This document shows positions 1 to 64,000 of a DNA stretch of 64,000 nucleotides, piece by piece. A program made the translations under genes and the position numbers. Positions within the stretch are counted from its first letter, which is position 1; each line of letters opens with the position of its first letter. The notes under the pieces were generated by a model. That model searched no databases and had not been told where the DNA came from. It saw nothing but the letters and a program-made list of their open reading frames with translations. The stretch comes from Longimicrobiales bacterium (lineage in GTDB: Bacteria; Gemmatimonadota; Gemmatimonadetes; Longimicrobiales; Gaopeijiaceae), in NCBI GenBank assembly GCA_965202985.1, contig CBDBCF010000002.1:1-64000 (forward strand). The letters run 5' to 3'.

Positions 1-3000
1 GTGCAGGGCGACACGATCAAGGTGTTGGTAGTGTTCAGCGAGTCGGTGGACGTGACGGGGGCGCCGCAGCTGGCGCTGGGGATCGACACGCTGACGCGAC
101 AGGCGAGCTACGTGTCGGGCACGGGGAACGATTCGTTGGCGTTCCACTACGTGCTGCCGGGGTCGTCGACGGACAGGGACGCGGACGGGTTGAGCATCGG
201 GGCGAGCGCGCTGACGCTGAACGGCGGGACGATCAGAAGGGCGGGGTCGGGCACGGTGAACGCGACGCTGGGTTTGGGGGCCCACGCGATCAGCAACGAC
301 AGGGACCACCAAGTTGCGCGCAGGCCGGCGATGGCCCCGATACATTTCCAGACGAACCCGGCGAGCGACCAGACGTTCGCGGCGGGTGAGAACATCGAGC
401 TGCGCATCACGTGGAACACCCGCGTGGACAAGCCGACGTGGCAGGGTATGAGGCTGGCGATCGAGATCGGCGCGGACACGGTGACGGCGATGCCGTACCA
501 GCAGAACCCTTGGGCGGTATGGTTTCGATACACGGTGACGAACGCCGACTTGGACGAGAACGGCATAAGCTTGCCGGAGAACGCGTTGACGAACATCGGC
601 AGCGTCACGCTCGAGGGGACGTTGGTCGAGGCGGACAACGATCTTTCAGCCGTGACTCTTGCTGATACGGCCACTCACAAGGTGAACGGCGCTAGGAACG
701 TGCCTCACGTGACGAGCACGTCGATTGCGAGCGATGCGGGGAGCGACAGCACGTATGCGCGTGGCGACGTGATCGAGATCGGCGTCGGGTTCAACGAGAA
801 CGTGGACGTGGGGGGCTCGCCGCGGTTGGCGATGACGGTCGGGACGGCGACGCGGCAAGCGGTCTACGCTTCGGGGACGGGCGGCGATTCGCTGGCGTTC
901 CGCTACGTGGTTGGGCCTGGGGACGTGGACGCGGACGGGATCAGCATCGGTTCGAGCGCGTTGACGTTGAACGGCGGGACGATTCGGCGGACTGGCGCCT
1001 TGGTGGACGCTTACCTGGGCTTGCGGGTCCACACGGTCGCCGCCGCCGGCGCGCACAAGGTGGACGGCGCGGCGGGGCCGCCGGCCGTGGTGGGGATGCC
1101 GATCGCGAGCGATGCGGGCACGGACAGCACGTATGCGGCGAACGACACGATAGAAGTGGCGGTGGTGTTCAACGAGAGCGTGGACGTGGGGGGTACGCCG
1201 CGTCTGGCGCTGGGGATCGGTCTGCGGACGCGTCGGGCGAGCTACGCGGGCGGCACGGGGACGGATTCGCTGACGTTCCGGTACGTGGTGGCGAGCGGCG
1301 ACGCGGACTCGGACGGGTTGAGCATCGGGGCGAGCGCTTTGGCTCTGAACGGGGGTACGATCAAGCGGGCGGGGGACGCGACGGTGGACGCTGCGCTGTC
1401 GACGGCGAACTTCGTTGTGGCGAACGCGGCGGCCCACAAGGTACTGGGCTCGGGCGCGACGATCGTGACGGGCACGTCGTTCGCGAGCGACGCGGGCACC
1501 GACAGCATCTACGTGGAAGGGGACACGGTCGCGGTGGAAGTCGTGTTCAACCAGGCGGTGGACGTGACGGGTACGCCGCAGCTGGCGCTGGTGCTGAGCG
1601 CGGTGGTGCAGGCGAGCTACGTGTCGGGGACGGGCACCGCCACGCTGAGGTTCAACTACGTCGTGGCGTCGGGAGACTCGGACACGAACGGGATCAGCTA
1701 CGGGCGGGACGCGCTGACGCTGAACGGCGGCACGATCAGAAGGGCGGGCACGGCGACGGACGCGTACCTGAGCTTGTGGACTCACGTCGCGACGGACGAC
1801 AGGTCCCACCGCGTGTGGGAAGTGCCGAAAGTGAGCAGCGTTTCGATTCCCACCGGCGCGGGCGCCGACCAGACGTGGGCGAGCGGCGAGATCATCGACT
1901 TCTTCACGGTGTTCGATCGGGGCATAGCGGCGTCGGTCACGGCGTCGTCGGCCATATACCTCACGATCGGGGAGGATGTCCGCGCGGGCTACATACACAA
2001 CGTGAACACTGGCACCCGGACTTTGCACTGGCGGTACGTTCCGACGCTGGCCGACCTGGACGCGGACGGGCTCAGCGTGGACAGCGTCGCGCTTGGCGGC
2101 AGCGACTACGTCAGGACGGCCGGAGCGCCGGCGGGCGCGGCGAACGCCTTCTTGGAGTTCACGCCGATCGCGAACGCTTCGGCGCACAAGGTGAACGGCG
2201 CTCAGGCGGTGCCTCACGCGACGGGCACGGCGATTGCGAGCGACGCTGGGGGCGACGACACGTATGCGCTGGGCGACACCGTCGAGGTCGGGCTGGTGTT
2301 CAACGAGAACGTGGACGTGACGGGGACGCCGCAGCTGGCTTTGGGGATCGGGTCGGCGACGAAGCAGGCGAGCTACGTGTCGGGGACGGGCGGCGATTCG
2401 CTGGTGTTCCGTTACGTGGTGGCGGCTGGGGACGCGGACAGCGACGGGATCAGCATCGGCGCGGGCGCGCTGGCGCTGAACGGCGGGACGGTCAGGCGGG
2501 CGGGGTCGGCGACGGTGAACGCCTACCTGGGCTTGCGGGTCCACGTGGTCGCGAACGCTTCGGCGCACAAGGTGGACGGCAGCCTGGGGCCGCCGGGCGT
2601 TGCGGGGTTGGCGATCGGCTCGCCGGAGGTGGGCGACACGTTCGAGCGCGGCGAGACGATCGAGGTCAAGGTCGTGTTCAACAAGTCGGTGGACGTGACG
2701 GGCACGCCGCGGCTGGCTTTGGGGATCGGGAGCGCGACGAAGCAGGCGGACTACGCCGCGGGCACGGGCACGGACACGCTGGTGTTCCGGTACGTGGTGG
2801 TGACGGCGGACGTGGACGCGGACGGATTGAGCATCGGGTCGGGCGCTTTGGCGCTGAACGGCGGTACGGTCCGTGTGTCGGGCGGGACGACGGACGCGTT
2901 GCTGGGTTTGGGCGCGCACGCGGTCGCGAACAGCACGGGCCACAAGGTTGCGGGCGGGACGTTCACGGCGTCGGCGCCGAGCGGCGTGGCGATCGCGAGC

Positions 3001-6000
3001 GCACCGTCGAGCGACAGCACGTACGGACGTACGGAGGTGATCGAGGTCGAGGTGTCGTTCACGCGCCCGGTGGACGTGACGGGCACGCCGCAGCTGGCTT
3101 TGGGGATCGACACGCTGACGCGGCAGGCGTCGTACGCGAGCGGGAGCGGCACGAACACGCTGGCGTTCCACTACACGGTGGTGGCGGCGGACGCGGACTC
3201 GACGGGTATCAGCGTCGGTGCGAGCGCGCTGACGCTGAACAGCGGAACGATCAACGACGCTCGCGACGGTTCGACGGCGGCGGGCCTGGGGCTGGGCAGC
3301 CACGCGATAGCGAACGCTGCGGCGCACAAGGTGGACGGCAGCTTGGGACCGCCGACCGTCAGCGGCGTGTCGCTCGGGAACGATCCGTACAACACGGAGT
3401 ACGAGCGGGGCGAGCGGATCGAGGTCCGCGTCCAGTTTCATCGGGCGGTGGACGTGACGGGGACGCCGCAGCTGGCGCTGGGGATCGGGAGCGCGACGCG
3501 TCAGGCGAGCTACGTGAGCGGGACGGGCACGACGACGCTCCTGTTCCGCTACACGGTGGTGCAGTCGGACAGCGACACGGACGGGATCAGCATCGCAGCG
3601 AGCGCGCTGACGCTGAACGGCGGCGCGATCCGGCTGTCGGGCGCGACGGTGGACGCGCTTCTGGGGCTGGGTTCGCACGCGGTCGCGAACAACAGTGGCC
3701 ACCGGGTGGACGGCTCGAGTTTCACGACGCCGCACGTGACGGGCTTCCATGTCCAGAGCACGCCGGCGAGCAGTCAGACGTACCAGCTTGGAGAGCGGAT
3801 CGAGGTGACGGTGGGGTTCGCGCGGGCGGTGGACGTGACGGGCGCGCCGCAGTTTGCGCTGGGGATCGGTTCGCAGACGCGGCAGGCGGAGTACGCTTCG
3901 GGTACGGGCACGAGGGATCTGGTGTTCGTCTATGCGGTGCAGGCAGCGGACGTGGACGCGGACGGGTTGAGCGTCGGCGGGAGCGCGTTGACGCTGAACG
4001 GCGGCACGATCAACGACGCTCGGGTGGGCGGGTCGGCTGTGTTTCTGACCACCTCCGGCGACGCGTTCAGCAACGACGCGAACCACAAGGTGAACGGCGG
4101 CATCGGCGCGCCGAGCGTGAGCGGCTTGGTCGTCGCGTCGCCGCCCGTGGGCGACGCCTTCGAGCGAGGCGACGTGGTGGCGGCGACGGTCGAGTTCAAC
4201 GCGGCGGTGACGGTGACGGGCACGCCGCAGCTGGCGTTGGGGATCGGAGCGGTGACGCGGCAGGCGAGCTACGCGTCGGGGACGGGCACGTCGTCGCTGG
4301 TGTTCCGCTACACGGTGGTTCAGGCGGACGCGGACGCGGACGGGTTGAGCGTGGGCGCGAGCGCGCTGGCGCTGAACGGCGGGACGGTCCGGCGGACGGG
4401 CACGACGACGAACGCGGTCTTGGGGCTGGGCGGCCACGCGGTGACGAACAGCGCGGGCCACAAGGTGTCGGGCGCGACGCTCACGGCGTCGTCGCCGAGC
4501 GGGCTGGCGATAACGAGCAGTCCGGTGGTAGGCGACACGTACGTGCAGGGCGACACGATCGCGGTGGAGGTGTCGTTCGTGCGGCCGGTGACGGCGACGG
4601 GGACGCCGCAGCTGGCGCTGGCGATCGGCGACTCGACGCGACAGGCGGGCTACTCGAGCGGCAGCGGCACGAGCACGTTGGAGTTCCGGTACGTGGTGGC
4701 GGCGTCGGACGCGGACGCGGACGGGATCGGCATCGGGTCGGGGGCGCTGGCGCTGAACGGCGGCACGATCGTGGACGCTCGGGACGGATCGACGGCGGCG
4801 GGTCTGGGTCTGGGTAGCCACGCGATCGCGAGCGCTTCGGGGCACAAGGTTGCGGGCGCCGTGCCGTACGTGACGAGCGCGTTCTTCCTGTCGGCGACGA
4901 ACGCGGGGCTGTCGTACGCGAGCACGGACAGCGTGTTCGGACTGGGCGACCAGATTCGGGTGGGGGTCGGGTTCAACGCGGGCGTGACGGCGACGGGCAC
5001 GCCGCGGCTGGCGTTGGGGATCGGCGCGCAGACGCGGAGCGCTGCGCAGTGCGGCACGACAGGGGGCGGCGTCATCCTGGTGTTCTGCTACACGGTGGTT
5101 GCTGCGGACGCGGACTCGACGGGGATCAGCATCGGGGCGAGCGCGCTGACGTTGCCGGGCGGCGCGACGATTCGAGCGACGGGGACGACGACGGACGCTC
5201 GGCTGTCGCTGGTTCCGTGGAACTTCGCGGACGCGGTGGCGTACCAGGTGGACGGGAGCAAGGAGGTGGCGCCGGGCGTGGCGGGCGTGGCGATATCGAG
5301 CGCGCCGGCGAGCGACAGCACGTACGGACGCACGGAGGCGATCGAGGTCGAGGTCGAGTTCGAGCGTTCGGTGGACGTGACGGGGGCGCCGCAGCTGGCG
5401 TTGTCGATCGACACGCTGACGCGTCAGGCGTCGTACGCGAGCGGGGGAGGTACGAGAACTCTGACGTTCCGCTACGTGGTGGCGGCTGTGGACGCGGATT
5501 CGACGGGGATCAGCGTCGGCGCGAGCGCGCTGACGCTGAACGGCGGTGCGATCGTGCTTTCGGGCGGCACGACGGCGGCGACGTTGGGGCTGGGCACGCA
5601 CGCGATAACGAACGCTGCGGCGCACAAGGTGAACGGGAGCCTGGGACCGCCGGGCGTGACGGGACTGGCGATCGGTTCTCCCGTGGTTGGCGACGTGTTC
5701 GAGCGTGGCGAGACGATCGAGGTCGAACTGGAGTTCAACCGCGCGGTGGACGTGACGGGCACGCCGCGGCTCGCACTGACGATCGGTTCGGCGACCAGGC
5801 AGGCGAGCTACGCGAGCGGGACGGGGACGACGGGGCTGGTGTTCCGGTACGTGGTGGCGTCGGGCGACGCGGACGCGGACGGATTGAGCATCGGGTCGGG
5901 CGCGTTGACGTTGAGCGGCGGTACGATCCGTCTGGCTGGCGGGACGCTGGACGCGACGTTGGGGCTGGGCACGGGCGTGGTGGTGACGAACAGCGGCGGC

Positions 6001-8780
6001 CACCAGGTGTCCGGCAGTACGTTCACGGTGCCGGCAGTGACTGCGGTGACGGTGTCGAGCGCTCCGGCGAGCGGTCAGACGTACCAGTTGGGCGAGTCGA
6101 TCGAGGTGAAGGTGGCGTTCGGGCGACCGGTGGCGGTGACGGGCGCGCCGCGGCTGGCGCTGACGATCGGGACCACGACGCGACAGGCCGGCTACGATGC
6201 CGCTTCGAGCAAGGCGGACACGCTGGTGTTCGGTTACGCGGTTCGTCCTTCGGACGCGGACGCGGACGGGCTCGGCATCGCAGCGAGCGCGCTGACGCTG
6301 AGCGGCGGGACGATCGCCGACGTGCGTCCGGGCGCGGTTGCGGCTGCGCTGGACTTGGGATCGAGCGCGGTGACGAACGACGCCTCGCACAAGGTGAACG
6401 GCGGGCTGGGTCCGCCGGGCGTGACGGGCCTGACGGTGGCGTCGCCGCCGACGGGCACGACGTTCGAGCGCGGCGACACGATCGTTGCGACGGTGACGTT
6501 CAACAAGTCGGTGGACGTGACGGGCACGCCGCGGCTGGCTTTGGGGATTGGTTCGCAGACGCGTCAGGCTGCGTATGCGTCGGGGACGGGCACGGCGTCG
6601 TTGGTGTTCCGGTACGTGGTGGCGACGGCGGACGCGGACGCGAACGGGTTGAGCATCGGCGCGAACGCGTTGGCGCTGAACGGCGGGACGATCGACGTTG
6701 CGGGCGGTACGACGGACGCATTGCTGAGCCTGGAGCACTACGCATTCGGCAATGCGAGCAACATGCTCGTAGCGGGCGGGACGTTCACGGCGGCGTCGGT
6801 GTCGGGCGTGACGATATCGAGCAGCCCGGCGGGCGGCGGCACGTACGGATTGAGCGAGGAGATCGGCGTCGAGGTGACGTTCAACCGCAACGTGGCGGTG
6901 ACGGGCTCGCCCGAGTTGGCGCTGACGATCGGTTCGCAGACGCGGCAGGCGTCGTACGTGGCGACGACGGGCGGCCGCGTGCTGTCGTTCGCCTACACGG
7001 TGGTTGCAGCGGACGCGGACGGGAACGGGTTGAGCATCGGCGCGAGCGCGTTGTCGCTGAACGGCGGCACGATCGCGGACGCGCGCGACGCGAACGAGGC
7101 TGCGAGCCTCGGACTGGGCTCTCACGCGATATCGAACGCGGGCAGCCATCGGGTGGACGGCACTCAGGGACCGCCGGGCGTGAGCGGCGTGTCGATCGCG
7201 TCGCCGCCGATCGGCGACACGTTCGAGCGAGGCGACACGGTGGTTGCGACGATCGTGTTCAACAAGGCGGTGGACGTGACGGGCACGCCGCAGCTGGCGT
7301 TGGGGATCGGCAGCACGACGAAGCAGGCGAGCTACGCGAGCGGCACGGGCACGGCGTCGTTGGTGTTCCGGTACGTGGTGGTGACTGCGGACGCGGACGC
7401 GGACGGCATCAGCATCGGCGCGACCGCGTTGGCGCTGAACGGCGGGACGATCGACGTGGCGGGCGGCACGGTGGACGCGGTTCTGGGGCTGGGGACGCAC
7501 GCGGTGACGAACAGCGCGGGCCACAAGGTCGCGGGCGGCACGTTCACGGCGGCGTCGGTGTCTGGCGTGGCGCTGACGAGTTCGCCTGCGGTGGCGACGA
7601 CGTACGGCCGCGACGAGCGGATCGAGGTTCAGGTGACGTTCAACCGTCGCGTGGCGGTGACGGGCACGCCGCAGGTGGCGCTGACGGTGGGCGCGCAGAC
7701 GCGGCAGGCGGACTACGCGAGCGGGACGGGCACGCGGGCGCTGACGTTCCGGTACGTGGTGGTGGCTGCGGACGCGGACGCCGACGGGATCGAGGTGGGC
7801 GCGAGCGCGCTGGCGCTGAACAGCGGGACGATCGCCGATGCTCGCGACGGCTCGACTGCGGCGAGCCTGGGGCTGGGCAGTCATGCGTTGAGCGCCGCTG
7901 CGGGCCACAAGGTGGCCGGTACGCTGGCGGGCGCGTCGGTGACGGGCGTTGCGGTGTCGAGCACGCCGGACAGCGCGGACACGTACGGCCTGGGCGAGCG
8001 GATCGAGGTCGAGGTGACGTTCGACCGCGCGGTGACGGTGACGGGCGCGCCCGAGCTGGCGCTGACGGTGGGCGCGGTTGCGCGGCAAGCGGGCTACGCG
8101 GGCGGCAGCGGCACGGCGACGCTGTCGTTCGCGTACCGCGTGCGTGGCGCGGGCAGTGGCGGCAGCGGTACGGGCGGCGTGGACGCTGACGCGGACGGCA
8201 TCGGCGTGGCGGCTGCTGCGCTGACGCTGAACGGCGGTACGATCGTGAACACGGCGGACGGCGTTCGTCCGGCGACGCTGGCGCTGGGCGCGCATGCGAT
8301 CGCGGCTGCTGCGAACGACAAGGTGGACGGCACGGTCGAGGTCGCGCCGGTCGTGGTGGGCGTGGCGGTGACGAGCGAGCCGGTGGCGACGGGACTGTAC
8401 GGCGCGGGCGGCGTGATCCGTGTCGAGGTGACGTTCAGCCGGCCCGTCGATGTGGCGGGCGCGTCGTCGTCGCCGGCGCTGGCGGCGTCGATGTCGGCCG
8501 CGGCGGCCGCGAACACGGCTGCGGCGCGACTGGCGATCGACGTGGGCGGCACGACGCGGCACGCGCGCTACGTGTCGGGCTCGGGCACTGCGGTGCTGGC
8601 GTTCGAGTACGTGGTCCGGCCTGCGGACCGGGACCCGGACGGGATCAGCATCCCGGCGGACGCGCTGGCCGAGGCTGCGGGCGCGCTGCGGATCGCGGGC
8701 GGCACGACGCTCGCGGCGCTGGACCTGGGCGCGCACGCGGTGACGGACTTGACGGGCCACGCGGTGAACGGCGCGGGCAG
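1..8780 (+). repeat. Intragenic tandem ~375-bp Ig-like domain repeats (~23 units)
   Basis: Recurring blocks such as gtggacgtgacggg(c/g)acgccgc and gcgctgaacggcgg at ~370-400 bp spacing. Confidence 0.85.
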
Positions 8781-11700
8781 CCTGGACCCGGTGTTCGGTC
8801 GGTTGGAGTACGAGTTCGAGTTGGCGGAGAACGTTGCGGGCCCGCTGCCGGTGGGCGAGGTGGTCGCGACGAGTCCGTTGGGCGCCGAGATGCGCTACGG
8901 GTTGGAGAGCGGAGGCGAGGGGCTGTTCGAGGTGGACGTGTCGAGCGGCGTGGTGACTTACGTTGGCGGAGGCGAGGACGCGGAGCAGCGTTCGGAGTAC
9001 GTGATGCTGGTGGTGGCGGTGACGGGCGGCGTGGGCGAAAGCGAGCAGCTCGAGACGACGGCGAAGGTGACGGTGAAGGTCGTGAACGAGAACGACGAGG
9101 CGCCGTCGTTCGTCGAGGAGCGTTGGGCGTTCGAGCTGGCGGAGGACGTTGCGGGTCCCTTGGCTCTGGGCGTGTTGGAGGCTGTGGACTTGGACGAGGG
9201 CGACACGCTGACCTACGCGCTGGTGGCGGGCGATCGCGAGCGGTTCGAGCTGGACGGGCAGACGGGCGAGTTGCGGTACGTGGGCGCAGGCGAGGACTAC
9301 GAGGCCGGCGCGGGGCCGTGGGTGTTGGAGGCGACGGCGACGGACTTGCTGGGCCGTACGGCGCGGACGACGGCGACGGTGGTGGTTGCGGACGTGAACG
9401 AGCCGCCGGCGTTCGCGGACTCCGCATATGCGTTCGAGTTGGCCGAGAACGTGGCGGGACCGCTGGTGCTGGGCGCGGTGCGTGCGACGGACCCGGACCG
9501 GGACGACCCGCCGGCGTACAGCCTGGCCGAAGGCGACGCCGAGCGGTTCGAGGTGGACGCCGTTACGGGCGAGGTGCGGTACGTGGGCGCAGGCGAGGAC
9601 GCGGAGACGGGCCCGGAGAGCTGGGCGCTCGAGGTCCGGGCGACCGACCGCGGCGGCGTCGCGGTTGTTGCGAGCGTGACGGTGGCGCTGCTGGACCGCA
9701 ACGAGGCGCCCGTGTTCGCTGCGGAGCGCTACGAGTGGGAGTTCGAGGAGAACGTCGCCGGACCGTTGGTTCTGGGGATGGTCGAGGCGGCGGACCCGGA
9801 CCGAGCGGACACGCTCGTGTACAGCCTGTCGGGCGAAGCCGCGGCGCTCTTCGAGGTGGACGCCGGCACGGGCGAGGTGCGGTACGCGGGCGAAGGCGAG
9901 GACTACGAGGCGGGCCCGGCGTCCTGGGAGTTCGAGGTGGTGGCGACCGACGGCGAGGGGATGGCGGCGCGCGCGGTTGCGACGGTCGCGCTGCTGGACG
10001 TGAACGAAGCGCCGTCGTTCGCAGACTCGGCGTACGCTTTCGAGCTGGCGGAGAACGCTGCCGGGCCGCTGATGCTGGGCATGGTCGAAGCGATCGACCC
10101 GGACCGCGGCGACGCGCCGGCGTACAGCCTGGCCGAAGGCGATGCCGCGCGGTTCGAGGTGGACGCTGGGACGGGCGAGGTGCGCTACGTGGGGAGCGGC
10201 GAAGACTACGAGCAAGGTCCGCCGACGTTCGCGCTGACGGTGCGGGCGACGGACGCGGGCGGACTGACGGCCGAAGCGAGCGTGTCGGTGACGCTGCTGG
10301 ACGTGAACGAGGGTCCGGAGGCGGTGGGCGCGATGTCGCCGAAGACGCTCGAAGCGTACGGCGCCGCTGTGGAAGAGGAGTTGGCGCAGTACTTCCGGGA
10401 CCCGGACGGCGACGCGCTGACGTACGCGGTCGAGTCGTCGGCGCCGGCCGTGGCGGATGCGACGGTGACGGGCGCGGGCCGGTTGTCGATCGCGCCGCAG
10501 GCGATCGGCGAAGCTGTGGTGACGGTACGAGCGAGCGATCCGGGCGGGTTGTCGGCGGTGCAGCAGGTGCGCGTGACGGTGGAGGCGTCGCGGTCGGAGC
10601 GCGCGCGTGCGTTGGAGCTGACGCTGGCGGCGTTCGGCCGGTCGCTGGGCACGGAGACGGTGGATGCGATCGGCGGGCGGCTGGGGCTGGGGTCGTCGGG
10701 CGCGCTGGGCCGGTCGCACGTGCAGCTCGGCGGCCGGTCGCTGGCCTGCGGCGCGCCGGGCGCCGGGTCGGGCGGCTTCGGCGGCGGCGTCCCCGGCGTT
10801 GCGAGCGCGGCGCGTGACCAGACCGACGGCAGCGTTGCGGCTTCGGCGGACGGCCGGACCGACGGCGACGCTGCGAACGCGGTGCACGAACAGGCCGACG
10901 CCGGCGAGGGCCATGCCGAAGGCGGCGACGACAGCGGTGCCGCTGGCATCGGCGGCTCGGACCATTGCGGGCTCGAATCGCTGGTGCGGGGCGCGACGGG
11001 CCTGCTGGGGTTGCAGATCGCGCACCCCGGCTCGGCCGACGCGGCCGGCGGAACCGTCGACTTGGCCGCGCTGCTGTTCGGCGACGGCCGTGGCGGTGCA
11101 TTCGGTCAACCGACAGCGGGCGGCGCAGGCGGCATGGGCGGCATGGGCGGCGCCTACCAGGGCCGTCAGCAACCCGAAGCCGGGCGCGCCGACCGCACCG
11201 GCGGCCTGACGTTCAACCCCGTCGACGCCCGCGGCCTGCGCTCGCAGAGTTCGTTCCAGCTGGCGTTCGGCGGCTCGGACGGTTCGGCGTCCGGCGCAGC
11301 CTCCGTCTCTTCGCAGGCTGCTGTCCGGTCGGGCTGGACGGTGTGGGGCCAGGCGAACCTGGGCGAGTTCGAGGGCCGTCCCCAAGACGACTTCGCCATG
11401 GACGGCCGCACGCGCTCCGCCTACCTGGGGCTCGACTACCGGTTCGGCTCCGGGTTCCTCATGGGGCTTGCGGGCTCGCGCAGCGACATGGAGGCCGGCT
11501 TCGACAGCCGCATCAACGGCGCGGGCTCGGTGGACGCTCGCCTGACCAGCCTGTACCCCTACCTGCACTGGTCGTCCGGCGGCGGCTTCGGCGTGTGGGG
11601 CTTGGCGGGCGCGGGCCGCGGCGACGCGACGCTCGAGGAGTCGGCGGGCGGCCGTTTCGACACCGACTTGGAGATGCGCATGGGCGCGCTGGGCGTGCGC

Positions 11701-12654
11701 CAGGAGCTGACCGGCGGGTTGGCGCTGAAGGCGGACGCTTTCGCCGTCCGCATCTTGTCGGACGACGTGGCGGGCATGGCGGGCGTGACGGCGGACGCGC
11801 AGCGCGTGCGTCTGGCGCCGGAGATCGGCGGCCAGTGGCAGCTGGGCGGCGGGCTGGCGATGCGGACGCGGCTCGAGGTGGGCGGTCGCTTCGACGGCGG
11901 CGACGCGGAGACGGGTATGGGCGCGGAGGCGGGCGCCGAGGTGGGGTTGGCGCACCAGGCCAGCGGGTTCAGCATGACGGCGCGAGGCCGCGCGCTGCTG
12001 GTGCACCAGGAGCGCGACTTCAAGGACTGGGGCGCCGGGTTCTCGCTGAGGTTGCAGCCGGGCGGCGAGGGCGAGGGCGGGCTGTCGTTCTCGGTCGAGC
12101 CGACGTGGGGCGACGCCGGGGCCGGCGCGCGGACGCTGTGGCAGGGCGGCGCCGACGTGTGGCGGACCGCGGGCGCCGGCGGCTTCGGCGCGCCGGGCCG
12201 GATTGCGCGGCCGGTCGGCGCGAACGTTCCGGCAGGCTCGGGTCTTGCTCGCAACCCGGGCGACCCGTCGGCGCAGGACGCGTCGGCTGCTGACGGCGAC
12301 GCGGCCGCCGGCTCGCAGGCGAGCCTGGGCCTCCCCGCAAGCTCCGGCCTCTTGGCGGCCACGAGCGCGCCGGGCTGGGCGCCCGACCGCGTGGCGATGG
12401 AGGTCGGCTACGGCGTGCTGCTGCCCGGCGGCAATCAAGTCAAGCCGTTCGGACGATGGAGCCGCGAGGGACCGACGGGCCATCGGGTGAACGTGGGGAC
12501 GCGGTGGTCGCTGCTGGGCGGCGAGACCGCGGGGCAAGAGCCCGCGGCCCCCGGCCTGCGCCTGACGATGGACCTGTTCGGCGAGCACGTCGCCAGCGGC
12601 GTCCAGCCCCCGGAACGCCGCGTCGGACTCTCCGGCAGGATCGTCTTCGAATAG
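1..12654 (+). CDS. Giant repetitive adhesin / autotransporter-like surface protein, probably 5'-truncated by the window
   Basis: 4217-aa ORF. About 23 repeats of ~125 aa (F-x-x-x-VDVTGTPQLAL...A-x-Y-x-SGTGT..L-x-F-x-Y-x-V...DAD-x-DG-x-SIG...LNGGTI) to ~8780. Five cadherin-like repeats with DxNE linkers at ~8790-10310. One further Ig-like domain. C-terminal beta-barrel-like region (WTVWGQ..., YLGLDYRF, LYPYLHW) ending in IVFE. Confidence 0.85.
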   Translation: MQGDTIKVLVVFSESVDVTGAPQLALGIDTLTRQASYVSGTGNDSLAFHYVLPGSSTDRDADGLSIGASALTLNGGTIRRAGSGTVNATLGLGAHAISNDRDHQVARRPAMAPIHFQTNPASDQTFAAGENIELRITWNTRVDKPTWQGMRLAIEIGADTVTAMPYQQNPWAVWFRYTVTNADLDENGISLPENALTNIGSVTLEGTLVEADNDLSAVTLADTATHKVNGARNVPHVTSTSIASDAGSDSTYARGDVIEIGVGFNENVDVGGSPRLAMTVGTATRQAVYASGTGGDSLAFRYVVGPGDVDADGISIGSSALTLNGGTIRRTGALVDAYLGLRVHTVAAAGAHKVDGAAGPPAVVGMPIASDAGTDSTYAANDTIEVAVVFNESVDVGGTPRLALGIGLRTRRASYAGGTGTDSLTFRYVVASGDADSDGLSIGASALALNGGTIKRAGDATVDAALSTANFVVANAAAHKVLGSGATIVTGTSFASDAGTDSIYVEGDTVAVEVVFNQAVDVTGTPQLALVLSAVVQASYVSGTGTATLRFNYVVASGDSDTNGISYGRDALTLNGGTIRRAGTATDAYLSLWTHVATDDRSHRVWEVPKVSSVSIPTGAGADQTWASGEIIDFFTVFDRGIAASVTASSAIYLTIGEDVRAGYIHNVNTGTRTLHWRYVPTLADLDADGLSVDSVALGGSDYVRTAGAPAGAANAFLEFTPIANASAHKVNGAQAVPHATGTAIASDAGGDDTYALGDTVEVGLVFNENVDVTGTPQLALGIGSATKQASYVSGTGGDSLVFRYVVAAGDADSDGISIGAGALALNGGTVRRAGSATVNAYLGLRVHVVANASAHKVDGSLGPPGVAGLAIGSPEVGDTFERGETIEVKVVFNKSVDVTGTPRLALGIGSATKQADYAAGTGTDTLVFRYVVVTADVDADGLSIGSGALALNGGTVRVSGGTTDALLGLGAHAVANSTGHKVAGGTFTASAPSGVAIASAPSSDSTYGRTEVIEVEVSFTRPVDVTGTPQLALGIDTLTRQASYASGSGTNTLAFHYTVVAADADSTGISVGASALTLNSGTINDARDGSTAAGLGLGSHAIANAAAHKVDGSLGPPTVSGVSLGNDPYNTEYERGERIEVRVQFHRAVDVTGTPQLALGIGSATRQASYVSGTGTTTLLFRYTVVQSDSDTDGISIAASALTLNGGAIRLSGATVDALLGLGSHAVANNSGHRVDGSSFTTPHVTGFHVQSTPASSQTYQLGERIEVTVGFARAVDVTGAPQFALGIGSQTRQAEYASGTGTRDLVFVYAVQAADVDADGLSVGGSALTLNGGTINDARVGGSAVFLTTSGDAFSNDANHKVNGGIGAPSVSGLVVASPPVGDAFERGDVVAATVEFNAAVTVTGTPQLALGIGAVTRQASYASGTGTSSLVFRYTVVQADADADGLSVGASALALNGGTVRRTGTTTNAVLGLGGHAVTNSAGHKVSGATLTASSPSGLAITSSPVVGDTYVQGDTIAVEVSFVRPVTATGTPQLALAIGDSTRQAGYSSGSGTSTLEFRYVVAASDADADGIGIGSGALALNGGTIVDARDGSTAAGLGLGSHAIASASGHKVAGAVPYVTSAFFLSATNAGLSYASTDSVFGLGDQIRVGVGFNAGVTATGTPRLALGIGAQTRSAAQCGTTGGGVILVFCYTVVAADADSTGISIGASALTLPGGATIRATGTTTDARLSLVPWNFADAVAYQVDGSKEVAPGVAGVAISSAPASDSTYGRTEAIEVEVEFERSVDVTGAPQLALSIDTLTRQASYASGGGTRTLTFRYVVAAVDADSTGISVGASALTLNGGAIVLSGGTTAATLGLGTHAITNAAAHKVNGSLGPPGVTGLAIGSPVVGDVFERGETIEVELEFNRAVDVTGTPRLALTIGSATRQASYASGTGTTGLVFRYVVASGDADADGLSIGSGALTLSGGTIRLAGGTLDATLGLGTGVVVTNSGGHQVSGSTFTVPAVTAVTVSSAPASGQTYQLGESIEVKVAFGRPVAVTGAPRLALTIGTTTRQAGYDAASSKADTLVFGYAVRPSDADADGLGIAASALTLSGGTIADVRPGAVAAALDLGSSAVTNDASHKVNGGLGPPGVTGLTVASPPTGTTFERGDTIVATVTFNKSVDVTGTPRLALGIGSQTRQAAYASGTGTASLVFRYVVATADADANGLSIGANALALNGGTIDVAGGTTDALLSLEHYAFGNASNMLVAGGTFTAASVSGVTISSSPAGGGTYGLSEEIGVEVTFNRNVAVTGSPELALTIGSQTRQASYVATTGGRVLSFAYTVVAADADGNGLSIGASALSLNGGTIADARDANEAASLGLGSHAISNAGSHRVDGTQGPPGVSGVSIASPPIGDTFERGDTVVATIVFNKAVDVTGTPQLALGIGSTTKQASYASGTGTASLVFRYVVVTADADADGISIGATALALNGGTIDVAGGTVDAVLGLGTHAVTNSAGHKVAGGTFTAASVSGVALTSSPAVATTYGRDERIEVQVTFNRRVAVTGTPQVALTVGAQTRQADYASGTGTRALTFRYVVVAADADADGIEVGASALALNSGTIADARDGSTAASLGLGSHALSAAAGHKVAGTLAGASVTGVAVSSTPDSADTYGLGERIEVEVTFDRAVTVTGAPELALTVGAVARQAGYAGGSGTATLSFAYRVRGAGSGGSGTGGVDADADGIGVAAAALTLNGGTIVNTADGVRPATLALGAHAIAAAANDKVDGTVEVAPVVVGVAVTSEPVATGLYGAGGVIRVEVTFSRPVDVAGASSSPALAASMSAAAAANTAAARLAIDVGGTTRHARYVSGSGTAVLAFEYVVRPADRDPDGISIPADALAEAAGALRIAGGTTLAALDLGAHAVTDLTGHAVNGAGSLDPVFGRLEYEFELAENVAGPLPVGEVVATSPLGAEMRYGLESGGEGLFEVDVSSGVVTYVGGGEDAEQRSEYVMLVVAVTGGVGESEQLETTAKVTVKVVNENDEAPSFVEERWAFELAEDVAGPLALGVLEAVDLDEGDTLTYALVAGDRERFELDGQTGELRYVGAGEDYEAGAGPWVLEATATDLLGRTARTTATVVVADVNEPPAFADSAYAFELAENVAGPLVLGAVRATDPDRDDPPAYSLAEGDAERFEVDAVTGEVRYVGAGEDAETGPESWALEVRATDRGGVAVVASVTVALLDRNEAPVFAAERYEWEFEENVAGPLVLGMVEAADPDRADTLVYSLSGEAAALFEVDAGTGEVRYAGEGEDYEAGPASWEFEVVATDGEGMAARAVATVALLDVNEAPSFADSAYAFELAENAAGPLMLGMVEAIDPDRGDAPAYSLAEGDAARFEVDAGTGEVRYVGSGEDYEQGPPTFALTVRATDAGGLTAEASVSVTLLDVNEGPEAVGAMSPKTLEAYGAAVEEELAQYFRDPDGDALTYAVESSAPAVADATVTGAGRLSIAPQAIGEAVVTVRASDPGGLSAVQQVRVTVEASRSERARALELTLAAFGRSLGTETVDAIGGRLGLGSSGALGRSHVQLGGRSLACGAPGAGSGGFGGGVPGVASAARDQTDGSVAASADGRTDGDAANAVHEQADAGEGHAEGGDDSGAAGIGGSDHCGLESLVRGATGLLGLQIAHPGSADAAGGTVDLAALLFGDGRGGAFGQPTAGGAGGMGGMGGAYQGRQQPEAGRADRTGGLTFNPVDARGLRSQSSFQLAFGGSDGSASGAASVSSQAAVRSGWTVWGQANLGEFEGRPQDDFAMDGRTRSAYLGLDYRFGSGFLMGLAGSRSDMEAGFDSRINGAGSVDARLTSLYPYLHWSSGGGFGVWGLAGAGRGDATLEESAGGRFDTDLEMRMGALGVRQELTGGLALKADAFAVRILSDDVAGMAGVTADAQRVRLAPEIGGQWQLGGGLAMRTRLEVGGRFDGGDAETGMGAEAGAEVGLAHQASGFSMTARGRALLVHQERDFKDWGAGFSLRLQPGGEGEGGLSFSVEPTWGDAGAGARTLWQGGADVWRTAGAGGFGAPGRIARPVGANVPAGSGLARNPGDPSAQDASAADGDAAAGSQASLGLPASSGLLAATSAPGWAPDRVAMEVGYGVLLPGGNQVKPFGRWSREGPTGHRVNVGTRWSLLGGETAGQEPAAPGLRLTMDLFGEHVASGVQPPERRVGLSGRIVFE
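8790..10310 (+). repeat. Five ~300-bp cadherin-like repeats
   Basis: Repeated FELAENVAGPL..G.V.A.DPD...YSL..GD..RFEVD..TGEVRY...DVNE. Confidence 0.8.
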
Positions 12655-12867
12655 GGAGAATCCCCTCGACGCCCCAGCGCGCCGAGGCGGCGCCTCCCCC
12701 GGGCGCGGAGAAACGGGCCGGCACGGTCGTCCGCACGACCTGCCGGCCTCCTCCGTCGCGGGGCGCCAGCGACTCCTCGTCGGCTGTTTCGGGAGGCCGG
12801 TCGCGCCGGCGGGCTTGGTCCAGTGTATCTTGTTTCGCGACCTTCCCTCCCTTCCTGCCGAACCTCC

Positions 12868-14115
12868 ATGAGAAACCATCGAACTGCGCAGCCCGCAGAT
12901 CGTGGCTCCGGCCAGGCTTCCGAGAGCCGCCGCCTATTCACGTCCGAGTCCGTCACCGAGGGCCACCCGGACAAGCTGGCCGACCAGATATCGGACGCCG
13001 TGCTGGACGCGGTCTTGAAGGAGGACCCGAACGGCCGCGTGGCTTGCGAAACTCTCGTCACGACCGGGATGGTGCTCGTGGCCGGAGAGCTGACCAGCGC
13101 AGCCCGGGACCTGGATATCCCGAAGCTTGCGCGGGACACCCTCTTGGCCGCGGGCTACGACAACGCCGACTACGGAATCGACGCCGAGACCTGCGCGGTG
13201 CTGACGGCGATCGACCGCCAGTCGCCCGAGATCGGCGCAGGCGTCGACCGAGGCGGCGCCGGGGACCAGGGCATGATGTTCGGCTACGCCTGCCGAGACG
13301 CTCCAGGGTGCATGCCGGCGCCGATCTACGCTGCCCACGCCCTGGTTCGATCGCTGTCGCGCGCACGAACCCAAGGAGACATTGCGTGGCTGCGCCCCGA
13401 CGGAAAGGCGCAAGTGACGTTCAAGTACGACAACGAGATGCGGCCGGTCGCGGTGGACACGGTGGTGGTGAGCGCCCAGCACCACGACGGCGTCGACACG
13501 AAGCGAATCGAGGAGGAGCTCCGAGCCCGAGTGATCGATCCGGTCCTGCGCGAAGTCGCGGAGGAAGTCGGCGTCGAAACCGAAGCCGCAAGGTACCGCA
13601 TCAACCCCACCGGCAGCTTCGTCAGGGGGGGACCCCACGGCGACGCCGGACTCACGGGCAGGAAGATCATCGTGGACACCTACGGAGGCATGGCCCGTCA
13701 CGGCGGGGGCGCGTTCTCGGGCAAGGACGCCACGAAGGTGGACCGCTCGGGAGCCTACGCCGCCAGGTGGGCGGCCAAGAGCCTGGTGGAAGCGGGGGCG
13801 GCCAGCCGTTGCGAAGTGCAAGTGGCGTATGCCATCGGCGTTGCCGAGCCGGTGCAGGTCTTCGTCGAGTCCTTTGGCACGGGGAAGCGATCCGACCAAG
13901 TGCTGTCCGAGGCCGTGGCGTCGGTCTTCGACTTTCGGCCCCAGGCCATCATACGCGACTTGGACTTGTGGAAGCCGATCTATCTCAAGACCGCCGCGTA
14001 CGGCCACTTCGGACGCGCTCCGGCGACCGTCGGCACGGAGGACGAATGCACAAGATACTTTCCGTGGGAGCGAACCCACTTGGCGGACGACCTGAAGACG
14101 GCGCTCGAGCTCTAG
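12868..14115 (+). CDS. metK: S-adenosylmethionine synthetase
   Basis: [53 protein letters not shown]. Start at ATG 12868 is a judgement. Confidence 0.97.
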
Positions 14116-14134
14116 CCGGCAACGGAGGAAGCGG

Positions 14135-14662
14135 GTGAAGGAAGTGCGCGTGCAAAGCATCGCCCTGGACCAGACGAACACGCCCGTGGTCATCCTCAAG
14201 GAAGTGGACGACGAGCGCGTGCTGCCGATCTGGGTCGGCCCCGGCGAAGCGAACGCCATCGCCGTGAAGATGAAGAACGTCTCTCTGCCGCGGCCGCTCA
14301 CTCACGACCTGTTCGTCTCCATGATCGCCGGCCTGGGGGGCACTCTGCGCCGCGTCTTGATCACGCGGGTGGAGGAGCGCACCTACTTCGCCGAGCTGAT
14401 CATCGATCGCGACGGCGAACTCGTCTCCATCGACGCCCGGCCCTCCGATTCCATCGCCCTGGCGCTGCGGACCGAGGCGCGGATCTTCGCCGCCGACTCC
14501 TTGTTGATGCGCATGCCCGAGCCCTCCGAGCCCGATGCCGGTCAGGCCGGCGGACTTGAAGACGGCGAATCGGACGAGGAAACGACAGGCATGACCGGCA
14601 AGGACCTGGAGGACCACTTGCGCAAGCTGCGTCCCGAGGATCTGGGCCGCTTCGACCGCTGA
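14135..14662 (+). CDS. Bifunctional nuclease family (DUF151) protein
   Basis: LPIWVG..EA..I, RPLTHDL, IDARPSDSIALALR. Confidence 0.92.
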   Translation: MKEVRVQSIALDQTNTPVVILKEVDDERVLPIWVGPGEANAIAVKMKNVSLPRPLTHDLFVSMIAGLGGTLRRVLITRVEERTYFAELIIDRDGELVSIDARPSDSIALALRTEARIFAADSLLMRMPEPSEPDAGQAGGLEDGESDEETTGMTGKDLEDHLRKLRPEDLGRFDR

Positions 14663-15789
14663 CTGCCCTTCTAGCCCTCGCCGTTCTGACGCCGTCCGCC
14701 CCGGCGCAAGCCGCGTCCGCTCCGGCCCCAGAGCCGGCCCAGACCGCGCCCCCCGGGGTCTCTTCCGGCTTCGCGCTGTCGGGCGAGGTCCGGATCGGCG
14801 ATGCGCTCGCAAGCGGAGGAACCGTCGTGCTCCACCGCGTGTCGGCGTTCTTCTCGGGCGAGGTCGACAGCGCGGCCGTGAATCCGGACGGAACCTTTCT
14901 CCTGCATGCCCCACGAGCGCCGGACCCCGCCGGCGGCGACGTCTACTTCGCCTCGACCCGCTATCAGGACATCCTCTACTTCGGCGAGGCCGTCGCCGCC
15001 GTTCCGGAGGTCGACGCGCCCCCCTACGTGATCCGGGCCTACCCGACCGCGGTCGGGCCGTCGCCGGCCGTTCAGGTTCGCAACCTCTTCTTGGAGCGCG
15101 ATGCCCCCGGATCCGGCTGGAACGCCACGGACCTCTTCGAGCTGCGGAACCCGGGCGCCGCAACCCTGGTCGCGTCCGAGCACGGCGCCACGTGGTCGCA
15201 TGCACTGCCGCCGGGTGCGCGGGACTTCTCCGTGGGCTCGAGCGACTTGTCTCCCGATGCGGCCACCTTCGCCGGCGGCAGAGTTCGCGTGTCCGAGGCG
15301 ATGCCGCCGGGCGATCGCGTCTTCCTGTTCCGGTATCGCATTCCCGGCGACAGCATCGCCGTGCCCATGGAGGGCCTGACCGGCTCCATGGAGCTCCTGG
15401 TGCGGGAGCCCGCGGGCCGGCTCTTCGTCCAGGGCTTGGCGCCCGCGGCGCCCGTGGATATCGACGGCGGCACGTTCCGGCGGTTCGCGGGCCGGGACTT
15501 GGCGCCCGCCACGGTGCTGATGGCGCCCCGCGACGCCCGGGCGCCCGTCGAGGCCGTGCCCCTCTTGGCCGCGATCACCTCCCTCGTCCTGGCGCTCGCC
15601 GGGGCTCTCGTCCTGGCCCGCGGCCAGCGTCCGGCGCACCCGTCGCCCCGTCCCCCGGCAAGCGCCCCTGCCCGTCGCCGCGTGCTCGTCCAAGTCGCGG
15701 AGCTGGACGAAGCCCTGGCGGCGGGAGAGGTCGATCCCGCCGAACACCGCCGTCGGCGCGCCCAGCTGCTCCGTCGGCTGACGGCGTAG
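14659..15789 (+). CDS. Exported/membrane-anchored hypothetical protein (possible CTG start)
   Basis: The frame of ORF 14827-15789 is open back to CTG 14659 and encodes a signal-peptide-like N-terminus (LTALLALAVLTPSAPAQA). C-terminal TM helix followed by LDEALAAGEVDPAEH. Confidence 0.6.
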   Translation: MTALLALAVLTPSAPAQAASAPAPEPAQTAPPGVSSGFALSGEVRIGDALASGGTVVLHRVSAFFSGEVDSAAVNPDGTFLLHAPRAPDPAGGDVYFASTRYQDILYFGEAVAAVPEVDAPPYVIRAYPTAVGPSPAVQVRNLFLERDAPGSGWNATDLFELRNPGAATLVASEHGATWSHALPPGARDFSVGSSDLSPDAATFAGGRVRVSEAMPPGDRVFLFRYRIPGDSIAVPMEGLTGSMELLVREPAGRLFVQGLAPAAPVDIDGGTFRRFAGRDLAPATVLMAPRDARAPVEAVPLLAAITSLVLALAGALVLARGQRPAHPSPRPPASAPARRRVLVQVAELDEALAAGEVDPAEHRRRRAQLLRRLTA

Positions 15790-15810
15790 CGAGGGGCGGT
15801 CCCTCAGGCC

Positions 15811-16569
15811 ATGCCCGACGTCGTCACCAGCGCGATTCTGCTGCGGACGCACCCCTACTCCGAATCCAGCCGCGTGCTTCGCTTCTACGCCCGCAACCTA
15901 GGGCTGGTGGGCGTCATGGCCCGGGGGGCGGGCAAGGGCGCGTCGAAGGGCAGGGGGGGTGCAAGCGCCTTCGCCGAAGGGACGGCGGTCATCTCGGTTC
16001 GGGACAACCGGGAGTTGCAGACCCTGCGCGAGTTCGCCCCGCTCAACGCCCGCCTGGGACTGGCCGGCGGCCTGCAACGCTTGGCCGGGGCCGCGCTTGC
16101 CGCCGAGCTGGTCCTCCGCCACGCCGCGCAGGAGCCCCACCCGCCCCTGTACGACCTCTTGTCGCAAGGGCTGGATCGCTTGGCCGACGCGCCCGGCGCA
16201 ACGGTGGCGGGCGAAGTGCTGGCCTTGGGCTGGACCATGATCCGGATCTTCGGCTTCAGCCCCGAGCTATCGGCCTGCACAAGCTGCGGCAAGGTCTTGG
16301 AGGACGAGATGGCGCGCTTCGATCTGGTGTCCGGGGGCGTCCGCTGCTCCTCTTGCGGCGCGCCCCAGGGCTCGCGGAGGATCGGACCCGAAGCGCGACG
16401 GCAGCTCGCTCGGTTCCTGGAAGGGGAACCCGCCGCCGAATTTCCGGGTCCGCGCGCCCACTTGGCCCTTCTGGACGACTTCGTGACCTGCCACCTCCTG
16501 GGCGGACGCCGGCCCGAGTCGCTTCGCTTCCTCCGATTCCCTTCCGGCCGTGCCCCAGCCCGTTCGTAG
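15811..16569 (+). CDS. recO: DNA repair protein RecO
   Basis: [32 protein letters not shown]...GGVRCSSC zinc motif. Confidence 0.92.
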
Positions 16570-18592
16570 CCTGGTTCTGGGCACCGCCGGCCACATCGAC
16601 CACGGAAAGACGGCGCTGGTGGGCGCCCTCACGGGGGTGGACACCGACCGCTTGGCCGAAGAGAAGCGCCGCGGGATCACCATCGAGCTCGGGTTCGCCC
16701 GCTACGAACCGGAGGCCGGCTGCGCCTTCGGCGTCGTGGACGTGCCCGGCCACGAGGGCTTCGTCAAGACGATGGTGGCCGGCGCCACCGGGATGGACGT
16801 GGTGCTTCTGGTCGTGGCGGCGGACGAGGGCGTCATGCCCCAGACCCGCGAGCACGTGGCGATCGTGGGACTCCTGGGGGTCGCCGAGATGGTCGTAGCG
16901 CTGACCAAGGCCGACTTGGCGGAAGACGAGTGGCTGGACTTGGTGCAGGAGGACGTGGAGGACCTCTTGGCCGACACGCCGTACCGAGGCGCGGAGGTCG
17001 TCCCCACGTCCGCGGAGACCGGTGCCGGGCTGGACGACCTGGCCCTCGCCCTGACGCGAAGCGGCGCCCGCGCGCGCCGTCGCGCCTCCGGCGACCTGTT
17101 CCGCCTTCCGGTGGACCGCGTCTTCGCGGTCGAAGGCGCCGGCACCGTGGTCACGGGCACCCTCTGGTCGGGCTCGCTGGCTCGCGGCGAGAGCGTTCGA
17201 CTGCTGCCCCGCGACGAAGGGGCACGCGTGCGGGCCGTTCAAGTGCACGGGGAACAGGTGGAGAGCGCTGTGGCGGGCCAGCGCACGGCCGTCGCCCTGA
17301 CCGGCGCCGCCGTCCGGCGCGGCAAGGTGGCGCGAGGCGACGTGCTCGTGTCGCACCCCTGCTGGGCGCCCGCCATGATGCTCACCGTAGAGATCGCGGT
17401 CCTGCCCGGCACAGGCTGGCGCATGGAGGCCGGCCAGCGCGTGCGGGTCCACTTGGCCACCGTGGAGGTCTTGGCCCGAGTTGCCCTCTTCGGTGCGCCG
17501 GAGATCGCTCCCGGCGACAAGGCCCTGGCGCAGCTTCGGCTGGAGATGCCGGCCGTGGCACGGTGCGGCGACCGCTTCGTCGTCCGCTCCTATTCGCCCG
17601 TCGCCACCATCGCCGGCGGCGTCGTGCTGGAACCGGTCCCCCCGAAGCGAAAACGCCTCTCGCAAGACGAACGCGCCGCCCTGTCCGCCTTGGCCCGCGG
17701 CGGCTCCGACGCCGTGCGCGGCGCCGTTGCCCTGGCCGGGTGGGCGGGCTTGGCCGAAGACGCCCTGGGCGTGCAGGCGGGCCGACTTGCCACGACCGCT
17801 GCGGCCGCAGACCGATCGCCCGCGCCTTCCGCAAGCGCCGCTTCGGACCCGGCCGCAACCCCGTCGTCCGCCCCTTCCGCAAGCGCCGCTCCGGCTCGTC
17901 GCGCCCTCGGCGTGCGCGGCGTCTCGAGCCTGGACGGCATTGTGTTCGGCGACGAGATCGTGGCGCAGGGGGAAGACCGCATCCTTGCCGTCGTGAAGGC
18001 GCATCACCGCCGCTCTACCCTGGACGTCGGCGCTCCGCTGGAGGTGCTGCGGGGCGCGCTTCCCGCACGCAGCAACCCCAGGCTCGCTGCCGCCCTGGTC
18101 GCCCGCCTCGTCGACGCCGGGCGCCTGGTGGTCGAAGGCAAGGCCGCGCGCCTCCCCGAGTTCGAGGCCGCCTTGTCGCCCGAGGAAGAAGCCCTGGCCG
18201 CCCGGATCGCCCATCTCCTGGACAAGGCCGGGCTTCAGGGCCCCACCACCGAAGAGCTGTCGGCCCTGGTGTCCGACCACCCGCGAACGGCTCCGGTGCT
18301 GGGCTTCATGGCGAGCCGGGGCCGCGTGCGTCTGCTGGGGGACGCCTACTGGACGGCCTCGACCGCGTTGGCCCAAGCGGCGGCGCGGACCGTCGCCGAA
18401 CTCGGCGGCCAACGCGGGCTGGGGCCCGCCGACTTTCGCAAGGCGCTGCCCGTGACGCGCAAGCACCTCATCCCGCTCCTGGCTCACCTCGACGCCACCG
18501 GCGTCACGATCCGCGAGCCGGCCGGCCGGCGCGTGTCGGCGTCCCTGCCGCCAAGCCCGAGCAACGAACCCGGCCCTTCGAACGTCCAATAA
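16550..18592 (+). CDS. selB: Selenocysteine-specific elongation factor
   Basis: [46 protein letters not shown]-terminal winged-helix [13 protein letters not shown]. Confidence 0.95.
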
Positions 18593-18596
18593 GTCC

Positions 18597-18638
18597 TTGA
18601 CCTCTGTCGCAACCGGCGCTTATCGTTACCCGGTTGCG
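18597..18638 (+). promoter_or_regulatory. Putative sigma70-type promoter with overlapping 9-bp inverted repeat
   Basis: TTGACC-N18-TATCGT; CGCAACCGG (18608-16) / CCGGTTGCG (18630-38). Confidence 0.4.
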
Positions 18639-18649
18639 GGCGTCGCGTC

Positions 18650-19153
18650 ATGTCGCTGGGCGACAAGATCAATGCTATCGGCTCGAAGGCGGCGAATCTG
18701 GTGAGACTCGTGTTCTGCTTGGCGTTGCTTGCCGTTTCCGGCGGCCTGCCGGGAGCGCTTGCCCAGGACCCTCCCCCCCCTGCGGATCAACAGGGGACGG
18801 ACGAGGGCGCGTCCGGCTTTCGCCTGGAGCAGAACTACCCGAACCCGTTCAACCCCGAAACGCGCATCCCGTTCCACCTTTCCGAGGACCTGTTCCAGGA
18901 CGGCGAGCCCGCGACCGTGTCGGTTCGCATCTACAACATCCTGCAACAGTTCGTGGTCGCCCCGCGCGCGTTGCGGTACCCGGGCGGCGAGGGGTTGCCG
19001 CTCCTTCAGCTGGAGTACACGTCGCCGGGTCGCTACGAAGCCTACTGGGACGGCCGCGACCGAACGGGCAACCACGTGGCTTCGGGCGTCTACTTGGTCC
19101 AGATGGTGGTCAACGGCCGCGCCGCCTGGATGAAGATGTTCGTCACCAAGTAG
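18650..19153 (+). CDS. Small secreted protein consisting of a FlgD-Ig / T9SS C-terminal-sorting-like domain
   Basis: Signal peptide, then LEQNYPNPFNPETRIPF...VRIYNILQQ...WDGRDRTGNHVASGVYLVQM. Confidence 0.8.
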   Translation: MSLGDKINAIGSKAANLVRLVFCLALLAVSGGLPGALAQDPPPPADQQGTDEGASGFRLEQNYPNPFNPETRIPFHLSEDLFQDGEPATVSVRIYNILQQFVVAPRALRYPGGEGLPLLQLEYTSPGRYEAYWDGRDRTGNHVASGVYLVQMVVNGRAAWMKMFVTK

Positions 19154-19170
19154 GCGACTCCCCGCGCACG

Positions 19171-20181
19171 ATGCCGTCCCTGCCCTTCGCGGTCCCTGGA
19201 AGCCCGGAGACTCCCCTGTTGCTCGCGCCTCAGGCCGGGGTCTCCGAGTCGCCGTTCCGCCGGTTGTGCCGAAGCTTCGGCGCCGATGTGGTGCTGACCG
19301 AGTTCGTAAGCGCCGAAGGCGTCGTCCGGGGCAGCCCGAAGACGGCCGCCTACCTGCGCTTCCACGACGACGAACGCCCCATCGGCATTCAGATCTTCGG
19401 CGCCGATCCGGGGAGCATGGCCGAGGCCGCCGCCCTGGTCACCGAGGTCTACGCGCCCGATTTCGTGGACATCAACTTCGGGTGTCCGGTCAAGAAGGTG
19501 GTGAAGCGGAACGGCGGATCGGGTTGCCTGCGCGACCTGGACTTGGTGGCGCGGATCGTCCGGGCCGTGGACGACGCCACGCCGCTGCCCGTGACCACCA
19601 AGGTCCGCTCCGGCTACGACGAGGCCACCCGCGACCCGGTCCGGATCGGCTCGGTCTGCCAGGACGCCGGCTCGCGCATGGTGACGCTGCACGCCCGCAC
19701 CCGCGCGGACATGTACGCGGGTCGCGCCCGCTGGGACGAGATCGCCGCCGTTGCGCGCGCCTTGGACGTGCCCGTGGTGGGGAACGGCGATGTGCGGACC
19801 GGCGACTGCGCCCGCAAGATGCGGGAGCGCACCGGCTGCGCCGGGATCATGATCGCGCGGGGGTCCCACGGCGCGCCATGGCTCTTTCGGCAGGCCCGGG
19901 CGGCCCTGGACGGCTCGCCCGTTCCCGACGAACCGGACGCTCGGACGCGCTTCATGGTCTGCGTTCGCCACGCGGAGAACGCCGTCGCCCACGAGGGCAA
20001 CCAAGAGAAGGCCGTCCGCGACTTCCGAAAGCACCTGGGCTGGTACACCAAGGGTCTCCCCGACGGCCGAGGGCTTCGCCAGCGGCTCTTCCAGGTGCGG
20101 AACCTGCGCGAAGTGTCCCGCGTACTGGAGGACTACCTGGCCGGGGCTTCCCTTGCGCGGCCGAACGCGGTAACGTTCTAG
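19171..20181 (+). CDS. dusB: tRNA-dihydrouridine synthase
   Basis: LAPQAGVSE.PFR, DINFGCPVKKV, TLHARTR, VVGNGDV, IMIARG, RKHLGWY. Confidence 0.92.
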   Translation: MPSLPFAVPGSPETPLLLAPQAGVSESPFRRLCRSFGADVVLTEFVSAEGVVRGSPKTAAYLRFHDDERPIGIQIFGADPGSMAEAAALVTEVYAPDFVDINFGCPVKKVVKRNGGSGCLRDLDLVARIVRAVDDATPLPVTTKVRSGYDEATRDPVRIGSVCQDAGSRMVTLHARTRADMYAGRARWDEIAAVARALDVPVVGNGDVRTGDCARKMRERTGCAGIMIARGSHGAPWLFRQARAALDGSPVPDEPDARTRFMVCVRHAENAVAHEGNQEKAVRDFRKHLGWYTKGLPDGRGLRQRLFQVRNLREVSRVLEDYLAGASLARPNAVTF

Positions 20182-20221
20182 CGGCGGCGGCCCACGGGGG
20201 CTTTCGCGACTTTGACAACTT

Positions 20222-20574
20222 GGGGGCGACACGGTTTCGACGTGCTTGGCGATCTCGAAGCTGCGTGCCGAGGTCCGGGAACCTCGCGAATCCTCCCGGA
20301 AACCAAATCGACTGCCAACAACGACTTGGCTCTGGCCGCTTAACCAAGCTGCCCGCTTTCCGGTCCGCCTGCCCGAGGCAGGCCGAGAGAGCGTCGACGA
20401 ATCGGGCTGGTCCGACGGTTTAGGCTGCTGAACCGGCGGACGAGACGACAGGCGGCTAGCCCCGGACGGGTGGTTCGCCGACCCGGCCGGACAGCGAACT
20501 CCAACGGCGATCTACGCACGTAGACGCTCCGAGCGACCCTTTCGCGGACGCGGGTTCGACTCCCGCCGCCTCCA
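20222..20574 (+). ncRNA. ssrA: tmRNA; tag (A)ANNDLALAA* encoded at 20314-20343
   Basis: 5' GGGGGCG pairs with 3' CGCCTCC+A; T-arm GCGGGTTCGACTCCCGC; internal gcc aac aac gac ttg gct ctg gcc gct taa. The 3' CCA is not encoded. Confidence 0.95.
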
Positions 20575-20600
20575 CTGCCAACAAACCCGGTGCAACGCCA

Positions 20601-21152
20601 TTGAAGCGGAAGCTGACGATCCTGGGCGCCGGCCTTCCGCTGGTCCTCGTGGCCGACATCCTGACCAAGCGGTGGGCGCTGGACGCGCTGGCCGGTGCCC
20701 CCCGACCCGACTTCATGGGCGGACGCGTGCCCCTTACGCTGGCGTTCAACCGGGGCGCCGCGTTCGGCATCTCCGTCGGCAACGACCCGCGGTGGTTCTT
20801 CATCCCGCTGACGCTCGTGGCGCTGATCCTCATGATCGCGCTCCTGGTCAAGACGCCCGGACAGGACCGCATGCGCATCCTGTCGCTCTCGCTGGTCGTG
20901 TCCGGCGCCGTCGGCAACCTGATCGACCGCGTCCGTTGGGACCGGGGCGTCGTGGACTTCATCGGCCCCGTCGACCTGGGCTTCATGTACTGGCCGATCT
21001 TCAACGTGGCGGACATGGCCATCTCGTGCGGCGCCGTCCTCCTCGCCGTCTCCTTCTGGCAAGAGGAACGCGCCCTCAAGCGCGAAGCCAAGGCCGCCGA
21101 GCTGCCAACCGAAGCCGCGGAGCCTCCGGCCGAGGTCGCGTCCGAGGGCTGA
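20601..21152 (+). CDS. lspA: Lipoprotein signal peptidase II
   Basis: DILTKRW, NRGAAFG, GAVGNLIDR, VVDFI, WPIFNVADMAI. Confidence 0.95.
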   Translation: MKRKLTILGAGLPLVLVADILTKRWALDALAGAPRPDFMGGRVPLTLAFNRGAAFGISVGNDPRWFFIPLTLVALILMIALLVKTPGQDRMRILSLSLVVSGAVGNLIDRVRWDRGVVDFIGPVDLGFMYWPIFNVADMAISCGAVLLAVSFWQEERALKREAKAAELPTEAAEPPAEVASEG

Positions 21153-21189
21153 TCCGCAACGGGGTCGTCGTCGGCCCGGGGCCCCGGAC

Positions 21190-22422
21190 CTACCCCTTGG
21201 CGGCCGGCCCGCGCTCGTGGACCACGTACTCGATCCGTCGTCGCCGCACCTTCGCCACGCGGAATCGCCCAGTCGGCGTCTCGACCGTGTCGCCCGGCTT
21301 GGCCACGCGGTCCAGCGCGCCGAAGACGAAGCCGCCCACGGTGCCGAACTCCTCCCCCAGCGACACGTCCAGCCGCTCGCTTGCGTCCTTTGCGAGCGCG
21401 CCGCCGCGAACCAGCGTCCGACCCTCGCCCAGGTCCTGAAAGTCCAGGGGCTCGTCGGCCTCGTGCTCGTCGTGGAGCTCGCCCACGATCTCCTCGATCA
21501 GGTCCTCCAGCGTCACCAGGCCCGCCGTCCCGCCGAACTCGTCCAGCACCACGACCATGTTGGTCTTGTGCGTCCTCATCTCGCGGATCAGGTCCTCCAC
21601 GGCCTTGGACGCCGGCGAAAAGCGCGCAGGGCGGGCCACGTCCCGCACCTTCCCGCGGCCCTCCCTGGCGGCGCGCCACAGGTCGCGGGCCAGCAGGACG
21701 CCCACGATCCGGTCCACGGTCTCCTCGTAGACGGGAAGACGCAGCTTGCCGCGGTCGAGCATGACCTCGACCGCCTCGTCCACCGAGGCGTCGGCCGGCA
21801 CCGCCACGATGTCGATCCGCGGCGTCATGACCTCGCCGGCCGTGATCTCGTCCAGCTGCATGACGTTCGACATGACCTGGAACTCGTCCTCGTCGATCGC
21901 GCCCTCGCGCCGCCCGATCTCGGCCAGCGCCTCGATCTCGGCCCGACTGACGGTGGCGTGTCGGGCGCCCTTCGGCCCGATCCACCGGCTCAGCAGCCCC
22001 AGAGGCGCCAGCGCCGGCTTCATGACGACCACCATGGCGCGCAGCAGGTGGGCCGCCGGCCGGGCCAGCCGCTTCCAATGGGTGGCGCCGATCGTCTTGG
22101 GGATGATCTCCGAGAACACCAGGACGGCCAGCGTGAGGACCGCCGAAAATGCGCCGATCCACACGTCCCCGAAGACCCGGGCGGCGACGGCCCCGGCCCA
22201 TGTGGCGCCCACCGTGTGAGCGATCGTGTTCAGGGTCAGGATCGCTGCGATGGGCTCGTCGATCTGGCGCTTCATCCGCTCCAAAAGCTTGCCCGCGCGG
22301 TCTCCCCGCTCCCGCAGCACGGCCACGTAGGAGTGGTTGACCGACAGGAGGACCGCCTCCAGCACGGAGCAAAGGAAGGAGACGGCCAGCGAAGTCGACA
22401 CCACGGCGACCAGAAGGATCAC
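21190..22422 (-). CDS. Hemolysin-like CNNM/DUF21-CBS-CorC protein
   Basis: FLCSVLEAVL, FSEIIPKTIG, VMTPR, VLDEFGGTAGLVTLEDLIEEIVGE. Confidence 0.92.
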   Translation of the reverse strand: MILLVAVVSTSLAVSFLCSVLEAVLLSVNHSYVAVLRERGDRAGKLLERMKRQIDEPIAAILTLNTIAHTVGATWAGAVAARVFGDVWIGAFSAVLTLAVLVFSEIIPKTIGATHWKRLARPAAHLLRAMVVVMKPALAPLGLLSRWIGPKGARHATVSRAEIEALAEIGRREGAIDEDEFQVMSNVMQLDEITAGEVMTPRIDIVAVPADASVDEAVEVMLDRGKLRLPVYEETVDRIVGVLLARDLWRAAREGRGKVRDVARPARFSPASKAVEDLIREMRTHKTNMVVVLDEFGGTAGLVTLEDLIEEIVGELHDEHEADEPLDFQDLGEGRTLVRGGALAKDASERLDVSLGEEFGTVGGFVFGALDRVAKPGDTVETPTGRFRVAKVRRRRIEYVVHERGPAAKG

Positions 22423-22437
22423 GCGCCGGGCGCCGGT

Positions 22438-23064
22438 TCAGTTCACGGAGACGGCGACCTCGTCGTCGTCCCACGTGAAGTAGTACGTGCGCTCCTTGCC
22501 GCTCCGCGTCTTCAGATGGACAAGGTTGCGCTGGTCCTCGAAGGCGTTGAAGAGCAGCCGGTTGCGGATGCGCAGCCGCTCGGCTCCTTTGGGCAGACGG
22601 TAGCTCAGCCGGTACCACCACATCGTCTCGTCCAGGCGGGGCGACGCCTCCACGCCGCGCTCGACCAGCACGCCCGGCACGGTCGCGCCGCCCGCCTCCA
22701 TCAAGAGCGCCTCGCCGATGTAGCCCGTCACCACGGCGTCCACCTCCTCGGTCTCCAGGAGCCGGAAGTTCATGTCCGACGTGCTCTCCATGACCGCGAA
22801 CTGAAGGTCGTCCCAGAAGAAGCGCACCCGCACGTCCATGGCCGTCCCGCTCACCACCACGTCCGCCACCGACAGGCGAAACGGATGCGCTTCCGGCCCG
22901 CGCGGCCCACGTTCGCCCCCCAACGTGCCCGCCGCGCTCGACGGCGCTGCCGAGCCCGCCCCGACCACGGCGACCGGCGCCTGGCCTGCGCCTCCGCCGA
23001 CGATCAGCCCCGTCGCGGCCATGCCCGCCAGCGCCGATCCCCCCCACATTGCCCTTCCGCGCAT
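22438..23064 (-). CDS. Secreted hypothetical protein (DUF6702-like)
   Basis: AHPFRLSVADV...RFFWDDL...NRLLFNAFEDQRNLVHL; start uncertain. Confidence 0.6.
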   Translation of the reverse strand: MRGRAMWGGSALAGMAATGLIVGGGAGQAPVAVVGAGSAAPSSAAGTLGGERGPRGPEAHPFRLSVADVVVSGTAMDVRVRFFWDDLQFAVMESTSDMNFRLLETEEVDAVVTGYIGEALLMEAGGATVPGVLVERGVEASPRLDETMWWYRLSYRLPKGAERLRIRNRLLFNAFEDQRNLVHLKTRSGKERTYYFTWDDDEVAVSVN

Positions 23065-23161
23065 CGTCGCTTTACTCCCGCAAGCTCGCGTTTCCTTACA
23101 TTCCACTTCAACCTCGTTCACACGCTGGGTCTCGTCCACACTTCAACACGCAGGAGGGACC

Positions 23162-23797
23162 GTGCCGGGCCCCAAGCTGCGCCAACTCCTGTCGCGCCCC
23201 TTTCCGGCGTCGGTGCCCGTCGCGCTCGGCTCGCCCCTCGTCGTCGCGCTCGCCCTGGCCGCGCTGGCCGCCCCGCTCGCATCGGGCTCGGCGTCGGCGC
23301 AGTTCCGGATCGGCGGCCACGGAGTCTACCAGAACAAGCTGCAGGACGGCACCTTCGGGGTCGGCGGTCGGGCGGAGGTCGCCCTGGACTTTCTGTTCCG
23401 CGGACTTGCTCTGGCGGGCGCCTACGAACGCCTCTTTCCGAGCTGCGAATCGTGCTCGTCGTGGCAGGCCGGCGGACAGCTGGTGATCGGGAACGGACCC
23501 TTGTACCTCGGGGTGGCCCCGCTCTTCCACCGCTTCGATCCGGGACCGAACTACGAGCCTCCCGAGGGCTCGCCGGCCGCGGGCGTCACCGAAGAGTGGA
23601 CCTGGAACTTGGTTGCCGGCGTCCGGATCCCCCAGGTGCCGGTGGTCGTGCCGATCGTGGAGTTCCGCCAGCAAGTGCTTTCGAGCATCGGCAACCAGCG
23701 GACGATCGTGGTCGGGATCCTGTTCGGTCCCTCCGGCCGCCGCAACGCGCCTCGTCCGCCGGGCCCCGGCGACGCTCGTCCGCCTCGGTCCCGGTGA
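23162..23797 (+). CDS. Exported hypothetical protein, small outer-membrane beta-barrel-like
   Basis: SD CAGGAGG before GTG 23162; signal peptide ending ASA-Q; amphipathic beta strands; GTGA overlap with mlaE. Confidence 0.6.
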   Translation: MPGPKLRQLLSRPFPASVPVALGSPLVVALALAALAAPLASGSASAQFRIGGHGVYQNKLQDGTFGVGGRAEVALDFLFRGLALAGAYERLFPSCESCSSWQAGGQLVIGNGPLYLGVAPLFHRFDPGPNYEPPEGSPAAGVTEEWTWNLVAGVRIPQVPVVVPIVEFRQQVLSSIGNQRTIVVGILFGPSGRRNAPRPPGPGDARPPRSR

Positions 23798-24585
23798 CGC
23801 GAAGCTCCCTCTACGAACGCCCCGTCCGCGCGGTCGGCCGCTGGTGGGACGACTGGACGGAACACGCAGGCCAGTTGGCGCAGCTGGTGTGGATCACCTT
23901 CGCCGCCCTGGTCCGCTTCCAGGTCTCCTTCCGGGAGTTCGTGCGCCAGCTCTACGTCATGGGTGTGCAGAGCATCCCCATCGTGATGGTCACGGCGCTG
24001 CTTTCGGGGATCGTCACCTCCCAGCAGGGCGGCTACCAGATCACCTCCACGATCCCCCTCTACGTCTTGGGCAGCGTCACGGTCACGAGCATCGTCCTGG
24101 AGCTGGGGCCGGTGCTGACCGCCGTCGTGCTGGTCGGCAGGGTGGGCGCGCGCATCACCGCCGAGCTGGGCACCATGGTCGTCTCGGAGCAGATCGACGC
24201 CTACCATTCGCTGGGCCGCGACCCGGTCGTCATCTTGGGAGCGCCCCGCATCTTGGCGGGCCTTCTGGTCATGCCGCTGCTGGTGGGGTTCGCCAACGCG
24301 ATGGGCATCTTCTCGGGCATGGTGGCGGCCGAAGCGTCCCTGGGGCTCAGCTACGAAACCTTCTTCTACGGCGCGCGCCTTTTCTGGCACTCGTGGGACC
24401 TCTTCTACTCGCTCATGAAGGCGCTGACGTTCGGCTTCGCCATCCCCGTCATCGCCATCCACATGGGCTTTCGCACGTCGGGCGGCGCCGCCGGCGTAGG
24501 CCGCACCACCACCGCCTCGGTCATGTTCCAGACTCTGACGGTTCTGATCCTCGACGCCATGTTCCCGCCCCTGTTCCTGCAATGA
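23794..24585 (+). CDS. mlaE: MlaE-family ABC permease
   Basis: MGVQSIPIV, ELGPVLTAVVLVGRVGARITAELGTMVVSEQIDA, GGAAGVGRTTT. Confidence 0.93.
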   Translation: MTRSSLYERPVRAVGRWWDDWTEHAGQLAQLVWITFAALVRFQVSFREFVRQLYVMGVQSIPIVMVTALLSGIVTSQQGGYQITSTIPLYVLGSVTVTSIVLELGPVLTAVVLVGRVGARITAELGTMVVSEQIDAYHSLGRDPVVILGAPRILAGLLVMPLLVGFANAMGIFSGMVAAEASLGLSYETFFYGARLFWHSWDLFYSLMKALTFGFAIPVIAIHMGFRTSGGAAGVGRTTTASVMFQTLTVLILDAMFPPLFLQ

Positions 24586-25385
24586 GCGCCGCCCCTCTCG
24601 CGCCCGGACCCCACCCCGTCATCCGGTTTCGGAACACGCACAAGGCGTTCGGCCACCCCGTTCTCTCCGGCGTGGACCTGGACGTCCAGCCCGGCGAGAT
24701 GTTCGCGCTCTTCGGCCCGTCGGGCACCGGCAAGAGCGTGCTGCTCAAGACCACCATCGGCCTGGTGGTCCCCGACCAAGGAGACGTGGAAGTGGACGGC
24801 GCCTCCGTCTACTTCGGCGGCAACGGGGCCATGGAGCGGGTTCGGGAGAAGGTGGGGTACGTCTTCCAGAACTCGGCCCTCTTCGACTCCATGAACGTGT
24901 ACCGGAACGTGGAGATGGGGCTGCCGCCCGATCGGCTGCGGCGCATGAGCCGGGCGGAGACGGCGCGGGCGATCTGGGAAGCTCTGGAGCTGGTCAACTT
25001 GGAGCCCGGCGCGGTCCTTTCGTTGCTGCCGGCCGAGCTGTCGGGCGGCATGAAAAAGCGCGCGGGGATCGCTCGGGCGATCGTTGGACGCCCCAGCATC
25101 CTCCTGTGGGACGAGCCCACCACCGGGCTGGACCCGGTGAACACGGCCGCCGTCGAGCGCCTGATCAAGGCCCTCTCGGAGGAGCTGCGGGTCACGTCCA
25201 TGATCGTCACGCACGACGTGGACGGCGCGCTGTGGATGTGCGACCGCGTGGCCATGCTGGAAGGAGGCCGCATCCGGTTCTGCGGCGATCCGGACGCGTT
25301 CCGCGCCGACGCCGACCCGGTGGTGAGGGCTTTCGTGGACCGCGCGGCGGCGGAGGCCGCCCTGGACGTGGTGGAGATGACATGA
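24582..25385 (+). CDS. mlaF: MlaF/Mkl-family ABC ATPase
   Basis: GPSGTGKS, FQNSALFDSM, LSGGMKKR, LWDEPTTGLDP, VTHD. Confidence 0.93.
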   Translation: MSAAPLAPGPHPVIRFRNTHKAFGHPVLSGVDLDVQPGEMFALFGPSGTGKSVLLKTTIGLVVPDQGDVEVDGASVYFGGNGAMERVREKVGYVFQNSALFDSMNVYRNVEMGLPPDRLRRMSRAETARAIWEALELVNLEPGAVLSLLPAELSGGMKKRAGIARAIVGRPSILLWDEPTTGLDPVNTAAVERLIKALSEELRVTSMIVTHDVDGALWMCDRVAMLEGGRIRFCGDPDAFRADADPVVRAFVDRAAAEAALDVVEMT

Positions 25386-25401
25386 TCGAAGTGGAGGCGA
25401 C

Positions 25402-26349
25402 ATGAACGAGCAGTCTCCGTCGGGCGGCGCCCGGCGCCTATCCGACCAAGAACTCCTGCGAGCCGTGCCGCCCACCGCGCGTTCCCGGCAGCTGCGCGTA
25501 GGGGTGTTCGTGATCCTGGGGATCGCGGGTTTCCTCGCGGTCCTGTTCCTGATGACCAGCCCGGCCACCTTCCGCGGGCGCTACATGCTGGTCACGCGCG
25601 TGGACGACGCCCAGGGCATCCGCAAGGGCGATCCCGTCCAGATGCGGGGGATCAACGTAGGGCGCATTCACAGGTTCGACATGGACGGGGACAGCGTGCT
25701 GATCACGCTGGAGATCGAGGGCCAGTGGGAGATTCCCGCCGGCTCAAGGTCGGAGCTGCTGTCCGGGGGCATCTTGGGGGGCACGGTCGTCTCGGTGCTT
25801 CCCGGCCCTGGTCCCGGTGCCCTTCCGCCCCGCGCGGTGCTGCCGGGGCGCACCGTGCCCGGCGTCATCGACTCGGCGGGCGACTTGGCTGGAGACGCCG
25901 GCGACGTCCTGAAGCGGGTTCAGGCGCTGCTGTCGGACTCGACGCTGGCCGGCGCCGCCGCCGCCGTGTCGTCGTTGCGCGACCTGCTGGCCGACTTGGC
26001 AAGGCTGACCGAGAGCCAAGCGGACGAGGCGCGCTCGCTGCTGGCCGCGCTGAACCGCTCCGCCGAGAACCTGGAAGCCGTGACCGGAGCCGAAGAGTGG
26101 CGCCGGACGCTGGGCTCGGCCGATTCCGCCCTGGCGTCGCTGAACCGCACGTCCGGCGCGGTGGAACAGTCGATCTCGTCGCTCAACGTCGTGCTCGCCC
26201 GAATCGAGCGCGGCGAAGGCACGCTAGGCCAGCTCTCCGCGAACGACTCCCTCTACCGCTCCCTGAACGCCGCCGCCGACAACTTGGCGGAACTCCTGGA
26301 CGACCTGAGGGAGAACCCCGGCCGCTACATCCGCATCAGCGTGTTCTGA
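25402..26349 (+). CDS. mlaD: MCE/MlaD-family protein
   Basis: N-terminal TM, GIRKGDPVQMRGINVG MCE motif, helical tail GEGTLGQL...DLRENPGRY. Confidence 0.9.
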   Translation: MNEQSPSGGARRLSDQELLRAVPPTARSRQLRVGVFVILGIAGFLAVLFLMTSPATFRGRYMLVTRVDDAQGIRKGDPVQMRGINVGRIHRFDMDGDSVLITLEIEGQWEIPAGSRSELLSGGILGGTVVSVLPGPGPGALPPRAVLPGRTVPGVIDSAGDLAGDAGDVLKRVQALLSDSTLAGAAAAVSSLRDLLADLARLTESQADEARSLLAALNRSAENLEAVTGAEEWRRTLGSADSALASLNRTSGAVEQSISSLNVVLARIERGEGTLGQLSANDSLYRSLNAAADNLAELLDDLRENPGRYIRISVF

Positions 26350-26370
26350 CAGGCGGGCGGCCTAGCCGTC

Positions 26371-29300
26371 CTACCAGCCGGGCGCGATGTGGAACCCCCA
26401 GTGCCAGCCCTTCTCGGGCCGTTGCCACGGGTAGGCGTAGTAGCCCTCCAGGATCAGGAAGCCCAGGATGTTGGCGCGCGCGGAGAACCCGCTGCTCGCC
26501 ACCGGGACTCGACCTGCCGAGTTCCGCTCCCACTTCAGCTCCAATTGACGTTCGCTGTCCCACGCCACGCCCACGTCGGTGAACGCCGTGAACTCGACCG
26601 GCACGTACGGGAAGTGGATGATCCCGAACTCTTCGATCCCCGTGAACGGCAACCGGAGTTCCAAGTTGAACACGCCCAGCTGATGCCCGAAGAGCCGGTC
26701 GATCTCCGGGCAGCTGGAGCCCGTAAGACGCACGTTGCACTCCCGCCTTTGCTCGAACGACTCGTAGGCGTAACCGCGAAGCAAGGTCTCGTAGCCCAGG
26801 AAGTAGGGGTACAGCTGCTGCGCGTCGAGCTCCCTGATGTTGCCGTAGCGTCCCAAGTGCAGTCCGCGGGCGGCCAGCGTGAAGGCCCCGCCGTTGTTGA
26901 AGTAGCGGCGGTAGTCGACGGTGGCCTCTTGGAAGTTGAGCGTGCCGTAGGACGCCTGGACGCGCAACCGGAACCGAGAGCCGCGAACCGGACTCGTGAA
27001 GGCCAGGAACGAGTTGTCCCCCACGAACGACAGGGACACCGAGGCCAAGTTGAGCGCGTCGCGCGAGCATATCTGACCAAGCTGCGCCTGCCCGTCGGGG
27101 GCCGCCTGCTGGTCCCTGCATTTAGGAGCGTCCTCGCGCCGCCATCCGACGACTCGGTTGAACGGGTCGGTGACGTAGGTGTCGGTCTCCCAGTCGAAGC
27201 CGTACCGCGTAAAGCCCAGGCCGGCTTCCAGTCGGCGCGTGGACGACAGGGGCAGCGCGACGATTCCCTGGACCGCGTCGACGAAGACCCGTCCCCGGAG
27301 GATCTGAAAGCCGTCCCTGGTCGGTTGGAAGTACTGCCGCAAGTAGGGCGAGTGCTGAACGCCGACCCCCCAGTTCAAGCGCCGCTTCTGGTTGAAGAAC
27401 GAGACCTGCCCGCCGATGTCCTTGATCGTGCCGTTGGCGGTCAGGGACATGGCCATGGACCGGTTGCCGAGCATATCGCTGAAGTACGCGTAGGTGCCGC
27501 CCCCGACGTACGATCCGAAGTTGTCGGTCCCGACTCCCACCGACGGCTGGCCCACGTAGTCCAGCTGGAGCGAGGGGTCGTAGTCCTCGGCCTGGCTTCC
27601 CGTGTACACGCTGTCCGCCACGAGCCCGGTGAGCGCGTCCCCCAGGTAGCTCGCCACCCGACTTCGCACCGCCGGAGCGCCCGGAGGCAGCAAGCGCCCC
27701 GGGAGCGGGGCCGCGTCCGCCGCCACCGCTACGTCCACGTACGTCGAGATGTCGTCGGGCCTGGCCGTGTTGACGATGTAGCCCCGCTCGTGAAACACCG
27801 AGAACGCCAGGAGGTCGGCAGCCGGGGAATACGAAAGGGCCGGCGAGAGCATGGTAATGCCGCTCACCCCCGTCACTGCCCTGGTCATCCGCAGCATGTC
27901 GCCGTTGGCCAAGTTCATGTGGTACACGTCCGGAAAGCCGTCCGGGTCCGACACGAAGTACAGCCCCCGGCCTGTGGCGTCGTAGACCGGGTTGATGTGC
28001 TTGGCGCCGGCGAACACCGTCATCGGCTCCACGTCGAGCGTGGCCACGTCCAGGAACGCCAGCACGTAGTTGCCGAACGCCAGAGTCGAGAAGTCGGTGT
28101 CGGGTCCGCGGTCCGACGCGAAGACCAGCGTGCGGCCGTCGGGCGACCAGGCCGGGTGCAGGTCGGCGTGCTTGTCGTCGGTGAGCTGTTGCACGCTGCC
28201 GGTTTCCAGGTCGTACACGTAGAGGTCCGTGATCCCGCCTTTGAGTCCCGAGAATGCGATCCGCCGGCCGTCGGGCGACCAGGCCGGGTTCTGGATGGCG
28301 CCCAGCTCCTCGATCTCGATCCGTTCTTCCAGGGCGCCGCTGGCCACGTCCAGGATCGCCAACTGATTGTCGCCGCCGGCCAGGATGACGAACGCCAGCT
28401 TGCGGCTGTCGGGCGACCACGAGCCGCTGGTGTCCACGTAGCGGATGCCGTCGATGTACGGCGTCTGGTTCCGCTGCAACGGCCGAAGGATGCGCCCCGT
28501 GGCCACCTCGGCCAGGAACAGGTCCATGGAGAACAGGTCGCGCTCGGACTGGAAGACCACGTACCGCCCGTCGGGACTCAAAGAGGGCGAGATGTTCGTC
28601 CGGCCCGCGCCGCACTCCTCGCAAAGCAGCACGTCGCCGGTCTCGTAGGGGTCCGACTTGCCGGCCATGAGGGGACGGTACTCGGTTTCCACCGCCGCCC
28701 ACCACTGCATGGCCAGGCTGTCTTCCGGCATGGCGAAGACCTGCTCGATGGCGGCCTCCCAGCCGGTGCGCAGAGCGGTTCGGAACATGTCCTGCACGGC
28801 GTCGTCGCCGTAGGTGCCGCCCAGGTAGGAGATGAGCCCCTGGCCGAACCGGTACGCGAAGTACTTCTGGTTGCGCGTGATCTCCTTCAGCGTGGGCTTG
28901 TCGTCGCGCAGGATGTGGTCCCGCAGCCACATGGCCGTATGCGGATGCTCGCGGCCCATCGACATGTACTCGGCCATCCCCTCCACGACCCACAGCGGCA
29001 TCTGCGCCAAGCTCATGATCCCGCCGCCGGACTGGCTCTGGGCGATGTTGTACTGGAAGGCGTGGACCAGCTCGTGGCCCAGGATCCGGTCGGTCTCCCG
29101 GTACGATGCCGTCAGCGGCATGATGACCCGGTTCTTCAGCGACTCGGTGACGCCTCCCGTGCCCTGGCCGATGGCCCCGCGCAACGTGTTCGTCTGCTGA
29201 AAGTCCGGGTGGTCGGCGTAGATCACCAGCGGCTTCCGCCGGTCGAACTCGTGCTGGAACGCGCGGGCGAACCGCTCGTACCACCGTTCGGCCATCCGGG

Positions 29301-29532
29301 CGATGTCCTCCACGGGCGTCTCGGCGTCCGGGTAGTAGTGGATCTCCCAGTTGGCCGTGGTCAGCACCTTGAAGTCGAACTCCTCGTACTGAACCTTGTT
29401 GCGGCCGAAGTACTGCGCCGTCCCCGGAGTCGGGGCCGCGAGCACAAGAGCGGCGGCTCCCGTTGCCGCGACGAGCAGCCGAACCAGAGCTTGGGCGGGA
29501 TTGCGCCCCTTGTTTCCTGTCGCCGATGTCAT
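26371..29532 (-). CDS. Omp85-family outer-membrane protein with N-terminal zincin-like domain and TolB/PD40 propeller
   Basis: QYFGRNKVQY; HELVH plus WVVEGMAEY; repeated P(A/S)WSPDGR; LRGY motif and LELRLP in the C-terminal barrel. Confidence 0.85.
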   Translation of the reverse strand: MTSATGNKGRNPAQALVRLLVAATGAAALVLAAPTPGTAQYFGRNKVQYEEFDFKVLTTANWEIHYYPDAETPVEDIARMAERWYERFARAFQHEFDRRKPLVIYADHPDFQQTNTLRGAIGQGTGGVTESLKNRVIMPLTASYRETDRILGHELVHAFQYNIAQSQSGGGIMSLAQMPLWVVEGMAEYMSMGREHPHTAMWLRDHILRDDKPTLKEITRNQKYFAYRFGQGLISYLGGTYGDDAVQDMFRTALRTGWEAAIEQVFAMPEDSLAMQWWAAVETEYRPLMAGKSDPYETGDVLLCEECGAGRTNISPSLSPDGRYVVFQSERDLFSMDLFLAEVATGRILRPLQRNQTPYIDGIRYVDTSGSWSPDSRKLAFVILAGGDNQLAILDVASGALEERIEIEELGAIQNPAWSPDGRRIAFSGLKGGITDLYVYDLETGSVQQLTDDKHADLHPAWSPDGRTLVFASDRGPDTDFSTLAFGNYVLAFLDVATLDVEPMTVFAGAKHINPVYDATGRGLYFVSDPDGFPDVYHMNLANGDMLRMTRAVTGVSGITMLSPALSYSPAADLLAFSVFHERGYIVNTARPDDISTYVDVAVAADAAPLPGRLLPPGAPAVRSRVASYLGDALTGLVADSVYTGSQAEDYDPSLQLDYVGQPSVGVGTDNFGSYVGGGTYAYFSDMLGNRSMAMSLTANGTIKDIGGQVSFFNQKRRLNWGVGVQHSPYLRQYFQPTRDGFQILRGRVFVDAVQGIVALPLSSTRRLEAGLGFTRYGFDWETDTYVTDPFNRVVGWRREDAPKCRDQQAAPDGQAQLGQICSRDALNLASVSLSFVGDNSFLAFTSPVRGSRFRLRVQASYGTLNFQEATVDYRRYFNNGGAFTLAARGLHLGRYGNIRELDAQQLYPYFLGYETLLRGYAYESFEQRRECNVRLTGSSCPEIDRLFGHQLGVFNLELRLPFTGIEEFGIIHFPYVPVEFTAFTDVGVAWDSERQLELKWERNSAGRVPVASSGFSARANILGFLILEGYYAYPWQRPEKGWHWGFHIAPGW

Positions 29533-29789
29533 GACTGTCCTTTCGCGCTCGCGGTTCGCCGGTCGATCCCTCGTTTGACGCGAAGGACGCCGGGGTTCCA
29601 GGGTTCGTTGTCTTCCTAGTACTCTTACGTGTCGCCCGGAGTTCCATTGCCGGACGCACTGACACTACGGAGGACGCCGCCTTCATGACAATCTACCTCG
29701 TTTGGCCGGTCCAAGTTCCACAGCGCCCGTCCAAGCGGCGCGCAACGCCCGTTCGTCCGCTGTCGAAGTTCCCGGCGGCGAGGTCCCCG

Positions 29790-31175
29790 GTGGCGCGACG
29801 TCCGCTTGTTCGTTGTATGCTGGGCGTGGCCGCGCTTGGTACTGCTGTCGCTGCCTCGGCCTGCGCCGACTCGCGTGCCGGCGACACCTCGGACCTTTCC
29901 GACGGCGCCCCAATTCCGGCCCGAGAGACGGCCACGCCGGCGGCGCCCGGCAGCGGCCAGCCGTTCCTGGCCTCGGAGGCGGCGGGCGGCGTGTGGATGA
30001 GCTGGACCGAGCCTGCGCCCGGCGGTGGGCACCGGATCGCGGCGGCCCACTTCGACGGCGGGGGCGAAGGCGGGAGCGACGGCGGTGTCGGCCGTACCGA
30101 CGGCCGGTGGGGGACGCCGGTCACGATCGCTCAGGGCCGCGACTTCTTCGTCAACTGGGCCGACTTCCCCTCGATCCACGTCTTCGGCGAGCTGCTGGTG
30201 GCCCACTGGCTGCAGCGGGGCGGGGGCGAAGGCACGTACGACTACGGGGTCCGCCTGGCTTGGTCCCGGGACGAGGGCGCGACCTGGTCCGAGCCGTGGA
30301 TGCCTCACGAAGACGGCACGCCCACCGAGCACGGCTTCGTCTCGGTGTTCCAAGCGGGCGGCCGCGCGCGCGGTCTTGGCGCGCCGCAGACGGGCGACCG
30401 GGGCCCGGCGGGCGGGCAGGTTTGGGCCGCTTGGCTGGACGGGCGGGCCATGGTGGCGCCGGGCGGCCCCATGTCGCTCCGCGCGCGGATGTTGCCCGTG
30501 CCGGGCGAAGCCGGTCCCGACGAAACCCGCCCCGGTCCCGAAGAGACCCTGGACGACCGGATTTGCGAGTGCTGCCAGACCGACGCGGTGGTCGCGGCGG
30601 GCGTTCCCGTCGTGGCGTTCCGCGACCGGGGCGAAGGCGAGCTTCGCAACGTCCACGTCGTGCGGCGCCTGCCCGACGGCTGGACCGAGAGCGTTCCCGT
30701 CCACGACGACGGTTGGATCGTCGGCGGATGCCCCGTGAACGGTCCGGCGATGGCCGAACGGAATGGCCGGGTTGCCGTGGCTTGGTTCACCGCGCCCGAC
30801 GGCGAGGCACGCGTCAACGTGGCGTTCTCGCGCGACGGCGGGGTCGCATTCGGCCCGGCGTTCCGAATCGACGCAGGCCGGGCCGCGGGCCGCGTGGACG
30901 TGGTGGCGCTGGACGACGGCTCCGCCCTGGCCACTTGGCTGGAGCGCGAAGAAGCTGGAGGCGCCGTCGTCCTGAGCCGACGGGTGACGCCGGACGGGGC
31001 CATGGGCCCCCCGCGAGCACTGGTGGCGTCCACGGACGACCGCGCGTCGGGCTTCCCCCGAATCGCTCGACTGGGGACCGACCGCCTCGTGATGGCGTGG
31101 ACCGCCGTCGCCGGCGACCAGTCTCGAGTGCGCGCCGCCGTCTTCGATATGGACGCGTGGGACGCACCACGGTGA
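29790..31175 (+). CDS. BNR/sialidase-fold-like lipoprotein
   Basis: Lipobox-like ASAC; NWADFP; Asp-boxes SRDEGATW and SRDGGVAF; CECCQT; GCPVNGP. Start uncertain (29685, 29790 or 29817). Confidence 0.7.
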   Translation: MARRPLVRCMLGVAALGTAVAASACADSRAGDTSDLSDGAPIPARETATPAAPGSGQPFLASEAAGGVWMSWTEPAPGGGHRIAAAHFDGGGEGGSDGGVGRTDGRWGTPVTIAQGRDFFVNWADFPSIHVFGELLVAHWLQRGGGEGTYDYGVRLAWSRDEGATWSEPWMPHEDGTPTEHGFVSVFQAGGRARGLGAPQTGDRGPAGGQVWAAWLDGRAMVAPGGPMSLRARMLPVPGEAGPDETRPGPEETLDDRICECCQTDAVVAAGVPVVAFRDRGEGELRNVHVVRRLPDGWTESVPVHDDGWIVGGCPVNGPAMAERNGRVAVAWFTAPDGEARVNVAFSRDGGVAFGPAFRIDAGRAAGRVDVVALDDGSALATWLEREEAGGAVVLSRRVTPDGAMGPPRALVASTDDRASGFPRIARLGTDRLVMAWTAVAGDQSRVRAAVFDMDAWDAPR

Positions 31176-32230
31176 CGCAAGCCGTTGCGGGCCCGGGCGC
31201 CGCGGCTCGCTTCTCCGCCGCCGCCGCCGACTTCTCGCGCCGTCGAGCCGTCGTGCTGGGCGACGTCATGCTCGACCGCTACGTGGAGGGTCCCGCCGAC
31301 CGGGTCTCTCCCGAGGCGCCGGTGCCCGTGGTGCGCGTGGACAAGGAATGGGACGCCGTCGGGGGTGCCGGAAACGTGGCTGCGAACATCCGGGCCCTCG
31401 GGGCGCAGTGCGACTTGGTGGCCGTCGTGGGAGACGACCGGGCCGGCCGCGCGATCGACCGCATCCTGGGCGGGATCGACGTGGGTTGCCGCTTCGCTGC
31501 CGTGGCCGAGCGCCCCACGACCGTCAAGACGCGAGTGATCGCCCAGGGTCAGCAAGTGGTGCGCGTGGACCGCGAAGACGACGCCGTCCACTCCCCCGCC
31601 ACCGAAGCGCTCGTGCGGGACTTGGTCCGGAAACGGCTGGCGGACGCCGACGTGCTGGTGCTGGCCGACTACGACAAAGGCGTCCTGGCCGCCGATGTGC
31701 TCCGCGACGTCCTGGCCGCCGCGGCCGCAGCCGACGTCCCCTCGGTCGTAGACCCCAAGCGCCGGAACTTCTTCGGCTTCGCCGGCGCCACCGTCTTCAA
31801 GCCGAACCGAAGCGAAATGGAGAACGCCCTGGGGGAACCCGTCCGGCCCGGCGACGCGCCTTGGATGGAGTCCGTCCGCCAACGCCTGGGCTGCACGCAT
31901 CTGCTCCTGACCTTGGGCGCCGACGGCATGGCCCTTGCGTCCCCCGGCGGCGCCTTGAACCGCGTCCGCGTCCGCCCCCGCTCGGTTTACGACGTCTCGG
32001 GCGCGGGCGACACGGTCTCTGCGGTGGTGGCCGTCGCCCTTGCCAGCGGCGCCGACCTGGGCGAAGCCGTGCTCTGGGCGGCCCACGCAGCGGCCGTCGG
32101 GTTGGGGACCGCGGGGGTCTCCACCGTGTTGCCGGCGGAGATCGGGGCGTCGATCGCTGGGGTGGGGGGCGTAGCGGATGCCGAGGAGGCCGCCGGCAAC
32201 CCAGTTGGCCGTCCCCGGACACGCCCCTGA
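31172..32230 (+). CDS. D-glycero-D-manno-heptose-7-phosphate kinase (HldE/RfaE kinase domain only)
   Basis: GDVMLDRY...RVSPEAPVPVV, GGAGNVAAN, DYDKGVL, KPNRSE, YDVSGAGDTV. Confidence 0.9.
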   Translation: MTQAVAGPGAAARFSAAAADFSRRRAVVLGDVMLDRYVEGPADRVSPEAPVPVVRVDKEWDAVGGAGNVAANIRALGAQCDLVAVVGDDRAGRAIDRILGGIDVGCRFAAVAERPTTVKTRVIAQGQQVVRVDREDDAVHSPATEALVRDLVRKRLADADVLVLADYDKGVLAADVLRDVLAAAAAADVPSVVDPKRRNFFGFAGATVFKPNRSEMENALGEPVRPGDAPWMESVRQRLGCTHLLLTLGADGMALASPGGALNRVRVRPRSVYDVSGAGDTVSAVVAVALASGADLGEAVLWAAHAAAVGLGTAGVSTVLPAEIGASIAGVGGVADAEEAAGNPVGRPRTRP

Positions 32231-32455
32231 CCCACCCCAAAAAAGCCGGGCCGATCCAAACATTGGAAACGCCCAATTTTCGGCGCGAACTTGCATTCGC
32301 CTTCGGACCGGACCGTCTCTCGGCGCCGGCCGACGGCGGGGCTGGCAAGCTCCAGGATTCGACGCGATACTACCGGTAGGGTTGCGGGCAGGAGGCGCCG
32401 GCCACGACCCGGGGAACCGGGGACCACGGTTGCCAATCGGAGGGGAGGCGAGGGC

Positions 32456-33097
32456 ATGTTCGGCATCGACTGGGAGGCGGTGACCGCGATCGCCACGACC
32501 GCGGGGGCGGTGGTGGCGGCGATCGGCGTGCTGGTGGGACTCGCAGCCGGACGGAGGGCGCTTCGGAACTTTCGCCGGGAGATGGGCGAGGAGTTCCGCG
32601 TCGCGCGAGCCGAAACGGCGAAGGAGTTCCGCGCCGTGCGGGAGGAGGCGCAAGAGGCTCGTGCGGAGACGGGTCGCGAGTTTCGGGCAGTCCGCACGGA
32701 GGTGGAAGGGGTTCGCCAGGATGTGCGGGAGGCTCGCGTGGAGGCGGCCCGCGAGTTTCGGGCGATCCGCACGGAGGTGGAGGGAGTTCGCCAGGATGTG
32801 CGGGAGGCTCGCGTGGAGGCGGCCCGCGAGTTTCGGGCAGTCCGCACGGAGGTGGAGGGGGTTCGCCAGGATGTGCGGGAGGCTCGCGTGGAGGCGGCCC
32901 GCGAGTTTCGGGCAGTCCGCACGGAGGTGGAAGGGGTTCGCCAGGATGTGCGGGAGAAGGTGGCTGCCCCGCGGGCCGTGGCGGGCTCCGCAATGGTTCG
33001 AGAACCCTCGGTTCCATACGAGAGCGAGGACCGGCAAGACGACACCGACCGGCAAGGCGAGGCCGATCCCTCGCGACACGCGGACGAGGCCGAATAG
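32456..33097 (+). CDS. Membrane-anchored coiled-coil protein with 25-aa tandem repeats
   Basis: SD GGAGG before ATG 32456; N-terminal TM helix; EFRAVRTEVEGVRQDVREARVEAAR x~3.7. Confidence 0.75.
   Translation: MFGIDWEAVTAIATTAGAVVAAIGVLVGLAAGRRALRNFRREMGEEFRVARAETAKEFRAVREEAQEARAETGREFRAVRTEVEGVRQDVREARVEAAREFRAIRTEVEGVRQDVREARVEAAREFRAVRTEVEGVRQDVREARVEAAREFRAVRTEVEGVRQDVREKVAAPRAVAGSAMVREPSVPYESEDRQDDTDRQGEADPSRHADEAE
32678..32956 (+). repeat. 75-bp near-perfect tandem repeat, ~3.7 copies
   Basis: Units start at 32678, 32753, 32828 and 32903. Confidence 0.95.
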
Positions 33098-33170
33098 CGC
33101 GGGGGCCGGCGGTTCCGTATAGTCGAGAGACCGCCAACCACGAATGCCGTCGAACAGGAAGCGACATTTC

Positions 33171-33557
33171 ATGACCAGAATCGCCACCGTGCGGACCGAC
33201 GACGCCCCCGGCGCCATCGGCCCCTATTCCCAGGCCGTGGTGACGGACGGATGGCTTTTCGCCTCGGGCCAGATCCCCCTCGACCCGGCCACGGGCGCCC
33301 TAGTGGAGGGCGACGTCGCCGCGCAGACGGATCGGGTGCTCAAGAACTTGGCCTGCGTGCTGGCCGCGGCGGGCGGCAGCCTCCAGTCCGTGGTCAAGAC
33401 GACGGTCTTCCTGTCCGACATGGCCCACTTCGGCGAGATGAACGCCGTCTACGCCCGCCACTTCGGCGACCACCGCCCCGCCCGGGCCACGGTCGCGGTG
33501 GCCGGGCTCCCCAAGGCCGTGGACGTGGAGATCGAGGTCGTGGCTCGGGTTGCATGA
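33171..33557 (+). CDS. ridA: RidA/YjgF family enamine deaminase
   Basis: APGAIGPYSQAV, ASGQIPLDP, VVKTTVFL, RPARATV, VEIE. Confidence 0.93.
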   Translation: MTRIATVRTDDAPGAIGPYSQAVVTDGWLFASGQIPLDPATGALVEGDVAAQTDRVLKNLACVLAAAGGSLQSVVKTTVFLSDMAHFGEMNAVYARHFGDHRPARATVAVAGLPKAVDVEIEVVARVA

Positions 33558-33692
33558 GCGGTCCCGGTAGCGCATCTTTCCCCGGTCGGCGGTTCGCCGC
33601 CGGCCAATGAGCTTCGCCCTGAACCCGAGAAACGCTCGGGAGCACATACACAGGGAACGCGTGTCCAGAAACTCTCCAAGGGAGGACAACTC

Positions 33693-36600
33693 ATGACACG
33701 TACTTTGTTCGGAAGCAGTCCCGGAACGCGGGGCGGAGGGCTGGTCGCGGCGGCGTTCGCCGTGCTTGCCTTCGCACCGGCGGCCCAGGCTCAGACGGGG
33801 ACCGTCATCGGGACGGTGACCGACGCGGCCTCTGCCCGCCCCCTCGAGTCGGCGCAGGTCTACGTCGAGGGCGCCAGCGTCGGGACCTTGACCAACAGCA
33901 GCGGCAGGTTCGTGCTGGTGGGCGCCCCGGCGGGCGAGCAGACCGTGATCGTCGAACTCGTCGGGTATCGTTCGGCGTCCCAGACGGTTTCGGTCACCGC
34001 GGGCCAAACGGCCACCGTCAACTTCGCGGTCTCGGTGACGGCGATCGCGCTGGACCAGATCGTGGTGACCGGCACCGGCGTCGCAACCGAGCGCAAGAAG
34101 CTCGGCAACTCGATCGCAACGGTGGACGTGTCCAACCTGGAGAACACGCCGATCACCAGCTTCAGCGATGTTCTTCAAGGTCGCGAAGCCGGCGTGGTCG
34201 GGCTCCCGGGGGGGGGCGACACCGGAGCGGGCGGAAGGATTCGCATCCGCGGGTCCGCGTCCCTGTCCCAGTCCAACGAGCCGATCGTCTACGTGGACGG
34301 CGTGCGGATCGACCGGGGCTCGGGAGGCAGCTGGGGCGCCGGTCAGGCCCAGACGCGCCGGATCGACGACATCGACCCGAACTCGATCGACCGGATCGAG
34401 ATCCTCAAGGGCGCGGCGGCGGCCACGCTGTACGGCACCGAAGCGTCCAACGGCGTGATCCAGATCTTCACCAAGCGCGGCCAGCAGGGCGCGCCCCGGT
34501 GGACGGTCCAGACCAACCAGACGGCGTTGCGGGCGCCGCTGGACCGCTTCATTCCGCACGCGGACTTCCCGAGAAACGCCACCGAAGTGGCCCGCATGCA
34601 GGATCGATGGGGCGTCAGCCTCCAGCCCTACGAGGTCTATTCGACCCAGTACATGGCCGACTTCTACAACACCGGCTATGGCCAAGAGTACATGGGTTCG
34701 GTGTCCGGCGGCGGCGACCTGATCACCTACTACGCTTCGGGCCGCTACCAGAACGAGAACGGCCCCTTCGGCCTGGAAGACTTCATCAGGAACGAAGACA
34801 CGATCCGCCGTCGTCAGGGAACGCTCAACCTCAACATCTTCCCCTTCGACAACCTGCGGCTCCGCGTGAGCGGCGCCTACTCGGAGTCGAACCAGAGCCG
34901 ACTGGCGGGCGGAAACAACATCTTCGGCGTCTTCTCTCTGGGCCTCATGGGCCAGATGCGCCTTGCGAACACCGAACGCTGGGTCGAGAGAACCCTGAAC
35001 GACCCGGATCTCGCGGACGAGAGCGTCAATCGCTACGGCAGCTTGGCGTTCGCGACGCTCAGAGAGGCGGGCGAACGCGACAGCGAAGAAGACGTGGAGC
35101 ACTTCGTCGGCAGCTTGAACGCGAACTGGACGATCAGCGACGGCTTGGTGTTCGACGGAACCTTCGGCGTGGACGTGACCAACGGACGCAACGTCTCCTT
35201 CTTCCCCTTCGGATGGAACGTGGACGGGTTCAGCACGTACTACACGGAAGGAAACAGGGCCATCGGCGACCGGAACCACCGCGAGGTCACGGGCGACTTC
35301 AAGGTGTCCTACGACAACAACTTCACCGACGACATCAGCAGCACGCTGCTCGTCGGAACGCAGGGCTTCCTGAGTCAGAACGTGTACAGCGGCGGCAGCG
35401 GCCAGCAGTTCCCCGGCCCCGGCTTGGAGGTGGCGAGCGCCGGCGCAAACCAGTCGATCTCCGAGAGCTGGCTTCGCGAGGTCAACGCCGGCGTGTACTT
35501 CCAAGAGCAGCTCGGGTACCAGGACTGGGCGTTCTTGACGCTGGGCGCGCGCTTCGACGCCAACAGCGCGTTCGGCGAAGACTTCGAGACGGCCACCTAT
35601 CCCAAGGCCGCGCTGTCGCTGGTTCCGACCGATCTCTTCGACTGGAACAGCGAGACGCTCTCGACCTTCAGGCTGCGCGGAGCTTGGGGCCGTTCCGGTC
35701 TCCAGCCCGGCGCCTTCGACAAGTTCACCACCTATACTCCCCTTCCGGCCGAAGTCGGCCCCGGCCTGCAGCCCGGCAACCTGGGGAACCAAGCCCTGGC
35801 CCCGGAGATCACCGAAGAGTGGGAAGTCGGCGCCGAGTTCGGGCTCTGGAACGACCGCGTTGGAATCGACTTCACCTACTGGAACCGCGTGACCCGGGAC
35901 GCCCTGGTTGCCCGCCAGTTCCCGGTGACCGGCGGCTTCACGCGCACGCAGCTGGACAACATCGGCCAGATGGACGCGACGGGCTTCGAGCTGTCGTTGA
36001 CGGGTTCGGTCGTCAACACCGAGAGCTTTGCTGTCAACGTCTTTGCGAACACGGCCTACATCGACGAAATCGTGACGGATCTTGGCGGTGCCCCGCCGAT
36101 CAAGTCGGGGGGATCGTATCCTCGCTACCGGAACTTCATCAAGGAAGGCTATGCCCCCGGATCGTTCTTCGGAGCGGTTCTTGATCCGACGATGGCAATT
36201 CCGCTCGCCCTTGTGTCGACCAACAGATGCATGGAGCCTTCGCGCGCCGCGGCTCTGGAGTACTTCAGCGAGCCCCGGAGCCTTTCGGCGTTCGAGGTGA
36301 TCCCCTCGGGTTGCGCGGGCGGATCCGCCGAGTACTTGGACAGCTACATCGGCAAGCCCACGCCCGACTTCGCCGGGTCGTTCGGCTTCGACGTGAGCTT
36401 CCTGGACAACTTCGAGCTGTCCAGCAACTTCGAGTACAAGATGGGCAACTTCCACACCCAGGACCTGACGGGCGCGTTCCGTCAGGCCAACGCCGTGATC
36501 GGCCGCAATGTGCCGGGGACGGCACGGGTCGGCGCAGTGTTGCTCAACCCCGCATCCACGGCGGAGCAACGCCTCGACGCCGCCCTCGAATGGGCGCGCG

Positions 36601-36920
36601 AACTTCGGGCGCTGGCGCCGATGTCGGGGATGAACCAGATCTGGACGTCGGACTTCATCCGGTGGCGCGAAGTTTCGCTTTCCTACCGCGTACCGTCGGA
36701 CTTCGTCGAGAACATGGGCCTGAGCAACGCGACGGTCACACTCGGCGGCCGCAACGTGAGCCTCTGGATGTTCGGCGACTACCGGGGCATCGACCCCGAG
36801 ATCAATCCGCAGAGCACCTGCACCGGCGGAGGGATCAACTGCAACTTCCTCACGGGGACCGAGGCGTTCGGCGTGCCGCTTCCCCGACGGTTCACCTTCT
36901 CGCTCCGCGTGGGCTTCTAA
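33693..36920 (+). CDS. SusC/RagA-type TonB-dependent outer-membrane transporter
   Basis: SD GGAGG; signal peptide; IRIRGSASL, PIVYVDGV, IEILKGAAAATLYG..ASNGVIQIFTK; C-terminal RVGF. Confidence 0.92.
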   Translation: MTRTLFGSSPGTRGGGLVAAAFAVLAFAPAAQAQTGTVIGTVTDAASARPLESAQVYVEGASVGTLTNSSGRFVLVGAPAGEQTVIVELVGYRSASQTVSVTAGQTATVNFAVSVTAIALDQIVVTGTGVATERKKLGNSIATVDVSNLENTPITSFSDVLQGREAGVVGLPGGGDTGAGGRIRIRGSASLSQSNEPIVYVDGVRIDRGSGGSWGAGQAQTRRIDDIDPNSIDRIEILKGAAAATLYGTEASNGVIQIFTKRGQQGAPRWTVQTNQTALRAPLDRFIPHADFPRNATEVARMQDRWGVSLQPYEVYSTQYMADFYNTGYGQEYMGSVSGGGDLITYYASGRYQNENGPFGLEDFIRNEDTIRRRQGTLNLNIFPFDNLRLRVSGAYSESNQSRLAGGNNIFGVFSLGLMGQMRLANTERWVERTLNDPDLADESVNRYGSLAFATLREAGERDSEEDVEHFVGSLNANWTISDGLVFDGTFGVDVTNGRNVSFFPFGWNVDGFSTYYTEGNRAIGDRNHREVTGDFKVSYDNNFTDDISSTLLVGTQGFLSQNVYSGGSGQQFPGPGLEVASAGANQSISESWLREVNAGVYFQEQLGYQDWAFLTLGARFDANSAFGEDFETATYPKAALSLVPTDLFDWNSETLSTFRLRGAWGRSGLQPGAFDKFTTYTPLPAEVGPGLQPGNLGNQALAPEITEEWEVGAEFGLWNDRVGIDFTYWNRVTRDALVARQFPVTGGFTRTQLDNIGQMDATGFELSLTGSVVNTESFAVNVFANTAYIDEIVTDLGGAPPIKSGGSYPRYRNFIKEGYAPGSFFGAVLDPTMAIPLALVSTNRCMEPSRAAALEYFSEPRSLSAFEVIPSGCAGGSAEYLDSYIGKPTPDFAGSFGFDVSFLDNFELSSNFEYKMGNFHTQDLTGAFRQANAVIGRNVPGTARVGAVLLNPASTAEQRLDAALEWARELRALAPMSGMNQIWTSDFIRWREVSLSYRVPSDFVENMGLSNATVTLGGRNVSLWMFGDYRGIDPEINPQSTCTGGGINCNFLTGTEAFGVPLPRRFTFSLRVGF

Positions 36921-36933
36921 CGGATAAGGAGAG

Positions 36934-38262
36934 ATGCGGACAATGACCAAGAACAGGAACCGGAAGTCGACCCTGGGCGCGTTGGTCGGCGCGTTGATGT
37001 TGGCGGGCTGCGGCTTGCTGGACGTCGACAACCCGAACGCGCTCGTTCAGGAGGACTTCGAGAAGATCACGGCGGCGGCCGCTGCCGTGAACGGGTCGCA
37101 GGCGACCGTGGCCCGGGGCGTGGGATCGATCTACGCTTCGTTCTCCACGGTCGGAGACGAAATCACGTGGATCGGCTCTCGAGACGCGTGGAACGAACTC
37201 GACCAAGGTACGCCGGACAACACGGGCAACGAGTTCGTCGACGGATCGTTTCCGAGCATCGCCCAAGCCCGCTGGATGTCGAATTCGGTGGTGACGCTCA
37301 TGGAAGGGCACATCGCCGACGATCCGGGCAACACAGGTCTGACGGCGGAGCTGGCCCGGGCCAACCTGTACGCCGGCGTGGCGTACTCCACGATCGCACA
37401 GCTCTTCGACGACTTCGCGTTCAGCGATCGTACGGAGCCCGGGCCCCTCATCGGGCCCGACGGCATGAGAGGCGTATTCGACGAAGCGATCAGCTACTTC
37501 ACCGCCGCAATGGCGGCTGGAGGCAAAACGGCAACCCGAGCTCGGGCGGCAAGGGCGCAGGCCCATCATCAACGAGCGATTTGGGACCTGCTCAATCCGC
37601 CCGGATCGGCGCCGGGGAATCCGCTCGTGAACGACGCTAGCGCGAACGCCGACGCAGAGGCCGTGCTGGCGACGGTGGCCGGCACGGACTGGGCGTACCG
37701 ATTCGCGTATTCGTCTGCGACGGTCAGCAACAACTTGGCCTTCCAGGTGAACGAGCGAGGGGAGTTGCAGATCGGTCCCGACTACGTGACCCGGGACAAC
37801 AAGGACGAGATCACCGGTCACATTCTGACGGACCCCATCGAAGGTGCCTTGGATGTCCGGTACAAGGCGCGCGTGGACGAGTTCCTCAAGGGGAGTTCGT
37901 ATTCCTCGGTTACCATAGTCAGCGAGCGCGGGTTGCGGCTGATCTTGGCCGAAGCCGCGCTGGCCAGCAACGACCAAGACGGGTTTGCCGCACAGATCAA
38001 CATGGTGCGGGCCATGGACGAGCTTGCGCCGTACTCCGGACAGATACCGGCCATGGACATGCTCCAGCACGAGCGTCGCGTGAACCTGTTCCTCCAGTTC
38101 AAGAGGTTGCAGGATCACTATCGATTCGGAGTCGCGAGCCAGAACTGGTTGCCGGGTTCGCCGGCCGCCTCCACTCCGGGCACGATGCTGCCGATCACGC
38201 GGATCGAGATCTTGGCAAACTGCCACCATCCGCAGAACGCGAACCACCCTTGCTCGGGCTAG
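36934..38262 (+). CDS. SusD/RagB-like lipoprotein
   Basis: Lipobox LAGC + LLDVDNPN; LILAEAAL, INMVRA, HERRVNLFLQFKRLQDHYR; directly follows SusC. Confidence 0.85.
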   Translation: MRTMTKNRNRKSTLGALVGALMLAGCGLLDVDNPNALVQEDFEKITAAAAAVNGSQATVARGVGSIYASFSTVGDEITWIGSRDAWNELDQGTPDNTGNEFVDGSFPSIAQARWMSNSVVTLMEGHIADDPGNTGLTAELARANLYAGVAYSTIAQLFDDFAFSDRTEPGPLIGPDGMRGVFDEAISYFTAAMAAGGKTATRARAARAQAHHQRAIWDLLNPPGSAPGNPLVNDASANADAEAVLATVAGTDWAYRFAYSSATVSNNLAFQVNERGELQIGPDYVTRDNKDEITGHILTDPIEGALDVRYKARVDEFLKGSSYSSVTIVSERGLRLILAEAALASNDQDGFAAQINMVRAMDELAPYSGQIPAMDMLQHERRVNLFLQFKRLQDHYRFGVASQNWLPGSPAASTPGTMLPITRIEILANCHHPQNANHPCSG

Positions 38263-38275
38263 AAGGGCGCGCGTA

Positions 38276-38791
38276 GTGAAGGGACCAGTCGCTGCGGCTG
38301 GTCGGACGGGGTCCGGGATCGATTCCCGGGCCCCGTCCTCTTCCCGGGCCTTGCTCTCTTCCCGAGCCCTGTTGCGGCTGTCCGTTTTTGCACTTGCGGC
38401 GACAGCGCTGTGGTCGTGCGGGTGGTTCGAGGATCCCACGCCCGACGAGATCCGGGTGAGGTTGGAAGGAGACCTGTCCGAGCTGCACCTTGTTACTTCG
38501 ACCAGGTTCGTCGCCGCGACCGACGGTACGGGACGCTGGCGCGTTCAGATGTTCAACGCGGACACGACGGTGGTCTCGCTGCCGTTCGACCGGACGTGGA
38601 ACATCAGCGGCGACCAGCGCTTTGTGCTCCTGGGCAGCCTTGCGGACTCGACGGCGGGCCTGGTGCGCCTGAGGGTTGACGTCGACGGCGATCAGGCGTT
38701 CGACAACCGAATCCAGGCGCTGGTGGACAACCCGATTCGGTTCGTCTATCTGTTCAACCAGCAGATCCTCCAAGAGTTCGATCTCTTGTAG
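38276..38791 (+). CDS. Hypothetical lipoprotein
   Basis: Lipobox-like LWSC; operon spacing. Confidence 0.6.
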   Translation: MKGPVAAAGRTGSGIDSRAPSSSRALLSSRALLRLSVFALAATALWSCGWFEDPTPDEIRVRLEGDLSELHLVTSTRFVAATDGTGRWRVQMFNADTTVVSLPFDRTWNISGDQRFVLLGSLADSTAGLVRLRVDVDGDQAFDNRIQALVDNPIRFVYLFNQQILQEFDLL

Positions 38792-38794
38792 CTC

Positions 38795-39298
38795 ATGAGC
38801 CTTCGAGATTCGAGGCGCTCCGGCAGGCGGGCGGCTCTCTGCCTTGCCGTTTTCGCTTGCGGAGCGGCAGGATGCTATCGGTACGTGCCGACGGACGCGC
38901 CGCCGCCTGTCGGAACCGATGTTCGAGTCGCGCTGTCCGACGAGCAGGCTCTCCGGCTGAGCGAGCAGACCGGTCAGGTCGCCAAGACCTACGACGGGCG
39001 TCTCATGGGCGTCGGCGACGATTCCGTGTCGCTGTCGGTCGTGACCCTGAGGATGGCCTCCGAGTTTACGAGTGCAGCGACCTTTCGACAGACGCTGACC
39101 GTTTCCCGCGACGAGCTTGAAGGCCTGTCGGCCAGAGAACTCTCTGCGTGGCGGACCGGCGTTGTCGGGGTCTTGGCGGCGGCGTTGGCCTATGTTGTCG
39201 TCGACCGCGTCCAACAGGAAGTGGGGGGCAACACGGACGACGACGGGGACGACGGGACGCCCACAGGATCATTGATTTCGGGTCGGATGGGAAGGTAG
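38795..39298 (+). CDS. Hypothetical lipoprotein with C-terminal TM segment
   Basis: AAGC-YRYVP lipobox; hydrophobic helix near the C-terminus. Confidence 0.6.
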   Translation: MSLRDSRRSGRRAALCLAVFACGAAGCYRYVPTDAPPPVGTDVRVALSDEQALRLSEQTGQVAKTYDGRLMGVGDDSVSLSVVTLRMASEFTSAATFRQTLTVSRDELEGLSARELSAWRTGVVGVLAAALAYVVVDRVQQEVGGNTDDDGDDGTPTGSLISGRMGR

Positions 39299-39387
39299 GA
39301 AGGCGGAGTCGGCTGGCGATATCCGGCTACGGTTCCGGTCGGTTCCATTCTTGCCGCGCCGTATTGCCGTCGCCACGTTTAGCCCCC

Positions 39388-41025
39388 ATGCGATTCTTCA
39401 ACACGACAGGTCCGGTGGTGGCGGCCGACCACTACCTAATCCCGCCCCTCGACCGCGTGGACCTTGCCGAGCTCCGTCGGCTGATCGGGGAGAAGCGGTA
39501 CTTCGTGCTCTACGCGCCCCGGCAGACCGGCAAGACTTCGGCGCTCCTGGCGTTGCAGAGCTTGTTGAACGAAGAAGGCGACTACCGTTGCGTCTACGTA
39601 AACGTGGAGGGTGCGCAGGCCGCCCGAGAGGACGTGGGCCGCGTGGTCCGAGCCGTGCTGAGCGAGCTGGCTTCTCGAGCGGAAGACGGCCTCGGCGACG
39701 ATTCGCTCGAGGAAGTATGGCCGGAGGTTTTGGCCAAGCACGGTCCCGACGCGGGCTTGCGAGTGGCGCTGACGCGGTGGGCACGGGCCGTCCCCAAGCC
39801 GTTGGTGCTGCTGATCGACGAGATCGACGCCTTGGTGGGGGATTCGCTTCTGTCGGTGTTGCGGCAGTTGCGGGCGGGGTACGACATGCGTCCGGGCGGT
39901 TTTCCTCAGTGCGTGGTGCTGTGCGGGGTTCGGGACGTGCGGGACTACCGGATTCATTCGAGTTCGGCGAACACGCTGGTAGCGGGCGGGAGCGCGTTCA
40001 ACGTCAAGGCGAAGTCGCTGCGGCTGGGCGACTTTTGTCGAGACGAGGTGCGGGCGCTGCTGCGTCAGCACACGGAGGAGACGGGCCGGGCGTTTTCGGA
40101 GGAGGCGTTGGAAAGGGTGTGGGCGGAGACTCGGGGCCAGCCGTGGCTGGTGAACGCGCTGGCATACGCGATGTGCTTCGAGGGCGGGGACGGTGCGGGC
40201 CGTTCGCGGCGGGTCGAGGAGGCGGACGTTGTCGATGCGCGAGAGGCGTTGATCCGGCGTCGGGACACGCACTTGGACCAGTTGGCGGACAAGTTGCAGG
40301 AGGAGCGTGTGCGGCGGGTTGTGGAGCCGTTGCTGGCGGGTGGCGGGAAGACGAAGTTCGCGCCGCGCGACCTGGAGTACGCGCGGGACCTGGGGCTGGT
40401 GGCGAAGGACCTTCCGGTGCGCATCGCGAACCCGATCTACGGGGAGGTGGTGCCTCGGGAGCTGTCGTGGGAGCCGCAGGCGAACTTGGCGCAGGACCCG
40501 TCGTGGTACGTGAGCGAGTCGGGGGAGTTGGAGTTGGAGAAGTTGCTGGGGGCGTTCCAGGAGTTCTTCCGGGAGCATTCGGAGCACTGGGTGGAGCGGT
40601 TCCAGTACAAGGAGGCGGGGCCGCAGTTGCTGTTGCAGGCGTTCTTGCAGCGGGTGGTGAACAGCGGGGGTCGGATCGAGCGGGAGTACGGGCTGGGGCG
40701 GGGGCGGACGGACCTGCTGGTGCTGTGGCCGGCGGGCGGTGGTCGGGTAGGCGGGCGAGTCGGCCCGGCCGAGCGCGGGGGCGGGGCTGGGCCAAGCCCT
40801 CGGATGCGGAGGTACGTCGTGGAGTGCAAGGTGCTGCGCGCGGGGCTGGAGCGGGCGGTGGCGGAGGGGGTGGAGCAGACGGCGGGCTACATGGACGGAT
40901 GCGGGGCGGAGGCGGGGCACCTGGTGGTGTTCGACCGTCGGGAGGGGCGGAGCTGGGAAGAGAAGGTGTTCCGGCTGGACCGGACGGCCGAGAACGGAAC
41001 CGAGATCGCGGTCTGGGGCATGTAG
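39388..41025 (+). CDS. P-loop ATPase (AAA_35/STAND-like) + PD-(D/E)XK nuclease, copy 1 (545 aa)
   Basis: Walker [10 protein letters not shown], Walker [18 protein letters not shown]-terminal [14 protein letters not shown]...VECK. Confidence 0.85.
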   Translation: MRFFNTTGPVVAADHYLIPPLDRVDLAELRRLIGEKRYFVLYAPRQTGKTSALLALQSLLNEEGDYRCVYVNVEGAQAAREDVGRVVRAVLSELASRAEDGLGDDSLEEVWPEVLAKHGPDAGLRVALTRWARAVPKPLVLLIDEIDALVGDSLLSVLRQLRAGYDMRPGGFPQCVVLCGVRDVRDYRIHSSSANTLVAGGSAFNVKAKSLRLGDFCRDEVRALLRQHTEETGRAFSEEALERVWAETRGQPWLVNALAYAMCFEGGDGAGRSRRVEEADVVDAREALIRRRDTHLDQLADKLQEERVRRVVEPLLAGGGKTKFAPRDLEYARDLGLVAKDLPVRIANPIYGEVVPRELSWEPQANLAQDPSWYVSESGELELEKLLGAFQEFFREHSEHWVERFQYKEAGPQLLLQAFLQRVVNSGGRIEREYGLGRGRTDLLVLWPAGGGRVGGRVGPAERGGGAGPSPRMRRYVVECKVLRAGLERAVAEGVEQTAGYMDGCGAEAGHLVVFDRREGRSWEEKVFRLDRTAENGTEIAVWGM

Positions 41026-41036
41026 GAGGCGGACCC

Positions 41037-42671
41037 GTGCGATTCTTCAACACGACAGGTCCGGTGGTGGCGGCCGACCACTACCTAATCCCGCCCCTCG
41101 ACCGCGTGGACTTGGCCGAGCTCCGTCGGCTGATCGGGGAGAAGCGGTACTTCGTGCTCCATGCGCCCCGGCAGACGGGCAAGACCTCGGCGTTGCTGGC
41201 GCTGCAGAGCTTGCTGAACGACGAAGGCGACTACCGTTGCGTCTACGTGAACGTGGAGGCGGCGCAGGCGATGCGCGAGAACGTGCCGGCCGCGGCCGAG
41301 GTGATCCTGAGTCAATTGGCTCGCCGGGCAATGACCGGGGCGGGCGACGAGTTCCTGACTCGCGAGTGGCGGGGGATCCTCGACGAACACGGTGCCGGCG
41401 CAGTGGGAGAAGCCCTGGCCCAGTGGGCGGAGGCGTCCGACAAGCCGTTGGTGCTGCTGATCGACGAGATCGACGCCTTGGTGGGGGATTCGCTTCTGTC
41501 GGTGTTGCGGCAGTTGCGGGCGGGGTACGACATGCGTCCGGGCGGTTTTCCTCAGTGCGTGGTGCTGTGCGGGGTTCGGGACGTGCGGGACTACCGGATT
41601 CATTCGAGTTCGGCGAACACGCTGGTCGCGGGCGGGAGCGCGTTCAACGTCAAGGCGAAGTCTCTGCGGCTGGGCGACTTTTGTCGAGACGAGGTGCGGG
41701 CGCTGCTGCGTCAGCACACGGAGGAGACGGGCCGGGCGTTTTCGGAGGAAGCGTTGGAACGGGTGTGGACCGAGACTCGGGGCCAGCCGTGGCTGGTGAA
41801 CGCGCTGGCATACGCGATGTGCTTCGAGGGCGGGGATGGTGCGGGCCGTTCGCGGCGGGTCGAGGAGGCGGACGTTGTCGATGCGCGAGAGGCGTTGATC
41901 CGGCGTCGGGACACGCACTTGGACCAGTTGGCGGACAAGTTGCAGGAGGAGCGTGTGCGGCGGGTTGTGGAGCCGCTGCTGGCGGGTGGCGGGAAGACGA
42001 GGTTCGCGCCGCGCGACCTGGAGTACGCGCGGGACTTGGGGCTGGTGGCGAAGGACCTTCCGGTGCGCATCGCGAACCCGATCTACGGGGAGGTGGTGCC
42101 TCGGGAGCTGTCGTGGGAGCCGCAGGCGAACTTGGCGCAGGACCCGTCGTGGTACGTGAGCGAGTCGGGGGAGTTGGAGTTGGAGAAGTTGCTGGGGGCG
42201 TTCCAGGAGTTCTTCCGGGAGCATTCGGAGCACTGGGTGGAGCGGTTCCAGTACAAGGAGGCGGGGCCGCAGTTGCTGTTGCAGGCGTTCTTGCAGCGGG
42301 TGGTGAACAGCGGGGGTCGGATCGAGCGGGAGTACGGGCTGGGGCGGGGGCGGACGGACCTTCTGGTGCTGTGGCCGGCGGGCGGCGGTCGGTTAGGCGG
42401 GCGAGTCGGCCCGGCCGAGCGCGGGGACGGGGCTGGGCCAAGCCCCCGGATGCGGAGGTACGTCGTGGAGTGCAAGGTGCTGCGCGCGGGGCTGGAGCGG
42501 GCGGTGGCGGAGGGGGTGGAGCAGACGGCGGGCTACATGGACGGATGCGGGGCGGAGGCGGGGCACCTGGTGGTGTTCGACCGTCGGGAGGGGCGGAGCT
42601 GGGAAGAGAAGGTGTTCCGGCTGGACCGGACGGCCGAGAACGGAACCGAGATCGCCGTCTGGGGCATGTAG
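41037..42671 (+). CDS. ATPase + PD-(D/E)XK nuclease, copy 2 (544 aa)
   Basis: Same motifs; GTG start after TAGGAGG. Confidence 0.85.
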   Translation: MRFFNTTGPVVAADHYLIPPLDRVDLAELRRLIGEKRYFVLHAPRQTGKTSALLALQSLLNDEGDYRCVYVNVEAAQAMRENVPAAAEVILSQLARRAMTGAGDEFLTREWRGILDEHGAGAVGEALAQWAEASDKPLVLLIDEIDALVGDSLLSVLRQLRAGYDMRPGGFPQCVVLCGVRDVRDYRIHSSSANTLVAGGSAFNVKAKSLRLGDFCRDEVRALLRQHTEETGRAFSEEALERVWTETRGQPWLVNALAYAMCFEGGDGAGRSRRVEEADVVDAREALIRRRDTHLDQLADKLQEERVRRVVEPLLAGGGKTRFAPRDLEYARDLGLVAKDLPVRIANPIYGEVVPRELSWEPQANLAQDPSWYVSESGELELEKLLGAFQEFFREHSEHWVERFQYKEAGPQLLLQAFLQRVVNSGGRIEREYGLGRGRTDLLVLWPAGGGRLGGRVGPAERGDGAGPSPRMRRYVVECKVLRAGLERAVAEGVEQTAGYMDGCGAEAGHLVVFDRREGRSWEEKVFRLDRTAENGTEIAVWGM

Positions 42672-42682
42672 GAGGCGGACCC

Positions 42683-44314
42683 GTGCGATTCTTCAACACG
42701 ACAGGTCCGGTGGTGGCGGCCGACCACTACCTAATCCCGCCCCTCGACCGCGTGGACTTGGCCGAGCTCCGTCGGCTGATCGGGGAGAAGCGGTACTTCG
42801 TGCTCCATGCGCCCCGGCAGACGGGCAAGACCTCGGCGTTGCTGGCGCTGCAGAGCTTGCTGAACGACGAAGGCGACTACCGTTGCGTCTACGTGAACGT
42901 GGAGGCGGCGCAGGCATTTCGGGACGACATGGAACAGGCCTTGCGCGCGGTGCTGGCCGGCCTCGCGTCCCGTGCCCGCCGACTGGGCGACGACTTCTTG
43001 GCGAAGCAGTGGATCGACATCTTCGCGGACTATGGCCCCGGCGCGCTGGGCGAGGCGTTGCTTCGGTGGGCGGAGGCGTCCGACAAGCCGTTGGTGCTGC
43101 TGATCGACGAGATCGACGCCTTGGTGGGGGATTCGCTTCTGTCGGTGTTGCGGCAGTTGCGGGCGGGGTACGACATGCGTCCGGGCGGTTTTCCTCAGTG
43201 CGTGGTGCTGTGCGGGGTTCGGGACGTGCGGGACTACCGGATTCATTCGAGTTCGGCGAACACGCTGGTCGCGGGCGGGAGCGCGTTCAACGTCAAGGCG
43301 AAGTCGCTGCGGCTGGGCGACTTTTGTCGAGACGAGGTGCGGGCGCTGCTGCGTCAGCACACGGAGGAGACGGGCCGGGCGTTTTCGGAGGAGGCGTTGG
43401 AACGGGTGTGGACCGAGACTCGGGGCCAGCCGTGGCTGGTGAACGCGCTGGCATACGCGATGTGCTTCGAGGGCGGGGATGGTGCGGGCCGTTCGCGGCG
43501 GGTCGAGGAGGCGGACGTTGTCGATGCGCGAGAGGCGTTGATCCGGCGTCGGGACACGCACTTGGACCAGTTGGCGGACAAGTTGCAGGAGGAGCGCGTG
43601 CGGCGGGTTGTGGAGCCGTTGCTGGCGGGTGGCGGGAAGACGAGGTTCGCGCCGCGCGACCTGGAGTACGCGCGGGACCTGGGGCTGGTGGCGAAGGACC
43701 TTCCGGTGCGCATCGCGAACCCGATCTACGGGGAGGTGGTGCCTCGGGAGCTGTCGTGGGAGCCGCAGGCGAATTTGGCGCAGGACCCGTCGTGGTATGT
43801 GAGCGAGTCGGGGGAGTTGGAGTTGGAGAAGTTGCTGGGGGCGTTCCAGGAGTTCTTCCGGGAGCATTCGGAGTACTGGGTGGAGCGGTTCCAGTACAAG
43901 GAGGCGGGGCCGCAGCTGCTGTTGCAGGCGTTCTTGCAGCGAGTGGTGAACAGCGGGGGTCGGATCGAACGGGAGTACGGGCTGGGGCGGGGGCGGACGG
44001 ACCTTCTGGTGCTGTGGCCGGCGGGCGGTGGTCGGGTAGGCGGGCGAGTCGGCCCGGCCGAGCGCGGGGGCGGGGCTGGGCCAAGCCCTCGGATGCGGAG
44101 GTACGTCGTGGAGTGCAAGGTGCTGCGCGCGGGGCTGGAGCGGGCGGTGGCGGAGGGGGTGGAGCAGACGGCGGGCTACATGGACGGATGCGGGGCGGAG
44201 GCGGGGCACCTGGTGGTGTTCGACCGTCGGGAGGGGCGGAGCTGGGAAGAGAAGGTGTTCCGGCTGGACCGGACGGCCGAGAACGGAACCGAGATCGCCG
44301 TCTGGGGCATGTAG
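42683..44314 (+). CDS. ATPase + PD-(D/E)XK nuclease, copy 3 (543 aa)
   Basis: Same motifs; GTG start after TAGGAGG. Confidence 0.85.
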
Positions 44315-44336
44315 CGAGAAAGACCCGCGTCCCCCT

Positions 44337-45710
44337 TTATTCCTCCCCCTCCAGCACGCGCGCCGGGCGCAACGCTTCTCGTCCGAACCGATCTCGCACC
44401 TGATCGGCGGCCCGCGCGATCCGGCGGTCCCGGTCCGACTCCGGGCCGAACGGCTTGCCCGGCCGACGAGGCCCCCTGCCGTCCCGCGCCGTCGCACCGT
44501 CGTCGTCGAACAGCTCCATCTGCCGGCCCGCGGCTTGCCGCACCAGGTTGCCGACCGCCACGCCCAGCAGCCGCACGCCGGTTCGTCGGCGATGGCGGAG
44601 TTCGCGAAGCAGGGAAGCGGCCACCTCGAACAGCCCCCGGTCGGTCTCCATGCCTTCGGGCTGCGTGCTGCCCGCCTGGCGCGTGCGGAAGTCGTGGTCG
44701 CGAACCTTGACGGTCACGGTGCGCGCGCGCAGCTCCTTGGCGCGAAGCTGGGCGCCCACCGAGCAGCAGAGGGCGAGAAGACGGCGCTCCAGCTCGTCGT
44801 CGTTGCCGATGTCCTGGAAGAAGGTCCTCTCGGTGCTGATCGACTTGCGACGGTCGCGGGCGTCCACCTCGCTGGGGTCGATCCCGCGCACGCGCTCCCA
44901 CAGCCAGTGCCCCCGAGTCGACCCGAACCAGCGCAGCAGCCACTTGCGCTCCACGGCGGCCGCGCCGGCCACGGTGCGAAGCCCCTTCGCCTCCAGCTGT
45001 CGCAGGAACGCGGGGCCGATCCCAGGCAGGTCCTGGAGCCGGAAGCCGGCCATGAACGCGGCTTCGTCGCCGGGAGGCACCACGTGGACGCCGTTGGGCT
45101 TCGCCAAGCGGGTGGCCACCTTGGCCACGAGCCGTTGCGTGCCGCCTCCCACCGACACTTCGATCTCTGTGCGCTCCCGGACCGCTCGCCGGATGCGGTC
45201 CGCCGTGTCGGCCAGCGCTTCGCCGGCCAGCATCCGTTCGGTGCCCGTCAGGTCCAGATAGAACTCGTCGATCGACGCGGCCTGCACCACGGGGGACAGG
45301 TCCCCCAGCGCAGCCCGGACCGTGCGGCTCCGCTCCACGCACGCGCCTCGCGGAACAGGCACGACCACGGCGTCCGGGCAAAGCCGGCGCGCGCGGGCCG
45401 TGGGCATCCCGGAGCGGACGCCGAACTCGCGGGCGGCATACGACGCGGAGGTGATCACGCCTCGGTTGCTGCGCCCGCCCACCAGCAGCAGGGATTCCTT
45501 TCCGGCGCCGTCGGGGTCCTCCAAGCGGGCGACCTGGACGAAGAACATGTCGCAGTCCACCAACAGGATGCGCCGCAGCCCGCCCGCCGGCAAAGGCGAC
45601 TCCTTCGCCTCGGACCGGCCTGCGGACTGGCCCGCGGGTTGGCTTGCCGACTGGCCCCGGGGCCCCGACGACGCCCCGGCGTCTTGCCAAGTGACCCGGT
45701 TTCTCGACAA
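44337..45710 (-). CDS. dinB: DNA polymerase IV
   Basis: [55 protein letters not shown] start after GGGGAGGG. Confidence 0.93.
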
Positions 45711-45788
45711 TGTTCCCTCCCCTTGGGCGCGACGCCGCTCGCGAAGTCGGCCTCGCGCCGCCACTCACGTTACAAGGAGACCCAACAC

Positions 45789-46406
45789 ATGGCCTACCCG
45801 TTCCAGCTGCCCGACCTGGCGTACCCCGCCGACTCCCTGGAGCCGCACATCGACGCCCGCACCATGGAGATTCACCACGGAAAGCACCACGCCGCCTACA
45901 CCGCCAACCTGAATGCCGCTGTCAAGGAGCACCCGGCCCTCCACGACAAGCCCGCCTGCGAGTTGCTGTCGGACTTGTCCGCCGTGCCGGAGTCGATTCG
46001 CGCCGCCGTCCGCAACAACGGGGGCGGCTTCCTGAACCACGACTTCTTCTGGAAGCTCATGGCGCCCGGAGGCCCGAGCGCGCCGCAGGGAGACTTGGCG
46101 GCCGCCATCGACGATGCCTTTGGAAGCTTCGACGCCTTCAAGAGCCGCTTTGCGGCCGCCGCGGCCACCCGCTTCGGCTCGGGCTGGGCTTGGCTGGCCG
46201 CAGGCTCCGGCGGGGCGCTAGAGGTGCTGTCCACGCCCAACCAGGACACGCCGGTCATGGAGGGCAAGTCGCCCGTCGTGGGGATCGACGTGTGGGAGCA
46301 CGCCTACTACCTGAACTACCAGAACCGGCGTCCCGACTACGTCGCCGCGTTCTGGAACGTGATCAACTGGACGGTGGCCGGGGAGAACTACGCCCGGGCC
46401 GTCTAG
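45789..46406 (+). CDS. sodA: Mn/Fe superoxide dismutase
   Basis: [35 protein letters not shown]. Confidence 0.95.
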
Positions 46407-46432
46407 CCCGCTCGGACCGCTGAACCTGTCCC

Positions 46433-47074
46433 ATGGACGATCTCGCCTTCGGGGTGATCGCGTTCACCTCGATGCTGGTGGTCTACAATCCGGTGAGCGC
46501 CATCCCCGTCTTCGTGGCCCTCACTATGGAGGATACGGACCACGAGCGCCGCGCCACCGCACTCTGGGGAGTGGTAACGTCGGTGCTGGTGCTCGTGGTC
46601 TTCGCCGCCGCGGGCACGTGGGTGCTGGTGTTCTTCGGCATCACGACCGAGGCGCTCCAGATCACGGCCGGCACGATCTTCTTCGGCATGGGCACCGACA
46701 TGCTGCAAGGCCGGCGCATCCGCACCAAGACCACGCGGCAGGAGCAGGACGAGTTCGCCGAGCGCGGCACCACGGCGATCATCCCCCTGGGGCTGCCGAC
46801 GCTGTCCGGTCCGGGCGCCATCGTGACCGCGATCACCCTGACGGGGCAGGCCGCCAACCCGGTGCAGACGGCGTCCGTTTACGTGGCGTTCGCGCTGGTC
46901 GGCGCCGTCACCTTTCCGCTGCTCGTGGTCGCGCCCGCCTTGCTGGGGGCGATGGGCCGAACGGGCCTCAACGTGGTGACCCGAATCATGGGGCTCATGA
47001 TCATGGTGGTGGGCGTGCAGTTCGTAATCACCGGCGTGGGAATCGCCGTGGGCTCTTGGGACTTCGGAAATTGA
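46433..47074 (+). CDS. MarC-family membrane protein
   Basis: NPVSAIPVF, IPLGLPTLSGPGAI, TRIMGL. Confidence 0.9.
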   Translation: MDDLAFGVIAFTSMLVVYNPVSAIPVFVALTMEDTDHERRATALWGVVTSVLVLVVFAAAGTWVLVFFGITTEALQITAGTIFFGMGTDMLQGRRIRTKTTRQEQDEFAERGTTAIIPLGLPTLSGPGAIVTAITLTGQAANPVQTASVYVAFALVGAVTFPLLVVAPALLGAMGRTGLNVVTRIMGLMIMVVGVQFVITGVGIAVGSWDFGN

Positions 47075-47077
47075 AAC

Positions 47078-47110
47078 TTGAAATCCGGTTGCCGTAAATG
47101 TATGTTTACG
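47078..47110 (+). promoter_or_regulatory. Putative sigma70 promoter with overlapping palindrome
   Basis: TTGAAA-N17-TATGTT; CGTAAA-N6-TTTACG (47093-47110). Confidence 0.5.
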
Positions 47111-47160
47111 AAGTGATCGGCTGTCGCGAAACGACGAGCACTCGTGTCGGGGAGACGAGA

Positions 47161-48012
47161 ATGAGGGCGAACGGGCTTCGGACGGGGAACGGGCTTCGGA
47201 GCGAAGGGAGTCGGGCCATCGGACGTGTGGCCGCGGAGGGTTGGATGCGCGGCAGCCTGCTTCGAGCGGCGACGGTCTTGCTGGCGACGGGCTTGTCCAC
47301 GGCGCCGGCGGTGTTGGACGCGCAAAGCCTGCGGGGCAGCTCGAACGCCATGCGAAGGCAACACAACCAGGCCATCGCCCACGACTACACCTTCCTCCGG
47401 AACTCCTCCCACGTGATGCGCTTCGTGGAGCTGGGCCTCCTGGTCCGCCTGCCGGGGAACGACAACTACCAGCTTCACGCGGTGTCGTTTCCCTACGCCC
47501 GCCAAGAGGTCAAGACCTTCGTGGAGCGGCTGTCGTCCCAGTACCGGCGCGCCTGCGGCGAGGTGCTGACGGTGACCAGCCTGACCCGCCCCAAGAGCCG
47601 CCAGCCGCGCAACTCGTCAAGGCTCTCGGTGCACCCGACGGGGATGGCCGTCGATCTGCGCCGGCCCTACTCCCGGGCCTGTCGCGCGTGGCTGGAAGAC
47701 GTGCTGTTGCAGTTGGAGGCGGCAGGCACGCTGGAGGCGACCCGGGAGCGTCGGCCGCCTCACTACCACATCGCCCTGTACCCGAGTCCCTACAAGCGGT
47801 ACGTGGCGCAGCTGGAGGCTCGAAAGAGGACCCAGGTCGCCCAAGCCCCGCCGTCCGTGGTCCGCTACCGAGTTCGCAACGGCGATTCGCTCTGGGAGAT
47901 CGCCCGCGCCTACGGAACCACGGTGGCCCGGCTCCGCGAGGCCAACAAGCTGCGAGATTCGCGCATTTATCCGGGACAGAGGCTGCAGGTTCCGGTTGCT
48001 TCCTCCAGCTAG
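47161..48012 (+). CDS. DUF5715-like (LAS-type peptidase-like) protein with C-terminal LysM
   Basis: VTSLTRP, SVHPTGMAVDL, PPHYHI; YRVRNGDSLWEIARAYGTTV..LREAN...IYPGQRL. Start uncertain. Confidence 0.8.
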   Translation: MRANGLRTGNGLRSEGSRAIGRVAAEGWMRGSLLRAATVLLATGLSTAPAVLDAQSLRGSSNAMRRQHNQAIAHDYTFLRNSSHVMRFVELGLLVRLPGNDNYQLHAVSFPYARQEVKTFVERLSSQYRRACGEVLTVTSLTRPKSRQPRNSSRLSVHPTGMAVDLRRPYSRACRAWLEDVLLQLEAAGTLEATRERRPPHYHIALYPSPYKRYVAQLEARKRTQVAQAPPSVVRYRVRNGDSLWEIARAYGTTVARLREANKLRDSRIYPGQRLQVPVASSS

Positions 48013-48055
48013 CGGGTCCGCCGCCGCCGGCGGACTGCCTTCGGGCGTCGAGCGA

Positions 48056-48787
48056 TTGGTCATTTCGATCGTCGTTCCCGTCTACAACGAGATCGCGACG
48101 GTGGAGCGGATCCTGGGACGGGTGGCCCGGTTGCCGCTTGCCAAGGAGGTGATCGTCGTGGACGACGGCTCCACCGACGGAACGCGGGGCCTGCTGGTTG
48201 AGCTCGAGGAGCGGGGCTTGGTGGACCGCCTCCTCCTGCACGACCGGAACCGGGGCAAGGGAGCGTCCCTGCGGACCGGGCTGGAGCAGGCGACGGGAGA
48301 CGTGGTCGTCGTTCAGGATGCGGACTTGGAGTACGACCCCCGAGACTTGCCGGCGCTTCTGGTTCCCATCGCGCGGGGCGAAGCGGATGCCGTGTTCGGT
48401 TCCCGCTTTCCGCACCCCTTGTACCGGGAGCGACCGACGCTGCACCTCGTCGCGAACAAGTTCTTGACGATGGCGAGCAACCTGTTCACGGGGCTCGGTC
48501 TGACGGACATGGAGACGTGCTACAAGGTCGTGCGCGCCGATCTCCTTCGGACTTTGCCGCTTCGTGCGAACCGCTTCGGGATTGAGCCGGAGATTGCGAG
48601 CCGGCTGGCCCAGGCGGGGGCCAGGGTAAGGGAGTTGCCCATCAGCTACCGGCCCAGGGGCAAGGGTGCCGGCAAGAAGATCGGATGGAAGGACGGCGTG
48701 GCCGCGCTCTGGTACATCGTGGCCTCCAGCGTTCTGGGTCCCAAGGCCCCGCGCTGGCGCCCCGGGGGGGGGGGGGGGGGGGGGTAA
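48056..48787 (+). CDS. GT2 glycosyltransferase (polyprenol-phosphate sugar synthase / DPM1-like)
   Basis: VVPVYNE, VDDGSTDGT, NRGKGA, QDADLEYDP, FGSRF, DMETCYK, FGIEPE, GKKIGWKDG. Confidence 0.9.
   Translation: MVISIVVPVYNEIATVERILGRVARLPLAKEVIVVDDGSTDGTRGLLVELEERGLVDRLLLHDRNRGKGASLRTGLEQATGDVVVVQDADLEYDPRDLPALLVPIARGEADAVFGSRFPHPLYRERPTLHLVANKFLTMASNLFTGLGLTDMETCYKVVRADLLRTLPLRANRFGIEPEIASRLAQAGARVRELPISYRPRGKGAGKKIGWKDGVAALWYIVASSVLGPKAPRWRPGGGGGGG
48764..48784 (+). repeat. G21 homopolymer immediately before the GT2 stop codon
   Basis: CCC GGGx7 TAA. Confidence 0.9.
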
Positions 48788-49142
48788 ACGCAGGGCGCGA
48801 CCGAGGGGCAGGGCCGGAGGGGGACGTAGCCGCACCGGGCCGGGAGTGCCGAGGCGAGGCCGGTGCGCACGCGGGGGCGCAGTTCGCCGACATGGGGGTG
48901 CCGAGGGAGGCGCAAACCGGATCCGGCGCGTGTGGCCGCGCGCGGTCCGAAGCCCGAAAGGTGCGTGTTTCCTTGCTTTCGGCGTCGGCTCCGGAGGCCT
49001 GAAGAAAGTCAGGCCGATCCAGCTATCCAAACGCCCCAATTTCGGACCGACATTGCTGTTCGTTGTCGAACTCGCTCCGGTCCGGCCCGCAAGGCGCGGG
49101 TAGCGGTCCGGGGCCGCCTCGCAGAGGAACGGCTCATGGGAC

Positions 49143-51029
49143 ATGAAGCACCGAACCGCCGCGGCGCTGGGCGTTGGCTTGACGGCCGTGCTGGCCTCGG
49201 CCGGCGCCTTGGTCAACGGATTCGCCTACGACGACCTGCCCATCGTCGCCGAGAACACGGACATCCACAGCCCGGCCACCCTGCCCGGAGCCGTTCTCGA
49301 TCCCTACTGGCCCGGTCCGCGCGGCCGGGAGCTTGGCCTGTGGAGGCCGCTGACGACCGGAGCACTCGGCCTTCAGTGGCAGATGTGGGGCGGGTCGCCG
49401 CTCGGCTTCCACGCAACGAACGTGCTCCTCTGCGGCGTGGTCGCGACGCTGCTGTTCGTCCTGATCTCCGGGCACGTCATGTCCCCGTCGGCGGCGTTCG
49501 CTGCGGGCCTGCTGTTCGCCGCGCATCCCGTGCACGTCGAGGCCGTGGCCAACGTGGTGGGCCTCTCCGAACTCTTGTCCGCAGTCTTCTTCCTTCTTGC
49601 CTGCATCGTCGTGGCCCGCCGTCCCGAGCCTGGGGCCATGACGGCCGGGCCCGTGGTCGTGGTGGCGCTCCTCTACCTGCTGGCACTCCTGTCCAAGGAG
49701 AGCGCCGCCGGGTTGCCGGGGGCCGTGCTCGCGGTCGACGCCTGCCGACGGAACGGAACCCTGCCCGGCGCCGGCCCCTACCTGCGCGACCGTGGGGCGC
49801 TCTACACCGCGATGGGAGGCGTGGCGGCACTGGTCCTGGCGGCGCGGTTCCATGTCTTGGGCAGCCTGGCGAGCGCCTCGCCGCCCCTTGGGGCCGAGGT
49901 CCTGGCGGAAGGAGGCGTGCCCCGCATCTGGACGGTGCTGTCGACCTGGCCCGAGATCGTTCGCCTGTTTGCGTTTCCGTTGCGGCTGTCGGCGGACTAC
50001 GCCCCGGCCGTGATTCCGCTCGCGCACGGGTGGACGTCGCGGAACGTCCTGGGGCTCGCGGCCGGGCTCGCCACGCTGGGTTGCGCATGGCTCTCCTGGC
50101 GGCGCGGGGGAGAGGCGCGCGCGGTCGCGTTCGGCGTCCTTTGGTTCGGCGCGGCCTACCTGCCGGCCTCCAACCTGCTCTTCCTGACCGGCACGTTGCT
50201 GGCGGAACGGACCCTGTTTCTGCCGTCCGCAGGGTTCGCGGCTGCGACCGGGTGGTTGGTGGACCGGTTCCGTCGTCGGCGTCCCCGCGCCGGCGTCCTG
50301 CTGTTGGTGCTGGCGACGGGCCTGCTCTTCGGGCGGGCGGTCGCCCGCGCGCCGGCGTGGAAGGACAACCAAGCCGTGTTCTCGACGCTCCTTCGCGACC
50401 AACCACGGTCCGGCCGGGCCCAGTGGGTGGCGGGAGACCTGTACCTGGAGCAGAGCGAACACGCTCGGGCGCTGGCGGCCTACGGGAGCGCGACGAGACT
50501 GCTGGGCGGAAGCTACGCGCTGCGGTCCGCCGCGGGCCGGCGTCTGCTGGCCGCCGGGCTCGACGGGGCGGGGGAGCAGATGCTTCGCGGGGCGTGGCGG
50601 GACCAGCCCCGAATCGGCGACGCGCCGGCTCGGCTGGCAGCGCTCTACGACCGTCAAGGGCGGTGGGTCGAAGCCGAGGCTGCTGCGCGGGCGGCGCTCG
50701 CGGCCGGGGCGGGAAGCGTGGTCCAGGGTCACCTGCTCGCGCGAGCGCTGGCCAGCCAAGGCCGACATGCCGAGGCGGCGGAAGCCCGGAGGGCGGTCAT
50801 CCGCTCCGGAGAGGACCGGTGGCAGCAGTGGGCCTGGTTGGCGGAGGCGGAGTTCGCCGCCGGGCGGTTCGTCGAGGCGCTGGACCACCTGGACTCGGCC
50901 CGCGTCCGCACCGACAACGCCCAAGACGTCGCTCGGATCGACTCGATCCGCGCCCAATACCGCAAGCTGCTTCGAGAAGGAGACCTCAAATGCAATCTCA
51001 AAACGGATTCACGCTCATCGAACTGCTGA
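49143..51029 (+). CDS. TMTC-like (DUF1736) GT-C membrane glycosyltransferase with C-terminal TPRs
   Basis: FAYDDLPIV, WRPLT, HPVHVEAVANVVG, LLSKE, LSADY, YLPASNL, AERTLFLPSAG, WKDN; helical TPR-like tail. Confidence 0.85.
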   Translation: MKHRTAAALGVGLTAVLASAGALVNGFAYDDLPIVAENTDIHSPATLPGAVLDPYWPGPRGRELGLWRPLTTGALGLQWQMWGGSPLGFHATNVLLCGVVATLLFVLISGHVMSPSAAFAAGLLFAAHPVHVEAVANVVGLSELLSAVFFLLACIVVARRPEPGAMTAGPVVVVALLYLLALLSKESAAGLPGAVLAVDACRRNGTLPGAGPYLRDRGALYTAMGGVAALVLAARFHVLGSLASASPPLGAEVLAEGGVPRIWTVLSTWPEIVRLFAFPLRLSADYAPAVIPLAHGWTSRNVLGLAAGLATLGCAWLSWRRGGEARAVAFGVLWFGAAYLPASNLLFLTGTLLAERTLFLPSAGFAAATGWLVDRFRRRRPRAGVLLLVLATGLLFGRAVARAPAWKDNQAVFSTLLRDQPRSGRAQWVAGDLYLEQSEHARALAAYGSATRLLGGSYALRSAAGRRLLAAGLDGAGEQMLRGAWRDQPRIGDAPARLAALYDRQGRWVEAEAAARAALAAGAGSVVQGHLLARALASQGRHAEAAEARRAVIRSGEDRWQQWAWLAEAEFAAGRFVEALDHLDSARVRTDNAQDVARIDSIRAQYRKLLREGDLKCNLKTDSRSSNC

Positions 51030-51388
51030 TCGTCCTCGTCATCGTCGGCATCCTCATGGCGATCGCCGTACCCCAGTTCTCCGAGACTCGGGAGAAGGCG
51101 TTCTTCGCAGCCATGAAGGCCGACGCGAGAAACATGGCGAACCAGCAGGAGCTCTACTACACCGACAACTACAGCTACAGCAGCGATCTGTCGGCGCTGA
51201 GCTTCGTGTCGTCCGAAGGCGTAACAGTAAGCCCGGCGGGGACCACGTCGGGATGGTCGGCCACCGTCACGCACGACGCCCTGGGCGACGAGGAAGGCTG
51301 CGCCATCTACTACGGCACCGTGGCGGACAAGCCCACGATCGGCGGAAAGACGCCGGAGGCGGAGGGACAGGTCGTATGCACCAGTTGA
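50990..51388 (+). CDS. pilA: Type IV major pilin
   Basis: SD GAAGGAG; MQSQNG|FTLIELLIVLVIVGILMAIAVP; C-terminal Cys pair. Confidence 0.9.
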   Translation: MQSQNGFTLIELLIVLVIVGILMAIAVPQFSETREKAFFAAMKADARNMANQQELYYTDNYSYSSDLSALSFVSSEGVTVSPAGTTSGWSATVTHDALGDEEGCAIYYGTVADKPTIGGKTPEAEGQVVCTS

Positions 51389-51852
51389 GGCGCGGGAGCA
51401 GGTTGGGGCGCCGAACCGGCGGGGGACGCGGCGGATTCTCTCTGATCGAGCTGATGCTGGTGCTCGCGTGCGCCGCGGCGCTGGCGCCCCCGCTGGCGGG
51501 TTCGGCGGCCAAGCTGCGACGGGACTTCGAGCTTCGGCAGGCGCAAGAGGAGGCGGCTCGCCTTCTTGCCTTGGCCCGGTGGACCGCCGCGGGCACGGGC
51601 GGGGCCGTGGTCGAGCTGGTGGCGGACCCGCCGGGGGGAGTGGTCTTGTCCGCCGCGGGCGACACGGTGGCGTCGGCTCGGTTCGGAAGCGGAGGCGCGA
51701 CCTTGCGGCTTTCCAGGGACAGGGCGTCGGCTCGGCTGCGCTTCGGTCCGCTGGGGCTGGGTCTCGTGTCCAGTCAGACGCTCGCCTTTTCGGCGGCGGG
51801 CGAGGAGCGGTTGCTGGTCGTTTCTTCCCTGGGCCGCGTGACGCGGCGATGA
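51376..51852 (+). CDS. FimT/GspH-like minor pilin
   Basis: GG|FSLIELMLVL; C-terminal VVSSLGRV. Confidence 0.75.
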   Translation: MHQLRRGSRLGRRTGGGRGGFSLIELMLVLACAAALAPPLAGSAAKLRRDFELRQAQEEAARLLALARWTAAGTGGAVVELVADPPGGVVLSAAGDTVASARFGSGGATLRLSRDRASARLRFGPLGLGLVSSQTLAFSAAGEERLLVVSSLGRVTRR

Positions 51853-52196
51853 ACCGCACGGGGGCGTCGCTGGTCGAGGTCGTCGTGGCCGCCGCGCTGC
51901 TGGGCGTAGGGCTTTCAGGCGTGGCGGCGCTGACCGGCGCCTCGGCCCGGACGCTCGGTCGCGCGCGCGCCATGGACGACGCGCGCTTCGTCCTGGAGAG
52001 CTTCGCCGATTCCGTGCTCGCGACGGGGGGCGGGACGCCCGGCACGGGAGCGCGGCAGCTGGAGGCCGGAGTGCTGAGCTGGGAGTTCGCCGCGCCCGGG
52101 ACGACGGGTTGGGTGAGCTTTCAGCACGTGGCCCTGCCGGAGCCGATGGTGATCGACTTCGCCGCGCCGGCGCCCTTTCGCGCTGCGGCGCCGTGA
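51849..52196 (+). CDS. PilV-like minor pilin
   Basis: MNRTG|ASLVEVVVAAALLG; ATGA overlap. Confidence 0.7.
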   Translation: MNRTGASLVEVVVAAALLGVGLSGVAALTGASARTLGRARAMDDARFVLESFADSVLATGGGTPGTGARQLEAGVLSWEFAAPGTTGWVSFQHVALPEPMVIDFAAPAPFRAAAP

Positions 52197-52909
52197 GCGG
52201 GCGGGGCGGCTTCATGACGGCCGAAGCCGTGGTTGCGGCGACGCTCCTGTTGCTGTTGATCCAGGCGGCGTGGTCGGTGGTGGCCGTGCAGGGCGGGGCG
52301 GCCGTCCGCGTGGTGGAGGGCGCTCGGGTCTTGGAGGAGACGCGCTTGGTCGGGCACGTCCTGGGCCTTGAAGTGCGGCCAGGGCTGGCCGGTCGAGACT
52401 GGTCGGTTGCCGGGGGCGAACTGCGGTTGCGCGCGTTCCGCGGACTGGGCTTCGCATGTCCAGGCCAGCCTCCCGCCGGCTGGGGCGTGAACGTTTCCGG
52501 GCACCGCAACCCGGACCCGGACAAGGATTCGGTGCTGGTGGTCACGGCCCAGGGCGTTTGGCGGACGGCGGCGCTCGCGCGCCGGTCCAGGGGCCGCAAC
52601 CTGAACTGCCCGACGGCGGTCGGCTTTGCGCCCCAGGCATGGCGACTGGAACCGGCGGTCGCCGACGCAGTGGCGGGGCTGTACTTCGAGCGGGGATCGT
52701 ATCGGCTCTCGGACGGCGCGTTTCGCTACCGTCGCGGTAGCCGCTGGCAACCCCTGACGAGCGCCGGGCTGGCGATGGACTCGACCGCGTTGTCGGCGGT
52801 GGGCGGGGGCGTCGGCGTCCGGCTGGATTGGAAGAGCAGGGACGGGTCCGCCCAGGGTCGGGCAGCCGTGCCCTCTTCGCGTCGCTGGACCGCGTGGGGC
52901 CGCAGGTGA
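52193..52909 (+). CDS. PilW-like minor pilin
   Basis: RGG|FMTAEAVVAATLL; GTGA overlap. Confidence 0.65.
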   Translation: MSGRGGFMTAEAVVAATLLLLLIQAAWSVVAVQGGAAVRVVEGARVLEETRLVGHVLGLEVRPGLAGRDWSVAGGELRLRAFRGLGFACPGQPPAGWGVNVSGHRNPDPDKDSVLVVTAQGVWRTAALARRSRGRNLNCPTAVGFAPQAWRLEPAVADAVAGLYFERGSYRLSDGAFRYRRGSRWQPLTSAGLAMDSTALSAVGGGVGVRLDWKSRDGSAQGRAAVPSSRRWTAWGRR

Positions 52910-53919
52910 CCGGCGCGCCGGGCGGCGACGGGCGGGCGGGCTTTGCCCTGATCCTGGTGTTGCTGGCGCTGCTGGCCCTCCTAGGGATCGCTTCGGCCGC
53001 TGTGGCGGCGACGATGGCGCAAGTTCGGGCCGCGTCGGTGGCGGGGCAGGTGCTGGCGGCGCGCGCTGCGGCCCGGAGCGAGCTCGAAACGGTCTTGGCG
53101 TCCACCGTCGGGGCACCCGCTGCTTCCGTAGGCGGGTCGGCCGTGGAGCTTGCGGCGGACACCTTCCGAAGCAACGGGTCGTGGACGGTGCTGGACCTTC
53201 GCCTGTCCACCGAGATGCACCTGCTGGGCGGCGAAGCCGTCACGGGCGGCCGCGTCGGATACCGGCACTGGCGCGCCGTCTGGTGGATGGACCCGGACGC
53301 CCGCGTGGCCGCGCACCGAGCCGTGGTGGAAGGCGCGAGCACGGCGGTCGCGGCCGGAGCCCGAATCGAATCGACCCACCTCTTGGGCAGCCGACCCGAC
53401 GTGCCTGCGTGCGACGGACGGCCGGTCCTGGACGACGCCTTCGGCGATCCCGGCTTCCCGCCGACGGGGCCCCTCTCGGTGTCTCCCGACCGCGCGCATC
53501 GCCTGGGGTTGCTGACGTGGCCAACCCTGGTGTCGCTCGCCACCGTCAACCTGTCGTCCGGACCACCGCCGGCCGGCTCCTGTCCGAGCTGCTGGCAGGG
53601 CTTGGTCGTCGGATCGGGAGCCACGGAATGGACGGGCGCGGGCCGTGGCGTGCTGGCCGTGGACGGCGATTTGGCGTTGAGCACCGGCGCCTCGTGGACC
53701 GGGCTCGTGCTGGCCGCAGGAGATGCCGTCCTGCGGGACGGGGCCAAGGTCACGGGACTTCTCCGGGCCGGCGGGCGGGCGGTCTTGGAGTCCGGGGCCG
53801 AGGTGGTCGGCTCGGCGTGCGCGGCACTGTCCGGAATCGCCTCGGCTTCGGCCTTGCGGCGCCCTCTGGCGTTGCCCGGTCCGCACTGGGCGGAGCCCTT
53901 CGCTGCGGGGCCGCGGTAG
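52906..53919 (+). CDS. PilX-like minor pilin
   Basis: RAG|FALILVLLALL without E5; C-terminal GVLAVDGDL..TGLVL; GTGA overlap. Confidence 0.7.
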   Translation: MTGAPGGDGRAGFALILVLLALLALLGIASAAVAATMAQVRAASVAGQVLAARAAARSELETVLASTVGAPAASVGGSAVELAADTFRSNGSWTVLDLRLSTEMHLLGGEAVTGGRVGYRHWRAVWWMDPDARVAAHRAVVEGASTAVAAGARIESTHLLGSRPDVPACDGRPVLDDAFGDPGFPPTGPLSVSPDRAHRLGLLTWPTLVSLATVNLSSGPPPAGSCPSCWQGLVVGSGATEWTGAGRGVLAVDGDLALSTGASWTGLVLAAGDAVLRDGAKVTGLLRAGGRAVLESGAEVVGSACAALSGIASASALRRPLALPGPHWAEPFAAGPR

Positions 53920-53924
53920 AGGTC

Positions 53925-54980
53925 GTGAGGTTGTTCGCTCGGCGGAGGACCACGCTCGGCCTGGACGTGGGAAGCGGCCACGTCAAGCTCGTGGAAGTGG
54001 ATCACCGAGGAAGCGAGCCTCGGGTCTTGCGCGCGGCTGCCCGCCCCGTGCCTTCGGGCGCCGTGGCCGACGGCGAGGTGGCGGACCCGGAGCTGCTGGC
54101 GGAGACGATCCGAGAGCTGGTGCACGAATCGGGCACGCAGACGCGAGAGGTCGTGGCGGCTCTGGGCGGGCATCACGTCTTCGTCAAGAAGGTGGAGATG
54201 CGCGCGACGCGAACCGACTTCGGGAAGGCCGTGCGGAAGGAGGCCGAGCGCCACGTCCCCTTCGACATCGACGGCGTCGAGCTGGACTTCCACCAGCTGA
54301 GCGGCGCGTCGCACGGCGGGGGACCAGCGAAGGACGGCGCGGTGGAAGGGCTGCTCGTGGCGGCCAAGCGGGAAGTCGTGGACGAGAAGGCAGCTCTCCT
54401 GGCCGAGGCGGGCCTCAGCGCGGTCGTCATGGACGTCGAGGCCTTTGCCCTTCACAACGCCTTCGTGCACAACCACGCTCAAGCCGCCCAAGGCATGGTC
54501 GCGCTCGTGGACGCCGGCCACCAGACGGCCAGCGTGAGCATCGCCGAGGACGGCCTTCCCTTGCTGTCCCGCGAACTCGTCGCCGGCTGCCGAAGCCTTC
54601 GGGGCAGCCTGGAACGCGAGCTCGGCCTTCCACCCGCCCGCGCAGAGGCGGTGGCGCGCGGTCGCGAGCCGCTGGACGGCTTGGCCCGGTTCGTGGACGT
54701 CATGGCTCAAGAGCTTGCGGACGCAATCGAGAGAACCTCGGCGTTCCTTGCCAAACGGCGTGCCGGCATGGGGTTGGCGCGCATCTTCCTGAGCGGCGGC
54801 GCAGCCTGCGTACCCGGCTTGGCCGAAGGCTTGGCGACCCGAACCGCCGTCGACACCCGACTTGCGAACCCCTTCCTCCGCGTGCGCCTCGCCCCCGGCG
54901 TCCATTGCAGCGGCCTGTCCCTGGAGGAAAGCGCTCCCATGCTGCTCCTCCCCCTGGGCCTCGCCCTCCGTTCCCTGTAG
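53925..54980 (+). CDS. pilM: Type IV pilus assembly protein PilM
   Basis: GLDVGSGHVKLVE, VPFDIDGVELDF, LVAAKRE, IFLSGGAA, ANPF. Confidence 0.92.
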   Translation: MRLFARRRTTLGLDVGSGHVKLVEVDHRGSEPRVLRAAARPVPSGAVADGEVADPELLAETIRELVHESGTQTREVVAALGGHHVFVKKVEMRATRTDFGKAVRKEAERHVPFDIDGVELDFHQLSGASHGGGPAKDGAVEGLLVAAKREVVDEKAALLAEAGLSAVVMDVEAFALHNAFVHNHAQAAQGMVALVDAGHQTASVSIAEDGLPLLSRELVAGCRSLRGSLERELGLPPARAEAVARGREPLDGLARFVDVMAQELADAIERTSAFLAKRRAGMGLARIFLSGGAACVPGLAEGLATRTAVDTRLANPFLRVRLAPGVHCSGLSLEESAPMLLLPLGLALRSL

Positions 54981-54990
54981 CGGCGTCATC

Positions 54991-55656
54991 TTGATCGAAA
55001 TCGATCTCCTCAAGGCCGGCAAGAGGGCCCGAAATCGACGGCCCAGTCGCCTGGACTCGGCCGTGTGGAGCCTCCAAAGCCTCATGGCCGACCCTTGCGT
55101 CGTGTCGTGCGCCGCGGCCGTCGTCGCATGCGTCGCGGTCTCGGGTTACATGCTGCTGTCCGCGCCGAAGCGCCGCGCCGCGAATGCCGCCCCGTTGGAC
55201 CGCGCGGTGCAGGACTCGATTCGACATGCGGCCGAGCTGGCGACGATCGGGAACATGCAGCAGGACTTGAATCAGATCGCCGGATGGGTCACGGCCGTCG
55301 AGAAGATCGATCGACGGCGCTACGAGTGGCCCCGGATCATGAGCGAAGTCGCCGGATTGCTCCCGCCCGAGGCATGGATCGTTCGCCTGGACCGGTCCGC
55401 TCCCGGAATGCCGACCGGGTTTCGGATCGAGGGGAGGGCGTGGAGCGAGGAAGCCGTTGAAGGCTTCCGGGACGGCTTGGATTCGTCGCCCTCCATGGTC
55501 GGCGTGCAGGTGGTCGCCGTGGAGCAGGTGACGAATCCCGCCGAAGGCACCGAGTCCGGGCAACGCTATCATCGCTTCCTGCTGGACGGTGGCTACGAAA
55601 TCGCGGTCGCGGATGCCGCCGATCCGAGCTGGGGCGGGTCGGAGGCTTCGCCGTGA
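54991..55656 (+). CDS. pilN: Type IV pilus assembly protein PilN
   Basis: IEIDLL (INLL-like), TM, coiled coil, WPRIMSEVAGLLPPEAWI; gene position. Confidence 0.8.
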   Translation: MIEIDLLKAGKRARNRRPSRLDSAVWSLQSLMADPCVVSCAAAVVACVAVSGYMLLSAPKRRAANAAPLDRAVQDSIRHAAELATIGNMQQDLNQIAGWVTAVEKIDRRRYEWPRIMSEVAGLLPPEAWIVRLDRSAPGMPTGFRIEGRAWSEEAVEGFRDGLDSSPSMVGVQVVAVEQVTNPAEGTESGQRYHRFLLDGGYEIAVADAADPSWGGSEASP

Positions 55657-56261
55657 GCCTGCTTCCCGCCGACCCGGCGCGACGGAACGCGGTCCTGGCG
55701 GCGCTCCTGGCGCTGTCTTCGATCTACTTTGCCTACACCTATGTCCATGGGCCCGCCGTCGAAGACCGCGAACAGAGCGAGCGTCGGATCTCCAGCCTGA
55801 AGGAGTGGAACTCGCAGGCGGCCGAGAAGGCTGGAAGCGACGCTGGTCTCGGGCCGCGACTGGCCAGGTACCAAGAGCACGCCGCGCGCCTGGAGCGCGT
55901 GGTCGCCACGGAGCGAGAACTGGGCGGGCTGCGAGATGTGGTGTCGCGCGAGGCGCGTGCGGCGGGCGCCGAGGTTGCGTTCATTCGCCTGCTGAGCCGC
56001 GAGGCGGACGAGTTCTTCGAGCTCCAAGGCTACGAGGCGAGAGTCACGGGGGACTACCACGCGATCGGGCGATTTGCGACGGCCGTCGCTTCGCTGGAAA
56101 GGATCGTGGTGCCCGTCGTCGTCGCCATCATACCGGCCGACGGACCCTCGGGAACCGACAGCGGCCAAGTGGTGGCCGACCTGGAGCTCTTCGTCCCCGT
56201 CTTCGTCCCGGGCAAGAGCGCCGTCGACGCGGGCGATCCCGCCGAAGAACCCCTTCCGTGA
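55653..56261 (+). CDS. pilO: Type IV pilus assembly protein PilO
   Basis: TM plus coiled coil; GDYHAIGRFATAVASLERIV. Confidence 0.82.
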   Translation: MSLLPADPARRNAVLAALLALSSIYFAYTYVHGPAVEDREQSERRISSLKEWNSQAAEKAGSDAGLGPRLARYQEHAARLERVVATERELGGLRDVVSREARAAGAEVAFIRLLSREADEFFELQGYEARVTGDYHAIGRFATAVASLERIVVPVVVAIIPADGPSGTDSGQVVADLELFVPVFVPGKSAVDAGDPAEEPLP

Positions 56262-56308
56262 AGCAATCCGCAATCAATTCGGTCCGCAACCAATTGGAGA
56301 CTCTTGCA

Positions 56309-56785
56309 ATGAAGAAACGGATGGAATTCCTGTTCGCCGCGGCCGTCGCCTGGGGGCCGGGTTGCCGGCCTGGGGGGCAACCGCCGACCGAGACGTCCTC
56401 GGTTGCGCCGCCCCAGGCGTCGGCAGTCCCGCCCGCACAGTCGCAACCCGAAGCGTTGCCGTGGGAGCGAGATCGGTTCGAGTACGAAGCCGACGACGTG
56501 CGAAACCCGTTCCTGCCCCCTCGCCGGGAGGTTCCGCAGGGTCCGCGCTTCCACGAGCTGGTGCTGCTGGGCGTCGTTCTGGCTTCGGATGCGGAACGCG
56601 GCGTCGCGCTCCTCCGGGCAGGCAGAACGCGTGGGTCCCCGACGTTCCGCGTGCAGCCCGGAGAGGAACTGGGAGAAGTGCGCGTGCTTGCCGTGCGACG
56701 CGACAGAGTGGTCGTTGCCGTCGAAGGGCAGGCGGGCGAGGCCGAGATCGTGCTTCCTCGGCGCGCGGACGGGGGCGGATCGTGA
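56309..56785 (+). CDS. pilP: PilP-like lipoprotein
   Basis: GPGC lipobox-like, RNPF, RVQPGEELG; lies between pilO and pilQ. Confidence 0.65.
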   Translation: MKKRMEFLFAAAVAWGPGCRPGGQPPTETSSVAPPQASAVPPAQSQPEALPWERDRFEYEADDVRNPFLPPRREVPQGPRFHELVLLGVVLASDAERGVALLRAGRTRGSPTFRVQPGEELGEVRVLAVRRDRVVVAVEGQAGEAEIVLPRRADGGGS

Positions 56786-58272
56786 GGCGGCACGGCTTGC
56801 GCTTCGGACGGTCGCCCAACCACGGCCGTCGCGATGGACGGCCGACGTGGCGCAACGTGAAACCGCGCCGTCTGGTCGGCTTGGGTTCTTGGCTTGCGGT
56901 GCCGGCTCGGTTGGCGCTTGCGGCGGGCGTGACGCCGACGGATGCGCTTGTGCCGACGGCGCTTTCCGCCCAGGAGGCCGTCGCACAGGATGCCCCCGCG
57001 CCTGCGGAGGCGCAACGGGTCACGGTGTCCTTCGCCGATGCTCCCATTCGGGACGTCCTGTTCACCTTCGCGGAGTTTGCGGACCGCTCCATCGTGGCCG
57101 GCGCCCGCGTGGACGGACTGGTGTCGGCGGAGATCCGCGACCAGCCGTGGGACGTGGCGCTCCACGCGGTGCTGGAGGCGCACGGGCTGGTGGCTCGCGA
57201 TACGGAGAGCGGGATCGTGCAGGTGGAGGATGCGCGGAGCCTCTTCGAGCGAGAGGCCGTCGTCCCGCTGGAGACGCGGACCTTCCGCGTGGGCTACGCC
57301 TCCGCCGTCGAGATGCAGGACCCCGCGGCCGCTCTTCTGAGCGAACGGGGCCGCGTGTCCGTGGGCGAAGCCGCCAACGCCCTGGTGGTGACCGACGTGC
57401 CTAGGGTGCTCGCCGCGGTGGAAGCGCTGGTCGCCGCCCTGGACGTGCCGGCGCCGCAAGTGGACATCGCCGCCCGGATCGTGTTCGTGAACCGCACGGG
57501 CCTGGAGGAGTTCGGGATCAGATACGACCTCAAGGACCTGAACGGCAACCAGCTCAACTCCCTGGCGCCGGGGGTTGTCGACGGCGAGCAGGTGGACCGG
57601 GGAACCAACGTCGTGTCCTTGCGCGGCACCTCCCTGGCCGCCCTGGGCAACGCCACGCAGCGCGTGTCCAGCCCCACGCTCTCCCTTGTGGCGTCGTTGG
57701 TCATGGGGAAAGACATGACCCTGCTCGCCTTCATCGACGCGCTCCAGTCGGTCCAGCTCGCCGATGTGGAGGCGAGCCCGTCGGTCCGCGTCCTGGACAA
57801 CCACACGGCCAAGATCGTCGTGGGCGAAGAGACGCCCGTCCGGGTCGTGGACGCCGGGGCGCAGGGAGGCGGCGCGGAGGGCGGTGGTTCGGCTCGCTCG
57901 GGGCCGGTGGCCACGGTGGACTACAAGGAGACCGGAGTGATCCTGGAGGTCACGCCCCGAGTGGCCCCGAGCGGCGACGTGCACTTGGACTTGGTGGCGG
58001 AGCGTTCTTCCGCGGACTTGGGGCCGTCGGACGTGGGCCTGATCTTTCGCCGGCAAAGAGCCGAATCCCGCGTGCTGGTGAAGGACGGCGAGACGGTCGT
58101 GATCGGCGGGCTGATCGTGGAGGAGACGAGCGAGGCCTGGGCCGGCATCCCCGTCCTGATGGACCTTCCCTGGCTGGGTGCCCTCTTCCGCTCCCGACGC
58201 GAATCGCTGGTGGAGAGGGAACTGATCATCCTAGTCACGCCGACCGTTGTGCGCGCGGAGGCGCCCCAGTGA
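56782..58272 (+). CDS. pilQ: Type IV pilus secretin
   Basis: FADAPIRDVL, PWDVAL, QVDIAARIV, TGVILEVTP, VKDGETVVIGGL, GIPVLMDLPWLGALF, ELIILVTP. Confidence 0.92.
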   Translation: MRRHGLRFGRSPNHGRRDGRPTWRNVKPRRLVGLGSWLAVPARLALAAGVTPTDALVPTALSAQEAVAQDAPAPAEAQRVTVSFADAPIRDVLFTFAEFADRSIVAGARVDGLVSAEIRDQPWDVALHAVLEAHGLVARDTESGIVQVEDARSLFEREAVVPLETRTFRVGYASAVEMQDPAAALLSERGRVSVGEAANALVVTDVPRVLAAVEALVAALDVPAPQVDIAARIVFVNRTGLEEFGIRYDLKDLNGNQLNSLAPGVVDGEQVDRGTNVVSLRGTSLAALGNATQRVSSPTLSLVASLVMGKDMTLLAFIDALQSVQLADVEASPSVRVLDNHTAKIVVGEETPVRVVDAGAQGGGAEGGGSARSGPVATVDYKETGVILEVTPRVAPSGDVHLDLVAERSSADLGPSDVGLIFRRQRAESRVLVKDGETVVIGGLIVEETSEAWAGIPVLMDLPWLGALFRSRRESLVERELIILVTPTVVRAEAPQ

Positions 58273-58311
58273 GCCCCGACCGCTTCCCCGGCGGTGGCGG
58301 CTTGGCTATCT

Positions 58312-59541
58312 ATGATCATGTCTCTCCGCCGACTGTCGTTCCGGACGGCCGGGGAATCCCACGGACGCGGCTTGGTTGCGGTTCTGGAAGGGGTGCCCGC
58401 CGGACTCTCGCTGGACGCGGCCCGGGACATCGACCCGGAGCTGGCGCGCCGGCAGGGCGGGCACGGCCGGGGCCGTCGCATGCAGATCGAGTCGGACAAG
58501 GCCAAAGTGGTCTCCGGCCTTCGCCTCGGAGAGACGCTGGGCTCGCCCCTGGCGATGCTCGTCTGGAACCGGGACTGGGAGAACTGGACCACGGCGATGG
58601 CCCACGACCCGCCCGACCCGGACCACAACCCCAAGGCGCTTCGCCCGGTATACCTTCCGCGCCCCGGACACGCCGACCTGGCCGGCGTCCTCAAGTACGA
58701 CCGGCGGGACGCTCGCGACATACTGGAACGAGCCTCCGCCCGCGAGACGGCGGCTCGCGTGGCCTGCGGCGCCGTGGCCCGAACGCTGCTCCGGGCGGTG
58801 GGCGCGTCGGTCGGCAGCCACGTCACCCGAATCGGCGCCGTGGAGGCCGCCGTCCCCCGCGCCCTCCCGACCGACCTGGCCGCCGCCGCGGACCCGTCCC
58901 CGGTCCGCACCCTGGACGCCGAGGCGGGGGCGGCCATGATCGCCGCCATCGACCAAGCCCGAGACGCCGGTGACACGCTCGGCGGCTGCTTCGAGGTCGT
59001 CGTCCGGGGGCTTCCCGTTGGCCTGGGCAGCCACGTTTCCTGGGACGCAAAGCTGGACGGGCGCTTGGCCCAGGCGGTGATGTCGGTCCACGCCGTCAAG
59101 GGGGTCGAGATCGGCCCCGCCTTCGCCAACGCCGGGCGCCCCGGTTCCAAAGTCCACGACGCCATCCTGCGCGACGACGACGAGCGCCGCGCCGGGGGTT
59201 TCGGGCGCGCGGGGAACCGCGCCGGCGGCCTGGAGGGCGGCATCACCACCGGCGGGCCCCTGGTCGTGCGGGGCGCGATGAAGCCGATCTCCACGTTGCG
59301 GAAGCGCCTGCCCAGCGTGGACCTCCGGGACGGTCGCGCCAAGGACGCCGCCGTCGAACGCAGCGACGTGTGCGCGGTGCCGGCCGCTGCCGTCGTGGCC
59401 GAGTCCATGGTGGCGCTCGTGGTCGCCGACGCCCTGCTGGAAAAGTTCGGCGGCGACTCGATGGGCGAGCTGCGACGGAACCTGGACGGCTACTTGCGGC
59501 GTTTGGCGGAACGGGGCTTCGGCGAGCGGTCGTGCCCGTAG
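58312..59541 (+). CDS. aroC: Chorismate synthase
   Basis: TAGESHG, RPGHADL, ERASARET, GGLEGGIT, MKPIST, ERSDVC. Confidence 0.96.
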   Translation: MIMSLRRLSFRTAGESHGRGLVAVLEGVPAGLSLDAARDIDPELARRQGGHGRGRRMQIESDKAKVVSGLRLGETLGSPLAMLVWNRDWENWTTAMAHDPPDPDHNPKALRPVYLPRPGHADLAGVLKYDRRDARDILERASARETAARVACGAVARTLLRAVGASVGSHVTRIGAVEAAVPRALPTDLAAAADPSPVRTLDAEAGAAMIAAIDQARDAGDTLGGCFEVVVRGLPVGLGSHVSWDAKLDGRLAQAVMSVHAVKGVEIGPAFANAGRPGSKVHDAILRDDDERRAGGFGRAGNRAGGLEGGITTGGPLVVRGAMKPISTLRKRLPSVDLRDGRAKDAAVERSDVCAVPAAAVVAESMVALVVADALLEKFGGDSMGELRRNLDGYLRRLAERGFGERSCP

Positions 59542-60140
59542 TCCGCGTCGTGCTCGTCGGCTTCATGGGCGCCGGCAAGTCCACGGCGGGCCGCATCGTC
59601 GCCCGGGCCTTGGGCTGGGAGTTCGTGGACCTGGACGACGAGATCGAGAGGCTGCACGAACGCTCTCCGGCGTCGATCCTTCGCGAGCGGGGAGAAGCCG
59701 CCTTCCGCCGCATCGAGTCCGACGTCGCGAGCGGCGTGCTGGCCCGCGAGCGGATCGTCTTGGCCACCGGCGGCGGATGGGGCGCCCAGCCGGGCCACCT
59801 TGCCGGTCTGGACGCCTCCACCCGCTCGGTCTGGCTGCGGGTCCAACCCGCAACGGCCGTCGCCCGAGTCGCCCCGGCGGCCCGAGACGACGCCTCCCCG
59901 GGCCAAGTCGCCGCCGACTCCGCCGCCCGCCCGCCGCCCGCCCGCCGTCCGTCACCCCCCCCCGCCCGCCCTCTGCTGGACGACGCTCCCGACCCGCCCG
60001 CCGTCGCCGAAGAGTTGTTGCGGTCGCGCACCGCCTTCTACGAGCGCGCCCACGCCGCCGTGGACACCGACGACAAGACCCCCGAACAGGTGGCGCAGTC
60101 CGTTCTGGTGCGGTTGCGCAACCTCGGCGTGCCATATTAG
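59532..60140 (+). CDS. aroK: Shikimate kinase
   Basis: VGFMGAGKST, DLDDEIE, GEAAFR..E, ATGGG, RPLL. Confidence 0.92.
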   Translation: MPVVRVVLVGFMGAGKSTAGRIVARALGWEFVDLDDEIERLHERSPASILRERGEAAFRRIESDVASGVLARERIVLATGGGWGAQPGHLAGLDASTRSVWLRVQPATAVARVAPAARDDASPGQVAADSAARPPPARRPSPPPARPLLDDAPDPPAVAEELLRSRTAFYERAHAAVDTDDKTPEQVAQSVLVRLRNLGVPY

Positions 60141-60261
60141 GACGCGCGGACGTGGCGCGAACGCAGGTTCGGCGTCGGAAACGGCGTGCGCGGCGGGTCG
60201 TGCGCCCGGCTCGCAAAGCGTCCGCAACCGCAGCAGCCAACAGGAACCAGGGCGGAACGGC

Positions 60262-63018
60262 ATGAAGAAGCTCGTGATCGTGGAGTCGCCGGCGAAGGCG
60301 AAGACCATCGAGAAGTTCTTGGGCCCGGAGTACCGGGTCGAAGCGTCGTACGGACACGTTCGCGACCTTCCGAAGAACGCCAAGGAGATGCCCGAGGCCC
60401 GCAGAAAAGAGCCCTGGGCCGACTTCGGCGTCGACGTGGACAACGGCTTCAAGCCGCACTACGTGGTCCCGCCGGACAGCAAGCGGCGGATCGAGCAGCT
60501 CAAGAAGCTGGTGCCCCGCGCCTCGGAGCTCCTGCTGGCCACCGACGAAGACCGCGAGGGCGAGTCGATCAGCTGGCACGTCATGGAACTGGTGACCTCG
60601 GGCCGGAAGTCGTCGATCCCCGTTCGGCGCATCGTGTTTCACGAGATCACCAAGCCCGCCGTCGAGGCCGCCCTGGCCGCTCCCCGCGACCTCGACATGC
60701 GCCTGGTCGAGGCCCAAGAGGCGCGTCGCATCTTGGATCGCCTGTACGGCTACAGCCTTTCCCCGGTCCTTTGGAAGAAGGTTCGGCGGGGCCTCAGCGC
60801 GGGCCGCGTGCAGAGCGTGGCGCTCCGACTGGTCGTGGACCGCGAACGGGAGCGCTGGCGGTTCAAGGTCGCCGAATACTGGCGGGTCAAGGCCCGCTTG
60901 GCAGCTCTGGCGGAGGCCGCCCCGGGCGAAGACGAAGACCGCGAGTTCGCGGCGGACCTGGTCAAGGTCGGCGACAAGCGCGTGGCCGGCAGCAGCGACT
61001 TCGACGCCGCGACCGGCAAGGCCAAGGCCGGTTCCCGAGCCCTGGTGCTGGACGAGAAGACCGCTCGCTCCGTGGTCGCCGATTGCCTGTCCGCCGACGC
61101 CATCCCCTGGCGCGTCGCATCGGTCGCGACCAAGCCCGCCCGCAAGACGCCCCCGCCACCGTTCACCACGTCCACGCTGCAGCAGGCAGCCAGCAACCGG
61201 CTCCGCATGTCCCCCAAGCGCACGATGCGCATCGCCCAGCAGCTGTACGAGGGCGTCGCGCTGGGAGGCGGCGATCGCGAGGGGTTGGTTACCTATATGC
61301 GCACGGACTCGGTTACGCTGTCGCGGAAGGCCTTGGGCGACGCGAAGCGCCACGTCGTCCGCGCTTACGGCGCCGAATACCACAAGACGCGCCAGTACAA
61401 GACCAAGTCCAAGGCGGCCCAGGAGGCGCACGAGGCCATCCGACCCACCGAGGTCGGACGGACCCCCGACCAAGTCGCCCGCTTCTTGAACAAGGACCAG
61501 CTGGCCCTGTACCGACTGGTCTGGAGCCGCACGGTGGCCTCCCAGATGGCGGACGCCCGCGTGGAGCGCACTACCGCCAGCTTGTCCGCGACCGTCCAGG
61601 GCGTGGAGCACGTCTTCCAGGCGCGCGGCACCGTGGTGCGCTTCGACGGCTTCCTAAAGGTATGGGCCGAACGGGGACGCAAGGACGACCCCCGCCTGCC
61701 CTCCATGGCCGAGGGCGCGGAGATCTGGCCGGAGCAACGAACCGCCGAGTCCGCCGGGTCCGAGTCCGACGCGTCCGCCCCGGTCCTGCGCTCCCTGGAG
61801 CCGCAGCAGCGAGAGACCAAGCCTCCGTCCCGCTACACCGAGGCGTCCCTGGTCAAGAAGCTGGAAGAGGAAGGCATCGGCCGGCCTTCCACCTACGAAC
61901 CCACGCTGTCCAAGATCCAGGACCGCGACTACGTCCAGAGGCGGAGCGGCAGCTTGGTGCCCACTTGGCTGGGCGTGGGCGTCAACCAGTTCCTGTGCAC
62001 CTACTTCCCCCAGTACGTGGACCTGAAGTTCACCGCGCGCATGGAAGACGCGCTGGACGACATCGCCGTCGGCAGGGTCCAGTCCCGGGACTTCCTTCAC
62101 GAACGGTACCACGGGGCGGGCAGCCGCAAGGGGCTGCGCCGAGACGTGGCCGAGGCCGATCCGGACTTCGTTCGCATCGAGTATCCCTACGACGTCGGGG
62201 AGGTCGGCGACCCGCAGTCCGACGGGTCCGAGGAGTCCCAGGGCGCGCAGGTCCGGATCGGGATCGGACGGCACGGCACGTTCGCAGAGCGGGGAGAGGG
62301 GGAACGCCGAGAGTTTGCCACGATCCCCGATCCGCTCGTGGACGAGCTGACGCCCGAGCGCTTGGCCGATCTGTTCGCCGCTCGGGCGAAGGGAGACGAT
62401 CCCTTGGGCCACGATCCGGAGACCGGGCTTCCGGTGTTCGTCAAGGTGGGTCGGTACGGTCCCTACGCGCAGCTGGGGCGTGGGAAGATACAGGCCAAGC
62501 CGAAGGTGAAGGGGCTGCCGAAGGACACGGACATCGCCAAGGTGACCTTGGAAGAGGCGCTGCGATTCCTGTCGCTGCCCCGAGAGCTGGGCAAGGATCC
62601 GGATACGGGCGAAGAAGTGACCGCGGGCCTGGGCTACGCCCCCTTCGTGAAGAAGGGAAAGGAGTACCGGAACCTGGACTCGGTGGACCACGTGTTCACC
62701 ATCACGCTGGAAGAGGCGCTGGCCCTCCACGCGCGCCCCAAGACCGGCGGATCGGGCAAGAAGCCGATCAAGGCGTTGGGGGCTCATCCCGAGTCCGGCG
62801 CCGAGCTCGAAGTGCTGCCGGGCCGCTACGGCCCCTACGTCACCGACGGCAAGGTCAACGCCAACGTTCCCAGGGGTCGGGAGCCCGCGGAGATCACCTT
62901 GGACGAAGCCGTCGAGCTGCTGGCGGCCAAGGTCGAAAGAGATGCCGCCAAGAAGGCCGGCGGCACCCGAGGGGCTCGGCGTCCCGCAAGGCGGAGGCCG
63001 CCTTCCCGACGCCGGTGA
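60262..63018 (+). CDS. topA: DNA topoisomerase I
   Basis: IVESPAKAKTI, ATDEDREGE, SAGRVQS, TYMRTDS, AHEAIRPT, GIGRPST, Toprim-C repeats GRYGPY. Confidence 0.97.
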   Translation: MKKLVIVESPAKAKTIEKFLGPEYRVEASYGHVRDLPKNAKEMPEARRKEPWADFGVDVDNGFKPHYVVPPDSKRRIEQLKKLVPRASELLLATDEDREGESISWHVMELVTSGRKSSIPVRRIVFHEITKPAVEAALAAPRDLDMRLVEAQEARRILDRLYGYSLSPVLWKKVRRGLSAGRVQSVALRLVVDRERERWRFKVAEYWRVKARLAALAEAAPGEDEDREFAADLVKVGDKRVAGSSDFDAATGKAKAGSRALVLDEKTARSVVADCLSADAIPWRVASVATKPARKTPPPPFTTSTLQQAASNRLRMSPKRTMRIAQQLYEGVALGGGDREGLVTYMRTDSVTLSRKALGDAKRHVVRAYGAEYHKTRQYKTKSKAAQEAHEAIRPTEVGRTPDQVARFLNKDQLALYRLVWSRTVASQMADARVERTTASLSATVQGVEHVFQARGTVVRFDGFLKVWAERGRKDDPRLPSMAEGAEIWPEQRTAESAGSESDASAPVLRSLEPQQRETKPPSRYTEASLVKKLEEEGIGRPSTYEPTLSKIQDRDYVQRRSGSLVPTWLGVGVNQFLCTYFPQYVDLKFTARMEDALDDIAVGRVQSRDFLHERYHGAGSRKGLRRDVAEADPDFVRIEYPYDVGEVGDPQSDGSEESQGAQVRIGIGRHGTFAERGEGERREFATIPDPLVDELTPERLADLFAARAKGDDPLGHDPETGLPVFVKVGRYGPYAQLGRGKIQAKPKVKGLPKDTDIAKVTLEEALRFLSLPRELGKDPDTGEEVTAGLGYAPFVKKGKEYRNLDSVDHVFTITLEEALALHARPKTGGSGKKPIKALGAHPESGAELEVLPGRYGPYVTDGKVNANVPRGREPAEITLDEAVELLAAKVERDAAKKAGGTRGARRPARRRPPSRRR

Positions 63019-64000
63019 GCGAAGTCACCGTGGTGGGCGGCGGGCTGGCCGGCTGCGAGGCCGCGCTGGCCCTGGCGCGCAGGGGCAGGCACGTGACGCT
63101 CGCGGAGATGCGGCCGGCTCGGAGCACGGCGGCCCACGCCACGTCGGAGCTGGGCGAGCTGGTCTGCACCAACTCGTTCAAGAGCGAAGACCCCGCCAAC
63201 GCCCATGGCCAGCTCAAGCGCGAGATGCGCGTCATGAACTCGGTCCTCTTGGAGGCGGCCGACGCCAGCCGCGTCCCCGCCGGGTCGGCCCTGGCCGTGG
63301 ACCGTCGGCTCTTCGCCCAGGCTCTGACCCGGCGCATCGAGGCCCACCCTCGGATCGCGGTGGTGCGCCAGGAGATGCGGTCGCTCCCTACCGGGCCGAC
63401 GATCGTGGCCACGGGTCCCCTGACTTCGGCCGCTCTGGCCGCCTCCGTCGCGGCCGAGCTCGGAGACGACGGCCTGGCGTTCTACGACGCCATCGCTCCG
63501 ATCGTCCACGTGGACTCCATCGACCGAGGCGTCGTCTTCGCCGCCGGCCGCTTCGGCGAGGATTCCGACTACCTGAACTGTCCCATGACGCAGGCCGAGT
63601 ACGACGCCTTCGTGGACGCCCTGACGGCGGCGGACGTCTATCCGGCCCCGCCGTGGGACAGCGTGCCGTACTTTGAAGGCTGCCTTCCCGTGGAGGTCAT
63701 GGCCGGGCGCGGACGCGAGACCCTGCGCTTCGGCCCCATGAAGCCGATCGGCTTGTCGGACCCCCGCACCGGCGCGCGCCCTCACGCCGTGGTCCAGCTT
63801 CGCCGCGAGGACAGGGCGGGGCAGATGTGGAACTTGGTGGGGTTCCAGACGCGCCTGCGGACCGGCGAGCAGAGGCGCGTCTTCTCCACGATCCCCGGGC
63901 TGGCCGCCGCCGACTTCCTGCGCTGGGGCTCGGTGCACCGCAACACCTACCTCAACTTCCCGGCCCGATTGGCTCCGTACGGCGCGCCTTCGGGCCGCCC
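63015..64000 (+). CDS. trmFO: tRNA (uracil-54) methyltransferase TrmFO, runs off the window and is absent from the ORF track
   Basis: Manual translation: MSEVTVVGGGLAGCEAA...EMRP...ELVCTNSFKS, FYDAIAP, YFEGCLPVE, LRFGPMKPIG, NLVGFQTRL, HRNTY. Confidence 0.95.
   Translation, partial: MSEVTVVGGGLAGCEAALALARRGRHVTLAEMRPARSTAAHATSELGELVCTNSFKSEDPANAHGQLKREMRVMNSVLLEAADASRVPAGSALAVDRRLFAQALTRRIEAHPRIAVVRQEMRSLPTGPTIVATGPLTSAALAASVAAELGDDGLAFYDAIAPIVHVDSIDRGVVFAAGRFGEDSDYLNCPMTQAEYDAFVDALTAADVYPAPPWDSVPYFEGCLPVEVMAGRGRETLRFGPMKPIGLSDPRTGARPHAVVQLRREDRAGQMWNLVGFQTRLRTGEQRRVFSTIPGLAAADFLRWGSVHRNTYLNFPARLAPYGAPSGR

Follow-up and report, generated by a model that had tools for sequence, protein, structure and literature searches.

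Three tandem NTPase–nuclease genes in a Longimicrobiales bacterium share a near-uniform scaffold and carry divergent inserts within the ATPase domain

The array and its surroundings

The window considered here is a stretch of 64,000 nucleotides from the genome of a sponge-dwelling Longimicrobiales bacterium (contig CBDBCF010000002.1). It contains three intact open reading frames, free of internal stops and arranged head to tail on the forward strand, at 39388..41025 (gene 1, 545 aa), 41037..42671 (gene 2, 544 aa) and 42683..44314 (gene 3, 543 aa); gene 1 begins with ATG and genes 2 and 3 with GTG. Each product is predicted to comprise a STAND/Cdc6-like ATPase, a helical domain, a winged helix and a PD-(D/E)XK nuclease. 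The scaffold common to the three genes is 98–99% identical, with 25, 24 and 15 codon differences per pair when columns 75–140 are excluded (6, 5 and 3 of them non-synonymous), and the genes are joined by two 11-nt spacers of identical sequence (41026..41036 and 42672..42682, both +), the first of which, together with the preceding stop, makes up an AGGAGG Shine–Dalgarno site 7 nt upstream of gene 2. A putative leaderless sigma70-type promoter of weak consensus lies at 39351..39379 (+), with a −35-like element at 39351–39356, a 17-nt spacer and a −10-like element at 39374–39379, 8 nt upstream of the ATG. The upstream neighbour (38795..39298, +, 167 aa) has no family match and lies outside the repeat; downstream is a convergent gene for a dinB-like DNA polymerase IV (44337..45764, −), and the dinB-sod neighbourhood is kept in relatives that are without the array.

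What sets the three genes apart is a single segment, the insert, which is found at 39622..39795 in gene 1 (allele 1, residues 79–136, 58 aa), at 41271..41441 in gene 2 (allele 2, 57 aa) and at 42917..43084 in gene 3 (allele 3, 56 aa), all on the forward strand. A first-pass annotation had described three near-identical genes with one divergent segment whose length explains all differences in gene length, and comparison of the reading frames and alignments bears out both statements. Its by-hand estimate of 30–45% amino acid identity between the segments held for one pair and was too low for the others (measured: 39, 48 and 46%).

Could the tandem be false, stitched together from strain alleles or dispersed paralogues? 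We find this hardly credible. Unitig depths were taken from runs X1, X5 and X7, which represent three studies. In X5, which may be the source sample, the segments have depths of 18.8, 21.3 and 24.2 against a flank of 22, with scaffold pieces of up to 61.5; in X7 the depths are 26.2, 26.9 and 25 against 27.5, with scaffold pieces at 64.6–72; and in X1 segments 2 and 3 stand at 17.7 and 28.7 against 17.8, with scaffold pieces of up to 49.5. Each segment is thus present at about 1x and the scaffold at near 3x, which speaks against the assembly chimaera that the annotation had named as a concern. Additionally, the unique flanks stop at both array ends, other assemblies contain these three types of insert on 99% scaffolds as well, and no dispersed paralogue in the genome bears the array inserts (best 64–71% nt). 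On the other side, none of the listed short-read unitigs from the three runs crosses the array, so the head-to-tail order rests on the assembly.

Domain architecture and known relatives

The array proteins score with AAA_22 (gene 1 product, 38.5 bits; cut-off 27) and weakly with AAA_35. A sequence search for solved relatives returned 0 at E ≤ 0.1. Structural alignment of residues 6–357 gives archaeal PABY2304 (2qen; Z 15.9, rmsd 4.2, 302 aligned) and SSO1545 (2fna; Z 13.7, rmsd 4.4, 301 aligned) as best matches, at 15% identity (the archaeal proteins have ~350 residues and leave the nuclease domain unaligned), followed by Cdc6/Orc1 (Z 12.9), MuB (12.3) and TnsC (12.0); NLR and Avs ATPases fall at Z 10.6–12.6 (Avs3, 10.6). 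The STAND motif names (N-terminal Arg, Arg after strand 4 and helical-domain GxP) reportedly go back to Leipe et al. 2004; at these places R23 is conserved in 100%, R182 in 98% and G250-Q251-P252 in 100% of 126 sequences. As first noted, all three array copies have Walker A K49-T50, Walker B D144-E145 and the nuclease residues D442 and E479-x-K481, and 21 of 22 near-full copies retain all 11 catalytic residues checked. Of the features of the Orc/Cdc6 clade (PMC12839542), the helix-extension-helix insert after strand 2 is present and is the variable segment itself, and the helical bundle and winged helix follow the ATPase to residue 357–365 in the model and structural alignments; strand 5 is not called in the model, the candidate residues being K/R207 (73/21%) and R212 (98%).

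The nuclease domain of gene 1 is predicted at 40471..41022 (+, residues 362–545), and in the model (pLDDT 84) contains a low-confidence Gly/Pro/Arg-rich loop at about 450–473, between motifs II and III. Foldseek returned nothing for this domain at E ≤ 0.001; the 50 rows of a VIA-align search are mostly restriction-type folds with middling Z scores, for example CidB (Z 8.3, rmsd 3.3, 137 aligned), McrC (7.0) and BamHI (6.9). The modelled domain appears to combine a restriction-endonuclease fold with a motif II Asp, a motif III E-x-K and a motif IV polar residue, following the PD-(D/E)XK scheme of PMC1913061; across 126 sequences, D442 is kept in 98%, E479 in 96%, K481 in 95% and Q497 in 96%. 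The family is one of STAND/Cdc6-like ATPases with a winged helix and a PD-(D/E)XK nuclease, and it is a sister of DUF1703.

DUF1703 proteins (PF09820 AAA-ATPase_like plus PF08011 PDDEXK_9) share the AAA+ module, a small helical region and a C-terminal PD-(D/E)XK domain with the motif-IV glutamine layout. The available portions of PMC1913061 and PMC6387759 describe their expansion in Cardinium cCpun to ~25 symbiont paralogues with intragenic recombination, as in the array family; in those portions homogenisation is not described and a retained segment is not localised. The array proteins differ in matching neither PF09820 nor PF08011 (none of the three at E ≤ 0.05, nor the C-terminus at E ≤ 0.5) and in their motifs, with APRQTGKT for RPRRFGKS at Walker A and DEID for DEYD at Walker B. 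Sisterhood follows from the homologues P0131 and P0170, which pass one DUF1703 model each (P0170 passes PDDEXK_9, at 29.7 vs 25.5 bits). The order of NTPase, HTH and REase is also that of the Cdc6/Orc1-clade NTPase-REase proteins of Zhang et al. 2016, relatives of CR effectors, which the accessible text of PMC5289972 and PMC10853773 describes as prokaryote-wide and tied to mobile elements and conflict; the array family differs in that no transposon ends were seen.

Two further comparisons concern the insert. It consists in the model (pLDDT 93–96) of three amphipathic helices (83–102, 106–118 and 123–134) between strand 2 (67–72) and the Walker B strand (139–144), with a glycine turn at G119 conserved at 88%. 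In Orc1/Cdc6 and Apaf-1 the initiator-specific motif (ISM), also a helical insert with a conserved glycine turn, takes the same topological place, and it affects origin specificity in Orc1 (PMC3089459) and forms a pore ring in Apaf-1 (PMC5050015). The equivalence is one of topology only, and the array insert differs in having three helices and a net acidic charge (−3 to −5, with a mean of −3.3 over the family), and this charge speaks against a simple contact with the DNA backbone. In the movement of target-recognition domains (TRDs) in Type III/I restriction-modification genes (PMC3467074), a variable module is likewise swapped between paralogues via conserved flanks and leaves incongruent trees; the array, unlike those systems, is without a methyltransferase partner, and its module is ~57 aa inside an ATPase.

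Old inserts on a homogenised scaffold

The segments are pairwise 54–56% identical in nucleotides and 39–48% in amino acids; pS is 0.58–0.69 in the segment, where synonymous sites are saturated, vs 0.03–0.06 in the scaffold. The segment is ragged-edged: in gene 1 a shoulder of 85–87% nt identity covers codons 42–75 and the divergence runs on as far as residue 136, whereas genes 2 and 3 agree already from W131. The word "hypervariable" in the first-pass annotation does not survive these comparisons, given an omega of ~0.18, changes of 0–1 aa between strains and no class of positively selected sites (M2a not better than M1a, 2ΔlnL 0.8, in our own rough codon model of 126 sequences). The segments are old alleles, stable between strains and not fast-changing. 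The winged helix, considered as a second specificity site, has a conserved core with variation in the flanking loops only, and the idea was given up.

Several lines of evidence show exchange among copies. The conflict between segment and scaffold trees is large (ΔlnL 706 vs 116–189 for other windows), and a near-identical segment is found on differing scaffolds (89% vs 78% nt). Insert allele 2 and its counterpart in P0015 are 79% identical, and the scaffolds that carry them 84–85%. In six proteins from other assemblies, scaffold variants shift between copy types and inserts change by 0–1 residue; A223G is present in five of the six, of both gene-1 and gene-3 types, and in none of the three array copies. 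The annotation had reasoned that homologues diverging evenly along their length would undo its proposal; divergence instead concentrates at the segment, which forms the island of divergence in 20 of 45 clusters of near-identical copies (rest at least 90%), in 9 of 31 at ≥95% and in 3 of 27 at ≥97%, with 0–2, 0–1 and 0 for the eight other windows compared. The pattern recurs in loci of Latescibacterota, Spirochaetia and Acidobacteriota, and the proposed constant scaffold with an exchangeable module stands on this recurrence, the tree conflict and the sharing of segments across scaffolds. Gene conversion continues among the copies and homogenises their scaffold; three old insert versions survive it and pass between scaffolds via recombination in the conserved Walker A/B flanks.

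The family and its neighbourhood

The family has ~26 copies in this genome, mostly among housekeeping genes and 65–86% identical in nucleotides when dispersed, and the array is one of ~20 loci. It is found in several sponge-symbiont phyla, with 60–75% identity across phyla, patchy presence (5/31 and 11/151 genomes) and empty sites in relatives. Terminal repeats or target duplications were not seen by eye in three filled/empty comparisons between diverged genomes, nor in the DNA flanking 20 copies in this genome and 12 copies in G159/G008. Carriage by phage was not borne out by any of the 29 candidate stretches in IMG/VR. The idea that copies mark points of rearrangement was rejected: synteny breaks at the copy in roughly half of 12 relatives' loci, and it also breaks in 17 of 29 random gaps of at least 1.5 kb.

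The reading of the array as a defence locus, and as an Avs-like sensor, fared poorly. None of the three proteins matches a PADLOC family at E ≤ 0.01 (library from 2023) or an NCBIfam family. Among the 145 genes immediately next to 80 named loci, 4 have near-full PADLOC matches. In random regions of two relatives, organisms other than those of most named loci, such matches number ~8 among 96 genes and fall in 4 of the 19 regions; ORF calling was crude. In this genome, defence-type matches flank 4 of 19 loci. A link to defence islands was accordingly set aside. In the literature within our coverage, which leaves out most subscription papers, we found nothing on the insert of this NTPase-REase family.

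What maintains the inserts?

We favour, at a probability of roughly 45%, the explanation that gene conversion homogenises the scaffold and selection keeps the insert alleles distinct; a divergence peak under gene conversion has been described as a signature of selection (PMC3924837). The array would then be an operon with three alleles from a large multicopy NTPase-REase family that sponge symbionts carry. By analogy with Cdc6/Orc1, TnsC and STAND proteins, we infer an ATP-gated switch that would form an oligomer on DNA and then license the C-terminal nuclease. Occupying the ISM position, the insert would set what the oligomer engages, be it the sequence or shape of DNA in the pore or co-assembling protomers, and would in this way determine specificity. 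Selection for several specificities would preserve the alleles as switch and nuclease stay uniform, and cutting of foreign DNA would be the likely role. NTPase-REase families reach tens of copies in symbionts, and across phyla no other part escapes homogenisation as often as the insert. The array amounts to an isogenic set made by nature, since its three proteins are ~99% identical apart from 57 residues. An insert that sets the target would be a reprogrammable module within an ATPase; if, on the other hand, swaps have no effect, ordinary concerted evolution accounts for the pattern.

Ordinary concerted evolution is indeed the rival to which we give most weight, somewhat doubtful as it is. On this view the insert is simply the least constrained part of the family (49% vs 75% aa) and would thus be the last stretch overwritten by homology-dependent conversion, leaving three functionally equivalent proteins. 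The low omega, the absent positive class, the ragged boundaries and the placing of variation at non-core helix positions all suit such a neutral island. Some counts also tell against selected alleles: in selection-free simulations, islands at intermediate homogenisation fall most often at the segment (134 of 209 at 92%), as do 20 of 30 under the strongest conversion barrier; secondary islands occur at residues 1–40 and 301–400; other arrays carry duplicate inserts (one type in three of four copies of L011, a near-identical pair in both G159 arrays); and L107 is uniform. Late homogenisation, however, leaves neutral islands elsewhere twice as often as at the segment (114 vs 57 of 171 at 97%), whereas the real islands lie at the insert in 9 of 10 cases at 95% and 3 of 3 at the strictest cut-off. 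Recombination also enters the insert, the P0043 insert matching P0038 at 100% up to its middle and P0015 at 100% from there on (an assembly chimaera is possible), and all three alleles are retained in a strain ~3–4% diverged in the flanks.

Apart from selected alleles on a converted scaffold, three functional proposals deserve comment. It is unlikely that this AAA_22/AAA_35-like family serves sponge symbionts as an immune repertoire of restriction type, single-gene and methylase-free, with specificity in the ISM-position insert, which gene conversion would shuffle among tens of paralogues, even half by half; if true, it would be an NLR-like allele library with its variable part inside the ATPase, not in a sensor domain. 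A selfish or addictive element that comes in incompatibility types and spreads for its own sake, in which the insert insulates paralogues such that only like protomers assemble or restrain, alleles coexist and loss of one is costly, is a poor prospect. Copy number, placement amid housekeeping genes, patchiness, identity between phyla and empty sites fit it, as does the link of NTPase+REase dyads to transposons in the accessible text of PMC5289972 and PMC10853773, but terminal repeats and target duplications were not seen, the divergence of dispersed copies means no recent burst, and synteny breaks show no enrichment of copies. Slimmer still is the chance of an Avs/NLR-like receptor array, whose insert would bind a phage protein and unleash indiscriminate DNA cleavage and abortive infection. 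The conserved STAND-type motifs, the fold similarity, the joining of a STAND-like ATPase to a nuclease and a second array that abuts a DISARM-like drmD-methylase operon point that way. Avs (AVAST) proteins, however, have an N-terminal effector and C-terminal sensor repeats, whereas the 545-aa array protein has the opposite domain order, its nuclease C-terminal, and no TPR or other sensor repeats; the missing PADLOC and NCBIfam matches, the lack of diversifying selection and of an excess of defence neighbours weigh against it as well.

A minor observation concerns the start of transcription: of the 20 copies that stand first or alone, 7 have (T/C)AnnnT 4–8 nt upstream of the start, compared with 6% among 3240 random ATGs, and the promoter-like layout upstream of the G159 and G008 copies is similar to that of the array.

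The array and its divergent segment

Three head-to-tail genes were delineated by ORF analysis on the forward strand (gene 1, 39388–41025, 545 aa; gene 2, 41037–42671, 544 aa; gene 3, 42683–44314, 543 aa), with identical 11-nt spacers between them. As the first-pass annotation had claimed, their DNA is near-identical outside one segment: the scaffold is 98–99% identical among the three genes, versus 54–56% for the insert (39622–39795, 41271–41441 and 42917–43084, all +), which has a GC content of 70–71% and pairwise amino acid identities of 39, 48 and 46%. The insert edges are ragged, with codons 42–75 of gene 1 forming a mostly synonymous shoulder and genes 2 and 3 matching again from W131 onward, a pattern that fits homologous conversion. 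A site-specific cassette swap does not fit such edges.

Is the array perhaps a chimera of the assembly, as the same annotation had cautioned? Part of the window is present in ten sequencing runs, six of which are labelled sponge or organism-coded samples (shares 0.38–0.56; three studies and one further run of the same sample). Unitigs from four of the 13 listed runs were compared with the window: all three inserts in runs X5 and X7, and the two listed for X1, occur at flank-level, single-copy depth, and scaffold pieces in these runs at about three times that depth; among the unitigs examined, none crosses the whole array. The same three inserts, with 0–1 changes, recur in six proteins of other assemblies. 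An artefact is thus extremely improbable, and the array observation is real. X5, which has zero differences to the window in the listed pieces, may be the source sample. X7 differs from the window at 81 of ~1,910 flank bases and, across the inserts, at 6/317, 9/226 and 4/223 bases; the inserts therefore change no faster than the flanks.

A putative leaderless promoter upstream of gene 1 and Shine-Dalgarno sites inside the spacers suggest, at the level of sequence, that the three genes share one transcript. By eye, expression signals across the family's upstream regions (loci L038–L117) track the host, with -10-like boxes directly before ATG in Binatia, Vicinamibacterales and Spirochaetia and Shine-Dalgarno sites in Latescibacterota.

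Protein architecture

Pfam places AAA_22 above cut-off (ATPase_2, AAA_16 and AAA_35 are weak), and neither PADLOC nor NCBIfam gave a family match for these proteins. In the structure model (pLDDT 75), the ATPase is followed by a helical domain and a winged helix, with an alpha/beta domain at the C-terminus; the top fold matches of the model, PABY2304 and SSO1545, are archaeal ATPases, and next come Cdc6/Orc1, NLRs, MalT, ORC, MuB and TnsC. Modelled alone, the C-terminal domain, with conserved D442, E479-C-K481 and Q497, matches restriction-type nucleases with middling Z. Between nuclease motifs II and III lies a Gly/Pro/Arg-rich loop of ~20 residues (40735–40806 and equivalents), which is missing from most paralogues and of other lengths in others.

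The variable segment coincides exactly with a three-helix insert running from strand 2 to the Walker B strand (pLDDT 93–96), in which the hydrophobic core is conserved and variation falls on the other positions. PMC12839542 describes an insert at this place, in Orc/Cdc6 and STAND ATPases, as the HEH insert. By topology, it would be equivalent to the ISM of Orc1, reported to contact DNA and affect specificity (PMC3089459), and to that of Apaf-1, described as a pore-lining ring between subunits (PMC5050015).

An old insert that moves between scaffolds

The insert had been called hypervariable, a term that we would drop. Its pS of 0.58–0.69 equals the family's saturation level (scaffold, 0.03–0.06), so the inserts are old; omega is 0.18 (two control windows, 0.08 and 0.10), and the codon model found no positive-selection class at the insert. 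What does hold is the proposal of an exchangeable module on a constant scaffold. Two copies agree at 89% over the insert and at 78% over the scaffold, and among 48 sequences the rest-of-gene tree is rejected by 706 log units with the insert versus 116–189 with seven other windows; together these indicate that the insert moves between scaffolds. One family protein, P0043, takes the first half of its insert from one insert and the second half from another. Scaffold conversion is continuing: A223G is found across copy types in 5/6 proteins of other assemblies and in 0/3 array copies.

Nor do homologues diverge evenly along their length, the outcome that the annotation had set against its own reading. 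Among 241 sequences, the insert is an island, i.e. a window that stays divergent in an otherwise near-identical cluster, in 20/45, 9/31 and 3/27 clusters whose remainder is at least 90%, 95% and 97% identical (denominators inflated by same-species orthologues); other windows are islands in 0–2, 0–1 and 0. Six named loci with two near-full copies were compared: identity drops at the insert in four (L108, L116, L040 and L101), one locus is uniform and one divergent throughout. Both metagenome pairs likewise dip at the insert.

A peak of divergence amid conversion has been published as a sign of selection (PMC3924837). We consider it rather unlikely, but a serious alternative, that the insert simply survives conversion without selection. 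It is already the family's most divergent part (49% versus 75% aa), and neutral simulations, in which neither new mutations nor copy losses occur, place 134/209 islands at the insert at 92% and 57/171 at 97% (10% to 67% depending on setting). The observed shares at the insert (20/24, 9/10 and 3/3) exceed most neutral settings, but a strong barrier could still account for the pattern. Two observations count against strict selection for difference: inserts are duplicated in the array at L011 and in both arrays of genome G159, and secondary islands occur at residues 1–40 and 301–400.

Family, context and function

The 3.86-Mb genome (2 contigs) holds 22 near-full family copies, of which 21 retain each of the 11 catalytic residues checked, plus about four broken copies. 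Matches occur in 5/31 and 11/151 genomes of relatives searched; in named genomes, 563 stretches were confirmed, and the best 80 of these (60–75% identity) fall in Gemmatimonadota, Latescibacterota, Vicinamibacterales, Binatia, Spirochaetia and Pseudomonadales. A profile search returned 7,077 clusters at the 50% identity level, 1,503 of them at E<=1e-30; clusters resembling the family comprise AAA_35/AAA_22 proteins of many different phyla. None of four relatives showed the array next to dinB, and in these the two flanks are not adjacent.

Gene context lends no support to the suggestion of a defence array. Most copies lie amid housekeeping genes, a defence-like neighbour is as frequent at loci here (4/19) as in random regions of relatives (4/19), and of 145 genes immediately adjacent to copies in named genomes, 4 are near-full defence matches. 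The exception is a second triple array at 181–186 kb of contig C2, directly upstream of a DISARM-like drmD (NCBIfam above cut-off) and a Type IIG/DrmMI-like methylase, with an IetA-like gene further on (C2:170,700–186,050; L213, L242); genome G001 shares this DISARM-like arrangement, with four family copies at the equivalent site (L011).

Our tentative reading, at a probability of roughly 0.45, is that the array proteins are ATP-gated oligomeric nucleases that would act on foreign DNA, their target or partner being set by the insert. They would work like the Cdc6/STAND NTPase plus REase class (PMC10853773 and PMC5289972). The insert's net negative charge weakens the case for direct DNA contact. 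A selfish element with insulated paralogues seems to us quite unlikely. Homology between copies in the genome ends at the start and stop codons, and neither inverted repeats nor target duplications were seen around them. An Avs-like protein sensor, to which the fold matches to NLRs are relevant, is a little less probable still. The family is a sister of DUF1703 (PMC1913061), not a member; a recombining 25-copy DUF1703 expansion has been published for Cardinium (PMC6387759), and module movement via conserved flanks is already known for restriction-modification genes (PMC3467074). Among main texts, we found no paper on the insert of this NTPase-REase family. The main value of the array is as a ready-made swap experiment.

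Other observations

In G159, nine copies at five loci (L232–L236), dispersed ones included, show ~85–100% identity across most of the scaffold and have a common short upstream promoter-like block; either genome-wide conversion or recent expansion would explain the near-identity. Every fetched copy in G002, of the same genus, is fragmented (L023, L024), through either lineage-wide decay or assembly error. P0130 (993 aa, two matched stretches) is possibly two tandem copies fused. A repeat in G001 (L014:15318–16494), probably of an insertion sequence family, matches ~18 dispersed places in the window's genome at 66–77%.

Within the window, a 268-aa ORF (32291–33097, +) carries about five near-identical 22-residue coiled-coil repeats, with nothing above cut-off in Pfam. 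A SusC-like TonB-dependent receptor and then a SusD-like gene follow at 33693–38262 (+); in four relatives, the homologues of this pair are located a long way from dinB. At 50957–54980, ORFs resembling Type IV pilins and one resembling PilM were recognized by eye.
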